DNA from: Candidatus Dojkabacteria bacterium
Lineage (GTDB): Bacteria > Patescibacteriota > Dojkabacteria > SC72 > JAHDCA01
NCBI GenBank assembly: GCA_030583845.1
Contig: CP129478.1
Span: 66,655-130,654 of the forward strand
DNA: 64,000 bases
Direction of reading: 5' to 3'
The notes under the pieces: model-generated
Seen by the model: the letters and a program-made list of their open reading frames with translations, nothing else
Databases searched by the model: none
What the model was told of the DNA's origin: nothing
In this document: piece by piece, positions 1 through 64,000 of the stretch
How positions within the stretch are numbered: the stretch's first letter is position 1
How the letters are laid out: each line of letters opens with the position of its first letter
Position numbers and translations under genes: made by a program

Positions 1-301
1 ATAGATATCGCCTAGCGCAATTGGAGATTACATATGTAAAGAGCTACCACAGAAGTAGATAGAGCCTACTTCAATTTATGCGATGATATCAATTTGCAAG
101 TTAAGAAATAGATAAATACTATCATTTAAGGCATTTCATCTTCATGAAGTAAAACAGCGACAGAGATTTGAACCGGTAATTAAAACGATACTAGAGGACA
201 TTAACTGATTGACTACATATGTTACTATACTTAGCGGGGTAAAATCTCTCTGATATAGACTGTTAGCTTAAGATATAATTTCTACGTCTGTTAACCGGCA
301 T

Positions 302-997
302 ATGAAACTTGCACTGTTAGACCTTGATGGGACGTTACTAGAAAACGAGAACCCATATCTCGAACTGGCTAAACACCTTGGTATTGAGGATCATGTAAAA
401 AGCCGTGTAGTAAAGTACTTGCACGATGAGCTTTCTTACTCAGAGTTGATCCGCTGGGAGGTCAAGGCGTTGAAGAGAGCGTACAAGGATATATATGGAC
501 TTGCTCCAATAAAAGGGGATTTTGAGCGATTATTGGGTACACCAATAGTAATCGATGGTGTAAAAGAGGTCCTCGACAAGCTAAGAGAGATGGATTATCA
601 GATATTTGTGCTTAGCTCTGGCCTCTATTTTATCGCCAAAGAGGTAATGCGATATGGCATACCAATCGGCAACATATTATGCAATGACTTCCTCTACGAC
701 ACAGATGGCAGGCTGAGCACAATTCGGGTGAGCGTAAAAGGAGACAAGATTCATGCTTACGACTTGCTGATAAGCGCCTTGAAGGTAAAGCCCGATGAGA
801 CATTCTATGTCGCCGACAATGCTTTCGAGACGAAGCTGATTGACCATATATTAGAAAAAGGGAGTCGTGTCTTCTATGCGAAGAAAGAGCATAAGATTTT
901 CGAGATGGAAAGCCTTCCAAAACACCCACTGTTCAGTGAATTCACAAGCCTTGCCGACATCCCAAAGATGCTTGCTGAGGGTCCAGCCCAAGCTTAG
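302..997 (+). CDS. HAD-superfamily hydrolase (phosphoserine-phosphatase-like)
   Basis: N-terminal HAD motif I (LLDLDGTLL). Length and overall composition fit a HAD fold. Confidence 0.55.
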   Translation: MKLALLDLDGTLLENENPYLELAKHLGIEDHVKSRVVKYLHDELSYSELIRWEVKALKRAYKDIYGLAPIKGDFERLLGTPIVIDGVKEVLDKLREMDYQIFVLSSGLYFIAKEVMRYGIPIGNILCNDFLYDTDGRLSTIRVSVKGDKIHAYDLLISALKVKPDETFYVADNAFETKLIDHILEKGSRVFYAKKEHKIFEMESLPKHPLFSEFTSLADIPKMLAEGPAQA

Positions 998-1446
998 GGC
1001 AGGTTTCTAAGATCTACGCCACCCTCAATTGCTAAGGTTTTGGCATGATATTTCTGCTCTAGAATCTGTTGAACGACTCGATTCTGCTGCGTGAGTCGGA
1101 AGTAGAGTTGGGTAACACCGTGCTCTTTCAAGTCTGCAATTGCTGTGTCGAGTAGTTTCTGGCAATGCTGCCTAGCGATTGTTTCATCGGAGAAAACTAC
1201 TTCAACAATCTCCCCAAGGTTGTCATTGCGGGTAGTGCTAATATAGCCAATAACTTCTTCCTCGTCGTTTCTCATAGCGAAGAATGTGTAGCCTTCTTCC
1301 GCACTACTTCTCTTTACGAGTGGGTGGGATCGAAAATCTAGCTGATACTTTTCAAATAAATACTCGTTATTGAGTGATGAGTAGTGGCGATGGAGCAATG
1401 AGATGATTTCAGGGGCTGTTTGTTGTGTGGCGGGGAGGATGTTCAT
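994..1446 (-). CDS. putative GNAT-family acetyltransferase
   Basis: 150 aa. The central region resembles a GNAT acetyl-CoA-binding core; the call is weak and motif-level only. Confidence 0.3.
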   Translation of the reverse strand: MNILPATQQTAPEIISLLHRHYSSLNNEYLFEKYQLDFRSHPLVKRSSAEEGYTFFAMRNDEEEVIGYISTTRNDNLGEIVEVVFSDETIARQHCQKLLDTAIADLKEHGVTQLYFRLTQQNRVVQQILEQKYHAKTLAIEGGVDLRNLP

Positions 1447-1641
1447 TTATCTATACAGTTCCCGTGGATTTTCTGGTGGCTCATAGTCATCGAGGCTATT
1501 CTGAACTCCTCGTTTTGGTATAACTATTGTACCAACCTTCGTTGTAACTGCTGTAACAAGTTCCCTCACATTGAATATCGTTAGCTGCACACCTTGCTCA
1601 TCCTCTGTAGCAGCCTGCTCGTCCTTATTCTTAGATCCCAT
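1447..1641 (-). CDS. hypothetical small protein
   Basis: 64-aa ORF on the minus strand. Its TAA stop lies immediately adjacent to the ATG of the downstream ORF at 1446, consistent with co-transcription. Confidence 0.25.
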   Translation of the reverse strand: MGSKNKDEQAATEDEQGVQLTIFNVRELVTAVTTKVGTIVIPKRGVQNSLDDYEPPENPRELYR

Positions 1642-1785
1642 AACCTAACCATGACAAATTATTCACCACTATACACCTCTATGCGCCGTCAGCAAGAAAC
1701 CATCAAGAAATCCCACTAAATTAAGCTCGATTTCCATCTATTCTAAATAGCTATATAATATCCAAGTAAACTAACTGAGAAACCT

Positions 1786-3069
1786 ATGACAACCTATAAA
1801 ATCGTTGGTGGAGAGCCTATTTCAGGCACAGTCACCCCAATGCCAAATAAGAATTCTATTGTCGCACTTATCCCTGCCGCTGTCCTTGCTGACGAGCCAG
1901 TGGTGTTCTCGAATGTGCCCATGAGCTCATCTGTGAGGGTAATGCTAAGGATTTTTCGCAAGCTTGGTGGGAAAGTCTCATATCTCAAAGATGGGAAAAT
2001 TAAGTTAGATGCCTCAACTATAAACTACACGGTTGTAGATAAAGAGCTCGCGAAAAAAGAGCGAGCTTCAATCATGTTCCTCGGTCCACTTGTATCCCGA
2101 TTTGGCGAAGCCGAATTCGGACAGTCTGGTGGCTGCAAGCTTGGTAGTAGGCCTATCGACACACTTCTACAAGGGCTCACAAATCTTGGCGCAAAGATTG
2201 ATCCTGAAAACATCTTCCACATAACTGCAAACGGGCTAAAAGGAAACGACAAAATATGGCAGCTCGAGACATCGGTTACGGGTACAGAAAATCTTGTAAT
2301 TGCAGCCGTTAAAGCAGAGGGACGAACAGTTATCTATAACGCAGCCTGTGAGCCACATGTGCAGGACCTATGCAATTTCTTCAATTCAATCGGTGCAGAT
2401 ATCCGAGGAGTGGGTACAAACAGATTAGAGATTAACGGCGTTGAGAAACTGAGAGGGGGGGAGTGGAGCGTCATTCCAGACTTCGTTGACATTGGTGGCC
2501 TAATTGTTGCAGCTGCAATTACAGGTGGAGAGCTCACAATCAAGAATGCCATTCCCGATCACATGCAGCATATCCTTATGTTCTACGACAAGATCAGTCT
2601 CAAGTACAATATAGATGGAGACAGCATTCACATCCCTGCAAAGCAGAAGCTTGAGTGTAAGCCAAATGCTCAGGGGGATATGGATAAAATTACAGCGCAG
2701 CCATGGCCGACAGGATTTCCTGCAGACCTGATCCCGCAAGCATTGGTACTTGCTGCATCAGCTGGTGGCAATATCAGAATCCAGAATATGATGTACGAGA
2801 CGCAGCTAAACTTCGTGGACACGCTCAATAAGATGAGGGCCAAAATCGCTCTCACCAGCCCGAACCAAGCGATTACATTTGGTCCATCACAGTTCAAAGG
2901 AACAGTGGTATCGGCACCTGACATTTTGCAATGTGCTCATGCTGTAGCTTTAGCTGCATTTGCGGCTAAGGGTGAAACGAAAATATTGAATGCCGACATT
3001 ATCAATCGAAGGTACCCAGAATTTGTATCAACGTTCAAAAAACTTGGTGCTAAGATTGCCGCAGAGTAG
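1786..3069 (+). CDS. murA: UDP-N-acetylglucosamine 1-carboxyvinyltransferase MurA
   Basis: EPSP-synthase fold. N-terminal KIVGGEPISGTV...PNKNS motif and an active-site Cys in GGCKLGSRPID. Length 427 aa. Confidence 0.9.
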   Translation: MTTYKIVGGEPISGTVTPMPNKNSIVALIPAAVLADEPVVFSNVPMSSSVRVMLRIFRKLGGKVSYLKDGKIKLDASTINYTVVDKELAKKERASIMFLGPLVSRFGEAEFGQSGGCKLGSRPIDTLLQGLTNLGAKIDPENIFHITANGLKGNDKIWQLETSVTGTENLVIAAVKAEGRTVIYNAACEPHVQDLCNFFNSIGADIRGVGTNRLEINGVEKLRGGEWSVIPDFVDIGGLIVAAAITGGELTIKNAIPDHMQHILMFYDKISLKYNIDGDSIHIPAKQKLECKPNAQGDMDKITAQPWPTGFPADLIPQALVLAASAGGNIRIQNMMYETQLNFVDTLNKMRAKIALTSPNQAITFGPSQFKGTVVSAPDILQCAHAVALAAFAAKGETKILNADIINRRYPEFVSTFKKLGAKIAAE

Positions 3070-3280
3070 CATCAAATACTTAGCGACCCATAGTCTCGTA
3101 TTACTCTTCCGATAAATAGTTCACTAGCTTGATACTACAAGATCACACTGTCACATTTTCTTGTCGCAGGAATCATTGTTGACCGCTTGCTTAGCAGGCA
3201 CGCAATATTACACATTTACCAACTATAAGATCCCAACTATTTTGACATAGCAATATGCTAGTGCTACATTGATACCATCT

Positions 3281-3315
3281 GAAGTGGTGAATGGTGGCAC
3301 AGAGTGGTGGGTGGA
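3281..3315 (+). promoter_or_regulatory. candidate MraZ operator (GTGG direct repeats at 10-bp phasing)
   Basis: GTGG boxes at 3284, 3294 and 3304, plus one at 3311, lie immediately upstream of the mraZ start and downstream of a TTGACA (3243) promoter-like element. Phased GTGG/TGGG repeats are the established MraZ binding architecture. Confidence 0.5.
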
Positions 3316-3333
3316 TGATATACTACACCAACC

Positions 3334-3774
3334 ATGTTGATAGGTGAATACCGAAGCAAAATAGGAGATAAGAAAAGAGTCGCCATTCCAAAGAGATTCA
3401 GAGACGAGATGGGGGATGATCTGATACTTACCCGAGGCTACGAAAAAGCTCTTGTATTAGTAAATAAAGAGATGTGGGGGAAAGTAGCAGGCGAGGTAAT
3501 TGGGGGCTCTTTCATAAACAAAAACATCAGAGACAGCAGCAGGTTCCTAGTAGGAAGCGCAGTTGAGTTGGATCTCGATCAGCAAGGACGAGTTGTAATC
3601 CCGACGGCACTCTACGAGCATGCAGCTTTAAGCAAAGAAGTAGTATTCGTTGGACTAGTAAACTGGGTAGAACTATGGGATAAAGAGATGTGGAAAGAGA
3701 GATTAAATTATCTTCAAGCCCACAGCGAGATTATCGCAGATGAATTAAGCAAGATTAAATCAGATGACAAATAG
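3334..3774 (+). CDS. mraZ: transcriptional regulator MraZ
   Basis: 146 aa. Duplicated MraZ/SpoVT-AbrB-like halves. Sits at the head of the dcw cluster directly before rsmH. Confidence 0.85.
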   Translation: MLIGEYRSKIGDKKRVAIPKRFRDEMGDDLILTRGYEKALVLVNKEMWGKVAGEVIGGSFINKNIRDSSRFLVGSAVELDLDQQGRVVIPTALYEHAALSKEVVFVGLVNWVELWDKEMWKERLNYLQAHSEIIADELSKIKSDDK

Positions 3775-4654
3775 CTACCATACACCAGTCCTTCTATACG
3801 AATCTCTGGAACTCTTGAATATTAAGCCTGATGGATTCTATCTGGATGCCACGCTTGGGGAAGCGGGACATAGCAGAGCAATCCTGGAGAGATTGAGTAG
3901 TGGCGGAAAGCTGCTGAGCATCGACCAGGATGAAGAAGCGATCCGATACGTCAGGCATAACTATCAGGAGCAGTTGTTAGGGGGCAACTGGGAGATCGTG
4001 CAAAGCAACTTTGCCAAAGTTCATGAAGTTTTAATGAACTACAATAGGAAACTGGATGGTGTCCTGATGGATCTTGGAATCTCTTCTCGGCAGATTGAAA
4101 TAGAAGGTAAAGGAATCAGTTACCATAATCAATCAGATCCGTTAGACATGAGGATGGATGATCAGCTGCAAGTTACAGCTGCAGACCTCCTAAATGCACT
4201 AACTGAGCAAGAGCTAGAGAAACTCTTCCGAGTATATGGTGAGGAGAGATATGCCAAGAGAATAGCAAGAATTATAAAGGAATCTCCGACGCCCGTTCAA
4301 AGCGTTGGGGAGCTTAATACCATTATAAGTAGAGCAGTACCGGCAACTAAAAACAGCTCTAAACACCCTTCCCGCAGGGTCTTCCAGGCCCTGCGAATAG
4401 CGGTTAACGACGAATTGAACAGTCTAAAAGCCGGATTAGAAGGATCATTTACAAATCTAAATAGCAATGGACGCTTAGTAGTAATCTCATTTCACTCACT
4501 AGAGGATCGGATTGTTAAGGAGTACTTTAATCAGCTCGCAAGAGAGGGCAAAGGAACACTTATCACAAAGAAGCCGATCGTGCCTACAGACACAGAAGTC
4601 ACACAAAACCCTAGATCGCATAGCGCGAAGGTGAGAGCGATAGAGAAGCTTTAA
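3764..4654 (+). CDS. rsmH: 16S rRNA (cytosine1402-N4)-methyltransferase RsmH (MraW)
   Basis: DATLGEAGHS SAM-binding motif. Overlaps the mraZ end by 11 nt. Length 296 aa. Confidence 0.9.
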   Translation: MTNSYHTPVLLYESLELLNIKPDGFYLDATLGEAGHSRAILERLSSGGKLLSIDQDEEAIRYVRHNYQEQLLGGNWEIVQSNFAKVHEVLMNYNRKLDGVLMDLGISSRQIEIEGKGISYHNQSDPLDMRMDDQLQVTAADLLNALTEQELEKLFRVYGEERYAKRIARIIKESPTPVQSVGELNTIISRAVPATKNSSKHPSRRVFQALRIAVNDELNSLKAGLEGSFTNLNSNGRLVVISFHSLEDRIVKEYFNQLAREGKGTLITKKPIVPTDTEVTQNPRSHSAKVRAIEKL

Positions 4655-4689
4655 GCCCGAATTTTGAAGTAAGATCTGTCCACTTGTAT

Positions 4690-4778
4690 ATCAAGTGGTC
4701 AGATGTTCCTTCAACTGGACCTCCCCGCTAACCTACCATTCGTAATTTTAGAGAAGAATGATAGGTTAGCGGGGGAGG
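4690..4778. repeat. two hairpins in the rsmH-ftsL spacer; the second is the CCCCGCTAACCTA variant of the interspersed inverted-repeat (IR) family
   Basis: A 7-bp stem CCACTTG/CAAGTGG lies at 4690-4708. A second hairpin has arms CCTCCCCGCTAACCTAC (4720-4736) and TAGGTTAGCGGGGGAGG (4762-4778), about 16 bp with one bulge. Confidence 0.7.
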
Positions 4779-4843
4779 CCTGGTTGGGTGGCTCACACAG
4801 CACACACATTTATAGTAGGGACGGGATCAATTTAATAACTGCC

Positions 4844-5197
4844 ATGATGAACAAGTACAAAAGAGCAATTCGCAATCTGTTCACCTCTCATCGAGCGAAG
4901 AGGAGCTTCAGTAAAGATTCGATTTTATTTGCAGCAGCCGGTGTTGCAGTAGTAGCTTTCATACTTACACAGCTTGTTACCAACTCAATACTGAGCCCAC
5001 TGGGCCATACACTGCAAAGCTTGAACGAAGAGAAGAACCAGCTAGTAGAGGTAAATCGAGAGGTTGAGCGTGAAATTGCCAGCAATGTTGCACTCTCTGT
5101 AGTAGATACATATGCAAAGGAGAAATTTAATCTCTCCGATGATTCTGACAGCGAGACTATCTATATTACCGACGACAGTATACAAGCCTCAAGGTAG
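4844..5197 (+). CDS. putative cell-division protein FtsL-like (single-TM)
   Basis: Position between rsmH and ftsI. Basic N-terminus followed by one TM helix (LFAAAGVAVVAFILTQLV) and a coiled-coil. The track start at 4703 lies inside the intergenic hairpins, so the in-frame ATG at 4844 is preferred. Confidence 0.4.
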   Translation: MMNKYKRAIRNLFTSHRAKRSFSKDSILFAAAGVAVVAFILTQLVTNSILSPLGHTLQSLNEEKNQLVEVNREVEREIASNVALSVVDTYAKEKFNLSDDSDSETIYITDDSIQASR

Positions 5198-5319
5198 AGT
5201 GATATGGTAAACTGCTTTTACAATGTAAGCACCATGTCTAAGCTAGATAACTCTCACATACTATGAGCCCACGATCGCGACATAGAAAAAAGACGATTTA
5301 CAAAAAGGGCGAGGTAAAA

Positions 5320-7095
5320 ATGGATAAGACGCCTGAGAAGATCTTTAGGCTGAACACCCGTGTTGTGTTTATATTTATCATTGTTTTTGGGTTTGCAGTC
5401 ATCCTCCAGATGGGCAGATGGCAGATTCTTGATCGTGAGAAATTTGAAGCGATGGCCAGCTCCCAATATTTGAGCACACAGAGACAGCCATCAGGCCGAG
5501 GCACCATCTTCGCAGCGGACGGAAGTATCTTAGCCACGGATAGACCTGCATGGGATGTGTATGCCTCGCTGAGCAGCATTGAAGAAGAAAGAGAGGCATT
5601 CTTTGCCGAAAAGGATAAATATGTGGAGAACGTATCGCAGGTGTTAGGCATTGATTCGAGTGAGCTAGACGAGAAGCTGACCGACGAATTCCGATATATC
5701 TCGATAGAGAAAGGTATAACCCCAGACGAGAAAAAATCATTAGAAGAGGCGCAAATATTTGAGGAAATGTCCCCTGGATTTGGGCTTTACTTTGAGAAGT
5801 CCGAAAAACGTTTCTATCCAAATGGATCGTTAGCTTCGCACGTCTTGGGCTACATGGGGAAGGATGCAAATGGTACCGATATTGGCCTCTACGGAATCGA
5901 AGGCTACTATTTCGGAGACCTGTTAGGCACCGAGGGCTACACATATGAAGAGCAGGATGCAAATGGCAATATTATCCTGACGGCTGAGTACGACCCAGTA
6001 CTACCTCGAGAAGGAAAGGATATCACCTTAACAATCATCCCTGGAATCCAGAAGAAAGTAGAGGACAAACTAAAGAAAGGTGTTGAAAACCACCAGGCAA
6101 AAAGCGGTAGCGCAATAGTGATGGATCCATCAACTGGGGCGATTATAGCAATGGCTAACTACCCAACTTACAATCCGAATGAGTATTGGAGACAGCAAGA
6201 GGCGTGGATCTTTAAAAATAAAGCCATCGCAGATGTTTACGAGCCAGGATCTATATTTAAGCCAATTACCGTAGCTATTGGCTTAGATACCAAAGCCATC
6301 GACGAGAACACTGTCTGCAATGATGAGAAAGGGTATATTACGATGTATGAAGGCACTCCAGATGAGGCGAAGATTTACACCTGGGACAGGAAGCCTGATG
6401 GCAAGATCACCCCCGCACAGTACCTACAGTTTTCAAACAATCCCTGCATTGCCACAACTGCCCTGGCTATCGGTCATGAGAAATATTTTCCCGCAGTTAA
6501 ACGGTTTGGGATAGGTGACTTTGTCGGACTAGGCCTACAGGATGAGACAAATAGCTACATCAGACCATACGAAGAATGGCTCGAGATCGACTTAGCCACC
6601 TCTTCTTTCGGCCAGGGAATCTCTGCAACCCCTATGCAGATGATCTCGGCACTTGCCTCACTTGCCAATGATGGGAAACGTATGCAGCCTCACATAGTAA
6701 AAGAGGTTGGCAATGGAGAAGAGGTTATACAGTTTACCCCTAGGGTAGTATCACAGACTGTGTCTGAAGAGAGCGCAAATAAGGTAGCACGTATGATGAC
6801 ATCGGTCGTTACAGGGGGTGATGCGAAATGGATATTTGATAAGTACTTAAGGGAGTATGACATCGCTGGGAAAACCGGAACAGCTCAGATCCCTAAGAAG
6901 GATACTGTGGGGTATTATGCAGACCGTACAAATACTACCTTTGTAGGATTTGCACCGGTCGACGATCCGAAAATGATCATGCTAATTAGACTTGAAGAGC
7001 CAAGTCTTGGTGAGCACTCGTCCGGTACAGCCGTGCCTGTATGGGTGGATACATTCCTAGCCATCGCTGACGACCTTGAGGTACCTAAGAAGTAG
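5320..7095 (+). CDS. ftsI: peptidoglycan D,D-transpeptidase (FtsI/PBP2-class penicillin-binding protein)
   Basis: N-terminal TM. SxxK (GSIFKP), SxN (FSNN) and KTG (AGKTGTA) motifs. The ATG at 5320 is preceded by GAGGT; the track start at 5263 is also possible. Confidence 0.85.
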   Translation: MDKTPEKIFRLNTRVVFIFIIVFGFAVILQMGRWQILDREKFEAMASSQYLSTQRQPSGRGTIFAADGSILATDRPAWDVYASLSSIEEEREAFFAEKDKYVENVSQVLGIDSSELDEKLTDEFRYISIEKGITPDEKKSLEEAQIFEEMSPGFGLYFEKSEKRFYPNGSLASHVLGYMGKDANGTDIGLYGIEGYYFGDLLGTEGYTYEEQDANGNIILTAEYDPVLPREGKDITLTIIPGIQKKVEDKLKKGVENHQAKSGSAIVMDPSTGAIIAMANYPTYNPNEYWRQQEAWIFKNKAIADVYEPGSIFKPITVAIGLDTKAIDENTVCNDEKGYITMYEGTPDEAKIYTWDRKPDGKITPAQYLQFSNNPCIATTALAIGHEKYFPAVKRFGIGDFVGLGLQDETNSYIRPYEEWLEIDLATSSFGQGISATPMQMISALASLANDGKRMQPHIVKEVGNGEEVIQFTPRVVSQTVSEESANKVARMMTSVVTGGDAKWIFDKYLREYDIAGKTGTAQIPKKDTVGYYADRTNTTFVGFAPVDDPKMIMLIRLEEPSLGEHSSGTAVPVWVDTFLAIADDLEVPKK

Positions 7096-7801
7096 ACTTA
7101 GCTTTGAGCAAGATATATCTGAACCTTCGATCTTGCTTTACCCATTTTTTGTAATAGTGTGTCTGTGCGAATCCCCACTCCTCCGGACGGTAAACGCCTG
7201 AAGTTACCTCAAATATTTCGCTCACTTTATTAGCCTGATCCAGCACGAAATCAAAATACTCCTCCCAATCGGTCGCGAAAATGATAAAGCCACCGTCTGC
7301 TAATTTTGTGCTAATCTGCTCAAACCAGCTTGCCACCAGCGGTCTTCGCTTATGGTGTCTTTTCTTATGCCACGGATCAGGAAAAAGGATATACACGCCG
7401 GCCAGTGAATGATCAGTAAAAAGCTTTATTGCGGCTTCATAGGCGTCAGCCTTAAACACCAGAGCGTTCTTCAGTCCAGAGACTTTCTTGTGCGACATCA
7501 AAGCAAATTTTTTAAATATCTCGAACCCTACATATAAATTCCCTGGGTTCTCTGTGGCTAGTTTCTGCAGCTGCTCACCATGACCGCTTCCGATTTCCAC
7601 ATATAGATGATCAAAATCCATATACTTCTCCCATGGAAATGGCCATGGCAGCTGCTCATAATTGAGTGGGTCAAGATCCGCAGCAGCATACTTGTAACTG
7701 CTGGCTTTGACAGACTTTTTTATCTGACGGACATTCTCACTTAGTTTACTCGCCGTCTGATACTTAATCTTTTTAACCTTGGTCTTTAATGACTTTTTCA
7801 T
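7085..7801 (-). CDS. trmB: tRNA (guanine46-N7)-methyltransferase TrmB
   Basis: EIGSGHGE SAM motif and a PDPWHKKRHHKRR motif typical of TrmB. Convergently overlaps the ftsI end by 11 nt. Confidence 0.85.
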   Translation of the reverse strand: MKKSLKTKVKKIKYQTASKLSENVRQIKKSVKASSYKYAAADLDPLNYEQLPWPFPWEKYMDFDHLYVEIGSGHGEQLQKLATENPGNLYVGFEIFKKFALMSHKKVSGLKNALVFKADAYEAAIKLFTDHSLAGVYILFPDPWHKKRHHKRRPLVASWFEQISTKLADGGFIIFATDWEEYFDFVLDQANKVSEIFEVTSGVYRPEEWGFAQTHYYKKWVKQDRRFRYILLKAKSTS

Positions 7802-7843
7802 AATCTGATACTAACTTTAGCGCTGATACTGTAAAATTCCAAT

Positions 7844-9082
7844 GTGATGAATTATACATTGAAAAAGAGAACTGGGATCATATTTCTGATAATAATTCTG
7901 TCCATACTTGCAGGACTGGCTATAATTATTGCGAAGATTAGCCGCACAGAAGAGCCTGAACGTACATCAAAAAATCAGCAGGAGCAGGTCATCGACATTG
8001 AGCGCGAAGAAATTGTCAAAAACCTTAGAGCCGAATATAACGATGCGCTTGAGGATCAATTCTCACCACTTTTGGAAAATTTCGAGATCGATAGCTACTC
8101 ATCATCAGTCACGTTTGAAGAGATAGCTCGATCTTCCAGTAGCCATAAGATTAAAGAGCTTGGATGGATCCCTTCATGGGCATATGCGTCAGGTGTGGAA
8201 AGTGTCAGAGCGAAAGGTGATCAGCTCTCACATGTATCACCCGTCTGGTATGCTATCGATGCTAACGGTAATATTGTGTCACGAGTAAGCAACAGAGATC
8301 AGCTGGTGCAACTAGCAGAGCAGGAGGATTTTCTATTGATTCCAACTATTACCTGCTTTGATTTCAACGATTTTCACACCTCTACAGCTGACGAAGCGAA
8401 GCTTCAGCAGCATATAGACACAATAGTAAGTATAGTGCTTGATAATGGGTACGATGGGATAGACCTTGATTATGAATCGATCCAAGAGATCGATGGAGAG
8501 GCCTTTATGACGATAGTTGAGGAGGTTGGAGAGAGACTTCATGAAGAGGATAAGCTTTTCTCCGTGACTGTCCTCTCAAAGTGGGGTGACAATGTAATCT
8601 ATCCTGCGTTTCAGGAGACTAGAAGGGTGCAGCAGTGGGATGATATTGCCCGACATGTCGATCAGCTAAGGATTATGACCTATGACTATACATCTCCTTC
8701 TGGAGAAATCCCTGGACCGATAGCCCCTACAGATTGGATGATTGCGGTAATGGAGTATGCTGTTACAAAAGTCCCTAGAGAGAAGTTATGGATGGGTGTC
8801 CATCTTTATAGCTACGAATGGCAGAGCAGTGGCGATAATAAGTCATACTTTCGCGAGACAGTAAAGAGCGTCCTCGACAGCGAGGATGCTGAGCCGTACT
8901 ACGATATGCAAACAAATGAGGCGATCGCAGCATACAACTGCCGTGATACTGAAATTGAGTGCATACTTTACTACCCGACTAGAGAAAGCATTGAAGCCCG
9001 CAAGAAGATTGCACAATATTTCAAAATAGCAGGGGTGGCCTACTGGAGCCTGGGCAAAGATGGGGATCTAATATCTGAGTAG
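7844..9082 (+). CDS. glycoside hydrolase family 18 (chitinase-like) membrane-anchored protein
   Basis: N-terminal TM. GH18 catalytic DxxDxDxE motif (YDGIDLDYE). Confidence 0.7.
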   Translation: MMNYTLKKRTGIIFLIIILSILAGLAIIIAKISRTEEPERTSKNQQEQVIDIEREEIVKNLRAEYNDALEDQFSPLLENFEIDSYSSSVTFEEIARSSSSHKIKELGWIPSWAYASGVESVRAKGDQLSHVSPVWYAIDANGNIVSRVSNRDQLVQLAEQEDFLLIPTITCFDFNDFHTSTADEAKLQQHIDTIVSIVLDNGYDGIDLDYESIQEIDGEAFMTIVEEVGERLHEEDKLFSVTVLSKWGDNVIYPAFQETRRVQQWDDIARHVDQLRIMTYDYTSPSGEIPGPIAPTDWMIAVMEYAVTKVPREKLWMGVHLYSYEWQSSGDNKSYFRETVKSVLDSEDAEPYYDMQTNEAIAAYNCRDTEIECILYYPTRESIEARKKIAQYFKIAGVAYWSLGKDGDLISE

Positions 9083-9089
9083 CTCTCTA

Positions 9090-9428
9090 CTATTGAGTGG
9101 AGTCTTTGGAATTTTCGATTATCTCCTCCCATGGCAAGTCCTCCAAAATGTCGTTTATCAATGGGAAAGTCTCTAATTGAGCCATAACAATGCTGGCGAC
9201 ATAGATTACAAATGCAAACACTATAGTGGCTCCAATTGCTGTAACCAGTCCTCTCATCAAGCTCACAGGGATCAGATATCGCCACCTGTAATCTCTACTC
9301 TTAATCTCGGTCAATTTCTGCACCGATCTGTCTAGCTGATTAATATCTAACTGTAGTGCCTCGATCTGGTTGCTGAGCTGCTCAATCTCTGTAGAATTGC
9401 TTTCCCTTTTCTGCTCTTTCTGTTCCAT
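9090..9428 (-). CDS. hypothetical coiled-coil / single-TM protein
   Basis: 112 aa. N-terminal coiled-coil (QLSNQIEALQLDINQL) and a C-terminal TM. Confidence 0.3.
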   Translation of the reverse strand: MEQKEQKRESNSTEIEQLSNQIEALQLDINQLDRSVQKLTEIKSRDYRWRYLIPVSLMRGLVTAIGATIVFAFVIYVASIVMAQLETFPLINDILEDLPWEEIIENSKDSTQ

Positions 9429-9498
9429 GGGTACAGTCTAGCATAACCAAACATGGACTTGTAGCTCAAATTTAAAGCTGCAACATGTATAATCAGTT

Positions 9499-10383
9499 AT
9501 GACCGACTCCCATACACACCTTACATCCGATGAGATCTACCCAGAGGTAGACAGTTTTGTAAATCGTTTCATAGAAGCGGGAGGCAGCGCGCTACTAAAT
9601 GTGGCTCACAACATTGAGAGCATTAATCAATCGCTTGAGCTGCATCGAAAATATCAGGGCGATCCTAGATTTAGCTACCGTACATCAATCGGGCTTCATC
9701 CAGATAACTTTTCTGCGAACTCGCTTTACGGCAAGACCTACTCGACACACGAAGCAATAAAACCATTGTTGAAGAACCTGGAGGGCACAATCACACAGAA
9801 CCTTGAAAGCATAAGTGCGATCGGCGAAACAGGATTGGACTACTACAGATTCCCATACGATGAAGGACTTACGGCTGAGCAGATAAGCACAACATACGAA
9901 GTGCAGAAAAGCGCTTTTCGTTGGCACTTGGAGCTGGCGGACAGATTCACAAAGCCGCTTACAATTCATACGCGGGAGTCAAAAGGGCAAACTGAATGCA
10001 TAACTGATGCAATCAAGCTGGTCTCAGAAGTAGGCGAGGGCAGGCTAACAGGATCATTCCATAGCTTCACAGGAGAAGTGAAGTTCGTAGAAGACATACT
10101 AAATCTCGGCTTCTATATCGGATTTAATGGGATTATCACATATAGCTCGGCTGACGATGTAAGGGAGATATTAAAAGAGGTGCCACTAGAGAGGGTACTG
10201 CTAGAAACCGATGCCCCATTCCTTCCACCGCGCTCTGTACGCAATAAGAAAAATGCTGCCATCAGACATGGACAGCCTTCCGATATCTTAGAAATCGCCG
10301 AGAAAGTTGCCGAGGTGAAATCTATCTCGATACAGGAAGTGCTAAGAGTCACTACAGAAAACTTTACAAAGCTATTTGGGTAA
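9499..10383 (+). CDS. TatD-family metal-dependent DNase/hydrolase
   Basis: N-terminal DSHTHL (HxH) motif and conserved TatD-like His/Asp/Glu positions. Length 294 aa. Confidence 0.7.
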   Translation: MTDSHTHLTSDEIYPEVDSFVNRFIEAGGSALLNVAHNIESINQSLELHRKYQGDPRFSYRTSIGLHPDNFSANSLYGKTYSTHEAIKPLLKNLEGTITQNLESISAIGETGLDYYRFPYDEGLTAEQISTTYEVQKSAFRWHLELADRFTKPLTIHTRESKGQTECITDAIKLVSEVGEGRLTGSFHSFTGEVKFVEDILNLGFYIGFNGIITYSSADDVREILKEVPLERVLLETDAPFLPPRSVRNKKNAAIRHGQPSDILEIAEKVAEVKSISIQEVLRVTTENFTKLFG

Positions 10384-11139
10384 AATAGCCTTCTGAAGCC
10401 TCTCGTTAACGTCCGCGAGTTTAATGAATTTCTCATTAAACTGCTCAACAGTTATATTAGATGAACTTAATGCTTCATCCACCAGAAATTCTCCTACCCG
10501 TGTCCGTCTTAGCTGTGTAGCTGTAGCCATGCTCCCAAGGCCCCTTGCAAGATCAACTATCAATGTACGTACATATGTCCCAGTCGAGACTACTACCTTA
10601 AATTCCACCACTGGCCAATTGTACTGTGTGAGTTCCCAAGAGGATACTTTGATTTTTCTTGCTTCAAGCTGGTGAATTTCTCCCTTTCGTGCATATTTGT
10701 ATGATGGTTTTCCCGATATCTTCTTAGCTGAGTAAGCAGGAGGGGTCTGCAAAAGCTCTCCGGTCATGCCTTCTATCGCTGACCGTATATAATCTACTGT
10801 TGCGACCTTATCATCCTCAAGCTTGGCGATTACCTCACCGGTAGGATCTTGAGTATCCGTCTCATAACCAAAGGTTGCCTCAACCAGATACTCCTTCTCA
10901 AGGGCATGCAGGGTATCGTTTAGCTTCGTGGCTTTGCCAAGCATCACGATTAGAAGACCGCTAGCAAAAGGGTCCAATGTACCAGCATGACCTATCTTGA
11001 GCTGCCTACGCTCACGACCCTCAAGCCCGTACTGTTCAAACAGCATCTTCTTAAGCCGCCTGATCACATCATACGAGCTAATGCCTATCTCTTTGTCTAT
11101 AAGCATCACTCCGTTTAGCGATTTAATGTCCTGATCCAT
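10372..11139 (-). CDS. truB: tRNA pseudouridine55 synthase TruB
   Basis: GHAGTLDP catalytic-Asp motif. Length 255 aa. 12-nt convergent overlap with the TatD-like gene. Confidence 0.9.
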   Translation of the reverse strand: MDQDIKSLNGVMLIDKEIGISSYDVIRRLKKMLFEQYGLEGRERRQLKIGHAGTLDPFASGLLIVMLGKATKLNDTLHALEKEYLVEATFGYETDTQDPTGEVIAKLEDDKVATVDYIRSAIEGMTGELLQTPPAYSAKKISGKPSYKYARKGEIHQLEARKIKVSSWELTQYNWPVVEFKVVVSTGTYVRTLIVDLARGLGSMATATQLRRTRVGEFLVDEALSSSNITVEQFNEKFIKLADVNERLQKAILPK

Positions 11140-11170
11140 ACTATTTAATAATTAGCTATGCGGGCATTTA

Positions 11171-11794
11171 ATGAAATTTGATATAATTATACATAGCAAC
11201 ATCACTTTTAGCCTATACCTTACTATCATGCAAAGAGGAATCCTGTTAGGAATTATTCTACTAATACTTTTCATCATCTCAGGCTTTATACTGACAGTGG
11301 TAATAAGCAGGAAGCTTATGCCTCTCGCCTCAACTCCAAAAGCTATTCTACCTGAGATATTAAGCCACATGAAAATCGTTGCAGGACAGACGATCGTAGA
11401 GCTTGGTGCCGGCGACTTCAGGATCTTGATAAGTGCATGGAAAGTGTACAAAGCTAAAGGGGTAGGGTACGAGATCTCTCCAATCCTTGGCCTCATGGGG
11501 AAGTTAAAGAAGCTAGTTAAGATTGGGCCTTTTGCACCTGTAGACATCAATGTGGAGAATTTCTTCAAGGCAAACATCAACTCTGCAGACAAGCTCTTCT
11601 GCCACTTAAACTCTGTTGCGCTCTACTCATTGACCGAGAAGCTTGAGAAAGAGCTACAGCCAAACACAGAGCTATACACATATGAGCATCCGATCCCTAA
11701 TATCTCACATATCGAGGCGTTTGACCTGCAAAATGGTGCCAAACTGTTTATGTATAAGAAGGAGTCCTTCACCACACCGACCCATAGCAAGTAG
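11171..11794 (+). CDS. putative SAM-dependent methyltransferase with N-terminal TM helix
   Basis: VELGAGDFRIL glycine-rich motif I and an acidic motif II (GYEISP). Weak call. Confidence 0.3.
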   Translation: MKFDIIIHSNITFSLYLTIMQRGILLGIILLILFIISGFILTVVISRKLMPLASTPKAILPEILSHMKIVAGQTIVELGAGDFRILISAWKVYKAKGVGYEISPILGLMGKLKKLVKIGPFAPVDINVENFFKANINSADKLFCHLNSVALYSLTEKLEKELQPNTELYTYEHPIPNISHIEAFDLQNGAKLFMYKKESFTTPTHSK

Positions 11795-11904
11795 AAGATC
11801 TGATTTGGATTTATTATTGACACTCGTCAGACAGAGTTATACTCTACCTTGCATATCCACCCGCTATAGGTTAGCGTGGTGACCATTAAATTTAGTAGTC
11901 CGCT

Positions 11905-13125
11905 ATGGAGCCGTTAGCATCTCGCATGCGCCCCAAAACATTAGACGAGTTTGTTGGCCAGCAACATCTGGTAGGTCCAAGCTCGCCGATCAGAAGATTT
12001 ATGGAGTCTGGGCAGCTGCCTTCAATGATATTTTGGGGACCACCTGGTACCGGCAAGACGACATTGGCATACATTATCTCGCAAAGCTTGCTATACGATT
12101 TTTACAAGATGCAGGCGGTAAGCAGTGGGAAGGCAAAGCTGATGAGCATCATCAAGATCGCCAGACAGAACCAGGATTACAATAAGAAAACCGTGCTTTT
12201 CCTAGACGAGATCCATAGATGGAACAAAGCGCAACAAGATACCCTGCTCCCGTATGTAGAGAAAGGGATTATCACCCTTATTGGAGCTACCACAGAGAAT
12301 CCCTCATTTACTATAAATAACGCCTTGCTCTCTAGGACAAAAGTATTTCTTTTCCACCCGCACACAGCGGAGGATATCGAGCTTCTACTCAAGCGAGCTG
12401 CGAAAGAGCTCAAGATCAAGATAAGAAAGCCGCTAATCGAGAGCATCGCAGATAGTGCAGATGGAGATATACGCAATGCTTACAACACACTTGAGATGGC
12501 CGAGATGCTCGCCCGCCAAGAGAGCCCATCTTCCATTAAAGGCACAGAAAACAAACAGCCTGAGATCACCAAGGAGCTTCTTGCCGCTGCAGTACAGAAG
12601 CAGCTGATGCACGACAGAGATGGAGAAGAACATTACAACATTATCTCTGCGATCCATAAATCTATGCGCTCGTCCGATCCAGATGCAGCGGTATATTGGA
12701 TAACAAGGATGCTAGTAGCAGGAGATGACCCGCTATATATTGCAAGAAGGTTGCTCCGCTTTGCGAGTGAAGATATCGGTAATGCCGACCCTCAAGCATT
12801 GATCTTGGCCAACTCTGTGTTTGAGGCATGCCAGAAGCTAGGTATGCCCGAGTGTGCTGTTCACCTCACACAGCTAGGTATCTACCTGGCTAACGCACCG
12901 AAAGACAACAGCGCATATGTTGCTTCTCAGCTGGCGACGGAAGATGTAAGGGTACATGGTAATCTTCCAGTGCCACTCCACATTCGCAATGCACCGACCA
13001 AACTCATGAAACAGCTCGGCTATAGCAAGGGGTATGTGTATGACCACGACGTCAAAGGGAAAAAGTCTGGTCAGCAATGCCTGCCTGACAAGCTGGTCGG
13101 CCGCAAGTATGTTAAGCCGAATTAA
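11905..13125 (+). CDS. rarA: replication-associated recombination protein A (RarA/MgsA AAA+ ATPase)
   Basis: Walker A GPPGTGKTT and Walker B LFLDEIHR. C-terminal MgsA domain. Confidence 0.9.
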   Translation: MEPLASRMRPKTLDEFVGQQHLVGPSSPIRRFMESGQLPSMIFWGPPGTGKTTLAYIISQSLLYDFYKMQAVSSGKAKLMSIIKIARQNQDYNKKTVLFLDEIHRWNKAQQDTLLPYVEKGIITLIGATTENPSFTINNALLSRTKVFLFHPHTAEDIELLLKRAAKELKIKIRKPLIESIADSADGDIRNAYNTLEMAEMLARQESPSSIKGTENKQPEITKELLAAAVQKQLMHDRDGEEHYNIISAIHKSMRSSDPDAAVYWITRMLVAGDDPLYIARRLLRFASEDIGNADPQALILANSVFEACQKLGMPECAVHLTQLGIYLANAPKDNSAYVASQLATEDVRVHGNLPVPLHIRNAPTKLMKQLGYSKGYVYDHDVKGKKSGQQCLPDKLVGRKYVKPN

Positions 13126-14026
13126 CAAAGCTTTTCAGAGCGTTTATCGTCAACTCGGGGATTACGAAGCCTCTCTTTACCAGGTTATCATTTAGTGACC
13201 ATAGCCACCTTGTATCCACAAGTACAGCCCCTCTGTCAGCCATAAATAGATTTTCTGTCTTCCAAACCCAATCACCTACAGATGATGCGAGATATTTTGG
13301 TCTGAGGTCGGGCACATACCCTTTGGTTGCTGCAAATGCCAGCACAGCTATCGCGAAGAGCAGCAGCTGACTCTTTTGCTCTGTTGTGACACTTTCAACA
13401 GAGTAGAGTGGCTTACCTTCCACATGCTGCTGGAAGATGTAGGATGTATTTTTGCCTCTACCAGACCTGTGCATAGCCGGACCGTACAGCAGGTACTCCT
13501 TTGGCAAATAGTTGTGAGCTCTTAGGAATTTGCTGCTGGCGACATCAACTTTAAACTGTGCTGAGATGTTAAGGTTAAACTCTCTCTCCACCAGCTGAAT
13601 ATATACCTCAAGATTCGACCTAAACTCCTTCTGTACTGCAAATATTTTCTCTCTGTACAGATGAGTGTATGCTTTCTCACTCTCAAAATAGCCAAGAAAT
13701 TTCGACAGCTCGAGATACTTGTTGTACTGGTCAATGATCTGCCCTTCACTCGGCAGGAATCTGAGTCTGAATAAAGATAGGAAGCTTTCGGTCAATTTAG
13801 CATGCACCGGCAGGGTCAGCTTCCTGATAATTTCAAAATCTAGATCCCATCGACCCTCTTTCACAACCCACCCTAAGCCACGGATTACATACACACGTGA
13901 AAAATGACCCTTGCCAATAGGTTGTAGCTCGTACTGCGAGAGTAATTGACCAAGGTCGGTTGGCACCAGATTCTGGCCAACTCCATAATAGGCGTGTTGC
14001 CTTAGATACTCTTCGAATTTTAGCAA
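13112..14026 (-). CDS. protein-kinase-like fold protein (atypical)
   Basis: Gly-rich loop IGKGHFSRVY. A VVK lysine motif. A catalytic-loop-like VPDLRPKY, compared with the canonical HRDLKPEN. Confidence 0.35.
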   Translation of the reverse strand: MLKFEEYLRQHAYYGVGQNLVPTDLGQLLSQYELQPIGKGHFSRVYVIRGLGWVVKEGRWDLDFEIIRKLTLPVHAKLTESFLSLFRLRFLPSEGQIIDQYNKYLELSKFLGYFESEKAYTHLYREKIFAVQKEFRSNLEVYIQLVEREFNLNISAQFKVDVASSKFLRAHNYLPKEYLLYGPAMHRSGRGKNTSYIFQQHVEGKPLYSVESVTTEQKSQLLLFAIAVLAFAATKGYVPDLRPKYLASSVGDWVWKTENLFMADRGAVLVDTRWLWSLNDNLVKRGFVIPELTINALKSFVNSA

Positions 14027-14044
14027 TTGGTGAGCAGTAAGAGG

Positions 14045-15457
14045 TTATGGTTGAGCGGTTACAGTGTCAAATTTTTCTATATCACCGCTACTTAATTCAT
14101 AATAGTAAAATCCACCCACCGATTCAACAATTATATAGCCTCGCTCTGTATTAACAGCTGCAACGACTACGTTGGCGATTTGTGGATTCTCCGTTGGTAA
14201 ATAGACTGTCCTATCTTCGAAACTGAGAAATTGATCTAAGAGTGAGACCTCCCTGCCTGTTGGTGTAACAGCCTCAACCAGCAGTTCTGTTGAGCTTAGT
14301 GGCCAGCCACTGCTTATCTTGATTGGGCTCTTCAATACGTTGCTTGAGCCATCGTCTAGGCTCACGATGTTGGTAAAGTACTCGCCAGTTACAATTGAAT
14401 CCACGGTTAGCACATATCTATTCCCGGGCAACCACGCACTGCTATATTGAAGTTCCTCACCGTCAGAGTATCTGTCTGCGAGCTGCGAGATATCCGCGAC
14501 GATAATCTCACTCTCACCGCTCATTGTGTAGATATCGAAATATTTATATACAAATGACCTACCGTCATCTGAAAGATCTAATGTGATATTCAACAAGTCA
14601 TTCCCATGGAGCGAAGCATAGCCCCGTCTATTAAAATCAATTGTGGAGATATTCGACTTATTAAGGTCTATTGATTCGATGCTCTCTATTGTATCTGGTG
14701 CTGCAGGGTTAACCAGAATGCTTAGATCTCTAAGATACAGCTCGCCGATCTTAGTACGTGTTGGTATGTCGTAATTAACAAAGTAGATAGACATCTCTAC
14801 ATCAGTACAGTTGTTGCAGATATTTCTCTTTAGCGTGGTTGCGCTTAAGAATCTTGCTTCCAACAGTCCGACAATATTGCCATCATCCGAGACATCATAG
14901 TCAATAACCAGGCTACCTTCAGAGTTAACATTGGCAGTGCTACCATCATCACGAGAGTAGTAAATAGCGTTATATCCTTCAAATGTTTTATCTGTCTCAA
15001 GAAGCGGTACCGACATACTTCCTTCAGTCAAAGCTACAACGGTATCAGCGGCTCCTCGATAGATAAATTCGCGACCAATATAGCCTTGCTCGGTAGATTG
15101 GTTCGTCGTTACAGCAGACTTCGAGCTCTGATTCCCGTCGGTGTATTTCAGCTCAAATGAAGTCTCCTCAAATTTGAGCGTGCCAGCTGTAAAATTCCTC
15201 TGGCTATCGTCTTCAACTGGACGACCCTCAATAAATGTCTGCTTAACATACTGGTTGCTCTCTGTCTCAACGGCTTGCGCCTTATCTGTTTCTGCCTCAG
15301 TTATACGTGCAATATAGCCATCCATGTCTATGAATGGGAAAACCGCAAAGCGGAGCAGTAAGGCAATTAGCAAAACAGCGCCAACAACTATGTACTTAAG
15401 ATACTTTCGCATAGTAGAATTGTAGCACATACTGTCGTACCGATCGGCCGCCTCCAC
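14045..15457 (-). CDS. hypothetical secreted/membrane-anchored protein
   Basis: 470 aa. N-terminal TM/signal anchor followed by a large extracytoplasmic region. Confidence 0.35.
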   Translation of the reverse strand: MEAADRYDSMCYNSTMRKYLKYIVVGAVLLIALLLRFAVFPFIDMDGYIARITEAETDKAQAVETESNQYVKQTFIEGRPVEDDSQRNFTAGTLKFEETSFELKYTDGNQSSKSAVTTNQSTEQGYIGREFIYRGAADTVVALTEGSMSVPLLETDKTFEGYNAIYYSRDDGSTANVNSEGSLVIDYDVSDDGNIVGLLEARFLSATTLKRNICNNCTDVEMSIYFVNYDIPTRTKIGELYLRDLSILVNPAAPDTIESIESIDLNKSNISTIDFNRRGYASLHGNDLLNITLDLSDDGRSFVYKYFDIYTMSGESEIIVADISQLADRYSDGEELQYSSAWLPGNRYVLTVDSIVTGEYFTNIVSLDDGSSNVLKSPIKISSGWPLSSTELLVEAVTPTGREVSLLDQFLSFEDRTVYLPTENPQIANVVVAAVNTERGYIIVESVGGFYYYELSSGDIEKFDTVTAQP

Positions 15458-15525
15458 ACATCATTCGATGGTGCCCACGGAGGTGCAAAAGAGAGGAAAG
15501 CAGCGATAAGTTTAACTATCAAGGT

Positions 15526-16758
15526 ATGAAAAGTGAGATGCACGAGGTTAAGAAGGATAAGGAGATAATTGACCTGATCTTGGACAAAGCAGTCGAAGAG
15601 ATCTTGCCATCACGCGAGGCACTCGAGGCAGCACTGATGTCCGGCAAACGACTGAAAGTATATATTGGTATAGATCCAACTGCTGATACATTGCACATCG
15701 GGCATACAGTCAGCATGCGTAGGCTTGAATATTTTAGACAGCTCGGTCACGAGGCGATACTCCTAATAGGTGACTTCACTGCACGTATTGGCGATCCAGA
15801 CAAGAAAGATACGAGGTCGCAGCTCACAGCCGAACAGGTTGCCGACAATTTAAAGCTTTATACTGAGCAAGCAAAGGCAATAATAAAGATCGACGACGAA
15901 TGGAACCCAGTCAAAGTGCTTTTCAATAACGATTGGCTTGGTCAGATGAAATTTGGAGATGTAGTACAGCTTGCCTCGAATTTCACAGTACAGCAGATGC
16001 TCAAGCGTGATCTATTCCAGAAGAGAATCGCTGAAGATAAGCCGCTATATGTGCACGAGTTTTTCTACCCAATGATGCAAGGGTGGGACTCAGTAGCGAT
16101 GGATATAGATGTTGAGATCGGTGGGAATGACCAACTCTTCAATATGCTAGCAGGCAGGCAGCTTGTGCAAACACATCTGAAGAAAGAGAAGTTTGTGGTC
16201 GCAGGAAAGCTGCTCACAACCGCAGACGGGACGAAGATGGGCAAGAGCGAGGGTAATATGGTAAAGCTTTCTGATAGCGCCGAAGAGATCTATGGCAAGA
16301 TTATGGCACTACCTGATAGCTCAATCGTCCAAGGCTTCGAGCTCTTAACCGACTCAAGCATGGAGCGAGTCAGAGAGACAGAAAACTCATTGGGAGGCAG
16401 TGATGCTAACCCGCTACAGTACAAAAAGATGCTGGCATTGGAAGTAACATCAGCCCTGAAAGGCGATGAAGCGGCGAAGAGGGCTGAGCAATACTTCGTG
16501 AGCGTGTTTCAGGAGAAGAACTACGAGGTAGATATACCGACGGTTAAAGTCGATTCGCAGACAATCAATATCTTAGCGCTAATTGTTGATGGGGCGAAGT
16601 TTGCCGAAAGTAAATCGCAAGCACGTCGACTAGTAGAGCAGGGTGCGGTCTATTTTGCCAACGAGAAAATCAGTGACTGGAACCATGAGGTCACGGTAAA
16701 TGCAGAAGGTGCAGTACTAAAAGTAGGTAGACAGGTGGCGAATATCACCACCGCCTAG
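15526..16758 (+). CDS. tyrS: tyrosine--tRNA ligase
   Basis: HIGH (LHIGHTV) and KMSKS (KMGKS) class-I motifs. C-terminal S4-like domain. Confidence 0.9.
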   Translation: MKSEMHEVKKDKEIIDLILDKAVEEILPSREALEAALMSGKRLKVYIGIDPTADTLHIGHTVSMRRLEYFRQLGHEAILLIGDFTARIGDPDKKDTRSQLTAEQVADNLKLYTEQAKAIIKIDDEWNPVKVLFNNDWLGQMKFGDVVQLASNFTVQQMLKRDLFQKRIAEDKPLYVHEFFYPMMQGWDSVAMDIDVEIGGNDQLFNMLAGRQLVQTHLKKEKFVVAGKLLTTADGTKMGKSEGNMVKLSDSAEEIYGKIMALPDSSIVQGFELLTDSSMERVRETENSLGGSDANPLQYKKMLALEVTSALKGDEAAKRAEQYFVSVFQEKNYEVDIPTVKVDSQTINILALIVDGAKFAESKSQARRLVEQGAVYFANEKISDWNHEVTVNAEGAVLKVGRQVANITTA

Positions 16759-16772
16759 TCACTTTCGATTAA

Positions 16773-17132
16773 TTACTCTGTTTCAAGCATCCCTAAACTT
16801 TCTAGAAGTTGGCGAGCATACTCGATGTAGATCTCAGGCGTAATATACTCATACTCGTCCGTCGTGCAGTCAGGAGGGTTCGCATCCTCTACACAGTATG
16901 GCGATGCTTCAGCTTTGACCGAATCTACCCGAATATAAAACTCATCATTAATTACCATATTGTAGTTATCGTTGAAGTATCCATGCCCAAACGATCCCTC
17001 TCCCAAGATATAATGCTCTACCTCACGGACACTCCCCAATATCTCAATCGGTGGAAACTCTGCAGGGTTTATTGATTCCGGCTCGCCTGGCGTGTATGTA
17101 ATGTTCGACTCAGTCTCTGAGAATAGCACCAC
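16773..17132 (-). CDS. hypothetical protein
   Basis: 119-aa acidic ORF with no recognisable motif. Confidence 0.25.
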   Translation of the reverse strand: MVLFSETESNITYTPGEPESINPAEFPPIEILGSVREVEHYILGEGSFGHGYFNDNYNMVINDEFYIRVDSVKAEASPYCVEDANPPDCTTDEYEYITPEIYIEYARQLLESLGMLETE

Positions 17133-17364
17133 GCTGTATGCACTTGCCTTATCGGTTGTACTATCTTTTATATTTGCAGTGATTTCCAGATACCTATTAG
17201 CGTATCACCATCAAAATCTGTCCTTACTTGGAATACCTCAGGATATCTGAAAGTAATGCCTCCAAAGATAGAAGCGTCTTCATATGTATACCAATCCATC
17301 TCTTTCTCGACTTCGACTACTCTCTCGACAACTTCAGGCTCTGTTTCAGCTTCTTCACTATTGA

Positions 17365-17580
17365 TCATCCTGTCTCTTCTTCTACTGGATCGCCGGATAT
17401 CACAGCAGCTGTTTTATCGCGCAGGGCATCGAACTCATCAGCCATAAAGAGGCCTCCAATAAATGCCGACGCTATAAAAAGCAGCAGAAGTACCCCTCCT
17501 ACCAGAAGCATAACTGTTTTTAATCTAGACTTCTTCTTTGGAGTCTTATACATTTCATCGTTAATCTTTTCCTGAGGCAT
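17365..17580 (-). CDS. hypothetical small membrane protein
   Basis: 71 aa with a single TM (VMLLVGGVLLLLFIASAFIGGLF). Confidence 0.3.
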   Translation of the reverse strand: MPQEKINDEMYKTPKKKSRLKTVMLLVGGVLLLLFIASAFIGGLFMADEFDALRDKTAAVISGDPVEEETG

Positions 17581-17811
17581 ACAGATTGATTTAACAAATT
17601 ATCCGTAGATCGTTTCCGATCACTTATCCATATTACTATACGTGTTAGATGATTAGAAGACAGAGCAACTTCTTGCTTTTAACATCATTTCTGTTTAGAA
17701 TGTCCGCGTGATAACAAAGAATACATCGACAACTCAAAAGCAGATTCTACTTACTTTCAGAACTTAAACCACCTGACGGGGATTGATGCTTGTTGATAAA
17801 ATAGAGAAAGA

Positions 17812-17834
17812 GATCCCCGGAAGGGGATTTTTTA
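17812..17834 (+). terminator. intrinsic-terminator-like hairpin in the relA leader (ATCCCCGGAAGGGGAT plus T6)
   Basis: GC-rich 6-bp stem, a tetraloop and TTTTTT sit 20 nt upstream of the relA ATG. The upstream CGGGGAT (17777-17783) can pair alternatively with the 5' half of the stem. Confidence 0.5.
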
Positions 17835-17853
17835 TTGGACTAAAGGAAATACG

Positions 17854-19380
17854 ATGACTAGTAGCAATATAAGAATAAAAAAGAACCATTTGGATAAAAA
17901 ACTTCTAATCGATGTGATAATGGAGAAGGTTCCGACGCAGTATCACTCGCTACTTATTGAGGCATTGCAATTTGCAGAGGAGGTTCACAAAGACCAGATT
18001 CGTAAATCAGGGGAGCCGTTCCTGTTCCACCCGCTAAATGTGGCCGCAATTGTGGCGGAGATAAATCTTGATACAGACTCAATTATCGCTGCATTGTTGC
18101 ACAACTGCTTTAAAGAAAAGAGCGCGCAAGAGATTCGCGAGTTATCTAGAGAAATCGAGGAAAAGTTTGGCGAAGAGGTGCTGAAAATGGTAAAGAATAT
18201 AGATCGTTTTTCTGCAGGGACACGCAGTGAAACAGATGCTGCCGTTATCACGAAATACATAATGGCCTGCACTGATGACATAAGGCTTGTCTTAATAAAA
18301 CTGGCTGACAGACTCCACAATAGCAGAACCATTGATGCTTTAACTGCAGAACAGCAGCAGAAAGCTGCTAAGAATATTATCAACATTTACAGTCCGCTCT
18401 GTACATACCTCAACCTATACGACTTTAAGAAGGAGTTGGAAGAAACTGCATTTAAAATCATGGATCCAAAGAAATTTGAGCTAATCGACAAGAGACTTAC
18501 AAAGCTGAAGATCAATGATCATGCCGAGATTTTGAAGATCAAGAAGCGCCTCGCCGATCTGCTCAGCCCATACGGAATGCATCCAATCATCTATGGACGT
18601 ATTAAAGGCCACTACAGTATCCACACCAAGCTGAAAGATAAGGGTGTAAGCAAGAATTTCCGCTTGGAAGATATCAAGGATTTGATGGCCTTCACGATCC
18701 TCGTAGATAAGGTGGAGGAGTGCTACAAAGTTGCAGAAATAGTAGTCAAAAATAGCGACATAGATATGTCGGAATACGATGACTATATCCGTCATCCGAA
18801 AAAGAACGGATATCGTGCGATTCATATTCAGACAAGCTTCGCTGATATGGGGGTAAGAGCTTTCGAGGTGCAGATAAAGACCGAGGAGATGCATCAGTAC
18901 AATATGTACGGTCCTGCTTCTCACATCGTTTATAAGATCGAGAGGGAGCTTGGCAAAGGCAACCCACGTGAGTATTACTGGGTGAAAGAATTGCATAAGA
19001 GCCTGTACGAGTACCAACAAATTAAGAAGTCACGCTCTATTCCTATCCGTTCAGATATCTTCAAAAACAAAGTATTCGTATTTACACCACAGAACCGGCT
19101 AATTGAACTGCCAGTAGGTTCTACTGTTGTTGATTTCGCTTATGAAATCCACAGCGATCTCGGCAACAAAATGACTGGTTGCAGGCTGAACGGACGAAAG
19201 AGCAAGGTCTGGACAATGCTTGCGACTGGAGATCTGGTCGAAGTTATTACAGACGAGAGCCAGGAGCTACCCGATAGGGAATGGCTCAAGTTTGTGCGCA
19301 CTAGGAAAGCGCGCGAGGCAATTGAGAGCGCAATCAGCAGGAATTCTGAGGGGGTGAAGTTTACCCACACGATACAGTAG
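17854..19380 (+). CDS. relA: (p)ppGpp synthetase RelA/SpoT-family with a TGS domain and no ACT domain
   Basis: Synthetase motifs GRIKGHYSIHTKL and GYRAIHIQT. TGS domain (VFVFTPQNRLIELPVGSTVVDFAY). The HD-domain signature reads HN (AALLHNCF), so the hydrolase half is probably inactive. Confidence 0.85.
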   Translation: MTSSNIRIKKNHLDKKLLIDVIMEKVPTQYHSLLIEALQFAEEVHKDQIRKSGEPFLFHPLNVAAIVAEINLDTDSIIAALLHNCFKEKSAQEIRELSREIEEKFGEEVLKMVKNIDRFSAGTRSETDAAVITKYIMACTDDIRLVLIKLADRLHNSRTIDALTAEQQQKAAKNIINIYSPLCTYLNLYDFKKELEETAFKIMDPKKFELIDKRLTKLKINDHAEILKIKKRLADLLSPYGMHPIIYGRIKGHYSIHTKLKDKGVSKNFRLEDIKDLMAFTILVDKVEECYKVAEIVVKNSDIDMSEYDDYIRHPKKNGYRAIHIQTSFADMGVRAFEVQIKTEEMHQYNMYGPASHIVYKIERELGKGNPREYYWVKELHKSLYEYQQIKKSRSIPIRSDIFKNKVFVFTPQNRLIELPVGSTVVDFAYEIHSDLGNKMTGCRLNGRKSKVWTMLATGDLVEVITDESQELPDREWLKFVRTRKAREAIESAISRNSEGVKFTHTIQ

Positions 19381-19426
19381 TCAGCATCTTCCCAAACAGA
19401 GTGCAATAAGCTACTATCATCAAGAT

Positions 19427-19543
19427 ATGACGAAGAAATCAAGAGAGAAAATAAACAAAACAATAACAATCATTCTCGGAATTGCCTTCCTGGCCTCAAT
19501 AGTATTCCCAGTGGTTGCTGCTGTTACAGACATCCTGAACTAA
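19427..19543 (+). CDS. possible 38-aa hydrophobic peptide
   Basis: ATG...TAA ORF (MTKKSREKINKTITIILGIAFLASIVFPVVAAVTDILN) in the relA-recG spacer, below the ORF-track length cutoff. Confidence 0.2.
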   Translation: MTKKSREKINKTITIILGIAFLASIVFPVVAAVTDILN

Positions 19544-19634
19544 TACCCACAAGTAGCTAGCGATTTAGCCTCAAAGAGTCGATTAGTAACATGGCCGAGT
19601 GGTCGGGCTAATCCTAATGTTGTAAAATTCCTGT

Positions 19635-21605
19635 ATGGCGGATGAAATTCAACTGCAATCTCCGATAACTGCCATCCCTCTGATCGGGCCTGCACAAGCG
19701 GGCAAATTGTCACGCTTAGGGATTACAACAGTAAACGACCTGCTTTACCATTTCCCTGTCAAATATAAAGACACCTCATCAATAGTGACTATCGAGCAGG
19801 CAAAAACTGCAGGCTCGGGCACAGTAAAGATTACAGTAGATGATATTAAGATGAACTTCACAAGGCGTGGCATGGTGATCACAAGGGCTGTAGTGAGAGA
19901 TGAAAGTGGCAGCGCGGGCATCGTATGGTTTAACCAACGATTTATCGTAAACAGCGTCAAGAAAGGGCATGACTACTTTATGGAGCTGAAGCTCCCCAAC
20001 AAGCCTGGCGCAAAAGATTTTTACTGTAACGAGTACGAGGAGGTGCAGGGCGAGCAGAAGCATCTGGGCAAGATTGTGCCGTACTATGACCAAACTGCTG
20101 GCATTAGCTCCAAATGGCTTAGGGCAAGGATGAGCACGCTGCAAGATAAGATCGACGAGATTGTCACCGACCCACTACCAAAGGCAATTATTAAGGAGCA
20201 AGGGGTAGTCGGCTTAAAAGAGGCACTGCACAAAATCCATTTCCCAGCGAGCTTTGAAGATGTCGAGGTGGCAAGAAAGAGACTCGCTCTAGATGAGATG
20301 CTAGGTGTCGCACGAAAGTTAGAAAAGAAGAAAGAGGAAACACGCGGCGGGTCAGCCCAACCTATAGAGGTAAAGGGTAGGGCGCTTCGGGAGTTTATAG
20401 GCGGATTGCCATTCATGCTTACAAATGATCAACAAAAAGCAATCGAAGAAATTCTTGGAGATATACAGAAAGAGCAGCCGATGTACCGGCTATTAAACGG
20501 AGATGTAGGCTCGGGCAAGACTATAGTGGCCGCGATCGCTTCATATATGACTGCGCTAAATGGCCGATCAACAATCATCATGGCTCCGACGACAATACTA
20601 GCCAATCAGCACTATGCTTCATTAAATTCAATCCTTGACCCGGAAGAGATTAACATCCAACTGCTGATAGCTGGCCAAACACTCGAGCCAACTATGAAAT
20701 CGCAAATAGTCGTGGGAACACATGCAATCCTTTTCGAGGAGTATCTACCAGACAATACAGGACTGGTAATTGTGGATGAGCAGCATAGATTCGGTGTAAA
20801 GCAGCGCGAGCAACTTCGCCAAACGGCATCAGGGCTCCGACCACACTACCTTACCATGACCGCCACGCCTATTCCGCGCACTTTAGCAAATGTTGTCTAC
20901 GGCGACATGGAAGTGTCACAGATCCGCGAGATGCCCAAAGATAGGCTACCCATCGAGACCCACGTCGTGCCATCAAAGAAATCTGCTGATTGCTACAAGT
21001 GGATCCACGATCGAATCGTTGCATCTAAGTTCGACGAGCAGGCATTTATCATATTCCCGCTAGTAGAGGAGTCAGAGAAAGTCGACCTTAAGGCTGCCAC
21101 AATCGCCCATGAGGAGCTAAGCAGCTCGATCTTCAAAGAGCTAAAGGTGGGACTGCTGCACGGTCGGATGAAAGAAGAAGAGAAGGATAAGGTGCTGAAA
21201 GATTTTAGAGATAAGAAATACCACGTGCTTGTATCTACTACTGTGATTGAGGTTGGAATCGACATCCCTGACGCCAGCATGGTCGTAATCGAGCACGCCG
21301 AGAGGTTTGGTCTTGCTCAACTGCACCAGCTGAGGGGTAGAGTAGGGCGTGGCAACAAACAATCTTTCTGTTACGTCATCCCAAGCCCCGATGTTGAGTT
21401 TGATTCACCAGCCTATGAGCGACTAAACTATTTTGCATCTCATAATTCCGGCTTCGATGTAGCAGAGTATGATCTGATAAGTCGCGGCCCTGGAGAGGTA
21501 TATGGTCTGAAGCAATCAGGGCTGCCAGACCTAAAGATAGCTGACTTCAACGACGTTGAGCTGCTGATAAAAGCTAGAGAGATCGCGAGACGACTCTCTA
21601 GCTAA
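19635..21605 (+). CDS. recG: ATP-dependent DNA helicase RecG
   Basis: N-terminal wedge domain. Walker A GDVGSGKT and DEQHRFG (DExH) motif. Two helicase domains. Length 656 aa. Confidence 0.9.
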   Translation: MADEIQLQSPITAIPLIGPAQAGKLSRLGITTVNDLLYHFPVKYKDTSSIVTIEQAKTAGSGTVKITVDDIKMNFTRRGMVITRAVVRDESGSAGIVWFNQRFIVNSVKKGHDYFMELKLPNKPGAKDFYCNEYEEVQGEQKHLGKIVPYYDQTAGISSKWLRARMSTLQDKIDEIVTDPLPKAIIKEQGVVGLKEALHKIHFPASFEDVEVARKRLALDEMLGVARKLEKKKEETRGGSAQPIEVKGRALREFIGGLPFMLTNDQQKAIEEILGDIQKEQPMYRLLNGDVGSGKTIVAAIASYMTALNGRSTIIMAPTTILANQHYASLNSILDPEEINIQLLIAGQTLEPTMKSQIVVGTHAILFEEYLPDNTGLVIVDEQHRFGVKQREQLRQTASGLRPHYLTMTATPIPRTLANVVYGDMEVSQIREMPKDRLPIETHVVPSKKSADCYKWIHDRIVASKFDEQAFIIFPLVEESEKVDLKAATIAHEELSSSIFKELKVGLLHGRMKEEEKDKVLKDFRDKKYHVLVSTTVIEVGIDIPDASMVVIEHAERFGLAQLHQLRGRVGRGNKQSFCYVIPSPDVEFDSPAYERLNYFASHNSGFDVAEYDLISRGPGEVYGLKQSGLPDLKIADFNDVELLIKAREIARRLSS

Positions 21606-21627
21606 GAGTGCAGGCTTGGTCGGAAGC

Positions 21628-22131
21628 CTATTCCACATCCTCCTCAAGCCAATCTATCCAGCTCTCTGACCAATCCACCGAGTCGCCGCTAAACACTAGC
21701 TCACCCATGAAATGCCTCTGATATCTGAGCATGTCAGGTACCCATAGCTCATCGTCTTCAAGCATCTCATCGAGCGGGAGTGAGTCTACGTCAAACCAGT
21801 TTGCCGCGACTTCCTGATTCTCCTCAAGCTCACCATCCCAATCACGGATTATGTAGACATGCCTATCAACAATCCTTCGCTCCTCCTTAATTCGGATTTT
21901 TCCGACCTCTTCATAATCTGCTATCTGCACCCCAAGCTCCTCATAGGCTTGACGAGCAAGAGCATCTGCCAAAGTCTTATCATTATCTGGGTCGAACTTG
22001 CCACTTACACCATTCCATTTGACTTCTCTCTGAGGATGGTCGTTTCCTGCTCTGTGTTGAGCTAGGCATACCTGAGTCTTTCCATCTTTCTCCCTCACAA
22101 GAAACCCGTGGGCAGTTTTGACTTGCAGCAT
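21628..22131 (-). CDS. NUDIX hydrolase
   Basis: Nudix box G-x5-E-x7-REAYEELGV. Length 167 aa. Confidence 0.75.
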   Translation of the reverse strand: MLQVKTAHGFLVREKDGKTQVCLAQHRAGNDHPQREVKWNGVSGKFDPDNDKTLADALARQAYEELGVQIADYEEVGKIRIKEERRIVDRHVYIIRDWDGELEENQEVAANWFDVDSLPLDEMLEDDELWVPDMLRYQRHFMGELVFSGDSVDWSESWIDWLEEDVE

Positions 22132-22187
22132 TATTATTTATGTAAAAATTTATTTACAGATTTAAATAGTGAAGAATGAGTGAGATC

Positions 22188-22490
22188 TTACTCAAACTCC
22201 TGCAACATAAGCTGGATGTTTTCGTCTGTGGCAACAGCTGCATCAAATATATCTGCGCTGTTTAGCAACCGCTTCTGCTTATCTCTGCTCAGGTTGGCTC
22301 GAAGCACCTTAAGCACTAGCCTCAGCTTACGAACAGTGAGGATATACTCTGGGAAATATTTGTTTACAACCTCGTCGTTGTCAAGAAGACCTTTATCTAC
22401 GCATTGCTCAATTTGTAGAGTCGAAAGCTCACTTAGCTCGGCAAGCTCTTCTAAGGAAACAAAGTCTGAATGCATCTTTATGAATGTCAT
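22188..22490 (-). CDS. putative MerR/CbpM-like HTH protein
   Basis: 100 aa. The N-terminal region resembles a MerR-type HTH (LSTLQIEQCVDKGLL). Weak call. Confidence 0.3.
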   Translation of the reverse strand: MTFIKMHSDFVSLEELAELSELSTLQIEQCVDKGLLDNDEVVNKYFPEYILTVRKLRLVLKVLRANLSRDKQKRLLNSADIFDAAVATDENIQLMLQEFE

Positions 22491-22543
22491 AACTTTACCG
22501 AAGCTAAACTTAATACTTACATTTTATTTCGTTACCCTTACCC

Positions 22544-22583
22544 TGTCAAGTATGTCAACTTGCAACTTGACAATGGTTTGACA
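22544..22583. promoter_or_regulatory. nested palindromic operator candidate (TGTCAA x2 / TTGACA x2) in the lexA promoter region
   Basis: TGTCAA at 22544 and 22553; TTGACA at 22567 and 22578. The inner pair forms the near-perfect 20-bp palindrome TGTCAAcTTGCAAcTTGACA. TTGACA at 22578 followed by TATATA about 17 nt downstream gives a sigma70-like promoter. Confidence 0.45.
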
Positions 22584-22625
22584 AAAATGGTACAGTTAAG
22601 ATATATAAGTTAAATATCTTGTAGT

Positions 22626-23261
22626 ATGCATCAGATACAGAAGGACCTTTTAGCCCTATCCAGAAACATAAATTTAGGTGAGCGCTCTCTTAGAGAGATA
22701 GGCTCGCTGATTGGAGTTGACCACCCACAGAAGGTGCAACACCATCTCGAGCAGCTAGAGAAGAAGGGATTTATCACCATTGATAGATCTGCAAAGACAA
22801 TTAAGAATAATAATTATGATCCGAGTAAAGAGAATCGATTTATAAATGTACCAATTGTGGGATCTGCGAGCTGTGGCCCCGCACAGCTTATTGCCGAGGA
22901 GAACATTGATGGCTTCCTCAAAATCTCAAAGTCAACTCTAAAACAGGAGAAGGTTATCGCAGTTGTGGCTAGTGGAAACTCTATGAATAAGGCAAAGATT
23001 GAAGGCAATTCTATAGAAGACGGAGATTATGTAATAGTAGACTACCTAGATAGGGAGCCACTGCATGGCTCCTACATTCTTTCTGTAGTAGACGGCGCCG
23101 CCAATATCAAGAGGTTATATGTGGATAAGGATAACCAGCAAGTTGTACTGCTTTCAGAGTCTTCTCAGAATTATCCCCCGATCTATATCCACGAAAAGGA
23201 TTACTCTGACTTTATGATAAATGGAAAAGTTGTCCAAGTTATAAAGAAGCCAAAGTTTTAG
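22626..23261 (+). CDS. lexA: LexA-family repressor (S24 peptidase)
   Basis: N-terminal winged HTH. Cleavage-site and catalytic-Ser region (VASGNSM) and a catalytic Lys (ANIKRLY). Confidence 0.8.
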   Translation: MHQIQKDLLALSRNINLGERSLREIGSLIGVDHPQKVQHHLEQLEKKGFITIDRSAKTIKNNNYDPSKENRFINVPIVGSASCGPAQLIAEENIDGFLKISKSTLKQEKVIAVVASGNSMNKAKIEGNSIEDGDYVIVDYLDREPLHGSYILSVVDGAANIKRLYVDKDNQQVVLLSESSQNYPPIYIHEKDYSDFMINGKVVQVIKKPKF

Positions 23262-23452
23262 CCCAGCGCCATATTTACCAATACAGGCATTGCGTAACGC
23301 CGCCACTTTTGTTAATATCCTGCCACGGTGGTGGTGACGCTTAGTGCCAGCTGTCCCCACAGCAATACCCCATGGCAGAGCAAGGGCTGGAGCGATTCAG
23401 AACCTACTTATGCGAACACGCCACCGTATTGATAGCGCCACAAATTGGGGAA

Positions 23453-24523
23453 TTAGACAAGCACCTCGTCAGGAGTAGAATCCTTAAACGAGTTCACAGC
23501 CTTATTATCGAACATACTGATCTTCTTAAAGGCGATAAATCCTATTAGGAGCGGAATCCATAGCGTTATCCCTCTATAAGCCAGAATTACAGCCAACGAC
23601 TTCCCACTATCATATCCGATTGCAGACATAGCGACCTGTACAAGCCCTTCCGCCACGCCGATTCCTTGCGGAGTAGGGGAAATAGTCGAAAAGAGCAACA
23701 GAAGCGAGTAACAGACAATAACCCCAGCGGCAGTCACGGGAGCACCAAAAGCGATAAAAAGACAGATCATAGCGATCAATTGTGTCAAATGGACCAAGAA
23801 TGTACCTACTAGCTCACCCCAGTATCTACCACTACCATGCGCTACTGTCTTGCTAGAGATGCAGTAATCGTGAACGTTTACTTCGAATGAATTTGATGAA
23901 AGGGCGAAGAGCCCCCCGACCTTGCTCCACTTATTTGAGATCCACACGGCAAATCTGTTGAGCGTAACTGGACGTCTATCGCCCGATAACAGTGTCAAAC
24001 AGATTACAAACAGCTCAACACTGTATAAAGTTACGGCTATGAAACCAAGCGACTTAATATAACCGTTGTATGGCGCCACATAATAGAGTGCCGGCAGTAT
24101 CAACGAGATGCCCCAAAACCCATATAAAATCCAGACGACAAGTGTACCGACCAATGCTCCACCAAGCGAGCGAGGATTTCTTGATGAATATAGATTTGCG
24201 TGATAAAGCGTGCCACCCCAGCCAGAGGTGGGATTAATAATGCTCACAAACATGAAAGCAAAAAAATTCTGGATCGCACGAGCTATTGATGTCTCATTAT
24301 AACCAAGCTTGCTCACAGATGAACGATAAAGTATTGCTAGCAGGCAAAATGAGAGCATAGAAATTGCGAAAGCAACAGCAAACCATCGATAGTCTGCATC
24401 TCTGACTACCTCGACAAAGTCCTCTATATCAGCAAAATACTTGTTAATAAACCAGAAGAAGGCAATCACTAAGCCCCAATATACGATACGTTTAAGCCAG
24501 ATGGTAAATTTTGATTTTTTCAT
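23453..24523 (-). CDS. polytopic membrane protein (flippase-like / UPF0104-like)
   Basis: 356 aa with about 8 predicted TM helices and no catalytic motif recognised. Confidence 0.35.
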   Translation of the reverse strand: MKKSKFTIWLKRIVYWGLVIAFFWFINKYFADIEDFVEVVRDADYRWFAVAFAISMLSFCLLAILYRSSVSKLGYNETSIARAIQNFFAFMFVSIINPTSGWGGTLYHANLYSSRNPRSLGGALVGTLVVWILYGFWGISLILPALYYVAPYNGYIKSLGFIAVTLYSVELFVICLTLLSGDRRPVTLNRFAVWISNKWSKVGGLFALSSNSFEVNVHDYCISSKTVAHGSGRYWGELVGTFLVHLTQLIAMICLFIAFGAPVTAAGVIVCYSLLLLFSTISPTPQGIGVAEGLVQVAMSAIGYDSGKSLAVILAYRGITLWIPLLIGFIAFKKISMFDNKAVNSFKDSTPDEVLV

Positions 24524-24566
24524 TTAAGCCTTTGAGATAAGCATCACTTCGGATATAATACCAAAA

Positions 24567-25100
24567 ATGCCAGGAGTTATAAATTTCCTTTATCGACGGG
24601 CATTAGAAGCGATGAGTAGAAATTCAGAAAGTAAAACGCTACATATTGTTTTGGATAATATCCGATCTGCATTTAATGTCGGCAGCGTTTTCCGTACTGC
24701 TGATGCAATAGGAAATTGCCAGATCTATCTGTGCGGCATCACTTCAACTATCGACAACCCAAAGATCTACAAGACCGCCCTTGGTGCGACAGAAAGCGTG
24801 CCATCCAAGCATTATCCAGATTCGATGATGGCAATCTCAGAGCTTAAAGAGGCGAATATACCGATCTTCAGCGTTGAGATCACAGATGGAAGCCAGCATT
24901 TTCAAGAAGTTGAATACCCAGAAGAGGTAGCTCTGGTATTGGGGCATGAGCGGCTAGGAGTGAACCAATTGATAATTGATCAATCTGACAAGCTTATCCA
25001 TATCCCTATGAATGGGATGAAAGAGTCGCTAAACGTAGCAATTGCCGGCAGTGTTATAATGTACGAGGCAGTACGACCTTCAATTAAACCCTTAAAATAA
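24567..25100 (+). CDS. SpoU/TrmH-family RNA 2'-O-methyltransferase
   Basis: SPOUT motifs (LVLGHERLGV; IPMNGMKESLNVAIAGSV). Length 177 aa. Confidence 0.75.
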   Translation: MPGVINFLYRRALEAMSRNSESKTLHIVLDNIRSAFNVGSVFRTADAIGNCQIYLCGITSTIDNPKIYKTALGATESVPSKHYPDSMMAISELKEANIPIFSVEITDGSQHFQEVEYPEEVALVLGHERLGVNQLIIDQSDKLIHIPMNGMKESLNVAIAGSVIMYEAVRPSIKPLK

Positions 25101-25113
25101 ACAGAAACCTGAA

Positions 25114-25851
25114 ATGGGCCTCAAATATGACTCGCTAAGAAAATTAAGAAAGCAGAAGCATAAGCTTAAAGCAGACAGCTGGGAAGAGTATGACAAGCAC
25201 GAGGACGAGATGCTTAAAGAGATGCTTCGGCATCAAGAACCAACTGTAAAAGGGAAAGTAAGGGTAACCGGTGGTAAGGTGAGAGGGTTTAAGATTGAGA
25301 TTCCACATAAGACGAGGCCTCTAACGGATAGGATGAAGACGCGAATATTCGATATATTGCGTGAGGATATTTTCAACAAGACAGTGCTAGATATCTATGC
25401 CGGCTCTGGCTCTTTCGGATTCGAAGCGCTATCAAGAGGTGCAAAAGAGGTGACCTTTGTAGATGCGGCCAAGCAAGCAGAGAAGATTCTCCATCAAAAT
25501 GCCAGGCATACAGGATTTCTTACCGAGACCTCGATTATTCGTGAGAAGGCTGATGAGTATGTAAAAGGAGCAATCTCACGAGAAGAGCAGTACGAGATTA
25601 TTTTTATGGATCCACCCTACAAGCTGTATAACACCAAGAAAAAGCAGGCTATGTCGCAGCTTATCACTGGATTACGAGAGCTGCTTCCAGGGTATAAAGA
25701 CCGGGAAACCAAGCTTTTCCCAGGAGCACTTATTATCAAGCATCCGTACTACTACCCACTAGCTGATGTGATCGAGACGATCGAGGGGATTGAGATAATG
25801 GATACTTATAGATTCGGTATGAATGCAGTGACATTCGTGATTCTCCAGTGA
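25114..25851 (+). CDS. rsmD: 16S rRNA (guanine966-N2)-methyltransferase RsmD-like
   Basis: VRVTGGKVRGFKI N-terminal motif. LDIYAGSGSFGFEALSRGA SAM motif. DPPY catalytic motif. The N-terminal extension is about 40 aa. Confidence 0.75.
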   Translation: MGLKYDSLRKLRKQKHKLKADSWEEYDKHEDEMLKEMLRHQEPTVKGKVRVTGGKVRGFKIEIPHKTRPLTDRMKTRIFDILREDIFNKTVLDIYAGSGSFGFEALSRGAKEVTFVDAAKQAEKILHQNARHTGFLTETSIIREKADEYVKGAISREEQYEIIFMDPPYKLYNTKKKQAMSQLITGLRELLPGYKDRETKLFPGALIIKHPYYYPLADVIETIEGIEIMDTYRFGMNAVTFVILQ

Positions 25852-26036
25852 GACAGTTGATTAATCGCTCCATGAGGTATAAAATTGCTATTGTGTACAG
25901 AGTATTAGGCGCAAAGCGCAACAAAATCGACAAACTTGTATATCCAACATGCAGCTAATGCTAGTTTTTCCTTTTCCATTTTATGGAGAATCCCTATCAA
26001 TGGGAGATTTATCACATTAATTGAACAGAAACCGTT

Positions 26037-27848
26037 ATGAGTAAGAAAGAAAAGAAGTCAAAAAATCCAGACGTCCCAGAATTAGAGAAGATGAGGCATA
26101 CAGCAGCGCATGTATTGGCACAAGCAGTATTGAAGCTTTACCCCGAAACCAAGCTGGGTATCGGGCCAGCCATAGAAAATGGCTTCTACTACGATTTTGA
26201 CTTTGCTGAGCCAATCAGTGAGGAAGATCTTCCAAAAATCGAAGCAGAGATGAAGCAGATCATTAAGTCAGACCTGAAGATGAATCAGGAATTTGTAGAG
26301 CGAGACGGGGCGATTGAGAGATATAAGGCACTTGAGCAGAAGTATAAGCTCGACCTAATGGAAAATGTAGAGGGCGACCCTCTAAGCTTCTATGTGACAG
26401 GTGACGGAGAGTTTGTAGACCTATGCCGAGGCCCTCACGTTGATTCGACCAAGAAAGTTGGCCATGTAAAGCTGCTTAGCCTTGCCGGTGCTTACTGGAG
26501 AGGCGATGAGAAGCAGCCAATGCTTACCCGAATATATGGCACTGCATTTGCAACTAAAGAGGAGTTAAAAGCACATCTTGATAACCTCGAGCTGGCAAAA
26601 GAGCGAGACCACCGAAAGCTTGGAAAAGAGCTAGGGCTATTTACCTTCTCTGAGACTGTGGGAAAGGGCTTGCCACTCTGGACTCCAAAAGGCTCGATTA
26701 TTAGACGCGAGCTTGAAAGATTTATTGTCGACCTCGAGACCGAGCGAGGATATCTACATGTCTACACTCCAGATATTGCAAATCTGAAGTTGTATGAGAA
26801 ATCAGGCCACTACCCATACTATAAAGAGTCGATGTACTCACCGATCGAGATTGACGATGAGAAATATATGCTTCGCCCAATGACCTGTCCGCATCACTTT
26901 GAGCTATTCTTGAGCGAGCCGAGAAGCTATCGTGACCTCCCGATGAGGATCGCAGAGCTGGCAAAACTGTATCGATATGAGCAGTCTGGCGAGCTGTCAG
27001 GACTAATGAGGGTTCGATCATTCTGTCTCTCAGACGCTCACATAGTATGTGCAGATGATGAGCAGGCTAAAGATGAGATTCGACTTGTATTGCAGCTGAT
27101 CGAGGATGTTGCCGGGACTTTTGGATTAAAGATGGGTGATAATTTCTGGTACAGACTCTCGCTTGGAGATAGGGAAGATGAGAAGAAGTACTACAAGGAC
27201 GACAAGGCTTGGGACAAGGCAGAAAAGATCTTACGAGATGTACTGGTAGAACGAGAGGCTATCTTCGAGGAAGCAGAAGATGAAGCAGCTTTCTACGGGC
27301 CAAAGATCGACATCCAGATGAAGAATGTGGCCGGTAAGTCAGACACTGCATTCACTGTTCAATACGACTTCGTGATGCCTAAGAGGTTTAAACTAAACTA
27401 TATCGACGCAAACAACGAGGAGCGTGAGGCTGTAGTCGTCCACAGATCAGGCATTGGAGCAGTTGAAAGAACTGTTGCTTTCTTGATTGAGCATTTTGGA
27501 GGGGCTTTTCCGCTTTGGATTTCGCCGGAACAGGTCCGAATCCTTCCAATTACAGATAAGCACCTTGAGTATGCCGAAGCGCTTAATGAACAGCTAAAGT
27601 CAGAAGGGATAAGATCTATGGTTGATAACCGTAATGAGCGACTTCAATACAAGATACGCGATGCCGAGGTAAATAAGATCCCTTATACCCTCGTAGTAGG
27701 CGACAAAGAGGTTGAAACAGATACGATTGCAGTGCGAGTCCGTGGGCTAAAAGATCAAGGGCTTCACAAAAAGGACGAGTTTATCAATATGGTAACCGAA
27801 GAGATTGATAATAGAAGCATAGGCCTGATGGTAGGCAGTAAGAAATAG
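26037..27848 (+). CDS. thrS: threonine--tRNA ligase (lacking the N1/TGS domain)
   Basis: Editing-domain His pair (HTAAHVLAQ). Class-II core with the ERDHRKLG motif. C-terminal anticodon-binding domain. Length 603 aa. Confidence 0.9.
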   Translation: MSKKEKKSKNPDVPELEKMRHTAAHVLAQAVLKLYPETKLGIGPAIENGFYYDFDFAEPISEEDLPKIEAEMKQIIKSDLKMNQEFVERDGAIERYKALEQKYKLDLMENVEGDPLSFYVTGDGEFVDLCRGPHVDSTKKVGHVKLLSLAGAYWRGDEKQPMLTRIYGTAFATKEELKAHLDNLELAKERDHRKLGKELGLFTFSETVGKGLPLWTPKGSIIRRELERFIVDLETERGYLHVYTPDIANLKLYEKSGHYPYYKESMYSPIEIDDEKYMLRPMTCPHHFELFLSEPRSYRDLPMRIAELAKLYRYEQSGELSGLMRVRSFCLSDAHIVCADDEQAKDEIRLVLQLIEDVAGTFGLKMGDNFWYRLSLGDREDEKKYYKDDKAWDKAEKILRDVLVEREAIFEEAEDEAAFYGPKIDIQMKNVAGKSDTAFTVQYDFVMPKRFKLNYIDANNEEREAVVVHRSGIGAVERTVAFLIEHFGGAFPLWISPEQVRILPITDKHLEYAEALNEQLKSEGIRSMVDNRNERLQYKIRDAEVNKIPYTLVVGDKEVETDTIAVRVRGLKDQGLHKKDEFINMVTEEIDNRSIGLMVGSKK

Positions 27849-27868
27849 ATAATTTATATATTTATAAT

Positions 27869-28504
27869 ATGTACAAGAAAAGCTCATTTAATTACAAGAG
27901 AAAGAGCGGTGGATACCGCAGGGACAGCTACCAAGACCGTAGTAGAGATTTTGGTCCTAGACGAAACCATATGATTAGAGTCCCTGAAGTGATGCTTATT
28001 GATGAAAACAACGAGAATGTAGGCGTTGTAGCAGTGCAAATAGCACAAACGAAGGCGCGAGATGCCGGATTGGATCTGGTAGAGGTAGCTCCAAATGCCA
28101 AGCCGCCGGTGTGCCGCATCATGGATTACTCGAAATTCCTGTATGAGCAGAAGAAAAAACAGCGTGAGGGCAAGCAAAAGACCAAGAATAAGCCACTCAA
28201 GCAGTTCAAGTTTAGTCCTGTAATAGATCAAAACGACATCGAGTATAAGTCAAAACGGGCAAAGGAGTATCTTTCAAAGGGTCACCAGGTGCGCTTGACC
28301 ATGGAGAGACGTGGTCGCCAGACCCATGAGCAGGCAAAGGAGACTTTCCTCGAGATATTGACTAAATTTGAGGGTTATAGTACTATCGAACCCGTACCAA
28401 AGACCGAAGGTAAAAAGATATTTATAACTTACAAGCCCGATGGCAAGAACCCGAAAACCAAACAAAACGAAGAAGACAGCACTCAAGAGGCTAAGGAAGA
28501 GTAA
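27869..28504 (+). CDS. infC: translation initiation factor IF-3 with basic N- and C-terminal extensions
   Basis: IRVPEVMLIDENNENVGVV N-domain motif and an IF3 C-domain. Length 211 aa. Confidence 0.8.
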   Translation: MYKKSSFNYKRKSGGYRRDSYQDRSRDFGPRRNHMIRVPEVMLIDENNENVGVVAVQIAQTKARDAGLDLVEVAPNAKPPVCRIMDYSKFLYEQKKKQREGKQKTKNKPLKQFKFSPVIDQNDIEYKSKRAKEYLSKGHQVRLTMERRGRQTHEQAKETFLEILTKFEGYSTIEPVPKTEGKKIFITYKPDGKNPKTKQNEEDSTQEAKEE

Positions 28505-28661
28505 CCCAAAGGGTAACCGTAAGTCTAAGCTTGTTTACAACGAAAGTTCGCAGGGCCACCTAAAGACAAAAAAGTCACGAAGGGCCAAGAGGCGAAAGAG
28601 CACTCGAACAGTAGTAAGTAGCTCCATTCAGAAGAGATATAAGAAAGTATTAAGCATATAG
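28440..28661 (+). CDS. rpmI: 50S ribosomal protein L35
   Basis: KTKKTALKRLRKSNPKGNRKSKL...HLKTKKSRRAKRRKSTRTVVS aligns with the L35 consensus. The ORF overlaps the infC 3' end by 65 nt in another frame. Confidence 0.7.
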   Translation: MARTRKPNKTKKTALKRLRKSNPKGNRKSKLVYNESSQGHLKTKKSRRAKRRKSTRTVVSSSIQKRYKKVLSI

Positions 28662-28667
28662 CAAATC

Positions 28668-29006
28668 ATGAGAACTAAGACAGGTATTGCAAGACGCAGA
28701 CGACACAATAAAGTATTGAAGGCAACCAAGGGTTATAGAATGACCAAGGGTCGTCTGTACCGCGTTTCACATGAGGCTTACCTCCACGCTGGTAACTACT
28801 CATTCGCACATAGAAAGCGAAGACCAACTCAGATTCGAAGAGTATGGATTGACAGAATCAATGCAGCCGCTCGCCTAAACGACACAACATATAGCGAGCT
28901 TATGGATAAGATGCACAAGGCGGATGTCAGACTAAACAAGAAAGTGCTTGCTGATATTGCATATAACAACCCTGAATCATTTAGTAGCCTAGTTAAGTCC
29001 TTGTAG
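28668..29006 (+). CDS. rplT: 50S ribosomal protein L20
   Basis: Canonical L20 sequence (ARRRRHNKVLKATKGY...WIDRINAAARLN). Confidence 0.9.
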   Translation: MRTKTGIARRRRHNKVLKATKGYRMTKGRLYRVSHEAYLHAGNYSFAHRKRRPTQIRRVWIDRINAAARLNDTTYSELMDKMHKADVRLNKKVLADIAYNNPESFSSLVKSL

Positions 29007-29030
29007 ATTCAGATTATAGTGGTGGATGAC

Positions 29031-29067
29031 AGGGACCTTTTACAAAATAAAAGGTCCCTTTTTATTT
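29031..29067 (+). terminator. rho-independent terminator after rplT
   Basis: 11-bp stem AGGGACCTTTT/AAAAGGTCCCT with a 7-nt loop, followed by TTTTATTT. Confidence 0.75.
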
Positions 29068-29091
29068 ATATATGGACTTAGGCTAATGAGT

Positions 29092-29139
29092 CCGCTAACT
29101 TATAGTCCGTCTCCGAGGCTTTGGACTATAAGTTAGCGG
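29092..29139. repeat. interspersed IR element, compact copy (17-bp perfect arms CCGCTAACTTATAGTCC, 14-nt loop)
   Basis: Arms at 29092-29108 and 29123-29139. Sits just upstream of the GGGTATAAT -10 element (29143-29151) of pheS. Confidence 0.85.
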
Positions 29140-29184
29140 GGATGGGTATAATGTGTATAATATATTGCTAAACAATTAACCTTC

Positions 29185-30231
29185 ATGAAAACAATGAGCA
29201 ACCAATCGAATCAGATAGAAGATGTAAGAAAAGAGCTTGAGCAAGATAGTCAAAATTTATCAGCTGACGAGATAAAGAAGAAATATCTCAGCAAGGGCGG
29301 TATCTTGAACTCCCTTCTAAGGGGCATAAAGGAAGTGGCATTGGAAGAGCGATCAAGATTTGGCAACGAGGCAAACGAATTGAAAAAGCAGATTGAGCAG
29401 ATCATTGATGCAGCCCAGAGTGACAAGCATATTGAGATCTCCACAGGTGAGAAGATCGACGTCACAGCACCATTTGATATCAATACTTCTACCGATAAGC
29501 GACCAGAGCTGATCTCAGCTCGTGGCTCGCAGCATCCACTCACCAAAGAGCTCGAGTATGTACTTGGTGTATTCGAGTCAATGGGATTCAATATTGAAGA
29601 GTGTCGCCAAATCGACAACGACTACAATATGTTCGAGGCATTAAATTTCCCGATCGGTCACCCTGCACGTGACCTGTGGGATACATTCTGGACAGATGAG
29701 AACCTTATACCACCTGCACATACGTCAACGATGCAAAACCGTGTGCTCAGGAATTACGAGATCCCTATTAGAGTTGTAGTACCAGGCCGATGCTTCCGCA
29801 ATGAAGCTACCGATGCCAGCCACGAGCATACACTTCACCAGATTGAGGGTGTGTATGTCGATGAGAATATTTCTGTAGGCGACATGATCGGCACAATTAA
29901 GACATATCTAGAAGCCTTCTTCCAGAAAGAGCTGAAGATTAAGCTTCAGCCTGCATATTTCCCATTTACTGAGCCAGATATTGAATTCTTGATTAATTGT
30001 CCATTCTGCAATGGCACAGGCTGCAGCATATGTGGCGGCACAGGTTGGATTGAGGCGATGGGTTGTGGAATGATCCATCCAAATGTGCTTGAGGAGGCAG
30101 GAATCGACTCGAAGAAATATACAGGGTTTGCCTGGGGATTCGGACTCGACAGGCTGGTGATGATAAAGCATGGTATTGAAGATATAAGGTGGCTGCATAG
30201 CGGAGACCTAGATTTCATTAAAAAATTTTAG
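29185..30231 (+). CDS. pheS: phenylalanine--tRNA ligase alpha subunit
   Basis: Class-II core with FPFTEPD and the Cys-rich CPFCNGTGCSICGGTGW insert. GFAWGFGLDRL motif 3. Confidence 0.9.
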   Translation: MKTMSNQSNQIEDVRKELEQDSQNLSADEIKKKYLSKGGILNSLLRGIKEVALEERSRFGNEANELKKQIEQIIDAAQSDKHIEISTGEKIDVTAPFDINTSTDKRPELISARGSQHPLTKELEYVLGVFESMGFNIEECRQIDNDYNMFEALNFPIGHPARDLWDTFWTDENLIPPAHTSTMQNRVLRNYEIPIRVVVPGRCFRNEATDASHEHTLHQIEGVYVDENISVGDMIGTIKTYLEAFFQKELKIKLQPAYFPFTEPDIEFLINCPFCNGTGCSICGGTGWIEAMGCGMIHPNVLEEAGIDSKKYTGFAWGFGLDRLVMIKHGIEDIRWLHSGDLDFIKKF

Positions 30232-30272
30232 CTTGATCGGGTTTTAACTTCATTAATTTTTAACCGCAAAAC

Positions 30273-32801
30273 ATGAAAATTTCATTAAACTGGATAAAAG
30301 AGCTCACACAGATAAACCTATTGACCGAAGAGTTTGTTGCACGCGTCCGAGCCCGAGTAGGTGAGGTCGAGGAGGTTATTGAGTATGACAAGAAGTACCA
30401 GAAGACTTTGCTTGCCCAGATCAAGGAGAAGCAGGAGCATCCAGAAGCCGACAAGCTGGCAATCTACAAGCTCGACATTGGGAGCGGCACAGATGTACAG
30501 GTAGTAGCTGGCGATAAAACGCTCGAAGTAGGTGACAAGGTCGCATATTTCCCACCGGAGACAGCGATCCCATACAACCCTAAGCCAGAGGAGCAAGGAA
30601 ACATCGTCAAGAAAGTGAAATTGCGAGGGATAGAGTCTAACGGTATGATCGCCTCTGCACGTGAGCTCGACATAAGCAACAACCACGAGCGGGTGATGCG
30701 GATGCACACAGATATGGCTCCAGGCACATCGATCAGCGAAGTGCTTGAGATGAATGATGTAGTCATTGATATCGAAAATAAGGCTCTAGCCAACCGTGCT
30801 GATTGCTTCGGGATCATTGGAATCGCTCGCGAAGCAGCGGGAATCCAAGGGCTAGAATTCAAATCGCCAGATTGGTATCTGGACCCGACAATTGAGCGAC
30901 CCGACACAGCTAGCAAAGAGGGTGGATTAGCTCTTAAAGTTGACAACCAGGCTGACAATCTCTGTCCACGCTATATGGCAGCAGTGATGTCAGGCATCCA
31001 GATAAAAGAATCGCCACTTTGGCTCCAGTCCAAGCTTGTAAAGTCGGGAGTACGCCCAATCAACAATATTGTCGACATCACCAACTACATCATGCTGCTT
31101 ACCGGGCAACCGCTTCATGCTTTCGACTACGACAAGCTGAAGGCAAAAGATACAAATGCCAAGGATAGCGCATATATAATTGTACGCCGTGCCAACACCG
31201 GTGAGGTTATCACAACACTCGACGGTAAGACTCATGAGCTCAACGACAGCAATGTAGTGATCTGCGATAGCTCCCACCCTGTGGCTATCGGAGGAGTAAT
31301 GGGCGGCCTCGATACTGAGATTGATGAAAACAGCAAGAACATCATTATCGAGTCAGCCAATTTCGAGAAGTCAAATATACGACGCACCTCGATGCAATTT
31401 GGACTGTTCTCTGAAGCTGTAACTAGATTTACCAAAGGCCAAGATCCGAATAAGTGCGAGAATGCTCTGTACCACGCCGTAAAGATGGTGGAAGAGCTGG
31501 CCAATGGCCAAGTTGCAGACAAGGTGCACGACATATATCAGCATCTCAGCGAGCCTCGACAGATCTCGGTCTCACTTGTGCGAGCTAACACGCATCTAGG
31601 TACAGAATTGAGCAGCGATGAGATCCACCAGATTTTAGAAAATGTTGAGCTACACAACCGAATGCTTGATGATGATCAGATGATTGTTGATATCCCGACA
31701 TACCGCAAAGATCTCCAGATCCCTGAAGATATCCACGAAGAGATCGGCCGACAGTACGGTTACGATAATATTCAAGTCACACTTCCAGGAAGGACATTGA
31801 TGCCGGCTGCTAAGAACCCAATCGTGGAGGTGCAGAAGTCAATTAGAAAGGCACTAACCGCAGCAGGGGCTGACGAGATCCTCACTTACAACTTCCGAGG
31901 CGCTGCTGATTTTGAGAACTTCAATCAGGATATTAAAAATGCATATCATATCAAGAATGCCCTATCGCCCGAGCTAGAGTATATGCGTACAAGCATCCTC
32001 CCATCAGTGTTAGAGAAGGTTAAGCTCAACTCCGTACGAGGCAAGTCGCACTTCGCGCTGTTCGAGATAAATAAATCCCATTCCAAGCTGAATGTAGACA
32101 AAGATGGCCTCCCGGTTGAGCAGCAGAGCGTTGCTTTTGGTATATCTATGGATGATAAGAGCGCCAAAGCTCAATACTCTGGATCGCCATACTATTTGGC
32201 CAAGCAGTATCTGGACGAGCTTATGCGAAGCCTAAATATCAATAGATACTCATATGAGCATCTAGCAGAGCTGCAGCTTGCCACATTGCCGTACTGGATC
32301 CAAAATCTTGTGCCACTTTTTAACAACAACGCTACAGCGATCGTGATAGCAGAGCGAGAAGGGGAGAAGAGCTATCTTGGAATTGTTGGCGATCTTAACC
32401 CAGTAGTGAAGAGTGATAACGGGCTAGCTCAGAACAGTGCAGGCTTCGAAATAGAGATAAAGGAGTTACAATACATAAATGATGGCGTGAGCAGCTATAG
32501 CGAGCCATCGAGATATCCTGCGGTCGTCGAGGATATCTGCTTCATAGTCGATAACTCAGTCCCAGCAGCCTATTTGCAGCAGGTAGGAGCAAAAGCCGTT
32601 GAGAGTAAAGAGCTTGTATCGAATGTATCGATTCTCGACATCTATCAGACAGATGAGCAGAAGAAGCAGGAGAAGAAGCAAGTCACGATCAGCATCATGC
32701 TTCAACATAAGGAGAAAACATTATCCGGGGAAGATGTATCAGCACTAGTGGGCAAAGTGTCCGATAAGGTCACCAAAGCAACTGGCGGGAAGGTAAAATA
32801 A
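30273..32801 (+). CDS. pheT: phenylalanine--tRNA ligase beta subunit
   Basis: 842 aa. N-terminal tRNA-binding domain, B3/B4 and B5 domains and a C-terminal FDX-ACB domain. Immediately downstream of pheS. Confidence 0.9.
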   Translation: MKISLNWIKELTQINLLTEEFVARVRARVGEVEEVIEYDKKYQKTLLAQIKEKQEHPEADKLAIYKLDIGSGTDVQVVAGDKTLEVGDKVAYFPPETAIPYNPKPEEQGNIVKKVKLRGIESNGMIASARELDISNNHERVMRMHTDMAPGTSISEVLEMNDVVIDIENKALANRADCFGIIGIAREAAGIQGLEFKSPDWYLDPTIERPDTASKEGGLALKVDNQADNLCPRYMAAVMSGIQIKESPLWLQSKLVKSGVRPINNIVDITNYIMLLTGQPLHAFDYDKLKAKDTNAKDSAYIIVRRANTGEVITTLDGKTHELNDSNVVICDSSHPVAIGGVMGGLDTEIDENSKNIIIESANFEKSNIRRTSMQFGLFSEAVTRFTKGQDPNKCENALYHAVKMVEELANGQVADKVHDIYQHLSEPRQISVSLVRANTHLGTELSSDEIHQILENVELHNRMLDDDQMIVDIPTYRKDLQIPEDIHEEIGRQYGYDNIQVTLPGRTLMPAAKNPIVEVQKSIRKALTAAGADEILTYNFRGAADFENFNQDIKNAYHIKNALSPELEYMRTSILPSVLEKVKLNSVRGKSHFALFEINKSHSKLNVDKDGLPVEQQSVAFGISMDDKSAKAQYSGSPYYLAKQYLDELMRSLNINRYSYEHLAELQLATLPYWIQNLVPLFNNNATAIVIAEREGEKSYLGIVGDLNPVVKSDNGLAQNSAGFEIEIKELQYINDGVSSYSEPSRYPAVVEDICFIVDNSVPAAYLQQVGAKAVESKELVSNVSILDIYQTDEQKKQEKKQVTISIMLQHKEKTLSGEDVSALVGKVSDKVTKATGGKVK

Positions 32802-32922
32802 CTAGTCCCGCTAACTTATAGTATGGTTTCAGGAATCATAACAATGATCAATCGCTTGTAGCTGATGAAAAAACAACATATGATCGGAGCATATACACGC
32901 TATAAGTTAGCGGGACTAGTTA
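32799..32922. repeat. interspersed IR element, MITE-like copy (23-bp terminal inverted repeats TAACTAGTCCCGCTAACTTATAG flanking a 78-bp core)
   Basis: Left arm at 32799-32821 and right arm at 32900-32922. The TAA stop of pheT and the TAG stop of the convergent PBP1A gene both lie inside the terminal repeats. Confidence 0.85.
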
Positions 32923-35900
32923 ACCCTTATAGTAATCTCTGAAACAATAATCGTAGTACCGCTGACAGAGCGAGCAGTTACAGTATACTCCCCATCTCCA
33001 GCGCCAATATCGTTCCAGTTAACGCTCCAACCACCGTTAGAGCTGTTGTCAGTATAGGTTCTTGTGTAATCAACATCTACCCCCTGAATTACAAATGTCA
33101 CACTCAACGGTGTGAAGCCAGAGGCTGTAACCTCTAAGGCATGAGGTATCGAGATAGTCTGATTGTTGGTTGGGGTGACCCAGTTCAACGATCCAGCATT
33201 GCCTGTGACAGTCACATTGATGCTAGTTGTACCTATTCGACCTGCGCTATCTACAGCACGTGCTGTGACTAGCATATTTCCAGCTACCCGGCCCGATGGT
33301 ACTGTGTACCTCAGCTGATATGGTGAGCTATCGTCTTCAATATCTACAGGTGAGCCATCGATCAGAAGCTCTACATAGTTTAGCGACCCTGTGAATCGGA
33401 CGTCTACATCAACCACGAGCTGCTCGCCAGCATCGATTGATGAGCCGGTGGCAGGAGAAGTGATTGTTGGGACAGGCTCGCCATTTGGACCTAGCGGTAG
33501 GTCACAGTTTGCTGACTCAGGCTGATTGAATACGAACATTCTTCGTCCATCGGTCTCAAGGTTGTCAAAGAATGCAGCAATAGTGCCCAGCTGTGCTCCG
33601 TTTTCTGGTGTGAAATTCAACCAGGTCTTGTCTTCTAGTATGTCGGGGAACTGTGAGGCTTGGTTGTAGTTTGATGCTATCTTGCCGTTTGAGCGGCATA
33701 TATGAGCAGTTTCCCGTTTATCCTCTCCAGGCTTGCGGGAATTCACATAAACTGTTTTCTCCTTCGAACAAGGAGTACTGTCGGAAGCCAGCCTTCCGGT
33801 ATCTCTACACACCTGGCCCTCGCTGACATTGGCCGGGCGTGAGTATAACTGTGAGGGATACTTACTTGAGACCCTCTCCATAAATGAGTGAGCAATAGGC
33901 AATGGCACAGTAGTGCTCCATGCACCAGGAACTTCTTCACCGTTGTTATTGCCGGCCCATACGCCGACTACCAGATTTTTATGATACTGCATAGATACAA
34001 GGTCCTTTGGACCGTTGGTTGTACCGGTCTTACCACAGATTGCTGGCTTACCACCGATATTATAGTAATACTGTGGTGCGCTACGCATGATCTGATCGCT
34101 GTGTGCACCAAGATCGCATAATGTCCAGTTCAATAGGTAGATATCCTCTTCCGAGAAGATTCTTTCACTCTTTTCCTCATACTCCTTTAACACCTCACCC
34201 TTTGAGTTTTCGACTTTTAGAAACGGCGTCACATCGCGCTTAATACCACCGGTGGCAAATATAGAGTATGCACCGGCATGCTCAAGAAGCGACATCTCAG
34301 CAGTTCCCAATGTGAAGCTAAGGCCATAGTTGCTTGGATCTCCGAGAGTTGTGATACCCATCTTCTCCATGTTAGCCATGACATTTTCCAGCCCGACAGC
34401 TTGCAATGTGTAAACCGCCGGTCGGTTTCTTGATTTCACAAGTGCTTCACGAGCAGTCATGATTCCCAAGGTCTTGGTATCCCAGTTTGGTGGGTTATAG
34501 TTACCGAAGCTCATCTCTGCAATGTCAGGGGCGGACATCCATGGGCCCCATCGCTGGAAAGCAGTAAAGTATGTGTATGACTTTACCGAAGAGCCTTGCT
34601 GCCTCAGAGCAGTTGTAACATTTACATTTCCGTCGATCCTCGGATCATCGGTGATTGTCGGGTCGACCGAGCCGACCATGGCAAGTATCTGGCCGGTGTT
34701 TGGGTCAATCGCGACCAATGCACCGTTGTAGACGCCCCATTTATTTCCATACTGCTTTATACCGTTCCTGATCTCCTCTTCGGCGACAATCTGGGTCGAC
34801 ATATCAAGTGTAGTTGTAACTTTCAGTCCTCCACGAGTTAGCATCTCATGGCCGAATTCCTGCTCGAGCTGCTGCTGTACATAGAATACGAAATGATAAG
34901 CTGGAATATCGTTGGTCAAAGTCTTGTAAACGATCTCTTCTTCAGCAGCTGCCTGGAGCTCTTCCTCGGATACTCCGGTCAGCTTCTTATGCTTCGACAT
35001 CTGATCGAGTACATATGCCTGTCTTACCTTTGCGCCTTCCTGCTCAACACCATAGATTGGTGCATAGTAGGTAGGGCTCTGGATCATCCCTGCGAGCATT
35101 GCGCTTTCAGCAAGTGTAAGATCACGGATATCCTTGCCGAAGTAGGCCTTCGAGGCAGACTGGAAGCCATAGTTTACGCTTCCCATAAACACCTCGTTCA
35201 TGTAAAGCTGGAGGATTTCATCTTTTGTGAATGTCTGCTCAACCTGCATGGTCAGTAGCATCTCTTTAAGCTTTCGCCTTGCAGCTTTTAGGAAATTGCT
35301 TCTCTCATAACACTCATCTCCGAATGCTTCATAACAGAGCGTGTTTCTTACCAACTGCTGGGAGATCGTGCTAGCACCACACACATCACCCGAGCCGGTG
35401 AGATACGATCTAGTGCTTTTAATACCACAACTTGTTATACCCTTCCAGTCGAGACCCTTATGCTCGTAGAATTCCACATCCTCAGCGGCAAGCAGTGCCC
35501 ATTTTGTGTGCTCTGGAATATCCTCCAGATCAACAAACTCGCGATTTTCTTCGGAGTAAACCTTAAAGAGCTCTTTCTTGCCGGTTCTATCATAAATTAT
35601 CGTGCTTCCGGCTACATCTCTCTCAATCAGCTTATCCGGATCAGGTAGCGATTGCTGCAGACCTTTCAAATATATGCCTAAAGCTATAAATGCAATTGCG
35701 GTTGTGACAAACGCAAATCCAAACATATATGCAAACAGCCTCTTGAAAAATAGCTTTCTATTCTTGGCTCCTGCTGATGGGCGTCCGCTACTTTTCGGCT
35801 TCTTGCCCACAAATCCGTTCCAAAGCTGGCCAATATTGGTCATGCTATTAAAGCGCCTCATGGTGGAGCGACCACTGGTGCGGCTTGCTGAGTGGCTGAT

Positions 35901-36050
35901 ATTTCCTGGCGATTTGTAGTTATGGGCGGATGAACGCTTATGCGCGGCGACAGAAGAGGCCCGAATCCTTCTCGGTGATGGCCTTCTCATGCGTCTACTT
36001 GCGTGTGCGCCAGTTGGGTTGTGGTCTGTAAATCCCATGTTGTATTTCAT
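32916..36050 (-). CDS. bifunctional class-A penicillin-binding protein (PBP1A-type glycosyltransferase/transpeptidase) with C-terminal Ig-like domains
   Basis: GT51 motif AAEDVEFYEHKGLD. Transpeptidase KTG motif (CGKTGTT). Arg-rich N-terminal tail and TM. About 300 aa of C-terminal beta-rich Ig-like repeats. Confidence 0.85.
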   Translation of the reverse strand: MKYNMGFTDHNPTGAHASRRMRRPSPRRIRASSVAAHKRSSAHNYKSPGNISHSASRTSGRSTMRRFNSMTNIGQLWNGFVGKKPKSSGRPSAGAKNRKLFFKRLFAYMFGFAFVTTAIAFIALGIYLKGLQQSLPDPDKLIERDVAGSTIIYDRTGKKELFKVYSEENREFVDLEDIPEHTKWALLAAEDVEFYEHKGLDWKGITSCGIKSTRSYLTGSGDVCGASTISQQLVRNTLCYEAFGDECYERSNFLKAARRKLKEMLLTMQVEQTFTKDEILQLYMNEVFMGSVNYGFQSASKAYFGKDIRDLTLAESAMLAGMIQSPTYYAPIYGVEQEGAKVRQAYVLDQMSKHKKLTGVSEEELQAAAEEEIVYKTLTNDIPAYHFVFYVQQQLEQEFGHEMLTRGGLKVTTTLDMSTQIVAEEEIRNGIKQYGNKWGVYNGALVAIDPNTGQILAMVGSVDPTITDDPRIDGNVNVTTALRQQGSSVKSYTYFTAFQRWGPWMSAPDIAEMSFGNYNPPNWDTKTLGIMTAREALVKSRNRPAVYTLQAVGLENVMANMEKMGITTLGDPSNYGLSFTLGTAEMSLLEHAGAYSIFATGGIKRDVTPFLKVENSKGEVLKEYEEKSERIFSEEDIYLLNWTLCDLGAHSDQIMRSAPQYYYNIGGKPAICGKTGTTNGPKDLVSMQYHKNLVVGVWAGNNNGEEVPGAWSTTVPLPIAHSFMERVSSKYPSQLYSRPANVSEGQVCRDTGRLASDSTPCSKEKTVYVNSRKPGEDKRETAHICRSNGKIASNYNQASQFPDILEDKTWLNFTPENGAQLGTIAAFFDNLETDGRRMFVFNQPESANCDLPLGPNGEPVPTITSPATGSSIDAGEQLVVDVDVRFTGSLNYVELLIDGSPVDIEDDSSPYQLRYTVPSGRVAGNMLVTARAVDSAGRIGTTSINVTVTGNAGSLNWVTPTNNQTISIPHALEVTASGFTPLSVTFVIQGVDVDYTRTYTDNSSNGGWSVNWNDIGAGDGEYTVTARSVSGTTIIVSEITIRVN

Positions 36051-36087
36051 CGTGTATGATTATACGCAACATTAAATGAATAGTCAC

Positions 36088-36151
36088 TCCGACAACCTAA
36101 CGTTTAAAAATAGTTGCGAGCAAATTGTTTTTAAGCGTTAGGTTGTCGGAG
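36088..36151. repeat. 24-bp inverted repeat (1 mismatch) forming a strong hairpin
   Basis: CTCCGACAACCTAACGTTTAAAAA ... TTTTTAAGCGTTAGGTTGTCGGAG. It overlaps the stop of the 36138-36908 gene and lies upstream of a TATAAT element (minus strand) before PBP1A. Confidence 0.7.
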
Positions 36152-36908
36152 GGCGCACGTACTTTGAGTCTGGAGTTGAGAGTTTTCCCAAGCCTGCATA
36201 TCCGTTGTACAACGCCTTAAATTTCTCTAAATTTTTAGATACTGTCAACCATAGCCACACACCAAGCGCCAAAACTACAGCTCCAAAAAAGAAGTTGAGG
36301 GCGCTATTGACTACATCGGGCATGATTGGGTACAAGAACAGCCTTATCAAGAGATAAATTACAAAAATCACTACAAAAGCAAGAATGGTTTTCTGGTTAA
36401 ATCGGGTAAAGTTGCCATCGACCATCTCCTGGAGCATCCCCTCCGAGCTCTGGTTGCGCTGGTAATTCTTAATCATGCGCGTCATTGCCCATACCTGATA
36501 TGCTTTCTGTACCTCAAACCCTTTGCGCAACGTAAAATCCTTAGGTACCTGATTTGGCTCCGTTACTGCCATTCTGGGCAATTCCTCAAAGGCACGCATC
36601 TTGTCGAGGTCCTCGCGCTTATCTGCAAAATAGTAGAATTTCCCCTCAAGAAACTGCTGCACGATGCTAAATTTCGGGACCTCGCCTAGATACTCAATGT
36701 CAAGCTCGCCAAAGTTATAGATCTCTAGAATCTCGTCGTAGCTTACAATAAAGTGGCTCTGGGTGAGATATAGGGTAGGGGTGACAAAATCGATCACATT
36801 GGTGTCTAGCGGGACAATTTCGAATTTGGTAATAATAGCTTCACCGCGGGCGGCCTTGCTAACGTTTGCTTCTTTTGTCTCAAGCGGGTCGAGTCGGACA
36901 GATATCAT
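36138..36908 (-). CDS. hypothetical membrane protein (two C-terminal TM helices)
   Basis: 256 aa with no catalytic motif recognised. Confidence 0.35.
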   Translation of the reverse strand: MISVRLDPLETKEANVSKAARGEAIITKFEIVPLDTNVIDFVTPTLYLTQSHFIVSYDEILEIYNFGELDIEYLGEVPKFSIVQQFLEGKFYYFADKREDLDKMRAFEELPRMAVTEPNQVPKDFTLRKGFEVQKAYQVWAMTRMIKNYQRNQSSEGMLQEMVDGNFTRFNQKTILAFVVIFVIYLLIRLFLYPIMPDVVNSALNFFFGAVVLALGVWLWLTVSKNLEKFKALYNGYAGLGKLSTPDSKYVRPPTT

Positions 36909-36921
36909 GCTTTATCTTACC

Positions 36922-37069
36922 CCGCTAACTTATAGAACACAACATATTAACCCTAGAAGCCGCAAATATAGCCCAAACTTTCCATTTCATGAAAATATAA
37001 TTAAATAATATGCTAAAATCGTTAATTCCCAGCTAAATATTTAATCTTCAGCGCATTATAAGTTAGCGG
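36922..37069. repeat. interspersed IR element (13-bp arms CCGCTAACTTATA flanking a 122-bp AT-rich core)
   Basis: Arms at 36922-36934 and 37057-37069. The element spans the divergent promoter region, and its right arm abuts the ATG of the M16 peptidase gene (37071). Confidence 0.8.
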
Positions 37070-37070
37070 C

Positions 37071-38369
37071 ATGAGATACAGGCACGAAACATTAAAAAAT
37101 GGATTGAGGGTGCTGGCAATCGGCACACCACAATTTAAATCGATCAACGTCCAGGTAAAGCTGCACGGCGGCCCATCGCTTGAGACCAAGAAAAACAATG
37201 GTATAAGCCATTTCGTAGAGCACATGGTGCTTGAAGGTGGCAAGCTGCACCCAGATAAGAACAAGTTTGACGAAGAGATCGAGCTGCTAGGAGGCGACTA
37301 CAATGGCTACACCTCTCACTATTCAGTTGGATTTACAATCTCAGTGCCGGATACCCACCTGCACTATGCGGTGGAGTACATGTACGATGTTTGCTTCCAG
37401 CCCACATTTCCAGAGGAGAGGCTCGAGAAGGAGCGCACAGCAATACTCGACGAGATTCACAATTATGAGAGCCGCCCAAACAGGAAATACTCAGATTTCT
37501 ACAGGAAGACTCGCTACCTAAACAACAGCGCACCGCTCCCGATTGTGGGCAAAGCGTCGCATGTCTCCAAAATGAGCCGCACAGCCTTGATGGAGTGGCA
37601 TAAAAAGCTGTTCGTTCCAGATAACATGACGATCTGCATAGTCGGCAATATCGACCCAGACGAGGCTGTGAGATATGTGGAGGAGGCATTTGGTGTAGAA
37701 AAAGCCTCAGGCCTAGATTTCCAGAAGGAGACGGCAACTTCGGAGCTATCGGGAAGGAGCATCAAGACCCAAGTTGATACGAATGAGACAAAGTCGATTG
37801 GCGCTATCACATTGCCAAGCTTAGAGCTACGACTGGATAATTTCAAAGAAAGACTGACTCTGTCGATGATTGCAGCTATATTTGCCAACTATAGAAGCAG
37901 CGTGCTATTTAAGAAGCTCCGAAAGGAGACAGGCATGATCTACTCGATCGGGGGAAGCTTCTCATCGGCGCTGAACGAGCCCGGCTATTTCGATATCGAT
38001 TTCACCACCTCAGACGACAAGATAATCACAGTGTACGAGATGGTATTTGAAGAGATTAAAAGATTGCTCAGAGATGGGTTCACAGAGAGAGAGCTGCAGA
38101 TCGGGATCGAGGGGAGCATCAATAGCCTCAAGATGGGGTGTAGCTCAATATCTGACTTCACCGACTGGTATATGCCTGGTATCTTCTGGTTTAACCGCTT
38201 CATGACCATAGAAGAGGAGATAAAGATGAAGGAGAGCATCACACTCGACGAGACAAATGCACTGTTCAGAGAGACTTTTAAGTGGGATAGGGTGAACATC
38301 ATAAGCAGGGTAAATAGCCCTTCGGTACGGACGAAATTGAACAGAAAGCTCGAGGAAGTCGTGCGCTAG
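37071..38369 (+). CDS. M16-family (insulinase/pitrilysin-like) zinc peptidase
   Basis: Inverted zinc motif HFVEHMVLEG (HxxEH). Length 432 aa. Confidence 0.75.
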   Translation: MRYRHETLKNGLRVLAIGTPQFKSINVQVKLHGGPSLETKKNNGISHFVEHMVLEGGKLHPDKNKFDEEIELLGGDYNGYTSHYSVGFTISVPDTHLHYAVEYMYDVCFQPTFPEERLEKERTAILDEIHNYESRPNRKYSDFYRKTRYLNNSAPLPIVGKASHVSKMSRTALMEWHKKLFVPDNMTICIVGNIDPDEAVRYVEEAFGVEKASGLDFQKETATSELSGRSIKTQVDTNETKSIGAITLPSLELRLDNFKERLTLSMIAAIFANYRSSVLFKKLRKETGMIYSIGGSFSSALNEPGYFDIDFTTSDDKIITVYEMVFEEIKRLLRDGFTERELQIGIEGSINSLKMGCSSISDFTDWYMPGIFWFNRFMTIEEEIKMKESITLDETNALFRETFKWDRVNIISRVNSPSVRTKLNRKLEEVVR

Positions 38370-38488
38370 CAGCGCTACAAACACACCCTACGAGGAAATC
38401 GACACTTTGTGCCGCCCAATGTTTAATTAACCCCTTCAGTAAGCCGGATCATTGACATCGTCATGCGTTGACAATATAATTATAGATC

Positions 38489-38803
38489 ATGAATAAGCGA
38501 AAAACGCATGAATCTGTCCGGAAACTTTACCAAGCTTTCCTAACAATACAGAGCGAAGAGGAGTGTAGATCTTTTCTCCGTGATTTGATGACCGAGCAGG
38601 AGATCGAGACTTTTGCGTCGAGACTTTACGCCGCTGAGCACCTATTAAAAGACGATATGTCATACAGAGATATAAGCAAAGAAACAGGAATAAGCACGAC
38701 TACAATCACCAGGATCAATTACTGGCTAGAGCATGGCATGGGTGCATTTGAAGTTGTTCTCAATCGGCTCAACTCATCCGCCAAGGGTAAGCATCACCGC
38801 TAA
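38489..38803 (+). CDS. TrpR-like YerC/YecD-family DNA-binding protein
   Basis: SYRDISKETGISTTTITRINYWLEHG HTH characteristic of the TrpR/YerC family. Confidence 0.6.
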   Translation: MNKRKTHESVRKLYQAFLTIQSEEECRSFLRDLMTEQEIETFASRLYAAEHLLKDDMSYRDISKETGISTTTITRINYWLEHGMGAFEVVLNRLNSSAKGKHHR

Positions 38804-38855
38804 GGCAAAACTTATACGGCTATACTTTACATAGCCACTTTTCACTTTAATTCAT

Positions 38856-38960
38856 TCACCCGACCACTTAGCGTCGATAAAAAAACAATCGGATCAACAC
38901 AGCAAGCTCGAGAGATGGCTAACACAGCTTTTCCTATCTATCGGAGCTAAGTGGTCGGGT
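38856..38960. repeat. 16-bp perfect inverted repeat pair (CACCCGACCACTTAGC / GCTAAGTGGTCGGGTG) with a 73-bp spacer, upstream of hisS
   Basis: Arms at 38856-38871 and 38945-38960. A related AGTGGTCGGG core also occurs at 19604-19615. Confidence 0.7.
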
Positions 38961-38976
38961 GATATACTAAACCAAT

Positions 38977-40269
38977 ATGAAAACTACAATATCAAATGAG
39001 CCCTACAAGGGCACTGCCGACTGGACGCCAAGCGAATTTAAGATTCGCAAGTATATCTTTGATAGCTGGCGCTCAGTATGTACAAAATTTGGATACCAAG
39101 AATATCTGACTCCGCTGCTTGAGTTTGCCGATCTATATCGCGCAAAATCAGGCGAAGACCTTGGCGGCAAAGAGCTGATGATAGTGATCGACCGCTCAGG
39201 TCGTGAATTAGCTATCCGCCCAGAGATGACTCCATCGGTAACTCGCATGGTGAGCAGGAGCTATGAAGGGGAGGCCAAGCCGATCAAGCTATTCTCGATC
39301 GCCAACTTTATGCGCGGTGAGAAGCCACAGCGTGGCCGTAACCGCGAGTTCTGGCAGCTCAACTTCGACATCTTCGGCGAGAATTCAATCAACGCCGACA
39401 TCGAGATCTTGCAGGTGGCACTTGAGATTATGCTTAGCTTCAACCCACCTGACGGGGCATTCACACTATTCGTAAACAACAGAAAATTAATTGACGCAGT
39501 GCTCAATCGCTTTGCGCAGGTGACTCCAGAGCAGCGAGGCGAGGTAGTGCGCATCCTCGACAAGTGGGAGAAAGAGGAGCAGAGCAGCTTGATTGAGAGA
39601 CTGACACAGATCGGACTAAATGAAGCGCAGATCGCAGCATTAAGAGCCTTCATGGATAGCAAATCAGAGCAAGAGCTACTTACAAATATCCCACAGATCG
39701 ATAGCGAAGAGGGATATCTGGAGATGCGCCAGATTATTGGCAAATTGACCGCACTTGGATATGAGAAGTGGGTGAAATTCCAGCCAAATGTAATCCGTGG
39801 ATTCGACTACTATGATGGCATGGTATTTGAGGTGTTCGACAATAACCCTGAGAATAACCGCTCAATGTTTGGCGGCGGTCGATATAATGGTCTAGCCGAG
39901 CTATTTGGTGTGAATTCATTCCCGGCAACTGGGTGCGCACCAGGCGATGAGACTACTAAGCTATTCCTGGAGAGCTGGGGGTTGCTTGGAAATATCCAAT
40001 TCGATGACCCGACCGATCGATACTATGTGCCGCTTCTTGATGAGAAGTTTTACGACGAAGTAAATCGCATTGCAGCCAAATTACGAAGCGAGGGCAAAGT
40101 GGTAGAGACTGGCTTCGAGGTCGAGGGGGTAGGGAAGGCGTTGAAATATGGCAACAGTAAGAATTTTGGCAATGTCGTGATCTATGGTGACTTCGAGGCG
40201 GAGAAGGGCGTATATAAGGTGAAGGATATGGCGAGCGGCGAGGAGAGAGAGGTGTCGCTTGCCGAGTAA
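38977..40269 (+). CDS. hisS: histidine--tRNA ligase
   Basis: Class-II motifs (RPEMTPSVTRM; GGGRYNGL). C-terminal anticodon-binding domain. Length 430 aa. Confidence 0.9.
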   Translation: MKTTISNEPYKGTADWTPSEFKIRKYIFDSWRSVCTKFGYQEYLTPLLEFADLYRAKSGEDLGGKELMIVIDRSGRELAIRPEMTPSVTRMVSRSYEGEAKPIKLFSIANFMRGEKPQRGRNREFWQLNFDIFGENSINADIEILQVALEIMLSFNPPDGAFTLFVNNRKLIDAVLNRFAQVTPEQRGEVVRILDKWEKEEQSSLIERLTQIGLNEAQIAALRAFMDSKSEQELLTNIPQIDSEEGYLEMRQIIGKLTALGYEKWVKFQPNVIRGFDYYDGMVFEVFDNNPENNRSMFGGGRYNGLAELFGVNSFPATGCAPGDETTKLFLESWGLLGNIQFDDPTDRYYVPLLDEKFYDEVNRIAAKLRSEGKVVETGFEVEGVGKALKYGNSKNFGNVVIYGDFEAEKGVYKVKDMASGEEREVSLAE

Positions 40270-40296
40270 ATCAAGCAAGTATAAAGTTCCTATCAA

Positions 40297-40929
40297 ATGG
40301 AGAATGACCATCAGCTAAAAGATATATTTGTAAGGCCAGCAAGGCAGATTGGGATTGTGGTCTTGGTCTGTGTAGTGCTGTTTGTTCTGCTTGCAATCCT
40401 CTCTTCGGCGAAGAATGCCCTGCTTGGGGACAGATCAACTGACAACGACCAGAACGAGCAATCAGACGAGCCTGCAGAGCCAGGCTTTGCAGGCCAGACA
40501 CTTACAACAGAGAGATTCTCACTTAAAGTGCCATTTGAAGATGGTAAGCTCAATTCATATCAGAGCAGCCTCCCAGTCGACGGTCACGATGAGCCGTACA
40601 GCTACTACGAGGTCGCTTCTCAGGCTGATCCCACTGCAAAAGTAATAGCTGTAGAGCATGAGAGCGATAAAGATCAAAGAACAGAGATAATCGAGCGAGG
40701 TGAAATGCTTTTCCCAAGCCTGGTGCAGGGCATGCCAGCTGTAACCGAACTCACAATCAATGAAGTGAAATATACGAAGGTCACATATGACCAGTGTAGC
40801 GAGGTAGACTGCATACAGGCGATGGAACGAAGCTACTACTACATGCGGCTTTACGAGGATACCGTCCTATACATGTATCTCGGAGAGTATGATACTGAGG
40901 TGCTTTCGACATTCCAGTTGAGCAACTAG
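40297..40929 (+). CDS. hypothetical protein with N-terminal TM
   Basis: 210 aa. Signal-anchor helix followed by a soluble acidic domain. Confidence 0.35.
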   Translation: MENDHQLKDIFVRPARQIGIVVLVCVVLFVLLAILSSAKNALLGDRSTDNDQNEQSDEPAEPGFAGQTLTTERFSLKVPFEDGKLNSYQSSLPVDGHDEPYSYYEVASQADPTAKVIAVEHESDKDQRTEIIERGEMLFPSLVQGMPAVTELTINEVKYTKVTYDQCSEVDCIQAMERSYYYMRLYEDTVLYMYLGEYDTEVLSTFQLSN

Positions 40930-40950
40930 TCCGGGCTACAGCTCCCTTGA

Positions 40951-42081
40951 TTACTGCTGAGAGTTATAGTAGTTGAGCCACCTCTTGTTAACACTTTCAA
41001 GTAGCTCTTCGTTTGTCATCCCTTTATGTATAGGATGCGGACAGACAGTACCATATTCCAATGCACACTGGTCATTCCAGTACTCGACTTCATACTCCAT
41101 ACGGTGCTCATACTCTTGACGACTCTCTAGATCGTCTGGTTCGTTGCCGAAGATAAAGTACTTCTCTGTCGTGTCGAATGATCCGATCAGGGCCGCAATC
41201 TTGTCTGACTCTCCCACCAAGGTCTCTTCAGTCGCTCTGATCGTATGTCTGAATTTCTGACCGTACTGATCTTCAATTGCATAGTCGATGACATATACGG
41301 TCTCTTCATCCGGCACGCCATCATCATCCAGCATCTCTAGATAGATATATAGTTTCTCAAATTTAGAATCCTCAACATTAATCACGCCGAGCATATAGAA
41401 ATCATTGCTTTCCCCCCATATCTTATTGGCTCTAGTCTGGATAAGTGATTGCTCGGTTACCCACTCTAAACTACGACCATAAAACGCATGGTATTTAAAG
41501 TATGTAATCTGAAAAGGTGGAGTCTCGGTAGAACCGGTTACTCCAAGGTCGGTGCGATACTGTACGAAGTTGTGATACTTGTTCATGTTGTTCTCGCATA
41601 GCTGACAGAAATACTCACTGCGCGCTATAACGCTTCCGAATGGTGCAGGTGCCATGCTCTTATCTACTAGATAGCTCATCCCATGCAGATTATAGTTCTC
41701 CTCAAGTCCATGATTTTCCGGGTAGGGTGCATCAAACAGATATACTGTCGGATATTTAAATCCGTATATCTCCTCAATATCTTCTACAGACTCTATCTCC
41801 GGTATGTCGAACTGATAATCCTTAAGAACCTCGTCCACATTGCTGAAATTAAGGAGTACGGGCTCGAGTACAGCGGATTCTATCGGAGACTTCTCCTCTA
41901 TAGGTGGCTCTTCCTCAACTGCCGGAGGTGGATCAACCTCTTCTAGTTGTGTCTCACTATTTAAGATATATATAGATGTTGCGGCTGAGGCACAGCAGCA
42001 GAGCATTAAGACCAGAAACAGTGCCGCGACCAGTGCTGGGATGAAGTACTTGTGCTGAGTAATGTTTTTCGTTGGTTCCAT
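40951..42081 (-). CDS. hypothetical protein with N-terminal TM
   Basis: 376 aa. N-terminal TM and an aromatic/acidic-rich extracytoplasmic region. Confidence 0.35.
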   Translation of the reverse strand: MEPTKNITQHKYFIPALVAALFLVLMLCCCASAATSIYILNSETQLEEVDPPPAVEEEPPIEEKSPIESAVLEPVLLNFSNVDEVLKDYQFDIPEIESVEDIEEIYGFKYPTVYLFDAPYPENHGLEENYNLHGMSYLVDKSMAPAPFGSVIARSEYFCQLCENNMNKYHNFVQYRTDLGVTGSTETPPFQITYFKYHAFYGRSLEWVTEQSLIQTRANKIWGESNDFYMLGVINVEDSKFEKLYIYLEMLDDDGVPDEETVYVIDYAIEDQYGQKFRHTIRATEETLVGESDKIAALIGSFDTTEKYFIFGNEPDDLESRQEYEHRMEYEVEYWNDQCALEYGTVCPHPIHKGMTNEELLESVNKRWLNYYNSQQ

Positions 42082-42132
42082 GGGGAATTATATCACTACA
42101 GATTCGTACCGCAATACAATAATTAGTGAAAG

Positions 42133-42810
42133 CTACTTCTTCTTCAGCAACAAAACTGCCCCAATGCCCACCAATATCACTGGCCAGATATCGCCGAAGT
42201 CAAACCATCCGAGTAATCCCATATTCTCAAGCCAGAAATAGCATCCCAGGAATACAGCGATGAGACCGAAAACAGTTCGTGCATTGCCCTGCTTGCTACC
42301 CTCTTTGACTGATTCCCAGATATCGTTGCCTTTGCTTACAACATCTGCGGTATTCTTGCGGATCGATTCTTCATTGATCATCTCTGAGCTAGATACACCA
42401 GCGACACCATCATCTTCAGGGATCAAGATCCAGAGCGCGATATAGAGGAATACACCTGCGCCACCTGCCATTGTGAGTGCGATGAAGGCGAGTCGTACCA
42501 GGATAGGGTCGACCTCGATATACTCGGCTATACCTGCACAAACACCGCCAATGATTGAATCGGAGCTGCGGTGGAGGCGCTTGGTCGAGGTAAATTGGAC
42601 CTTGGGAATGCCTTCTTCTTTGGTCGGTCGCTCGGGCTTAGGGGCTGGCTCGGACTTGGGAGCTGGGTCGGCTGCGGGCTGCTGTGGAATCTCCGTTACG
42701 GTCGCCGCTACATTCTCGGCTGCTTTAACATTCTTGGCTGCATTCTCAACGCCTGATTTTGCTTTTGAAGGTTTGATTTTACCTTTGCTTTTCTTAGAGG
42801 TAGTTGCCAT
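42133..42810 (-). CDS. PspC-domain membrane protein
   Basis: PspC domain (SSDSIIGGVCAGIAEYIEVDPILVRLAFIAL) plus additional TM helices. Confidence 0.6.
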   Translation of the reverse strand: MATTSKKSKGKIKPSKAKSGVENAAKNVKAAENVAATVTEIPQQPAADPAPKSEPAPKPERPTKEEGIPKVQFTSTKRLHRSSDSIIGGVCAGIAEYIEVDPILVRLAFIALTMAGGAGVFLYIALWILIPEDDGVAGVSSSEMINEESIRKNTADVVSKGNDIWESVKEGSKQGNARTVFGLIAVFLGCYFWLENMGLLGWFDFGDIWPVILVGIGAVLLLKKK

Positions 42811-42847
42811 ATCTGTTTAATATTTGCAGGTTAGCTAATAGGTGGGG

Positions 42848-43147
42848 CTATTTCTTGCCGTTGTCACCCTTAAGACCCTTCTCAACACCCTTCATCACCT
42901 CGTTGGCTTTCTCTGCCATCTCGTTTGCACCTGTGGAAACTGTGTCACTGCCTGACTTAGCTGTATCAAGAGGGAGGATTAGCCAGAGGATGAGGTAGAT
43001 CCAGAAGGTAGCACCCATGAAGAATGCTGCAACGATGAATAGTACTCGTACAAGCATTGGATCGAGTCCGAAGTATGCTCCTAGTCCGCCGCAGACGCCT
43101 GCGATTACTTTATCTGATGAGGAGCGTGTAAGTCTTTTCTCTGCCAT
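42848..43147 (-). CDS. PspC-domain protein (short)
   Basis: PspC domain (SSSDKVIAGVCGGLGAYFGLDPMLVRVLFIVAA). Lies in tandem with the upstream PspC-domain gene. Confidence 0.6.
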   Translation of the reverse strand: MAEKRLTRSSSDKVIAGVCGGLGAYFGLDPMLVRVLFIVAAFFMGATFWIYLILWLILPLDTAKSGSDTVSTGANEMAEKANEVMKGVEKGLKGDNGKK

Positions 43148-43233
43148 TTTGTGATGGTAATAATTTATGTATATGTATGGTATATGTTAGCACAGTGGGG
43201 GAGGTTTGAGTACTGGCTTAAGTTGACGCTGCT

Positions 43234-43950
43234 TTAATGGAGCGTTTGAGTTCCTGCCATCCTGAAAGCTGACTCAAAGTGATCTCCAAATGGAAAAATC
43301 TTGACGCTGATTAGACCCATTCTCGACCTTGTCAGATCTTCAACTATTCCCTCTGGCTTTGAAAGGTTAGCCTTGGAGATAAAGTGTAGTGCCTGTTTGG
43401 TGTTAAACAGATGCATAAAGAGTCTGCGGGTCATAGCAATGTACAGCTCTTCTTCGGCCTCCTCTTCTTCTCCGATAAACTCCCATGCTATATTGTAACG
43501 AGAAAGTTTGACTGAGGCCGTCTTTAACAGTCGTCTCTGAGCCTCCTGCGCTGTCATACACTCACCTCGCGATTTCGCCTTATCTTTAGCATTAATGTAG
43601 CCATGAACAAGTGCTCCATCTACGAGTTCATAGCACTCCTCATAAAAGCAGCTCAGAGTAGCTCTAAACTGGTCAAATAGATCAAAAGGGGTACGTTCTT
43701 CAATACCTGTCTGACGCAAATTATCGTGATCAATAAAATCTCTAACAAACTTTGCCATACCAATTATACGATTAGATTCTCCTGCGTACTCCATACTTCC
43801 ATAGGATTCTTGGATAATAAGCCCCAACAGTCCCATCGATGCCGCGAGGCTCATTCCTGGCTTCTCTGTTTGCTCTTGTCTGTGTTCTAGCCAGCCCACT
43901 AGGGTGGGAGAGATTGTTTTTAGTTCAGGTTTCGTAAGCGTTTTATCCAT
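43234..43950 (-). CDS. hypothetical protein
   Basis: 238-aa soluble ORF at the left border of the R-M island with no motif recognised. Confidence 0.3.
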   Translation of the reverse strand: MDKTLTKPELKTISPTLVGWLEHRQEQTEKPGMSLAASMGLLGLIIQESYGSMEYAGESNRIIGMAKFVRDFIDHDNLRQTGIEERTPFDLFDQFRATLSCFYEECYELVDGALVHGYINAKDKAKSRGECMTAQEAQRRLLKTASVKLSRYNIAWEFIGEEEEAEEELYIAMTRRLFMHLFNTKQALHFISKANLSKPEGIVEDLTRSRMGLISVKIFPFGDHFESAFRMAGTQTLH

Positions 43951-44052
43951 GCGGGATTATACCGCTAGTAATAACATAACGCTATAGGGTTGCGACATAT
44001 TAAGAAGTAAATGAGGCAACGCTGATGTTTCCGTTTAACTGGCGTAGAAGGC

Positions 44053-44127
44053 TATACCCAGCTGGCCTCAGTCTCCAGAAAGATTATAGAGCAACTCAAG
44101 TTGAAAGATTTCACCGCTGGGTATAAT
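44053..44127 (+). promoter_or_regulatory. candidate autoregulatory operator and promoter of the HTH-methyltransferase
   Basis: 10-bp inverted repeat TATACCCAGC (44053-44062) / GCTGGGTATA (44116-44125). The downstream copy overlaps the GGGTATAAT -10 (44122-44127). A CCAGCTGG palindrome is also present at 44057-44064. Confidence 0.45.
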
Positions 44128-44149
44128 ATATCACTAAATTGAAACCGTT

Positions 44150-45364
44150 ATGTATTTATCACAGAAATTACAACAAGAGAGAGAATTTAAAGGTCTAACT
44201 CAAAGAGAGCTTGCCGACTTATCTGGGGTAAATTACTCAACAATTACCAAGCTTGAGAGCGGTGTGTATCAAAATCCTACTCTCGATACCATTATGAAAA
44301 TAAGTAGCGCCCTTGAGATAAAGATTGAAAGTCTCTTACAACCGCGGAAAGAATTTGGAATGCCTTCTAACACAATGATTGAATCCCACGCTGAAGTCAA
44401 AGGTGTAAAATTTACCTTTATTGACCTCTTCGCAGGTATTGGAGGAATTAGAATTGCCTTTGAGAGGCAAGGCGGGCGCTCTTTGTTTTCTTCTGAAATT
44501 GATAAGTATGCGGTTAAAACCTACCAAGCTAACTACGGTGAGACGCCTGCTGGCGATATTACCCAAATTGATGCCACAAATATACCTGATCACGATATTT
44601 TACTAGCAGGATTTCCATGCCAACCTTTTTCAATCGCTGGAGTTTCAAAAAGGCAGAGTTTGGGCAGGGGTCACGGTTTCTTTGATGAAACAAAGGGAAC
44701 ATTATTTTTCGACATCGCAAGAATTATTGAAGTGAAGAGGCCTAAAATCGTGTTTCTCGAAAATGTGAAGAACCTTATGTCACATGATAAAGGAAGGACT
44801 TTCGAAGTAATAATCAACACACTAAAAGAGCTTGATTACATACCATACTATAAAGTTAATGACGGACAGCATTTTGTCCCACAGCACAGGGAAAGAACAA
44901 TTATTGTAGCTTTTGATAATAAAGTATTTAAAGGCAAAGAGAATTTTGAATTTCCAGAGCTACCTAAAAAAGAAGTGAGGCTCTCAGATATTCTTGAAAA
45001 AGAGGTTGACCCTAAATATACACTTACTGATAAACTGTGGGAGTATCTTCAAAACTATGCGAAAAAACATAAAGAAAAGGGTAATGGATTTGGTTATGGG
45101 CTTGCTGATTTTAATGGAATCACTAGAACCTTAAGTGCTAGGTATTACAAAGATGGATCAGAGATTCTTATCCCTCAGGAAGGTAAAAACCCAAGAAGGC
45201 TTACCCCAAGAGAATGTGCAAGACTTCAAGGTTTCCCTGAGGATTTCATAATTCCTGTTTCCGATACACAAGCATATAAGCAGTTCGGAAATGCTGTAGT
45301 TGTTCCTTTAATGGAGTACTTAGCTAATTCAGTTGTTAAATCATTAGGATATGTTAGAAAATAA
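44150..45364 (+). CDS. DNA (cytosine-5)-methyltransferase with an N-terminal XRE-type HTH regulatory domain (M.EcoRII/M.SsoII-like)
   Basis: N-terminal HTH ([23 protein letters not shown]). C5-MTase motifs [50 protein letters not shown] and [10 protein letters not shown]. Confidence 0.9.
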
Positions 45365-46529
45365 TTTTGCAGGTCAGGCAATTGAGGCTGTTAAAAGAGG
45401 TTCTGTAGCTTTCTCGAAATTTATAACTTCAAACGATGCTGGAGTAACTGGAGGTCATCAAAGTGGATTCCATCTACATAAGAACTCATACCCTCTTTTT
45501 TTTGAGACTCAAGGAGTCAAAGGTGAAAATAGTGAAAAATTTGCAAAGATAAAATGGCAGGGAGATTTTGAAACAGACAGCAGGTTTATCTACTATGGGG
45601 TCGGTACAAGAGATGAATACAGACTTACAAGGTTCGGCAAAGGATTTCCGTTTTTAACAGAGGAAAGCGTTGGAAACCTTCTTATTCTTACTAAACAGAC
45701 AGATGAGTACTACGAGGCGTTTGTACTTTCAAGTGATGATGAGATAGAAACCTTCTTCAGTGCATTCGGCATAAGTCCACAGGAAACAAATAAAATCATT
45801 CCTAAAACAAATACTGTAAGTGTTGAAGATCAGCTTATGAAGATGTTTGAGGCTTACATAGGTACTATCAGCGTTGATTTCCCTCTTACAACCGAGATTG
45901 CAGATAATGCTAGGAAAATAATTATGCAGGTTTCTGGAATATCTACAATTGATGTCAAATCTAATCCAGATAAGGAGCTTTTGAGATGGCTTGATACAGA
46001 GTATAAGTTATTTAAAACTATTGAGAATAATAGATATTCAAACATCATAGGGCAACCTTTTAAGGATGTAGATTCTTTCATACAAACAGCGAACAGCATT
46101 TTAAATAGAAGAAAAAGTAGAGCTGGAAAGTCACTTGAGCATCACCTTTCAAATATGTTTACAACTTTTGATTTGAAATTCAGTGAGCAGACTGTAACAG
46201 AAGAGCACAAAAAGCCTGATTTCATCTTCCCAAGCCCGGAAGCATATCACAATTTTTTATTTGATCAGAATAAGCTTGTTTTTCTTGCAGCGAAAACAAC
46301 ATGCAAAGACAGATGGAGACAGATCTTGAATGAAGCTGACAGAATCAAAGTAAAACATTTATTTACATTACAGCAGGGAATATCTTCCAATCAGATGAAA
46401 GAAATGACGCGCTACAATGTTAAACTTGTTGTTCCAAAAGAATATATAAACACTTATCCTAAGGAGTACAGAGAAGGAATTTATTCGCTTGGTCAGTTTG
46501 TAAGATACGTCGATGCAACTCAAAAATAG
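45351..46529 (+). CDS. EcoRII-family type IIE restriction endonuclease (likely CCWGG-type specificity)
   Basis: Overlaps the MTase end by 14 nt. The N-terminal effector domain ([18 protein letters not shown]) resembles the EcoRII-N B3-like domain. C-terminal catalytic-domain signatures [42 protein letters not shown] and HLFTLQQG match my recollection of EcoRII; this comparison is from memory and was not aligned. Confidence 0.7.
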
Positions 46530-46558
46530 TGACAGACAACTAACAAAGAGCCTAGAAT

Positions 46559-46645
46559 ATGTCTAGAGACACCTCGGTAAGACAGATTCTTGAAAATAAA
46601 GAATGGAAAGTGATCTATATATGGGAATGTAAAATGAGAACCGGA
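46559..46645 (+). pseudogene. vsr: remnant of very-short-patch repair endonuclease gene vsr (C-terminal about 27 codons only)
   Basis: Translation RDTSVRQILENKEWKVIYIWECKMRTG matches the Vsr C-terminus (...RDRRVNEALEAQGWRVLIVWECALRG). In-frame stops lie immediately upstream. Only 29 nt separate the REase stop from this fragment, so about 120 N-terminal codons are missing. Confidence 0.6.
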
Positions 46646-46693
46646 CATAATATTTTCAAAATTTTACGAATACAAGATCTTGCTGATAGCAAG

Positions 46694-47914
46694 CTAATCA
46701 GGTGGCTCTTGGATATGTGCTTGAAAATAGATTATCTCGTTGACCAAGTTTTTCTGCGTATACTTCATTTCTTGGTATTTGTAGTAATCATTGAAGTACC
46801 CACTTAGGCTTGCGAGTTGCCTGCTGAATCTTCCAAGAAATGCTGTTACGCCTTCTAAAGTGAAATCAACAGAGTCAATGCCATCACCTAGGTCATCTAA
46901 CATCTTTCTGCAAACAAAGTATCGACCAAAATCCGTACTATTACCACGCAGCTTCGGTTTTGTTATTAAAAGTGGTTCATAGATGGGCTTGTAGATGTCG
47001 AGTTCCATTTCTTCGCTCATGTTCTGCGTAGCTTGGTGCAACCTTATTGCCCTTGTAATCGTATCATTTGATCTTGGCTCCAATACTAAAAGCTGGCTAT
47101 AGGCATATTTTATTACTGAAGAGACGACGGTCCCACTATACTTCTTCAAAGGCATATCTTTATCTTTTTTCCAATCTAGAAGTGTTGATAACACTACGCC
47201 CCAAAATATATAACGACCATATTCACACTGTAGGCAACTGTTGGGTGTTTCTGATAAAACTTCTTTCGAGATTACAAAGAGATAGAAAGAAACAACTTCA
47301 GACATGAGTGCTCCTTGTGAGATATCATGCAGTAACTCTCTATCACATTCTGCTACATTCCTTATACAGTTCGTTGCAATGCTTTGTGCGATACTCTTGC
47401 TGTTGTCTTCAAGTTTTCGTGGTCTTTCATAATCATTAACCCAAGTAAGATCGAGCCACTTTGATAAACAGATAAAACCGTTAAGAAGATGATTTATACC
47501 TTTAGTATTACCATGTACAACCACCTCATATAAAGACTCCGTGATTTTATCCATTCTACCTCGCCTAGAGTTAATCCAAATTTCCAACGGGGACAATCTG
47601 ACGCCAAACGGCACTAAGGCATTATACACAAGCAAGTTAGTTGCGATATCAAAGGTGTATGGGCCACCTGCATTAATTTCGTGAGAACGTATTTCACATA
47701 GGTAGCTATGAGGCATCCTTTTCAATACTCTACCAATAACAGAGACATACAATGAAAAATCTTTGAGGGTTAATAGTTGCGGCGTGTCAGCATTACCAAA
47801 AAAGCTATCTATTAATCGATTCGCCAGAAAATAATCCCCTTCCAACTCAGTTTCGCCCACAAGTGCAAGGGTAATTATTCGCCAATTCTCACATTCAGCG
47901 TCTAAAACTGCCAA
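46694..47914 (-). CDS. hypothetical 406-aa protein adjacent to the R-M module (possible defence-associated, HEPN/Abi-like?)
   Basis: AT-rich like the R-M genes. Soluble protein with a single Rx4H match (RAIRLH). No confident family assignment. Confidence 0.4.
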   Translation of the reverse strand: MAVLDAECENWRIITLALVGETELEGDYFLANRLIDSFFGNADTPQLLTLKDFSLYVSVIGRVLKRMPHSYLCEIRSHEINAGGPYTFDIATNLLVYNALVPFGVRLSPLEIWINSRRGRMDKITESLYEVVVHGNTKGINHLLNGFICLSKWLDLTWVNDYERPRKLEDNSKSIAQSIATNCIRNVAECDRELLHDISQGALMSEVVSFYLFVISKEVLSETPNSCLQCEYGRYIFWGVVLSTLLDWKKDKDMPLKKYSGTVVSSVIKYAYSQLLVLEPRSNDTITRAIRLHQATQNMSEEMELDIYKPIYEPLLITKPKLRGNSTDFGRYFVCRKMLDDLGDGIDSVDFTLEGVTAFLGRFSRQLASLSGYFNDYYKYQEMKYTQKNLVNEIIYFQAHIQEPPD

Positions 47915-48057
47915 GGATACTTCTTAGCCATCAATATTCTTAAAAACCTTCTAGGATTTAACAATTTCCTTCTTGTTTGCGGATACAACAAAAAACCCTC
48001 AATGTATGAACTGTGCATACTTGTAAATCTGCAAAGTTAAATCAGTACATTACATCA

Positions 48058-49290
48058 TTAAGCCAAGTGCTCGTCAACCCTCCCCCTCCTAAATCTCCTA
48101 CCAATCCACCCAAACCACCCCCTACGCACCATCAAGAACACACTAAACACCAATCCCACCGCACTCAGCCCCAAGAGTACAGTCCATAGCCTTACATTTA
48201 CCTCGCTACCATTCACCACCTTCAAGTCATCAGTCTCTAGCCCCTTATTCGTTACCTCATCCTCATCTACCTCATCACCCTCATCAGTTATCACTCCACC
48301 CAAGTCTGCAGGGTCTATCCCTTCAGGGATCTCTTCCTCTTCGACAGTAGGCTCATCCCGGGTCGCAGCTGGAGCGGCAGGAGTATCAGCCTGACCAAGC
48401 ATGGCAGCTGTTACAGCGACAGAGGCGTCACCTGTGCTTTTCACCTCGGCATGGCCGAAAGCATCTTCTGTGACTACCATCAGGGCATATGTGCCAACGG
48501 TAAGGCTGGCATCACTTACGTCGAGCGTCTTGCTACATGTACCGCTGCGGGTTGCATCTGCTGTCCCTGCACTAATCCACTGGTTGTTGGCGAAATATCT
48601 AAATGAGCAAACCCGGTCTTCCAGATAGTTGGCATTGCTCGGCTCAGTTACTGTACCTGTCATCTGGATCTTCCAATCGGGGTTGTCGGCACCGTTGGCA
48701 TTGGTGATCTGGGCGGTCAGAGTGCTGCGGGGTGCCTCACCATCTACGGTGATTGTGTTGAGTGTCTGGCCATTGATGAGCGGGGAGCTTGTTGGGTCAT
48801 ATACCCAGAACCTGACACTGTATGTAGCAACAGGGTCGAGTAGTGTGCGGTTAATATTGTTGGTACAGGAGTAGCTCAGCATGGTTGGGTCATCTTCATC
48901 TGGGACACCCGCGGAAAGTGTGCCGTTGTACTGTCCTGTCTCACCGCTTCCCCAGTTAAATGACACCTTGCATGTGGCAATGGTTGCATCACTCTCAAAT
49001 GTGATAACCGAGGTGAAGACATCGTTTACATACATTGTGGAGCCGTCAACCTTGTTTGGCGTGTATGCAGAGGTCTTAACTGTCGTGGCGGCATATGCGG
49101 GGCTGCTGGAGACGAAAGAGAGTATGGCTACGATAACTATGGCGAGGAAGGGGATGAGTAGGTGTCTTTTGCGTCCGACCACTTGTCGGCGATACGGTAG
49201 AAGGAAAGGCTTTTGCTTTGAGCCAACTGGTCGGACTGGATTCTCAATGTCTCGACGTTGTGGCTCTTTATCTGTATGAGTTGTTTTCAT
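48058..49290 (-). CDS. cell-surface protein with N-terminal signal anchor, beta-rich Ig-like region, acidic linker and C-terminal TM anchor
   Basis: N-terminal TM (LIPFLAIVIVAILSFVSS). C-terminal acidic stretch (EEEEIPEGIDPADLGG...DEVDEDE) followed by a TM helix and an RRGRVDEHLA basic tail. Confidence 0.45.
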   Translation of the reverse strand: MKTTHTDKEPQRRDIENPVRPVGSKQKPFLLPYRRQVVGRKRHLLIPFLAIVIVAILSFVSSSPAYAATTVKTSAYTPNKVDGSTMYVNDVFTSVITFESDATIATCKVSFNWGSGETGQYNGTLSAGVPDEDDPTMLSYSCTNNINRTLLDPVATYSVRFWVYDPTSSPLINGQTLNTITVDGEAPRSTLTAQITNANGADNPDWKIQMTGTVTEPSNANYLEDRVCSFRYFANNQWISAGTADATRSGTCSKTLDVSDASLTVGTYALMVVTEDAFGHAEVKSTGDASVAVTAAMLGQADTPAAPAATRDEPTVEEEEIPEGIDPADLGGVITDEGDEVDEDEVTNKGLETDDLKVVNGSEVNVRLWTVLLGLSAVGLVFSVFLMVRRGWFGWIGRRFRRGRVDEHLA

Positions 49291-49333
49291 TGCAGATATA
49301 ATATAGCAGAGGCGGGGTGGGTTGTGAAATGGG

Positions 49334-49756
49334 CTATCTTGATCCTCTTTGGTTTTGTATATGCTCGAGAAGCATCTCGTTCATTATTGTTTGAATCTGG
49401 AAAGGCGTGAGGTCGATCATTTGAGGATTGCACAGTACACGCTCGACTTTGCTTCCCATCGCGTAAATGATCACATACAACTCATCCTGTTGTGCGTTCA
49501 GTACTCTATATAGCCTTACAGCAGATAGAGAAGAGTCGTTCTCGTACTGTGGCATCATTTCGGCATTGTCTGGCCTAAGCGTATATCTTGTCCATCCAAA
49601 TGTGTCTGGTCCAATAGCAAACCCACCCCAGCTATCTGGCCTTTCTGTTTTTAGTATTGTATGTATGCCTTCGTACTGAGCTTCTCTATCACGGAAATGC
49701 TCGTCAACGTGTCCGTAAAGTTCTTCAGTACTCATCTGGCCATAACTATTTATCAT
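49334..49756 (-). CDS. hypothetical small acidic protein, possible paralogue family member A
   Basis: 140 aa. Shares E-x-L-x-x-x-YG...F N-terminal and hydrophobic YVIIY core patterns with the ORFs at 49789 and 52267. Confidence 0.35.
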   Translation of the reverse strand: MINSYGQMSTEELYGHVDEHFRDREAQYEGIHTILKTERPDSWGGFAIGPDTFGWTRYTLRPDNAEMMPQYENDSSLSAVRLYRVLNAQQDELYVIIYAMGSKVERVLCNPQMIDLTPFQIQTIMNEMLLEHIQNQRGSR

Positions 49757-49788
49757 GGCTTGATTTATACTATAAGTCTATTGCAGAT

Positions 49789-50256
49789 TCAACCACGTAC
49801 ACCTCGCCATCTCGGATCATCACCGTTTCGTCGCATACCCTGTGCATACTCAAACATTAGCCTGTGGCACACTCGAACAACCGTTTGATTAGCGAGATAG
49901 TGAGAAGAGAAGCTCAAGATTACTTCCCACCTACGATCCAACGCGCCAGCAGTTACGTACGCCAGCTCTTTGCCCACTTCTTGATACAGCAAGAAATAGC
50001 CCATGCTTTCGCGTCGATCAAACTCCCTGAGAACCTCCGGTACCTCCCAAGTGAGACCCATGTTATCGGGCTCAATCTCTTCACAATAATATATGCGGTA
50101 TCGCTCTGTCCGACCGCCCAGTTCCAAGTCTTTGTATGATAGCTGATATATCTCGGTTGAGGCATAATTCCAAGGCAGCTCGCGCTCTCCCACTCTGAGT
50201 GGAAATTGCATTTCCGATCTATCACCGTAGTAGCGATGGCTCCCGTTTTCGCCCAT
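49789..50256 (-). CDS. hypothetical small protein, paralogue family member B
   Basis: 155 aa. Shares SEMQFPL...PW and MGYFLLYQ segments with the ORF at 52267 (SERFPL...PW; QGYFLLYR). Confidence 0.4.
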   Translation of the reverse strand: MGENGSHRYYGDRSEMQFPLRVGERELPWNYASTEIYQLSYKDLELGGRTERYRIYYCEEIEPDNMGLTWEVPEVLREFDRRESMGYFLLYQEVGKELAYVTAGALDRRWEVILSFSSHYLANQTVVRVCHRLMFEYAQGMRRNGDDPRWRGVRG

Positions 50257-50302
50257 GCTTATATTGTATGTAGTGAAGGATTATGGTTGAGTAAAGTGAA
50301 AT

Positions 50303-50680
50303 CTAGAACTGTATCTCATCAAAACTTAGATACTGGATAGCTTCATGATGCTTGAGAGCTGATGCATATGCATATTGGGAACGTTGTCTGAATTCATCAG
50401 ACAGGGGGGCCGTTATACTATGCCCATCAAGTCCACAGCCGGACAAGTTCGGGACAAATATGTCGAGTAATCTAACCTTACCGTTATCAAGTAGAAGATG
50501 CACATATACCTTATTACAACCTTCGTACAGATATGGCGATAACTCATCTATCCCAACCGTATCGCCATTGAGCGACGTATAACAAGCGAGAACACACCCT
50601 TCGCCTTCATGTACAATCTCGGTTTCACATCCATCTCTTTCTAGCCCTTTAGTTGTATCGCCACCAAACTCCGACATCAT
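50303..50680 (-). CDS. hypothetical small Cys-containing protein, possible paralogue family member C
   Basis: 125 aa with a KVYVHLLLDNGK hydrophobic core segment. Confidence 0.3.
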   Translation of the reverse strand: MMSEFGGDTTKGLERDGCETEIVHEGEGCVLACYTSLNGDTVGIDELSPYLYEGCNKVYVHLLLDNGKVRLLDIFVPNLSGCGLDGHSITAPLSDEFRQRSQYAYASALKHHEAIQYLSFDEIQF

Positions 50681-50808
50681 TTGTCACTAGGAATAATTTA
50701 ACTATTTGCATACCCCATAGTCTCTATCTGTAAATAATCGGAGATGTTCCATCTCCATTACATACCCATTACACGCTCAAAATATCAATCCTGTATAATT
50801 TACCGAGT

Positions 50809-51504
50809 ATGAAACTAAACTACACCCTCAAACGAGAAAAACGCCGCTCCCTTACTATCCGCATCACCGAAAACGCCGACGTCATTGTCAAAGCACCTCA
50901 CCGCCTCCCACAGCAGCAGATCGACCAATTCCTAGAGGAGAAATCCGGCTGGATAAGCAAGAAGCTTGCTCTACAGCAGCGCCGCAGCGGAGAACGCCCT
51001 GCGCACAGATTTAATGAGGGTGAAAAATTCGAGTATCTCGGCGAGACTTACAGCCTGCAAATAATCCCTCCAAGCGCAGTCACCAAATATGGGCTCACAC
51101 TAAGAGAGCCGCTAGACCTGCACCAAGACTTCATCCTCCATGCCGAGAAGCAGCCGAAAGCGCGCGAGGCATTCACAAAATGGTACAAGAGTGAAGCACG
51201 TACAATTCTGGCCGATAGAGTAGGGCATTTCTGCGACCTAGCCGGGCTTAGGCACCAATCGATCAAGCTCTCAAATGCCAAGACTCGCTGGGGCTCATGC
51301 AGCAGCAAGGGCAATCTAAACTTCAACTGGCGTATCATAATGGCTCCGATGGAGGTAGTAGACTATCTGGTCGCCCACGAGGTAGCGCATCTAAGGCATC
51401 AGAATCATTCGAAGAGCTTCTGGAATTTGGTGGGGGAGATCTATCCGGATTATAAGCAGCATCGGAGGTGGCTGAAGGAGAATGGGCATAGGCTGGAGAT
51501 CTAA
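50809..51504 (+). CDS. YgjP/DUF45-family (WLM/M48-like) zinc metallopeptidase
   Basis: C-terminal WGSCSSKGNLNFNWRIIMAPMEVVDYLVAHEVAHLRHQNHSKSFW, the HExxH signature of the family. Confidence 0.75.
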   Translation: MKLNYTLKREKRRSLTIRITENADVIVKAPHRLPQQQIDQFLEEKSGWISKKLALQQRRSGERPAHRFNEGEKFEYLGETYSLQIIPPSAVTKYGLTLREPLDLHQDFILHAEKQPKAREAFTKWYKSEARTILADRVGHFCDLAGLRHQSIKLSNAKTRWGSCSSKGNLNFNWRIIMAPMEVVDYLVAHEVAHLRHQNHSKSFWNLVGEIYPDYKQHRRWLKENGHRLEI

Positions 51505-51508
51505 TCGC

Positions 51509-52108
51509 CTAACAGTAGCCCTTAATGGCTGGGTGAAGAATACTATACCAATTGGTTTCTCCAGTTCCCCTCTGTTTTGAGCTTCCACGAGGTACTCTCC
51601 CTCTAAAGTTCAAACCCTGAATAGGGTGCCCCACAGGAGTAACTGCAGCTGTGCTCAAAGTTCCATGTCCGTAGTTCATGCCACTGACCAGCTCTTCTAG
51701 CGTAGCGACAGCATCTACTACATCAGGATTAAAGTATCTTATGCCAGGCATACCCTTACACGCATATACATAGGCCCGCTTCTGGCCTTTGGATCTAGGT
51801 AATTCAACCACATGAAATGCCTCGGCAGAACAAAGACCAAAGGCATTTGGGGCTATAAAATAGATGCACTCTCGGTAATCAATCTCGGTATAGAGTACCG
51901 GTGGAATTGTATACCTATCATTATGATAAAAGTCCCACTCAATTTCATATGCATTTCGCTGTGTCAACAATGCTAATAGAGTGGTAGATTCATCCATCCC
52001 TTTTTGGAATAGTGGTAGGGACTTCTCGATTACCCCCTTATACTCATAACTGATTACAGTTCGTATATTCGGCTTTGGATTGTGTGTGTGTTCCAGGTCG
52101 GTGCTCAT
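51509..52108 (-). CDS. hypothetical protein, possible paralogue family member D
   Basis: 199 aa with the aromatic-rich pattern (WDFYHNDRYTIPPVLYTEIDYRECIYFIAPNAFG). Confidence 0.3.
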   Translation of the reverse strand: MSTDLEHTHNPKPNIRTVISYEYKGVIEKSLPLFQKGMDESTTLLALLTQRNAYEIEWDFYHNDRYTIPPVLYTEIDYRECIYFIAPNAFGLCSAEAFHVVELPRSKGQKRAYVYACKGMPGIRYFNPDVVDAVATLEELVSGMNYGHGTLSTAAVTPVGHPIQGLNFRGRVPRGSSKQRGTGETNWYSILHPAIKGYC

Positions 52109-52266
52109 ACTCGTTTAGCAGGATGGAGACAATTGGACTTCCATAACCCACTACCTTAAGACTATTTCATATTGCGAAGCAAAGTGGGCAGCCTAGAGTT
52201 TATACATATAGGGATTATACACTACTTGTAGTTTGCATTAGATGCAACGAAATTACATTGAGAACA

Positions 52267-52887
52267 TTACTCCGCTTCAACAGGCCAGTTCAATTTCATA
52301 AACCAGCTATTAAATATCTCTTTCGAGACAATTAGCCTACTGTTGTACTCCCCGAAGTCGAAGATCCTGCCAGTAAACCGACTTGGCTTGAGGTTCCCAG
52401 CGAGTATTTCTATACCCTCGTCACTTGCGACGCTTTCATACAATTTACCGAAGCTAGCCACAGGATCTACATCGATAGATGACAGTAACACTGGTGCTCT
52501 GAATTCATAATTCCGATACAGCAGGAAGTAGCCTTGATCAGTAACAACCAGCATCGCCATATTCCTATTTGTGTCCATTACTCCGTAGCATGCATTCTGA
52601 GCTGTACCGAACTTCCCATCCTGTTCAAGCCCTGTAAACCCAGTAAAGATTATAACCCTTGATTTTTCAATCATCTCAAGAGATTCATTTCCATTTTCAT
52701 ACTCCATAATCATCTCCTCCATCAAGGGAACAACTGCCGAGTAGTATGCTGTTTCTCCATCATTATGCTTGACCCATGGTGCACGATTGAATTCTTCCAT
52801 GTACAGCTCGAGGGGAAATCGCTCACTCTTCTCTCCGTACTCAACTGCCAGGTTTTCTAATCTCTCACTACTTGGTCCACCCATCAC
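52267..52887 (-). CDS. hypothetical protein translationally coupled to mutS, paralogue family member E
   Basis: 206 aa. Its start overlaps the mutS stop (ATGA). Segments SERFPLELY...APW and DQGYFLLYRNYEF are shared with the ORF at 49789. Confidence 0.4.
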   Translation of the reverse strand: MMGGPSSERLENLAVEYGEKSERFPLELYMEEFNRAPWVKHNDGETAYYSAVVPLMEEMIMEYENGNESLEMIEKSRVIIFTGFTGLEQDGKFGTAQNACYGVMDTNRNMAMLVVTDQGYFLLYRNYEFRAPVLLSSIDVDPVASFGKLYESVASDEGIEILAGNLKPSRFTGRIFDFGEYNSRLIVSKEIFNSWFMKLNWPVEAE

Positions 52888-55514
52888 TCAAACCTCCTCT
52901 TCAACTCCACCAGCTTATTCAGCGCCTCCACCGGCGTCATCCCATCTAGATCCAGCCCTTTCAACTCATTAATAAGCTCCGACTCCTGCGCAGAGAAGAA
53001 TGATAATTGATCAATGCTAGCTGCTTTGCTCGATTTCCCCTTAGTCGCTGCTGCTATCTGCTCATCATCAGACTCGCCCTTGCCATTTGATAGAGTAGAG
53101 AGGATCTCATTCGCTCGCGTTACCACCTCCTCAGGCAATCCAGCCAGCTGCGCTACATAGATGCCGTAGCTCCGATCAGTACCACCCTCGACGATCTTCC
53201 GCATGAAAGTTACTTCGCCTTTCTCCTCATCCTCGCTCACCATCACATTGTAGTTGCGGACAAATTCAGGGTGCTCGGCTGCCAGCTTCAGCAGCTCGTG
53301 ATAATGGGTAGCAAACAGTGTGCGAGCCTTGACTCGACTCACAAGATACTCGGAGAGAGCCCATGCAATGCTTACACCATCGTAGGTGCTTGTACCTCGA
53401 CCCACCTCATCCAGTATCACCAGGCTGTTTTCGGTCGCATTATTCAATATATTTGCCGCTTCCTCCATCTCCACCATAAATGTGCTCCGTCCCTGGCTCA
53501 GATTGTCTGAAGCACCTACTCGTGAGAACACACGATCGACCAGCGAGATCTCAGCATCATTTGCTGGCACGAATGAGCCGATCTGCGCCATCAAGACGAT
53601 AAGTGCGATCTGACGGATATAGGTTGATTTACCCGACATATTGGGGCCGGTGATGATGGCCATGCGATTGCCCATGATTGTCACATCGACATCGTTTGAT
53701 ACAAACTCATCATCTGAGATCTTCTCGACTACAGGGTGGCGGCCACCTGCTATCTTTAAAACTCCGTCGCGCACACCAAAATCATGCATGATAGGCTTGA
53801 TGTAAAGATTTGACCGCGCAATATTTGCAAACCCGGCCAGGACATCAAGCTTGCCAGTCTCATGAGATAGCTGCTTGATCGCTGTGAGGTAGGGGAGCAG
53901 CTCTTCCCGCAGCTCTTGGAAGATATTGTACTCGAGCTTGAAAAGCCTCTCCTCAGCGCCAAGGATCACCTCTTCTTTCTTCTTCAGCTCATCGGTAATG
54001 AAGCGCTCGCAATTTACCAAAGTCTGCTTGCGGATATAGTAGCCGGGGACTTTATCAATATGCGCATTAGTGACTTCTATGTAGTAGCCAAAAACCTTGT
54101 TGAATCCGATCTTGAGCGATGGGATGCCGGTCTTCGCTTTCTCGACCTCAACCATCTCTTGGACCCACTCGTTTTTCTGGCCTGAGTTGCTGCTGCCAGC
54201 CAGTGATCTTAATTCATCTACCTCTGGGCTGTAACCGGCTTTGACAATTCCACCCTCACTTATCGTAGTAGGTGGTGAATCCGAGATTGTAGAGTCAAGG
54301 CGGGTGATCAGGCTATTTATTGGGAGTTTTTCGTCGGAGAAGAGCTGGGCGAATTTAAATTTCTCAAGCAGCTCGCTATGCTCTGCTAATCTATCAGATA
54401 TTTGCAGCATATTTTGCAATGAAAGCTGCAACCCTTTCAAGTCGCGCGCTGAGGCTCTGTTTAGACCGACTTTGCCGACAATTCGCTCTGTGTCGCTTAC
54501 TTCAGATAGAAGCTTGCGGATTTCATTAAGTAGCTCAAAGTCATTGTGAAAATACTCGACAACTTCATGCCTTTCATTAATTTCATGAAGATTAAGCAGC
54601 GGATTAATTACCCAAGAGTAGAGCATACGCCTGCCCATGACAGTACGAGTGTCATCGAGCACCTCAAGCAGTGTGTCGTGAGATTGCCCAGTGTAGGAGT
54701 TCTGCACCAGGTCGAGGTTGCGGATTGTCGCTCGATCAAGAACCATCGTGCCCTGAGTCGAGAAGTATTGCGGTCTGCTGATATGCTCTGGGTTCATTTT
54801 CTGCGTATCCAAGATATAGCTGATAAGCATGGAAGCAGCTCTGGCCGCTAACTTATAGTCCGCTATAAAAAGCGAATCCAAGCTTTTCGCTTTATAGAAT
54901 TCTTTGAGCGTCTTCTCAGCGGCGGCTGGCTTGCTCTCTGCAGCGCTGATAAGCTGCACAGGGATTTCATTAAATTTTAATGAAGTCTCGGAGTCCGGAA
55001 GCAAAATCTCTACAGGGTCGTGCGCCGCAATTAATGAATTTAATGAATCCCGACTCAGCGGAATCTCAGTAATCTTAAATTCACCAGTTGAGAGATCTGC
55101 AAATGCAACGCCGATCTTTTCCTTATCCTGCACGACAGCCATCACATATGGATTTTTGCGCGAATCGGCCAGATCGCCATCAAGCGTACCTGGCGTGACT
55201 ACTCGAGTGACACCTCTTTTAACTACTCCCTTGGCCAGCTTAGGATCCTCAAGCTGATCAACAACAACAGCGCTGTGGCCTGATTTGATGATCTTGGGCA
55301 GATATTGATCAAGCGCATGGTGTGGGAAACCGGCAAGTGGGGTAGGGTCGGTAGCTTTGTCGCGGGTAGTTAATGTGATATTTAATACTTTAGAGGCCAG
55401 CTTGGCATCATCGCCAAATGTCTCATAGAAATCACCCATCCGAAACAGCACAATCTTGTCAGGATATTGCCTCTTGACGCCTAAATATTGTTCCATCATG
55501 GGGGTCTTTTTCAT
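52884..55514 (-). CDS. mutS: DNA mismatch repair protein MutS
   Basis: N-terminal mismatch-binding domain (MEQYLGVKRQYPDKIVLFRMGDFYETFGDDA). Walker A GPNMSGKST and an ABC signature. Length 876 aa. Confidence 0.9.
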   Translation of the reverse strand: MKKTPMMEQYLGVKRQYPDKIVLFRMGDFYETFGDDAKLASKVLNITLTTRDKATDPTPLAGFPHHALDQYLPKIIKSGHSAVVVDQLEDPKLAKGVVKRGVTRVVTPGTLDGDLADSRKNPYVMAVVQDKEKIGVAFADLSTGEFKITEIPLSRDSLNSLIAAHDPVEILLPDSETSLKFNEIPVQLISAAESKPAAAEKTLKEFYKAKSLDSLFIADYKLAARAASMLISYILDTQKMNPEHISRPQYFSTQGTMVLDRATIRNLDLVQNSYTGQSHDTLLEVLDDTRTVMGRRMLYSWVINPLLNLHEINERHEVVEYFHNDFELLNEIRKLLSEVSDTERIVGKVGLNRASARDLKGLQLSLQNMLQISDRLAEHSELLEKFKFAQLFSDEKLPINSLITRLDSTISDSPPTTISEGGIVKAGYSPEVDELRSLAGSSNSGQKNEWVQEMVEVEKAKTGIPSLKIGFNKVFGYYIEVTNAHIDKVPGYYIRKQTLVNCERFITDELKKKEEVILGAEERLFKLEYNIFQELREELLPYLTAIKQLSHETGKLDVLAGFANIARSNLYIKPIMHDFGVRDGVLKIAGGRHPVVEKISDDEFVSNDVDVTIMGNRMAIITGPNMSGKSTYIRQIALIVLMAQIGSFVPANDAEISLVDRVFSRVGASDNLSQGRSTFMVEMEEAANILNNATENSLVILDEVGRGTSTYDGVSIAWALSEYLVSRVKARTLFATHYHELLKLAAEHPEFVRNYNVMVSEDEEKGEVTFMRKIVEGGTDRSYGIYVAQLAGLPEEVVTRANEILSTLSNGKGESDDEQIAAATKGKSSKAASIDQLSFFSAQESELINELKGLDLDGMTPVEALNKLVELKRRFE
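54845..54861. repeat. solo copy of the 17-mer CCGCTAACTTATAGTCC inside the mutS coding sequence
   Basis: Identical to the left arm at 29092-29108. On the minus strand it encodes DYKLAA within MutS. No inverted partner is found nearby. Confidence 0.6.
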
Positions 55515-55516
55515 GT

Positions 55517-55936
55517 TTGGAGTATAACATATGGGCTGCCGCAGTGGCTTCGTTGGGGTACACGGATGTAATTATTTGCACACAAGAGTATGCCTCATCT
55601 AAAATTACAAGTGGGGCAAGAAGCTATCGTGATAATCAAGGGAAGTATGGTTTCTATCCAGAGCATGAAGATGATGTCTACTCGTATGCAGTTACAGCAT
55701 TTGAGCTGATACTCGGAAGGCTACCTATGAATCTGGATCCTGACTCAGATAGATTTGAAGTCATGATGCACTATCAAAATGCCGAAGCGCGGCTATCTGT
55801 AATTGATAGGCTTGGGTTGAGCCCGGCAGTAGCTAGTCGTGTTCGTGAAGTATTCATGCGAGCGTTTGAGAATTTTGGATATTCATCGGCTGGCGCATTT
55901 CTTCAAGACTTCAAGCTGGCATATTCCCACAACTAG
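55517..55936 (+). pseudogene. Ser/Thr protein-kinase C-lobe fragment (N-lobe and catalytic loop missing)
   Basis: DDVYSYAVTAFELILGRLP and the downstream helices match kinase subdomains IX-XI. No Gly-loop, HRD or DFG motifs are present, and the ORF starts 3 nt from the divergent mutS start. Confidence 0.4.
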
Positions 55937-55971
55937 ACTGAACGTTTATGAGCCGTAGACTGTTTACAGCT

Positions 55972-56538
55972 CTACGATAGACCAAACAGCGGATCACCAG
56001 AGTAATCCTTTTTGAGATTTCCCTCCAACTGTTCCAGATCCAGACGATTAGGATAGAACAATCTTGCGACTCTAGCTCCTTTTGGTACGAAATTGATGCC
56101 TACGTCCATGACATTATGCTGCGGCACTATACCTTTGTAATCAGTACCCTTAAGAGCAAGTCCAAATTGATCTCTTTCATACACAACCTGTATTTGTGTG
56201 AGCTCGTCAAGAGCCTCAACTACAACTACTTTGTAGATGTCATACGGGTAAAAGTATAAACGGCATTCCTGCATACTCGGCGTATCGTGTTCGCCCCTGA
56301 ATAGGGTAAGCTCTGTGTGCTGATTACCGCCCGCCTCCATAGTAGCCATCTGTAATCCCCAATCGTCTGCTATATGTAACTCATTCTCTCGAGTCACCAG
56401 AGACTCACCATTGTAGATCAGAATTTCTGTGTATACGATTGTTGCCATATTTACTCCTCTGCGCAATTGATTAATTCTACGTTTAGAGCACGACCATATT
56501 ATACTATGGGTTCTGCAACAATTCCATGACAAAAACAA
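55972..56538 (-). CDS. hypothetical protein
   Basis: 188-aa ORF. The likely start is at the internal Met (MATIVYTEILIYNG..., near 56449). Confidence 0.3.
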   Translation of the reverse strand: MFLSWNCCRTHSIIWSCSKRRINQLRRGVNMATIVYTEILIYNGESLVTRENELHIADDWGLQMATMEAGGNQHTELTLFRGEHDTPSMQECRLYFYPYDIYKVVVVEALDELTQIQVVYERDQFGLALKGTDYKGIVPQHNVMDVGINFVPKGARVARLFYPNRLDLEQLEGNLKKDYSGDPLFGLS

Positions 56539-56611
56539 CCTTTTACGGCATTAATTTTACTCCAATCTTTGATGACCACACTTTGGACAACCACTCTAAC
56601 AAAGTCGAAGC

Positions 56612-59485
56612 CTACATCTTCATCACCATTCTTGCTTCGGTCTCCGCGACCACTCGCTTTGCTTCCATGTAAGCCTCTGGCTTTACCATCACTCCGTAGA
56701 CACCCCATTCCACAGCCTTCTTGATCAGGGCTGGATCATCCTCGGCGATTATATAGACACGCTGCTTAGAGCCGCGGGTCTGTGCCAGTATGCTCTCCAA
56801 TATTTTGGCGACGCTGCCAACACTTAGGTCATAGCGGACATTTTTCTCATGGACTGAGAAGCCTTGCATCTGTCGAGCCAGCCATGGGGTATTGATAATT
56901 ACACCATCAACGCCAGCTGCCAATATGTCGTCGACAAGTATCACTTCAGATGGGCGGTCGATCACTGCATATATCATAAGTGTGGTTGTGCGTCGCAATC
57001 CGGCTGCCGACATCTCTTTCTTGATATCTTTCAATAGGCTGCCATTAACTGGCGAGTGAAGGGCGATAGAGACGTTGCGGCTCTTGTACACGTTGCGAAC
57101 TCGCTTCAGTGTAAGCATTACTTTCTCAAAGAGTCGAGTATTCTGCATATAGCGGGCGACACCATTCATCTCGTCGGGGAGATCTTTCCCTTCCATCGAT
57201 GTACCCTTAACTAGCTCGCGGAACATGCCTACTGTGCCTGAGCCTAGTGATACAATAACCTCATTGCCTTTGGCTACATCAGAGAACTCATCGATCATTA
57301 CTTCAATATCTTTTGAATATTCACGGTATTTCTTCTCCTCGGCATAGGCGAGTGGGTGACGACCTTTTTCTACCATCACCATATCAAGATCGAGTAGGCC
57401 GTAGCCATCGGTCACATCTTTCAGGTCGTTATATTTCTCAACCCTTGCGCCATACTCTGGTGTTAACATTACCTTGGTAGCGGTTGCCATCTTGACAACC
57501 TGATCAGGTTTCGACGGTGTTGATTGAGCGTTATCTACAGCTCCCGTTTGTGCAATAGCATTCTGCAGCTGGTCTTCTGGCTTCTCGCGAAGGACTCGGT
57601 AGACGCTTCCAACAGTACCATCAATCTTTACCACTTCACCCTCAGTTATCAATGTCGTGGCAAGGCCTGTGCCGACTACTGCTGGGACTTCAAGCTCGCG
57701 ACAAAGTATGGCCACGTCGCTTGTCAATCCACCCTCATCCATCAATACACCGCCAGCTTCAGAGATATATTTCTCCATGTCTGGTGAGAACTTCTTGAGC
57801 AGCAGGATTGTCCCTTTTGTCACAATCAGCTTATCTGGCACCTTGTCGCCGATTACTTTGACCTCACCAGTAACTGCACCGGCACTCGCTCCGATTCCTG
57901 TTAGTAGGAACTCCATATTGTCTTTCACAGACTTCACACCTAGGTCAAGAAGCTTACCAACCTGTTTCTTTTCTACTTTCTCTTTGGCCTTCTCATTCTT
58001 CTGGGCTGCTCGCTCGCTCATCTGGCGGAATTTCTCGCTCAGCTTCTCCAATGTCTTCACATCTTTCTCTCGCTCCTTATACTCCTCGACAGCCTCTTTC
58101 TTTGGCATCTGCTCGACCTCTTCCTTCAGCTCGGCTGTCTCGCGATCTAGTCGAGTCTCTTCGACGGTGTACAGATCATCAACCTTTGCACCGACTGCCT
58201 TCTTCTTGGCTTCTTCTACATCTTTTTTGGCGAGCTTCCTATCTTCTGCGGCTTCTTCAGCCATCTTCGAGGCAACTACTGTACCAATTATGGCTTTCTC
58301 TTTAAGCTTCTCCTCTTTGACTATGTCGACTGCTACATCGAATACTGTGTCTGGAGCCTTTTCTTCTGTTTTAGGCGCTTGAGTGCTGTCACTGGTCTCG
58401 AGCGGATCTTTGATAACTGGCTCTGCAGGAACCTCAGTGGCAGACGCAGCCTGCATCTGAGCTTTAGCCTCTTTCTCTTCACTCTTTGGAGCTGGCTCGA
58501 TGATTGGCTTCGATTGGAGTACCCAAACAGTGCCGCTTTCCCAGAGCCACTCAATAATCTGTGGTGATCCTACGCGATCTTCAGCGATTAAAGCTACTTT
58601 GGCTACAAACTCTACATTCTTATCTTCAAGCTTCTGCTGGTGACTCCAAGCCTGCGAGATCTGGATCCTGTGGTGATCAACCTTCTGGCCAGGCTTACGA
58701 TCCTGTGAGAGATTGCGAATCTTCATCCAGTCCTGAGGGGAGATATGCTTCTCGAGAATTTCAAGGTTCTTCTTGTTCAGCAGGTACTGGTCTGGGGTAA
58801 TTGTACCGTCAGCGATTACATCTCCAAGTCCGAATACTGCTTCGATGCTGACTTTCTTACTATCGTTTGTGATTGGGTCAACAGTGTATGCCACTCCAGA
58901 TACCTCCGGCTGGATCATTTTCTGTACTACGACCGCCATCTGTACCTCGGTAAGGTCGACAGAGTGGTTGGCTGCATATGCGACGACACTATCTCGGAAA
59001 AGTGATAGGTAGACATGCTTGACCGATTCGACCAGCGCGTTGATATTGCGGACATTTAATTCAGTCGCAAATACACCCGAGAATGATACGCCAGGATCTT
59101 TCGGATATACGACGGAGGAGCGAACTGCTACCCAGGCATTTGAGAATCCAGAGAGTCGTGAATATGCACGCAGCAATTCTTCGTAGAAATCTCTGTCAAA
59201 CTCAGCCTCGAGTATAAGTTTCTCGAGCTTGCTTATATCGGGCTCCTTCGCATTCTTGATTACATTTTCTAGCTTATGGTCAAATGCTTTGAGCAAGAAT
59301 TTCTTGTAAACTTCTGGAGAGATAACGAAGAACCCTGGGGTAGGGATGTCCATGCTTCTGAGCTGAAAGAGGCTTCGACCTTTGCGGCCAACTAATGCTT
59401 CATTTACATCTTTAAAGGCGTAATCCTCATGGAAGAAGATCGACTGATCTTGCGTGTCTTCAGACTTTTTAGCGAAACCGAACAT
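56612..59485 (-). CDS. PEP-utilizing-enzyme-family protein (PEP synthase / pyruvate phosphate dikinase-like) with a K/E-rich coiled-coil insert and His-to-Asp substitution at the phospho-histidine
   Basis: N-terminal PEP/pyruvate-binding ATP-grasp domain. About 180 aa of EEKEAKAQ.../KEKVEKK low-complexity coiled-coil. Mobile domain GGLTSDVAILCRELEVPAVVG, compared with the consensus GGxTSHAAIxAR. C-terminal PEP-utilizers TIM-barrel region. Confidence 0.7.
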   Translation of the reverse strand: MFGFAKKSEDTQDQSIFFHEDYAFKDVNEALVGRKGRSLFQLRSMDIPTPGFFVISPEVYKKFLLKAFDHKLENVIKNAKEPDISKLEKLILEAEFDRDFYEELLRAYSRLSGFSNAWVAVRSSVVYPKDPGVSFSGVFATELNVRNINALVESVKHVYLSLFRDSVVAYAANHSVDLTEVQMAVVVQKMIQPEVSGVAYTVDPITNDSKKVSIEAVFGLGDVIADGTITPDQYLLNKKNLEILEKHISPQDWMKIRNLSQDRKPGQKVDHHRIQISQAWSHQQKLEDKNVEFVAKVALIAEDRVGSPQIIEWLWESGTVWVLQSKPIIEPAPKSEEKEAKAQMQAASATEVPAEPVIKDPLETSDSTQAPKTEEKAPDTVFDVAVDIVKEEKLKEKAIIGTVVASKMAEEAAEDRKLAKKDVEEAKKKAVGAKVDDLYTVEETRLDRETAELKEEVEQMPKKEAVEEYKEREKDVKTLEKLSEKFRQMSERAAQKNEKAKEKVEKKQVGKLLDLGVKSVKDNMEFLLTGIGASAGAVTGEVKVIGDKVPDKLIVTKGTILLLKKFSPDMEKYISEAGGVLMDEGGLTSDVAILCRELEVPAVVGTGLATTLITEGEVVKIDGTVGSVYRVLREKPEDQLQNAIAQTGAVDNAQSTPSKPDQVVKMATATKVMLTPEYGARVEKYNDLKDVTDGYGLLDLDMVMVEKGRHPLAYAEEKKYREYSKDIEVMIDEFSDVAKGNEVIVSLGSGTVGMFRELVKGTSMEGKDLPDEMNGVARYMQNTRLFEKVMLTLKRVRNVYKSRNVSIALHSPVNGSLLKDIKKEMSAAGLRRTTTLMIYAVIDRPSEVILVDDILAAGVDGVIINTPWLARQMQGFSVHEKNVRYDLSVGSVAKILESILAQTRGSKQRVYIIAEDDPALIKKAVEWGVYGVMVKPEAYMEAKRVVAETEARMVMKM

Positions 59486-59774
59486 GTCTAGGCAGTAATA
59501 TAAGTTAGAATCATACTGAAATTATTGTAGCACCCATATCGAGATAAATCTACAATCCGCGATATACAGGCCTATATAGCACTCAACCAACTGCTTTGCA
59601 AGCAGTCGGGTGGCGTAAAACGCCGGCACCATGTATAATCCAGCACTTCATGAAATTCGATTCAACAATGAACAATAAAGTTGAATCTGCCCTTAAGACA
59701 ATTTACAAAGTAGCGTTAGGCGGTGGAGTAATCCTCGCTCTCTCATTCCTGCTGAAAGTTCAGGCGTTTGCCTG

Positions 59775-61013
59775 TTAAATCTTCCCTTCGGCCTTCAATT
59801 TCTGATAGTTCACGTAGAAGTCGTATCCGATCTTTATAAGCACCATTGCCGGGACAGCCATGATTGCTCCGGTTATACCACCGATACTCAATCCTACTAG
59901 CAATCCTACAAATACAACAATCGGCTTAACACCAATCACATTCCCCATGATTTTTGGCACAAGAATTGCATTCTCAATCTGGTAGAACACAATATATGCA
60001 CCAGCAACCATCAAGGCATTGGCGACACCGTTGCTAACCAAAGCTACAACAACCGCAGGTATAAATGAGATCACTGCTCCACCACTAGGAATCAGCTCTG
60101 CCATAGCTGCAAGCAGCGCGAGCGGAAGCGCAAATGGTACACCAAAAACAGTAAGTATTAGCCATACTGACACACCAACAATGAGCGAGAGTGCTCCTTG
60201 TCCTAGTAGCCAGCGACCAAGCTTATCCTCAACATCACGCAGCATTCCTTTCGCCAGCGTGCGTTTATTTTCGTCCATAATCCTCAGGAATACGATATCC
60301 AAGAATGTATCGTGCTCGGAGATAATGTAGATAGATAAAATAACAGAGAGGAAGAGTGAGCCTAGCACAGCACCAAAGTCAGAGATCGTCCTGAATGTCT
60401 CGGCAGCTCGATCGCCACCTGAGTTAAGGATCAATTCACCTCTAATTAGACGGCCACCATACTCGTTTAGCGCCGCGGCCACCTGCTCTGGATCTACGTC
60501 GGCCACAGCAGCAATGATGTGCGAGACATCATTGATAAGCTGCTCCTTCATTGAAGGGAAAGAGTGTGAGATCGCAGATATTTCTTGCGCGAGCGGAGCG
60601 AGCACCATAATAAGCAGAGCAATAACTATTACCGCAAGCCCGAGATATGTGATCGCAATCGCCCAGAATTTGCCAATGCCTCTGCGCATTAATTTCCTTA
60701 CAGGTGGGAGCAGCACAGCTGAGAACACGAAGCCTAAGAAGAAGACCGACAATAGGCTCAGAAGCCGCATCCCGAGATAGAGCGCACCTAAGGTGATAAG
60801 CACCATTGCGATGCTTTTCCATGTGATCTCGATCTTATGGACAACGGTTGTCGGATCGACCTCGTGCCCTTTAGTTACATAATTAATGAAATTGTTCACG
60901 CCTTCTGCGCTATTTTTCGACTTCTGTGATTTGCGGCTTCGACTCGAGGCTTTCGCGCCATCTCTCTTATAATCGATCTTCCCGTTGTTGTTTACCATGC
61001 TAAGATTTTTCAT
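59775..61013 (-). CDS. AI-2E family transporter (PerM/UPF0118)
   Basis: 412 aa with about 8 TM helices and a topology and length typical of AI-2E. Confidence 0.7.
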   Translation of the reverse strand: MKNLSMVNNNGKIDYKRDGAKASSRSRKSQKSKNSAEGVNNFINYVTKGHEVDPTTVVHKIEITWKSIAMVLITLGALYLGMRLLSLLSVFFLGFVFSAVLLPPVRKLMRRGIGKFWAIAITYLGLAVIVIALLIMVLAPLAQEISAISHSFPSMKEQLINDVSHIIAAVADVDPEQVAAALNEYGGRLIRGELILNSGGDRAAETFRTISDFGAVLGSLFLSVILSIYIISEHDTFLDIVFLRIMDENKRTLAKGMLRDVEDKLGRWLLGQGALSLIVGVSVWLILTVFGVPFALPLALLAAMAELIPSGGAVISFIPAVVVALVSNGVANALMVAGAYIVFYQIENAILVPKIMGNVIGVKPIVVFVGLLVGLSIGGITGAIMAVPAMVLIKIGYDFYVNYQKLKAEGKI

Positions 61014-61677
61014 TTCCTGACCCGTTTTTCTCTAATTTGGAATCTTCTCCATTATTATACAGCATCTCCAGGCTATCAAGCAGAACCGGAATTATAATCA
61101 TCGCAAACCCAATCCCGAAAAGTGCGCCTGTAACAATTCGCTTAGGGATATTGTCGTAATAAGCCTCCGGTAGCTGTCCGACTAGGAAAAACTCTGTCGC
61201 ATACTGAAATACCCCATCGACCGCCATAGGCATCATAAAGAGCAGTATCATCCACCACGGAAATTTCTTCACCCTCTTCTTCTTGCGCGCTATTGCCAAG
61301 TAGATCCACCCAAAGATCAGGAATGCTAAATAGAGTGGCACATCTCTCATGCAGAGGGGCATCTTATACCCCATCTCCGAATTTCCCACATATGGATAGC
61401 CGAAGAATCGCTCATCAAACGGCTCCGGAATCTCCGGGTTTTCAAGCGGAATCACGCCGGCTTCTTGCAGCTCATCACGTGTGTAGAAATTTATTATCCC
61501 TTCCTCACCAAATAGAAATGCCGACCTCTCCACCCTCTGGTGGCAGAAAATTCTATATATCGAGTGTATCCCCATGCCAGCATCTGTGAAGCCAAGCCTC
61601 AGCAAAGTTGGCGCAGCAAATGCCAACAGTACATATATGGATACAAATATTAGAAGGATCTCGGGTAATCTTCTCAT
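61000..61677 (-). CDS. DUF2085-like membrane protein
   Basis: CHQRVERSAFLFG motif with several TM helices. Overlaps the AI-2E gene by 14 nt. Confidence 0.4.
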   Translation of the reverse strand: MRRLPEILLIFVSIYVLLAFAAPTLLRLGFTDAGMGIHSIYRIFCHQRVERSAFLFGEEGIINFYTRDELQEAGVIPLENPEIPEPFDERFFGYPYVGNSEMGYKMPLCMRDVPLYLAFLIFGWIYLAIARKKKRVKKFPWWMILLFMMPMAVDGVFQYATEFFLVGQLPEAYYDNIPKRIVTGALFGIGFAMIIIPVLLDSLEMLYNNGEDSKLEKNGSGNEKS

Positions 61678-63341
61678 AAGTGTGGCGTCTCAGAAATTAT
61701 ATTTTGGTCAATTAGAACAACCTTTAGCTGATAGTAGCTCTCAGGGATCAGGTCACTTATCAGGCTCGATTCTGCAGCAGTAGTGGTCCACATTTTATAG
61801 ATCTCCGCGATATCGCTGTTTCGCACCCGTGACTGGGTCAGCATGAGAAAATCCGGCTCAGACTTAATATCAAGCATTGACCCTAGAGCCAAGACACGAT
61901 CGCCATCTTTCGAGCTACCAATCGCAATTAGCGGTAAGATCTCTAGCCACTCAAGTAGCAGTCTCGAGCATTCCCGCCCAAGCAGTGTGGCAATTATGCT
62001 TAGCCTGTACTTCGCTGTAGCCTGATTATCTTTCATCCACTCGCGAAGCTCTTTTGCCAACTCTAGCTCCTCTTTGGAGGCGACAAGTATGAGCGGCTTC
62101 ACCTCAAGAGTGATCAAGCTACATAGTAACTCAATCTGCTTATCCAGCATCTCTAGCAAGTCTGTAGCCACTGGCAGCCTCTCCCTATCGATCTCCCAGT
62201 TGGGTGAAAGCTCTTGGTCTGGCTGCTGCTCGAGCTTACTGTTTACATAATCATCAAATATCCCTCCTAGCATCACCAGCTTGGCGTTGCCCTTGCTTAG
62301 CGAGGCAATGCCGTGCTCGTAATACTCGCTTTTATCCCTCAATTCTGCCTGCATCGAGACATCGGTAGAGACCAGCCTTGAGACATGACGTATCGATGTT
62401 GGATCATCCTTGTCGGCAAGTTCGTTGTAGGGCAGCGGCTCCTGCCTCTTGCGGCTGCTTTTATCAAGCACATCTTGTAGATCTGCCAGGTATAGCTCTC
62501 GACCAAGCTCGGAGACAATATCGGGTAGCTGTGCAAGAGTTCGCTTCGTAGCGACTTCGGTCTTTCCAGCCGTGTCAAATCTCACCGTAGCCTTATCCAT
62601 CCCGTGAGCTTTGTAAAATTGCACGAGCTTGAGCAGCTTGTCATTTAGCGACATGCGTACCTTTGATAGTTGATTCATCATGAAGAGCCACTCTTTTTCT
62701 GAGATCTCGTAATGCTGGGCTAATTGCATAGGAGAAGACTTTGGAAGTCGCGCCATATATGCCAAAACCTCATCTAGCAATGACTCAATATACTTGCTTT
62801 GGTCGTTATCTTGCTCAGGTAGCTTTAGATCTGGCATCAATACGTTGAGGAATTCTAGCAGCCTGGATAAGCCATCCTCAGATAGTGAGAGCATAGCTTC
62901 GTCGTTTATAACTCCGAGGTCGCGCAATGTTCTCGCCAGTGTGCCTCGATCAGCTGGGTAGCTATTGGCATACATTATTAATGCCAAGCGAAGGGTAGGG
63001 GAGTCCTGCTTGGAAAAATAGCGATTTCTTCTAAAGAGTGCGCCAAGCTTATATTTGTTATCTAGAAGTAGGATCGCTCTAAATATTGGCTCGAAATCCG
63101 CTATCCGATCTGAGTTGTGCGGCTTTGTAACTATTTCTTGCATAGGCTGAGCAACAGGGGGAGCAACTGATTGTGGCGCCGACACTTCGCGCTCGGGTTG
63201 AGCTACAGGTATATTTTCAGACATGCCGCCGGTAGTAGGATGGTCACTTGCGTCGCTCATCTCTGCCTCTTTCAGCTTTTTCGGGTCGATCCGGTCTATA
63301 AGATCTTGATATTTACTACTCATACCGTAAGTATATCGCAT
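61674..63341 (-). CDS. hypothetical 555-aa protein
   Basis: Long soluble ORF with a 4-nt overlap on the downstream gene and no motif recognised. Confidence 0.35.
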   Translation of the reverse strand: MRYTYGMSSKYQDLIDRIDPKKLKEAEMSDASDHPTTGGMSENIPVAQPEREVSAPQSVAPPVAQPMQEIVTKPHNSDRIADFEPIFRAILLLDNKYKLGALFRRNRYFSKQDSPTLRLALIMYANSYPADRGTLARTLRDLGVINDEAMLSLSEDGLSRLLEFLNVLMPDLKLPEQDNDQSKYIESLLDEVLAYMARLPKSSPMQLAQHYEISEKEWLFMMNQLSKVRMSLNDKLLKLVQFYKAHGMDKATVRFDTAGKTEVATKRTLAQLPDIVSELGRELYLADLQDVLDKSSRKRQEPLPYNELADKDDPTSIRHVSRLVSTDVSMQAELRDKSEYYEHGIASLSKGNAKLVMLGGIFDDYVNSKLEQQPDQELSPNWEIDRERLPVATDLLEMLDKQIELLCSLITLEVKPLILVASKEELELAKELREWMKDNQATAKYRLSIIATLLGRECSRLLLEWLEILPLIAIGSSKDGDRVLALGSMLDIKSEPDFLMLTQSRVRNSDIAEIYKMWTTTAAESSLISDLIPESYYQLKVVLIDQNIISETPHL

Positions 63342-63370
63342 TGGAGCGACAAAGGTATATGCGAAGCTGG

Positions 63371-63991
63371 TTACAAGCCACTTGCCTGAGCTCCCGGGGT
63401 AACAATATCACTCACAAGTTGGTAGAAGTACTCACAAGCCTCCTCAAAACCAGTCCTATATATTGCATCAAGCGGGAACTGCGCATTGTGCAGATAGAAG
63501 TGTGCCGTTGATTCTGATTGTCGCAACATCTCAACGGAATCAACAAACCGCTGCTTCAAATTGTCACGCACAGCTCCTGAGCTATCGATCCTATGGAATG
63601 AATCAGACCATGAGTCGGGCATAACAAAAACCACAGCGATATTAAATAGCCCTTTCAGCTTGCGACGCAGTTCAAGCACAGCGTCCGGCTCATTCACGAT
63701 TAGGGGGGTGCGGCCTGCTGCTAACGCCTCATCTAGACTGCTTTTGGGCAACCCATAAAGGTTGCCATGGGTTGTACTGCTTTCAATTAGCTCGTACTCG
63801 TTTATCAGATTCTCATGATACTGCTCAATGCTTTCATCACCTTTGCGTAGTCGCATAAACTTAAATGCAAATCCATCTTCACCGTGCCGCCTCAGCCTGG
63901 TGGTAGCAGTCTTAACCCTAGTGACCAGCCCACGCTCTTCTAATTGAGCGGCCAGGCTTGATTTACCTGAGCCTACGATTCCATTGACCAT
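63371..63991 (-). CDS. gmk: guanylate kinase-like P-loop kinase
   Basis: P-loop GIVGSGKSSL and TATTRLRRHGEDGFAFKFM, which matches the Gmk STTRPPRPGEVDGVDYHF region. Confidence 0.65.
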   Translation of the reverse strand: MVNGIVGSGKSSLAAQLEERGLVTRVKTATTRLRRHGEDGFAFKFMRLRKGDESIEQYHENLINEYELIESSTTHGNLYGLPKSSLDEALAAGRTPLIVNEPDAVLELRRKLKGLFNIAVVFVMPDSWSDSFHRIDSSGAVRDNLKQRFVDSVEMLRQSESTAHFYLHNAQFPLDAIYRTGFEEACEYFYQLVSDIVTPGAQASGL

Positions 63992-64000
63992 TATGAGCCA

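Follow-up and report, generated by a model that had tools for sequence, protein, structure and literature searches.

Clusters of taxonomically restricted (ORFan) genes occur in variable regions of bacterial genomes and are common in those of the candidate phyla radiation. Integron cassettes, another kind of small-gene array, are normally promoterless. In Escherichia coli and its relatives, the mutS-rpoS (o454-nlpD) region is polymorphic and the mutS alleles are mosaic (PMC4209514). Polyimmunity loci of polymorphic toxin systems are strain-variable tandem arrays encoding heterogeneous small, soluble, acidic proteins (PMC3482391).

The locus considered here lies in a 64,000-nucleotide stretch of a Dojkabacteria genome (the window). 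Five minus-strand ORFs stand in tandem within 3.55 kb: A (52267–52887; 205 or 206 aa, pI 4.5), B (51509–52108; 199 aa, pI 7.0), C (50303–50680; 125 aa, pI 4.5, 5 Cys), D (49789–50256; 155 aa, pI 5.5), and E (49334–49756; 140 aa, pI 4.9). A plus-strand gene for a YgjP-like/DUF45 zinc metallopeptidase (50809–51504; 231 aa; PF01863) interrupts the array, its stop codon 4 nt from the end of the convergent ORF B, and the array abuts mutS (52884–55514, minus strand; 876 aa), a conserved anchor gene in which all five MutS Pfam domains are present. The first-pass annotation of this DNA gave the coordinates and sizes of the five ORFs correctly, and its statement that they have no recognizable domains holds against Pfam, NCBIfam, PADLOC, and PHROGs at E ≤ 0.01. 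Four of the five products have a pI of 4.5–5.5, and none has a transmembrane segment.

As in the E. coli mutS-rpoS region, the stretch directly downstream of mutS varies between close relatives through gene gain and loss; the window's mutS also carries what looks like a recombination patch, in that 42 substitutions all fall within 680 bp of the gene and the rest of a 9.8-kb contig is identical. Here, however, the phylum is another one, there is no rpoS, and the variable genes are small orphans around DUF45; with only three or four genomes to compare, no population-level pattern of the E. coli kind can be shown. The resemblance to ORFan clusters is closer, in that A–E are short, domainless, native in composition, without homologues beyond a narrow lineage, and set between conserved anchors, but two members are traceable in this case, E evolving fast beside DUF45 and A caught in mid-deletion in a sister lineage. 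The array shares with the polyimmunity loci all of the features listed above, yet it has no immunity-family match, toxin gene, or cassette repeats. A same-strand run of small, mostly orphan ORFs also recalls an integron cassette array, but D and E carry their own promoters, no IntI integrase is found among the called genes, spacers of 32–46 bp leave no room for attC sites, and inverted repeats do not recur. The array is an ordinary accessory orphan cluster.

The ORFs themselves are coding. Together, six ORFs 120 aa or longer take up 88.6% of positions 49291–52887; in 500 shuffles the average was 0.27 ORFs, and coverage averaged 3% and never exceeded 37%. Of the six frames, the annotated one scores highest in codon usage for each of A–E, even for C, whose coding signal is the weakest of the five (0.001, against 0.195 for A and 0.071 for B). 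Shadow ORFs score −0.08 on average and 0.12 at most; since B and C overlap that range, their status as functional genes is less certain. The sequence is identical in two further metagenome samples. Some or all of these ORFs might nonetheless be non-functional, de novo or decaying frames that were annotated without being under selection. B, C, and D lack any homologues, the codon scores of B and C are low, A is mostly deleted in a relative, the neighboring ORF G (55517–55936) resembles a kinase fragment, and there is no polymorphism by which to gauge selection. We regard this explanation as unlikely: six long ORFs take up 89% of the region, much more than chance would give, each of A–E scores best in its correct frame, D and E have the same arrangement of −10 box and ATG as conserved genes, and both E and the tail of A are conserved at the protein level across lineages.

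Outside the immediate lineage the five proteins stand alone. Two word-index searches of 5.8 billion proteins, together with an HMMER scan in which A, B, C, D, and E were compared with all of 1.84 billion representatives, returned only self matches and one marginal match. Three close relatives were found; as two of them are short contigs, the direction of gain and loss is only partly resolved. The genus-level relative L083 is collinear with the window (MutS 79%, PBP 80%, and HisRS 79% identical). E is the only member of the array with full-length homologues, fast-evolving genes that adjoin DUF45 in L083 and L084 (Smith-Waterman P of 3.6e-8 and 3.6e-5; 26% identity over 102 aa, E 8e-9). It has been kept by DUF45 in three genomes at 26–33% identity, against 78–80% for housekeeping proteins, a rate about three times that of neighboring genes. 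No relative has a counterpart of B, C, or D; B is absent from L083, L084, and L245, and C shows no similarity to the 79-aa ORF in the equivalent position of L084. A–E appear to be real but mutually unrelated, lineage-restricted orphans, and homology could be detected neither among them nor to outside proteins.

The genes that adjoin mutS differ in every lineage compared. In L083, mutS and DUF45 are 100 bp apart, one E-like gene is present, there is no B, C, D, restriction-modification (R-M), or surface gene, and an IS200/IS605 Y1 transposase lies on the other side of mutS. In L084 the genes upstream of DUF45 are six small acidic orphans of other kinds, and the ORF downstream is another one too; in L245 the 3′ end of mutS is 40 bp from a convergent DUF45; and in five other Dojkabacteria (L001–L005), whose MutS is 53% identical to that of the window, mutS is followed by a convergent winged-helix regulator gene. 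Synteny with L083 and L001–L005 outlines a zone of gene turnover from HisRS to mutS (40270–52883), with a GC dip at 44–48 kb. Its conserved anchors are a 210-aa transmembrane protein, two PspC genes, E, and DUF45, and its window-specific genes encode proteins of 376 aa and 238 aa, a Dcm methylase with an EcoRII-like endonuclease, a 406-aa protein, a surface protein, and D, C, B, and A. The suggestion that the neighborhood is accessory rather than housekeeping is thus borne out. We propose that the locus is a gene-turnover zone around DUF45 and mutS occupied by unrelated, lineage-restricted small proteins, and we put the probability of this reading at roughly 0.6. The zone would have been built around a conserved convergent DUF45/mutS pair in one sub-lineage of Dojkabacteria; the small ORFs around that pair would be real, soluble, mostly acidic, mutually unrelated, and restricted to their lineage, and they would be gained, eroded, and replaced on the time scale of a genus, so that each relative carries a different set.

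The first-pass annotation had seen something else in the array, a locally expanded paralogous family that would form, with DUF45, a new MutS- or defense-associated module. The ORFs are indeed same-strand neighbors of similar size and composition, and the segments that it described as common to A and D exist, as two short collinear motifs with a DNA match of 17 of 19 nt underlying GYFLLY, but their significance is weak. A–D is the best of the 10 pairs, at a Smith-Waterman P of about 0.06 relative to shuffles and a phmmer score of 0.7 bits; in chaining alignment, 12 of 1000 shuffles did as well as the real pair (P about 0.012, uncorrected for 10 pairs). All remaining pairs are at chance in pairwise and chained alignment, and no pair among A–E survives correction for 10 comparisons. 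A profile of the E family gave a probability of at most 0.3% against A–D in hhalign, and its HMM had no other matches. The aromatic-rich core taken earlier for a family trait fares no better, because an aromatic content of 10–14%, as in A–E, also occurs in unrelated small ORFs nearby and in one relative, and so is no family signature. Single-sequence AlphaFold2 models are of low confidence (pLDDT 38.1 for A and 41.8 for E). By the sequence comparisons A–E are not demonstrably paralogous and form no detectable family, although a very old duplication may link A and D.

The junction with mutS involves A alone. It reads GAG TGA TGG, so that the overlap (GTGATG, 52882–52887, minus strand) is TGATG if A starts at the ATG at 52884–52882 (1 nt shared with the mutS TGA at 52886–52884), or GTGA if it starts at the GTG at 52887–52885 (4 nt). 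The ATG, giving 205 aa, is the start in the NCBI and Logan gene calls. The earlier description of an A start inside the mutS stop codon was therefore right about the overlap and the coupling of A but wrong about its sequence, which is not ATGA. From this arrangement we infer that A, and no other member of the array, is translationally coupled to mutS. An ATGA overlap does occur in L083, where the spacer between DUF45 and mutS holds a 25-codon relic of the C terminus of A that overlaps the mutS stop. The mini-ORF, MTGEHKGYVLTSSEIFSEWLMRRDL, aligns to residues 179–201 of A with a Smith-Waterman score of 52, against 24.8 ± 3.3 in shuffles and reached in 0 of 2000; over the 23 codons the identities by codon position are 10, 14, and 6. 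The 23 C-terminal residues of A are thus conserved in L083 as this mini-ORF. The alignment shows that the ancestor shared with L083 already had A in place, in overlap with the stop codon of mutS, and that A was later cut to 25 codons in L083.

Such overlap in two lineages might be taken to favor a conserved association with MutS, but the neighborhoods of other genomes speak against it. Among 80 mutS loci, including those of five other Dojkabacteria, no homologues of A–E are linked to mutS apart from the 25-codon relic in L083, and 0 of 160 mutS or DUF45 loci have a homologue of A–D. The first-pass annotation had held that chance-level alignments, together with the lack of a shared predicted fold and homologues without conserved linkage, would tell against its proposal; the alignments and the linkage largely came out that way, with two small exceptions, the E homologues by DUF45 in two close relatives and the truncated A relic after mutS in one.

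The peptidase was correctly recognized as a divergent YgjP/DUF45 gene amid the array. Its product matches PF01863 over profile positions 1–207 of 207 (E 2.7e-63; 214.2 bits, cut-off 26) and, like other members of the family, is full length with an HExxH zinc-binding motif, here an intact HEVAH at residues 190–194. H190, E191, and H194 are invariant across the three closest relatives. The protein is 65% identical to its counterpart in L083, 63% to that in L084, and 49% to that in L245; NCBI names PF01863 proteins either "SprT family zinc-dependent metalloprotease" or "M48 family metallopeptidase." The family is often found beside type I R-M genes, as had been stated: in 80 distant loci of the family, the domains met most often in neighboring genes are of the HsdR type (about 10 of 90 flanking ORFs). 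The window's gene differs from these homologues, in that no type I R-M domains occur among the genes called within 10 kb of it and it is convergent to mutS in its sub-lineage, an adjacency seen in 1 of the 80 distant loci. The R-M genes noted nearby are real, but they are a type II pair, an HTH-Dcm methylase and an EcoRII-like endonuclease (44150–46529), the only R-M system among the called genes; at 36–38% GC, against about 45% elsewhere, they form a separate low-GC insert, one missing from L083, which retains DUF45. Membership of the window's DUF45 in an R-M or defense system was considered and rejected, since the gene is convergent to mutS in three relatives that have no R-M at all and the R-M pair is an insert of its own. 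PADLOC-DB gave no matches for A–E or DUF45, and weak ones only in the flanking ORFs G (PD-T4-6, E 0.0025) and F. A defense or conflict module is not supported either. With the HsdR neighbors of DUF45 homologues, an R-M pair 3 kb away, and the A–D motifs on one side, and on the other the chance-level comparisons, the empty neighborhoods, the lack of a PADLOC match, and a closest relative in which A is nearly all lost and B, C, D, and R-M are absent, we consider the family-and-module proposal highly improbable.

What the small proteins do can be addressed tentatively at best. With low confidence, we would picture A–E as dispensable, strain-level accessory binding proteins of an immunity-, inhibitor-, or anti-defense-like kind, and not as enzymes or MutS cofactors. 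A more specific form of this idea would make the locus a variable array of immunity- or anti-defense-like cassettes that neutralize toxins or defense nucleases and are exchanged among strains at a hotspot whose anchors are E and DUF45. The arrays of small, acidic, aromatic-rich, soluble proteins do differ between close relatives, E evolves very fast (26% identity, against 79% for neighboring housekeeping genes), R-M and surface-protein genes lie in the neighborhood, one distant locus has an Imm68 immunity protein (1e-36) just upstream of DUF45, and polyimmunity arrays of this type have been described (PMC3482391). Yet the ORFs of the window, L083, and L084 have no match to Imm, SUKH, or other Pfam families, there is no adjacent toxin gene and no toxin domain among the called neighbors, cassette-boundary repeats are lacking, and the Imm68 neighbor is a single case among 90 flanking ORFs. 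We think this form of the idea distinctly unlikely.

A phage origin has its own attractions. Small orphan genes are typical of phages, an IS200/IS605 Y1 transposase lies beyond mutS in L083, DUF45 matches one PHROG family (3e-8), and residues 68–133 of A resemble a repeat in the tail-fiber-like protein P0006 (38% identity; E 2.5e-5 summed over two repeats), all of which could suggest a prophage or mobile-element remnant inserted downstream of mutS. The resemblance of A to the repeat fades, however: as more repeats, up to 188, enter the profile, the score drops from 28.6 to 15.7, 12.0, and finally 8.9 bits, no better than shuffles give, and A misses the PHROG profiles that the tail-fiber-like repeat matches. 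There is no integrase among the called genes, no flanking direct repeat, and no tRNA in the window, DUF45 alone has a PHROGs match and is a conserved chromosomal neighbor of mutS, and the GC content and codon usage of A–E are native, unlike those of the R-M insert. We consider a remnant of this sort very improbable.

A −10 box precedes mutS (TATACT, 55526–55521, minus strand, 6 nt before the ATG), D (TACAAT, 50268–50263, minus strand, 6 nt before the ATG, of the leaderless type), E (TATAAA, 49769–49764, minus strand), and DUF45 (TATAAT, 50794–50799, plus strand). As these boxes lie 6–9 nt before the ATG, the four genes are probably transcribed as leaderless mRNAs from promoters of their own, and with separate promoters the array would not be one operon. 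No −10 box lies close to the ATG of B, for which the nearest TATAAT is at 52219–52214; B is possibly carried on the same transcript as mutS and A. A itself would be made from the mutS mRNA by termination and reinitiation at the mutS stop (TGATG). Throughout the window, 22 of 55 genes have a −10 hexamer ending 4–12 nt before the ATG (background 7.7%), whereas an SD-like motif is found in 3 of 55 (background 8.4%).

One further possibility goes beyond gene turnover. The DUF45/mutS spacer and its flanks could be a dedicated site of small-protein birth and death, with A a lineage-specific partner of MutS and E a substrate, inhibitor, or immunity partner of DUF45. The C-terminal peptide of A is conserved as EIF..W.M[KR] and would have kept its coupling to the stop codon of mutS even where A has shrunk to 25 codons. 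We consider this quite improbable; if it were true, the candidate phyla radiation would have a previously undescribed system of small proteins, linked to repair or conflict, with A acting with MutS and E with DUF45.

In our preferred reading, a false lead is removed, for there is no new paralogous family here and no MutS- or defense-linked module. What the locus offers is a small, clear-cut case of gene turnover in a reduced genome of the candidate phyla radiation, where orphans that vary from one genus-level relative to the next lie among the conserved anchors mutS, DUF45, and PspC, and where one orphan has been caught half-deleted. Most genes of this genome, moreover, apparently have leaderless-type starts and make almost no use of Shine-Dalgarno sequences, which matters for gene calling in such genomes.

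The locus is best explained, with a probability of roughly 60%, as a gene-turnover zone that surrounds a conserved pair, mutS and the gene for a YgjP-like metallopeptidase (DUF45), and in which the small soluble proteins are unrelated to one another and confined to the lineage. The metallopeptidase gene (50809-51504, plus strand) gives a full-length match to PF01863 (2.7e-63) and encodes HEVAH at residues 190-194. Around it lie five called ORFs on the minus strand, exactly where the first-pass annotation placed them: A (52267-52887), B (51509-52108), C (50303-50680), D (49789-50256), and E (49334-49756). The five are genes, with a certainty that differs among them. Of the stretch 49291-52887, 88.6% is covered by six ORFs of 120 aa or longer, as compared with a mean of 0.27 such ORFs and 3% coverage (maximum, 37%) in 500 shuffled versions, and when 20 long window genes are used to train a log-odds score of codon usage, the annotated frame comes out best for each of A-E. 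The scores run from 0.195 (A) through 0.142 (D), 0.125 (E), and 0.071 (B) to 0.001 (C), against references of 0.278 ± 0.07 for housekeeping genes and -0.08 ± 0.11 (maximum, 0.12) for shadow ORFs. The low scores of B and C make them the least certain as genes. A rival reading, that the ORFs are non-functional, is opposed by the dense tiling and by the frame preference of all five. Their GC content of 43-50% is native, unlike that of the neighbouring restriction-modification (R-M) pair, and their sequence is identical in two other samples. The strain is carried by the samples SRR24881069 and DRR859400. None of the proteins has a transmembrane segment, four of the five are acidic (pI 4.5-5.5), and the product of A matches NCBI protein QY318_00600 with 100% identity.

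Comparative context is the decisive evidence on this locus. MutS of relatives never exceeded 53% identity in a scan of the genome collection, nor did DUF45 exceed 42% in a scan of metagenomes; the closest relatives were found via DUF45. In five other Dojkabacteria (MutS 53% identical), the order is PEP-utilising enzyme, mutS, a convergent gene of putative OmpR-like winged-helix type, (HisRS), and PBP, with no homologue of A-E in any of them. The convergent gene encodes 200-230 aa, overlaps or abuts the mutS stop, and has a C-terminus (...GFGYYISI / GYGYYLAI) that resembles, by eye only, a winged helix of the OmpR type; the window contains no equivalent of this gene. A much closer view is offered by L083, a 148-kb contig that is collinear with the window and 78-80% identical in MutS, PBP, HisRS, and the PEP-utilising enzyme. 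Its genes run HisRS, 229 aa, a 212-aa transmembrane protein, PspC, PspC, a 66-aa fragment, a 130-aa ORF, DUF45, mutS, a Y1 transposase, and the PEP-utilising enzyme, an order from which B, C, D, the surface protein, the 406-, 238-, and 376-aa ORFs, and the R-M pair are all absent. DUF45 and mutS are convergent there, with just 100 bp between them, and the 130-aa ORF is homologous to E, with which it shares 26% identity over 102 aa (pairwise E, 8e-9; shuffle P, 3.6e-8).

On L084, a 4.2-kb contig with a 63% identical DUF45, six small acidic orphan ORFs (79-168 aa; pI 4.1-5.8) occupy positions 1-3129, divergent from DUF45, and another orphan, at 3914-4222, is convergent to it. The sole L084 orphan related to a window ORF is the E-like one at 2192-2668 (P = 3.6e-5); the small ORFs of this contig have no Pfam match and no similarity to A-D, and the ORF downstream of DUF45 is dissimilar to A and B. 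C scored with the positionally equivalent 79-aa ORF (Smith-Waterman P = 0.004), but composition-adjusted BLASTP finds nothing and we rejected the match. In L245 (DUF45 49% identical), the 3′ end of mutS lies 40 bp from DUF45. Among 80 more distant DUF45 loci, a mutS-like gene is nearby in just one, and homologues of A-E or of F, an ORF on the other side of mutS, are found in none.

The spacer between mutS and DUF45 in L083 preserves a trace of A. On its minus strand, at 10722-10799, is a 25-codon ORF (MTGEHKGYVLTSSEIFSEWLMRRDL) whose ATG overlaps the mutS stop (ATGA) and which aligns without gaps with A residues 179-201 (GEYNSRLIVSKEIFNSWFMKLNW), sharing the core EIF..W.M[KR]. The Smith-Waterman score of 52, against 24.8 ± 3.3 for shuffles, is reached in none of 2000 shuffles (Gumbel P = 1.6e-5); B-E score at chance level against the same spacer. 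Nucleotides agree at 30 of 69 positions, distributed 10, 14, and 6 (of 23 each) over the three codon positions, the signature of protein-level constraint. The mini-ORF could be what a deletion left behind, or a micro-protein that is still expressed. The alignment indicates that A was coupled to mutS before the lineages of L083 and the window strain parted, and that most of it was afterwards deleted in L083. The same alignment could arise had a short ancestral ORF expanded in the window lineage, a less parsimonious course. In the window itself, the junction reads GAG-TGA-TGG, so that the ATG of A and the mutS stop have one base in common (TGATG), and an alternative GTG start has four (GTGA). 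Overlap with mutS, as the first-pass annotation had claimed, is therefore present, in the form of TGATG or GTGA and not the ATGA it stated. Within mutS, L082, a 9.8-kb Logan contig (DRR859400) otherwise identical to the window, carries 42 substitutions, all in a 680-bp stretch (53508-54186; about 6% divergence); synonymous changes number 34, and the remaining 8 alter 5 codons. The pattern has the look of a recombination patch (mosaic mutS), or else of an assembly chimera from a strain mixture.

We found no evidence for the earlier proposal that A-E form a paralogous family. Shared segments had suggested it, and a chaining alignment of collinear segments, designed in favor of that two-motif observation, gives A-D a score of 93 against 69 ± 9 for shuffled sequences, reached in 12 of 1000 shuffles; significance is lost after correction for ten pairs. 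All-against-all BLASTP yields a best E of about 0.3 (eight-sequence database), and in Smith-Waterman comparisons with shuffles A-D reaches P of about 0.06, D-E about 0.075, and every other pair at least 0.1. Searches of all window ORFs with phmmer reveal no paralogue in the whole 64 kb, and a profile of the E family gives no HMMER match to A-D and hhalign probabilities of at most 0.3%. A 17/19-nt DNA match underlies the GYFLLY motif, and such matches are frequent by chance in this region. Single-sequence AlphaFold2 models of A and E are of low confidence (pLDDT 38 and 42).

The lack of recognizable domains in A-E, also reported earlier, is borne out: there are no matches in Pfam, NCBIfam, PADLOC, or PHROGs, and a PDB sequence search returned nothing. 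An array of immunity cassettes, a reading that small acidic orphans beside DUF45 might invite, has no Pfam match in its favor. A phage remnant is a further rival reading. Word-index searches with A and D (5.8 billion proteins) and an exhaustive HMMER scan with A-E concatenated (1.84 billion representatives) retrieved only the queries themselves and P0006, a metagenomic tail-fibre-like protein with a Peptidase_S74 chaperone domain, whose internal repeat (GFTPVQQSGG...VTDQGVFLL) aligns ungapped with A residues 68-133 at 38% identity. When an iterated profile of the repeat, built from 80 viral loci or contigs, was grown to 188 repeats, the score of A fell from 28.6 to 15.7, 12.0, and finally 8.9 bits, the level of shuffled A. 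Given this decay, we set the similarity aside as probably a chance match. A matches none of the PHROG families matched by the repeat, and an Rfam scan detected no RNA elements.

The background statement that DUF45 is known from type I R-M loci is right, since type I HsdR genes are the most frequent flanking genes of distant homologues: 90 flanking ORFs contain T1RH-like_C (10), T1R_D3 (8), SWI2_SNF2 (7), ResIII (7), and HSDR_N (5). For DUF45 together with R-M, the literature yielded nothing but a spurious hit on DUF450. No type I system is among the genes called near the window DUF45, and the gene is kept at 49-65% identity beside mutS in relatives without the window's R-M pair; it belongs to the conserved chromosomal genes of the sub-lineage and does not form the core of a mobile conflict island. 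An Imm68 polymorphic-toxin immunity protein (Pfam 1e-36) lies directly upstream of DUF45 and co-directional with it at L085 5231-5740, in the nearest DUF45 locus from metagenomes (42% identity), and likewise at L086 211-717. The R-M pair (44150-46529), an HTH-fused Dcm-type C5 methylase and an EcoRII-like endonuclease with overlapping start, looks, with the adjacent uncharacterised 406-aa ORF, like a separate recent insert: 44150-47914 has 36-39% GC and is missing from L083, a genus-level relative. Integron or island boundaries were sought around A-E, and no repeats or tRNA were found. Between mutS and the PEP-utilising enzyme gene, 55517-56538 holds two lineage-specific ORFs, G and F; an IS200/IS605 Y1 transposase takes this spot in L083 and merely a 40-bp spacer in other relatives. 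G (139 aa, TTG start) weakly resembles a Ser/Thr kinase C-lobe (motif DVYSYAVTAFELILGRLP; Pkinase E, 0.077; PADLOC PD-T4-6 E, 0.0025) and is therefore probably the fragment of a gene.

The Dojkabacteria (Patescibacteria/CPR) genome of the window seems to rely largely on leaderless mRNAs, judging from a TAnn[AT]T hexamer that ends 4-12 nt before the ATG in 22 of 55 window genes (40%; background, 7.7%); SD-like motifs precede 3 of 55, at or below the background of 8.4%. The leaderless-type pattern is seen at mutS (-10-like box at 55526-55521), DUF45 (50794-50799), the surface-protein gene (49305-49300), D (TACAAT, 50268-50263), and E (TATAAA, 49769-49764); D and E probably form transcription units of their own. 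A lacks a separate promoter, and the AGGAGG 8 nt before its ATG is ancestral mutS coding sequence, present in L083 too. We rejected this hexamer as a selected Shine-Dalgarno element, since the same codons end mutS in L083 and such elements are hardly used in the genome. Reinitiation at the TGATG overlap would then be the best reading for A. B, with no -10 box nearby (the closest TATAAT is at 52219-52214), may be carried on the mutS-A transcript or have a leader of about 100 nt; the A-B spacer is unstructured (fold z, -0.64) and matches no Rfam family. The stops of B and DUF45 are convergent and 4 nt apart (51504-51509) with no terminator between them, and the next minus-strand terminator-like hairpin (50739-50757) lies past the DUF45 start, so read-through from mutS-A-B would be antisense to the entire DUF45 gene; terminator-like sites are not enriched (6 versus 6.1 in shuffles).

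The earlier description thus holds for the five ORFs, the metallopeptidase, and the missing domains, fails for the ATGA overlap, and is not supported on paralogy; its interpretation holds for the accessory nature of the region and the coupling of A to mutS, and is not supported as to a paralogous family or a new MutS- or defence-associated module. Among described regions, the closest analogue of the turnover zone is the polymorphic stretch that follows mutS in E. coli (PMC4209514). Whether A was deleted in L083 or expanded in the window lineage, it is dispensable on the time-scale of the genus, and for A-E as a whole we lean weakly toward dispensable accessory proteins that may have binding or immunity-like functions.

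What the first reader, a model, noticed from the sequence alone, without database searches (positions are those of the whole stretch)
57690..57760. PEP-synthase/PPDK homologue with the catalytic phospho-histidine replaced by aspartate and a long K/E coiled-coil insert
The 957-aa protein has all three domains of the PEP-utilizing enzyme family. However, the mobile-domain signature reads GGLTSDVAILCRELEVPAVVG, whereas the canonical GG-TSH-AAI contains the phospho-carrier His. The Asp codon is at 57716-57718 on the minus strand. About 180 residues of lysine/glutamate-rich coiled-coil sequence are also inserted between the N-terminal nucleotide-binding domain and the mobile domain. A His-to-Asp change would abolish phosphoryl relay, and Asp can mimic phospho-His. 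That suggests a non-catalytic, regulatory or scaffolding derivative rather than a metabolic dikinase.
Basis: partly seen in the sequence, partly recalled or inferred. Interest (0 to 1): 0.55.

Follow-up and report, generated by a model that had tools for sequence, protein, structure and literature searches.

The report
PEP-synthase paralogue with Asp for His
This gene belongs to a protein family conserved across the candidate phylum Dojkabacteria that descends from phosphoenolpyruvate (PEP) synthase but has lost the phosphate-carrying histidine (now a conserved aspartate) and the whole pyruvate/PEP site while keeping its ATP site, so it cannot be the metabolic enzyme it is annotated as, and its real job is unknown.

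Summary
ORF 56612-59485 (-), 957 aa, is a three-domain PEP-synthase homologue. Asp590 (GAC, 57716-57718) aligns with the catalytic His of E. coli PpsA, P. furiosus PEP synthase and Listeria rifampin phosphotransferase.

- **Not a sequencing error.** The Asp is present in 119 of the 120 closest homologues. In related loci it is encoded by GAT (72) and GAC (9). The swivel domain contains no His.
Every pyruvate/PEP/Mg residue of the C-terminal barrel and the catalytic Cys are replaced, so this is not a PEP synthase.
- **The ATP site is kept.** The ATP-phosphate ligands of the ATP-grasp domain (K35, R122, T141, E312, Q324) are kept in 69-71 of 71 aligned family members, and this is the best-conserved domain. 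"Non-catalytic" is therefore unproven.
- **It is a paralogue.** A canonical PEP synthase sits at a different locus in another Dojkabacteria genome. The family occurs in at least 577 species-level genomes and almost always lies between an AI-2E transporter gene and mutS.
- **The K/E-rich segment** is a 202-aa predicted helical linker without heptad periodicity. About 90 aa are family-wide and about 110 aa are specific to this lineage.

Best reading: an ATP-binding, non-dikinase derivative. An acyl-phosphate-carrying Asp remains possible. This is a new variant of a known kind, of moderate interest.

The parts
56612..59485 (-). Complete CDS of the PEP-synthase-like protein (957 aa plus stop). It is identical to NCBI WKZ31264.1, 'PEP/pyruvate-binding domain-containing protein', Candidatus Dojkabacteria MAG, contig 1,036,382 bp.
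58451..59398 (-). ATP-grasp nucleotide-binding domain (residues 30-345). ATP-phosphate/Mg ligand equivalents K35, R122, T141, E312 and Q324 are kept. The PPDK D321 equivalent (I310) is variable in the family. The R337 equivalent is an invariant Lys (K326).
   Evidence: Pfam PF01326, 211 bits. Foldseek TM 0.83-0.86 to the RPH ATP-binding domain 5hv6. Residue counts. RPH mutagenesis in PMC4844700.
57899..58504 (-). Expanded K/E-rich linker (residues 328-529, 202 aa, 35% K+E). Predicted helices at 381-416, 420-430, 448-459 and 462-514, with disordered stretches at 350-374 and 439-446.
   Evidence: Family median linker is 90 aa. Mean pairwise identity is 0.24. No heptad pattern and no DNA tandem repeat.
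57590..57898 (-). Swivel ('PEP-utilizers mobile') domain, residues 530-632. It contains no histidine.
   Evidence: Pfam PF00391, 64.9 bits
57671..57733 (-). Signature loop and helix GGLTSDVAILCRELEVPAVVG (residues 585-605). The family consensus is GG-[LIV]-T-S-D-x-[AS]-I-L-C-R-E-x-x-I-P-A.
57716..57718 (-). GAC codon for Asp590, at the position of the phosphocarrier His (E. coli H421, P. furiosus H442, RPH-Lm H825).
56615..57481 (-). C-terminal TIM-barrel domain (residues 669-957) with the PEP-synthase PEP-binding fold but a rebuilt active-site face. Changes relative to E. coli PpsA:
- R-x-E becomes D699-x-D701.
- The Arg of VRLSD becomes Ser.
- The Arg of GFRG is lost.
- GSNDM becomes N865-T-P-W.
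- The catalytic Cys becomes Y911.

Newly conserved residues are D699, D701, H710, H810, E847 and N865.
   Evidence: No PF02896 hit.
59775..61013 (-). Context: an AI-2E family transporter gene immediately upstream on the same strand. This position is conserved in 72 of 77 related loci with enough flank; the median gap is about 55 nt.
52884..55514 (-). Context: mutS downstream on the same strand. It is immediately downstream in 64 of 72 related loci with enough flank; the median gap is about 70 nt. Here it is separated from the gene by an orphan ORF.

Best explanation
The gene encodes a member of a Dojkabacteria (WS6)-wide paralogous family derived from phosphoenolpyruvate synthase of the Candidate Phyla Radiation (CPR), which has been retired from PEP/pyruvate chemistry.

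Shown:
- The phosphocarrier His is replaced by a conserved Asp.
- All pyruvate/PEP/Mg ligands and the catalytic Cys of the C-terminal barrel are replaced.
- All three folds are kept under purifying selection.
- The phosphate/Mg ligands of the ATP-grasp domain are kept.

Inferred:
- The protein still binds Mg-ATP, and may hydrolyse it, in the ATP-grasp domain.
- The Asp-tipped swivel loop still docks into that site, but no longer shuttles a phosphoryl group to a pyruvate site.
- The carboxylate most likely acts as a fixed negative charge or metal ligand (a phospho-His mimic or latch). ATP binding would then drive a conformational or regulatory switch rather than a dikinase reaction.
- The K/E-rich helical linker is a fast-evolving, length-variable tether between the ATP-grasp and swivel domains.

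The cellular role is unknown. The gene sits in a conserved housekeeping block between an AI-2E transporter gene and mutS.
For: 1. His to Asp at the exact catalytic column against three experimentally characterised enzymes.
2. The trait is family-wide. It is Asp in 119 and Asn in 1 of the 120 nearest homologues, which go down to about 40% identity. In 80 GTDB species loci the count is D 71, N 2, E 1. Both Asp codons are used, GAT 72 and GAC 9.
3. The C-domain catalytic set is replaced: R-x-E to D-x-D, VRLSD to V-S-L-G-S, GFRG lost, GSNDM to NTPWL, C to Y/I/V. P. furiosus Cys756, stated to be catalytic in bioRxiv 10.1101/2022.08.11.503304, aligns with Y911.
4. NCBIfam PEP-synthase equivalog scores are far below their cut-offs: 325 against 598, and 300 against 740.
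5. ATP-site equivalents of RPH K22/R117/T136/E297 are kept in 71, 71, 69 and 71 of 71 sequences. The ATP-grasp domain is the most conserved domain.
6. The swivel loop is conserved as strongly as structural residues: T588, R596, E597 in 71/71, P601 listed as invariant, and D590 in 70/71.
7. A short subfamily (about 735 aa, GGINSD) occupies the same position upstream of mutS. It keeps the ATP-grasp and swivel domains but has a shrunken, poorly conserved C-terminal region. This argues that no conserved acceptor site exists in the C-domain.
8. Sister clades in the representative library carry Y, F, S, P, K, R or Q at this column, so relatives function without any phospho-acceptor there.
9. A canonical PEP synthase (TCH, GTNDLT, VCGQ) exists in a Dojkabacteria MAG at a different locus, so this family is a paralogue and not the organism's PEP synthase.
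Against: - No biochemical data exist, and ATP binding is inferred from residue conservation only.
- Two ATP-grasp positions that are invariant in canonical enzymes differ. The PPDK D321 equivalent is variable (N37/S15/D6/A5/I4). The R337 equivalent is an invariant Lys. The ATP chemistry may therefore be altered or weakened.
- Near-absolute conservation of Asp, rather than drift among small polar residues, is also what a catalytic nucleophile would show.
- The long subfamily has a newly conserved acidic/His cluster on the catalytic face of the barrel (D699, D701, H810, E847, N865). This could be a new active site and therefore an acceptor for a relay.
- I could not inspect the coordinates of the model to see where the swivel loop docks.
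Confidence: 0.45

Rival explanations
1. Acyl-phosphate swivel relay. The ATP-grasp domain phosphorylates the carboxylate of Asp590, which is the ancestral chemistry of ATP-grasp enzymes. The swivel domain then carries the aspartyl-phosphate to a new acceptor. The acceptor would be either the rebuilt acidic/His pocket of the C-terminal barrel or an external partner.
For: - The Asp is conserved in about 95% or more of members across subfamilies that share only 30-36% identity.
- The ATP phosphate ligands are intact.
- The whole swivel loop is conserved.
- The long subfamily has conserved D699, D701, H810, E847 and N865 at the C-terminal ends of barrel strands.
[quoted passage not shown] 1999, title cited in PMC6763467).
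- ATP-grasp enzymes generally form acyl-phosphates (established knowledge).
Against: - Occasional Asn (3 cases) and Ala (1 case, P0129) at the position cannot be phosphorylated.
- The C-domain pocket is not conserved in the short orthologous subfamily.
- Related clades have non-phosphorylatable residues at this column.
- The PPDK D321 and R337 equivalents, canonical for the His-phosphorylation step, are changed.
- The new pocket is acidic, which is unfavourable for receiving a phosphorylated loop without metals.
Confidence: 0.22
2. A fully inert pseudoenzyme or scaffold. No ligand chemistry is left, and the protein is retained for assembly or structural reasons. One example would be oligomerisation through the C-terminal domain, as in the 24-mer archaeal PEP synthases that are its best solved-structure matches by sequence.
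For: - The His and the entire PEP site are lost.
- The best sequence matches among solved structures are the multimeric archaeal enzymes 8a8e and 9dae, including the C-terminal helix.
- The linker is long, charged and variable.
Against: - The ATP-grasp domain, not the C-terminal oligomerisation domain, is the most conserved part.
- The specific phosphate/Mg ligands are kept in 69-71 of 71 sequences.
- In the short subfamily the C-terminal domain decays while the ATP-grasp and swivel domains are kept.
Confidence: 0.15
3. Another residue of the swivel loop has taken over as phospho-acceptor. Candidates are the invariant Thr588 or Ser589, or the family-specific Cys595. Asp590 would then serve as a general base or metal ligand.
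For: - T588 is present in 71/71, S589 in 70/71 and C595 in 67/71 sequences.
- A preprint on P. furiosus PEP synthase argues for phosphorylation on the Thr of the T-S-H motif (bioRxiv 10.1101/2022.08.11.503304).
- Canonical enzymes have Ala or Ser where the family has Cys595.
Against: - C595 is not kept in the short subfamily, which has A, S or T there.
- T and S are equally conserved in canonical enzymes, where in PPDK and PEP synthase the Thr is a regulatory site rather than a catalytic one (established knowledge).
- There is no acceptor site downstream.
Confidence: 0.06
4. An artefact: a sequencing or assembly error (CAC read as GAC), a decaying pseudogene, or a functional PEP synthase with the His placed elsewhere.
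For: GAC and CAC differ by one base.
Against: - The Asp is found in hundreds of independent assemblies and with both codons.
- The ORF is intact at 957 aa, with 49-60% mean pairwise identity in the three domains across the family.
- No His is present in the swivel domain.
- The C-domain catalytic residues are independently missing.
Confidence: 0.01

Closest known systems
Phosphoenolpyruvate synthase (PpsA; pyruvate, water dikinase, EC 2.7.9.2), especially the CPR and archaeal type (PDB 8a8e P. furiosus, 9dae S. marinus, 2ols N. meningitidis)
   Same: - Same three-domain order: ATP-grasp, swivel, TIM barrel.
- Full-length sequence alignment, E 5e-65 to 5e-57.
- Fold match of each domain.
- The ATP-phosphate ligands and the GG-x-T-S loop scaffold are kept.
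- The nearest His-bearing relatives are CPR PEP synthases from Microgenomates and WWE3.
   Different: - His to Asp.
- The two PEP-binding Arg, the Mg ligands (E, N-D) and the catalytic Cys are all replaced.
- PF02896 is not detected.
- Equivalog scores are about half the cut-offs.
- The inter-domain linker is 90-200 aa instead of about 27.
- It is a paralogue, located next to mutS.
Pyruvate phosphate dikinase (PPDK)
   Same: Same superfamily, the same swivelling-domain architecture and an ATP-grasp N-domain. Foldseek gives E 4e-28 to 1kbl.
   Different: - TIGR01828 scores 44 bits against a cut-off of 843.
- The equivalents of His455, Arg561, Arg617, Glu745, Asn768/Asp769 and Cys831 are all changed. 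The PPDK numbering is from memory of the C. symbiosum literature.
- The D321 equivalent is variable and the R337 equivalent is Lys.
Rifampin phosphotransferase (RPH) and the PigC/RedH/HpeI-type ATP-grasp plus swivel kinases
   Same: - The ATP-grasp domain is the closest structural match, TM 0.83-0.86 to 5hv6.
- The equivalents of K22, R117, T136 and E297 are kept.
- These enzymes show that the ATP-grasp and swivel pair can be re-used with a different third domain.
   Different: - RPH keeps the catalytic His (His825).
- RPH has the domain order ATP-grasp, substrate domain, swivel.
- NF041857 scores 177 against a cut-off of 999.
HPr H15D (engineered His-to-Asp phosphocarrier of the PTS)
   Same: An active-site His of a PEP-dependent phosphorelay protein is replaced by Asp. 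[quoted passage not shown] 1999, cited).
   Different: It is an unrelated fold and a laboratory mutant with poor kinetics. Here the Asp is natural, conserved across a phylum, and sits on a swivel domain facing an ATP-grasp site.
Other His-less PEP-synthase-like clades seen in the 1.84-billion-protein representative library
   Same: The same ATP-grasp and swivel backbone with the catalytic column changed. It is D in several clades and Y, F, S, P, K, R, Q or E in others.
   Different: They are separate clades with different C-terminal regions. Their taxonomy and context are unknown, and none is described in the literature I could search.

Membership tests
Phosphoenolpyruvate synthase (EC 2.7.9.2; TIGR01418 / NF005057) | N-terminal ATP-grasp nucleotide-binding domain (PF01326) | tested here: met
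   211 bits over residues 30-345. The fold matches with TM 0.83-0.86.
Phosphoenolpyruvate synthase (EC 2.7.9.2; TIGR01418 / NF005057) | Swivel domain (PF00391) | tested here: met
   64.9 bits over residues 556-626.
Phosphoenolpyruvate synthase (EC 2.7.9.2; TIGR01418 / NF005057) | Phosphocarrier His in the G-G-x-T-[SC]-H motif | tested here: not met
   D590 aligns with H421 (E. coli), the His of 8a8e and 9dae, and RPH His825. There is no His in the swivel domain.
Phosphoenolpyruvate synthase (EC 2.7.9.2; TIGR01418 / NF005057) | C-terminal PEP/pyruvate-binding TIM barrel (PF02896) | tested here: inconclusive
   The fold is present, with TM 0.81-0.83 to 9dae and 8a8e, and it aligns by phmmer. Pfam PF02896 gives no hit at E <= 0.1.
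Phosphoenolpyruvate synthase (EC 2.7.9.2; TIGR01418 / NF005057) | Pyruvate/PEP and Mg ligands (two Arg, Glu, Asn-Asp) and the catalytic Cys | tested here: not met
   R-x-E becomes D699-x-D701, the Arg of VRLSD becomes Ser, GSNDM becomes NTPWL, and C751 (P. furiosus C756) becomes Y911. The same losses are seen family-wide.
Phosphoenolpyruvate synthase (EC 2.7.9.2; TIGR01418 / NF005057) | Score above the curated equivalog cut-off | tested here: not met
   NF005057 scores 325.5 against 598. TIGR01418 scores 300.1 against 739.75.
Pyruvate phosphate dikinase (TIGR01828) | Score above the curated cut-off, plus the catalytic His and Cys | tested here: not met
   44.4 bits against 843.45. The His and Cys are absent.
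Rifampin phosphotransferase (NF041857) | Score above the cut-off, a C-terminal His swivel domain and a central rifampin-binding domain | tested here: not met
   177 bits against 999. The domain order is that of PEP synthase, not RPH.
Dead-enzyme paralogue (pseudoenzyme) of a PEP-utilising enzyme | Loss of the catalytic residues of the parent reaction, with the fold retained under purifying selection | tested here: met
   Catalytic residues are lost. Domain identities are 0.49-0.60 against 0.24-0.29 in the linkers. A canonical paralogue exists in the phylum.
Dead-enzyme paralogue (pseudoenzyme) of a PEP-utilising enzyme | Absence of any remaining catalytic activity | not testable with these tools
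   Conservation of the ATP-site residues argues against complete inertness. This needs biochemistry.
ATP-grasp enzymes working through an acyl-phosphate | A carboxylate acceptor positioned at the gamma-phosphate of bound ATP | not testable with these tools
   Asp590 occupies the acceptor position of the swivel loop by homology.

The most novel reading that the evidence does not exclude
The family is a natural 'phospho-aspartate swivel' enzyme. The PEP-synthase ATP-grasp domain would have reverted to classical ATP-grasp chemistry and phosphorylate the carboxylate of Asp590. The swivelling domain would then deliver this acyl-phosphate to a new acceptor. That acceptor could be the rebuilt D699/D701/H810/E847/N865 pocket or a partner protein such as the neighbouring transporter or MutS. 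This would be the first PEP-utilising-family enzyme to run on an aspartyl-phosphate instead of a phosphohistidine.
Probability: 0.2. Interest if true: 0.85.

Novelty: new variant of a known kind. Interest (0 to 1): 0.5.

Why it matters
1. **Annotation and metabolism.** Pipelines label these proteins 'pyruvate, water dikinase' or 'phosphoenolpyruvate synthase/pyruvate phosphate dikinase' (JGI names). Metabolic reconstructions of CPR bacteria invoke PEP synthase to close lower glycolysis where pyruvate kinase is missing (PMC7304191). In Dojkabacteria, this family cannot fill that role.

2. **Enzymology.** It is a natural experiment on the swivelling-domain mechanism. The carrier His is swapped for a carboxylate in front of an intact ATP-grasp site, and the swap is conserved in hundreds of species. 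Either outcome, phospho-mimic switch or acyl-phosphate carrier, would be informative about how PEP-utilising enzymes evolve new functions.

3. **Biology of a minimal genome.** A protein of about 850-960 aa is kept in genomes of about 1 Mb, in a fixed position next to mutS. It is likely to do something important that is currently unknown.

Tried and rejected
- **Sequencing error or pseudogene.** Rejected on comparative evidence.
- **His elsewhere in the motif or domain.** Rejected: the swivel domain has no His, and there is no partially conserved His column.
- **Coiled coil.** The heptad analysis of the predicted helices is poor, with 5 of 16 a/d slots hydrophobic in the 53-residue helix. There are few i/i+4 salt-bridge pairs, so a classical ER/K single alpha-helix is not shown either.
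- **Insert generated by DNA tandem duplication.** No tandem repeats were found.
- **Promoter and terminator scan around the gene.** Counts did not exceed those of shuffled sequence, so it is uninformative.
- **Functional inference from neighbours.** The AI-2E-gene-mutS order is very conserved. It lies inside a larger conserved housekeeping block (ClpP, trigger factor, sortase ... HisRS, PBP1, PheT), so I do not treat it as evidence of a functional link.
- **Literature searches.** I searched for a described Asp variant, His-less PEP synthases in Patescibacteria, AI-2E/PEP-synthase links, and PPDK residue papers. Nothing relevant turned up.
- **Model coordinates.** I could not read them to measure where the swivel loop docks.
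- **Whole-genome check.** I could not test whether this particular genome also encodes a canonical PEP synthase, PPDK or pyruvate kinase. Only the 64-kb window is available, and it holds no second homologue.


Full report
**1. What is there**

The window carries an intact 957-codon ORF on the minus strand, 56612-59485. The minus-strand sequence at 57740-57700 reads GGA TGA GGG TGG ATT GAC AAG CGA CGT GGC C. In frame this gives D-E-G-G-L-T-S-D-V-A, with the Asp codon GAC at 57718-57716.

- Pfam detects the PPDK_N ATP-grasp domain (residues 30-345, 211 bits) and the PEP-utilizers mobile domain (556-626, 65 bits). It does not detect PF02896.
- NCBIfam's PEP-synthase equivalogs score about half of their cut-offs: 325.5 against 598, and 300.1 against 739.75.
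- Against solved structures, the protein aligns end to end with the multimeric archaeal PEP synthases 8a8e (P. furiosus) and 9dae (S. marinus). In those alignments, and in that with rifampin phosphotransferase (5hv2), D590 lies under the catalytic His: GGRTSH, GGMTSH, GGLMTH.
- E. coli PpsA, fetched from NC_000913.3, gives the same answer: H421 aligns with D590.
- An AlphaFold2 model built on a 71-sequence family alignment has mean pLDDT 85. Its C-terminal 290 residues superpose on the PEP-binding domains of 9dae and 8a8e (TM 0.81-0.83). Its N-domain superposes on the RPH ATP-binding domain (TM 0.83-0.86).

**2. The substitution is a conserved family trait, not an error**

- The protein is identical to NCBI WKZ31264.1 from a Candidatus Dojkabacteria MAG with a 1.04-Mb contig.
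- All 120 best homologues, down to about 40% identity, have Asp (119) or Asn (1) at this column, inside a family signature GG-[LIV]-T-S-D-x-[AS]-I-L-C-R-E-x-x-I-P-A.
- A scan of one genome per GTDB species found at least 577 genomes encoding a relative. The record titles name Dojkabacteria, WS6 and Patescibacteria, plus generic 'uncultured Candidatus Saccharibacteria' labels on one MAG series.
- In the 80 loci kept, the residue is D in 71, N in 2 and E in 1. Across all loci held, the Asp codon is GAT 72 times and GAC 9 times. Selection is therefore on the amino acid.
- The swivel domain of the query has no His, and no swivel column has His in 10% or more of the family.

**3. The loss of dikinase machinery is much wider than one residue**

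Alignment with E. coli PpsA and with canonical CPR PEP synthases, and the phmmer alignments, show that every residue class of the pyruvate/PEP site is changed:

| Canonical motif | In this protein | Family-wide |
|---|---|---|
| G-L-x-R-x-E | G-L-L-D699-L-D701 | D 70/71 and D/E 71/71 |
| V-R-L-S-D | V-S-L-G-S | same pattern |
| G-F-R-G | Arg absent | same pattern |
| C-E-I-P | I-D-R-P | not counted |
| G-S-N-D-M | N865-T-P-W | N 65/71 at position 865 |
| G-I-C-G-Q (Ec C751; P. furiosus C756, called catalytic in bioRxiv 10.1101/2022.08.11.503304) | Y911 | I, F, V, T or Y |

This explains why PF02896 does not fire. The protein cannot carry out the pyruvate-to-PEP half-reaction by the known mechanism. 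The roles of the PPDK residues R561, R617, E745, N768/D769 and C831 are from my memory of the C. symbiosum literature.

**4. What is kept**

The ATP-grasp domain is the best-conserved part of the family:

| Region | Mean pairwise identity | Columns at least 90% conserved |
|---|---|---|
| ATP-grasp domain | 0.60 | 34% |
| Swivel domain | 0.56 | 29% |
| C-terminal barrel | 0.49 | 15% |
| Two linkers | 0.24-0.29 | 0% |

(all)

- The residues that position the ATP phosphates and Mg in rifampin phosphotransferase are K22, R117, T136 and E297, from structure and mutagenesis (PMC4844700). They correspond to K35, R122, T141 and E312, which are present in 71, 71, 69 and 71 of 71 sequences. Q324 is present in 70 of 71.
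- Two positions that are invariant in canonical enzymes differ. The Asp of P-Q-D-I-E-W is variable (N37/S15/D6/A5/I4; Ile in the query). The Arg of Q-x-R-P is an invariant Lys, K326. The nucleotide site is therefore probably functional but modified.
- The C-terminal barrel of the long subfamily has acquired its own conserved polar set: D699, D701, H710, H810, E847 and N865. Several of these lie at the C-terminal ends of predicted beta-strands, where TIM-barrel active sites sit.

**5. Evolutionary setting**

A profile search of 1.84 billion representative proteins places the family at the top.

- The nearest His-bearing full-length relative, P0137, groups with canonical PEP synthases of Microgenomates, WWE3 and other CPR bacteria.
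- One canonical enzyme is annotated from a Dojkabacteria MAG: P0343 (MCA9382041.1), with TCH, GTNDLT and VCGQ. It lies in a different neighbourhood, between uvrB/transglutaminase genes and ftsZ/ftsA. The Asp family is therefore a paralogue, not simply this phylum's version of PEP synthase.
- A shorter subfamily (about 720-750 aa, GGINSD; for example WKZ30183.1) is also from Dojkabacteria and sits directly upstream of mutS. It keeps the ATP-grasp and swivel domains well, but its C-terminal 215 residues are shrunken and poorly conserved.
- Other related clades carry Y, F, S, P, K, R, Q or E at the His column. Loss of the phosphocarrier has therefore happened repeatedly or early in this radiation.

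**6. Genomic context**

- In 72 of 77 related loci with enough flank, an AI-2E family transporter gene lies immediately upstream on the same strand (median gap about 55 nt).
- In 64 of 72 loci, mutS lies immediately downstream (median gap about 70 nt). The window has the same order.
- In the window, a 188-codon orphan ORF sits between the gene and mutS. In a 78%-identical relative, that slot holds an IS200-like Y1 transposase.
- The triplet lies inside a larger conserved housekeeping block: ClpP, trigger factor, sortase ... HisRS, PBP1, PheT. I therefore treat the adjacency as weak evidence for a functional link.

**7. The K/E-rich segment**

- The linker between the ATP-grasp and swivel domains is 202 aa (328-529) with 36 Glu and 35 Lys. 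The family median is 90 aa (range 86-209), and E. coli has about 27 aa. The expansion to about 200 aa is shared only with the two closest relatives.
- It is predicted to be mostly helical, with a 53-residue helix (462-514) and disordered stretches.
- It has no heptad pattern and no DNA repeat, and it is the least conserved part of the protein.
- It is best described as a fast-evolving charged helical tether, not a demonstrated coiled coil.

**8. Mechanism**

Shown: the parent reaction is impossible, the fold and the ATP site are under selection, and the Asp is under selection.

Inferred as most likely (about 0.45): the protein still binds Mg-ATP, and the swivel loop still visits the ATP-grasp site. 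The carboxylate acts as a fixed charge or metal ligand rather than a phosphoryl shuttle, which gives an ATP-responsive switch. The reasons are:
- there is no conserved acceptor site across the two orthologous subfamilies;
- relatives manage with non-phosphorylatable residues at this column;
- rare Asn or Ala variants exist within the family.

The main rival (about 0.2) is that Asp590 is phosphorylated. ATP-grasp enzymes classically make acyl-phosphates from carboxylates. [quoted passage not shown] 1999, cited). The long subfamily also has a new conserved acidic/His pocket. A completely inert scaffold (about 0.15) fits poorly with the conservation pattern of the ATP site.

**9. Verdict**

I found no description of this family in the searchable literature. 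It is a new variant of a known kind. It has practical importance for CPR metabolic annotation, and a modest chance of revealing a phospho-aspartate version of the swivelling-domain mechanism.

Noticed in passing
window 55972-56538 (-): A 188-codon ORF (TTG start; an internal ATG gives about 158 aa) lies between the PEP-synthase-like gene and mutS. It has no Pfam hit and no tblastn match in any of about 85 related loci. In a 78%-identical relative (L091 9008-9601), the same slot holds an IS200-like Y1 transposase gene. This intergenic slot therefore seems to be an insertion hot spot.
   Followed up: partly
window 44150-46529 (+): An EcoRII-type restriction-modification pair. It consists of a C5 cytosine methyltransferase with an N-terminal HTH (404 aa), followed by an EcoRII-N/EcoRII-C endonuclease (392 aa). 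It lies in the stretch between hisS and mutS, which is only a few hundred bases to about 4 kb long in the other Dojkabacteria loci examined.
   Followed up: no
representative-library proteins P0163, P0165, P0175, P0177, P0181-P0183, P0207 and others: Giant proteins of 1,150-2,650 aa combine a PEP-synthase-type ATP-grasp domain with two to six tandem PEP-utilizer swivel domains. Each swivel domain has its own catalytic His. Their origin and function were not examined.
   Followed up: no
representative-library proteins P0161, P0205, P0222, P0256: These are PEP-synthase homologues whose swivel motif is split: GGxTC, then about 340-480 aa, then HAAI, directly before the catalytic His. This is the pattern expected for an intein inserted at the active site. 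An intein of this kind is known in Methanocaldococcus PEP synthase (from memory).
   Followed up: no
representative-library proteins P0141, P0147, P0149, P0150, P0154, P0157, P0172, P0176, P0195, P0208, P0239, P0247, P0251, P0253: Further PEP-synthase-like clades have S, F, Y, K, R, P or Q at the catalytic His column. Some (P0141, P0147, P0149) keep the G-x-R-G and Y-R-L-S-D motifs of the C-domain. Loss of the phosphocarrier is therefore widespread in uncultivated lineages.
   Followed up: partly
locus L089 8001-10211 (P0265, WKZ30183.1) and relatives: A short (about 735 aa) orthologous subfamily of the Asp-bearing protein occurs in other Dojkabacteria. It lies directly upstream of mutS but without the AI-2E gene next to it. 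Its C-terminal domain is reduced to about 215 poorly conserved residues.
   Followed up: yes
window 61674-63341 (-) and L091 2177-3895: A 555-aa ORF with no Pfam match lies upstream of the DUF2085 and AI-2E genes. A 572-aa gene with no recorded Pfam family occupies the same position in a related genome. Homology between the two was not tested. This ORF gave no tblastn match in the 87 other related loci searched.
   Followed up: no
P0129, P0052 (= L013), L039: These are rare family members with Ala (P0129, GGLSSALAILCRE) or Asn (P0052, GGLTSNVAVLARE; L039, GGYSSNISMLCRE) instead of Asp at the His column. They are useful natural controls for whether the carboxylate is essential.
   Followed up: partly
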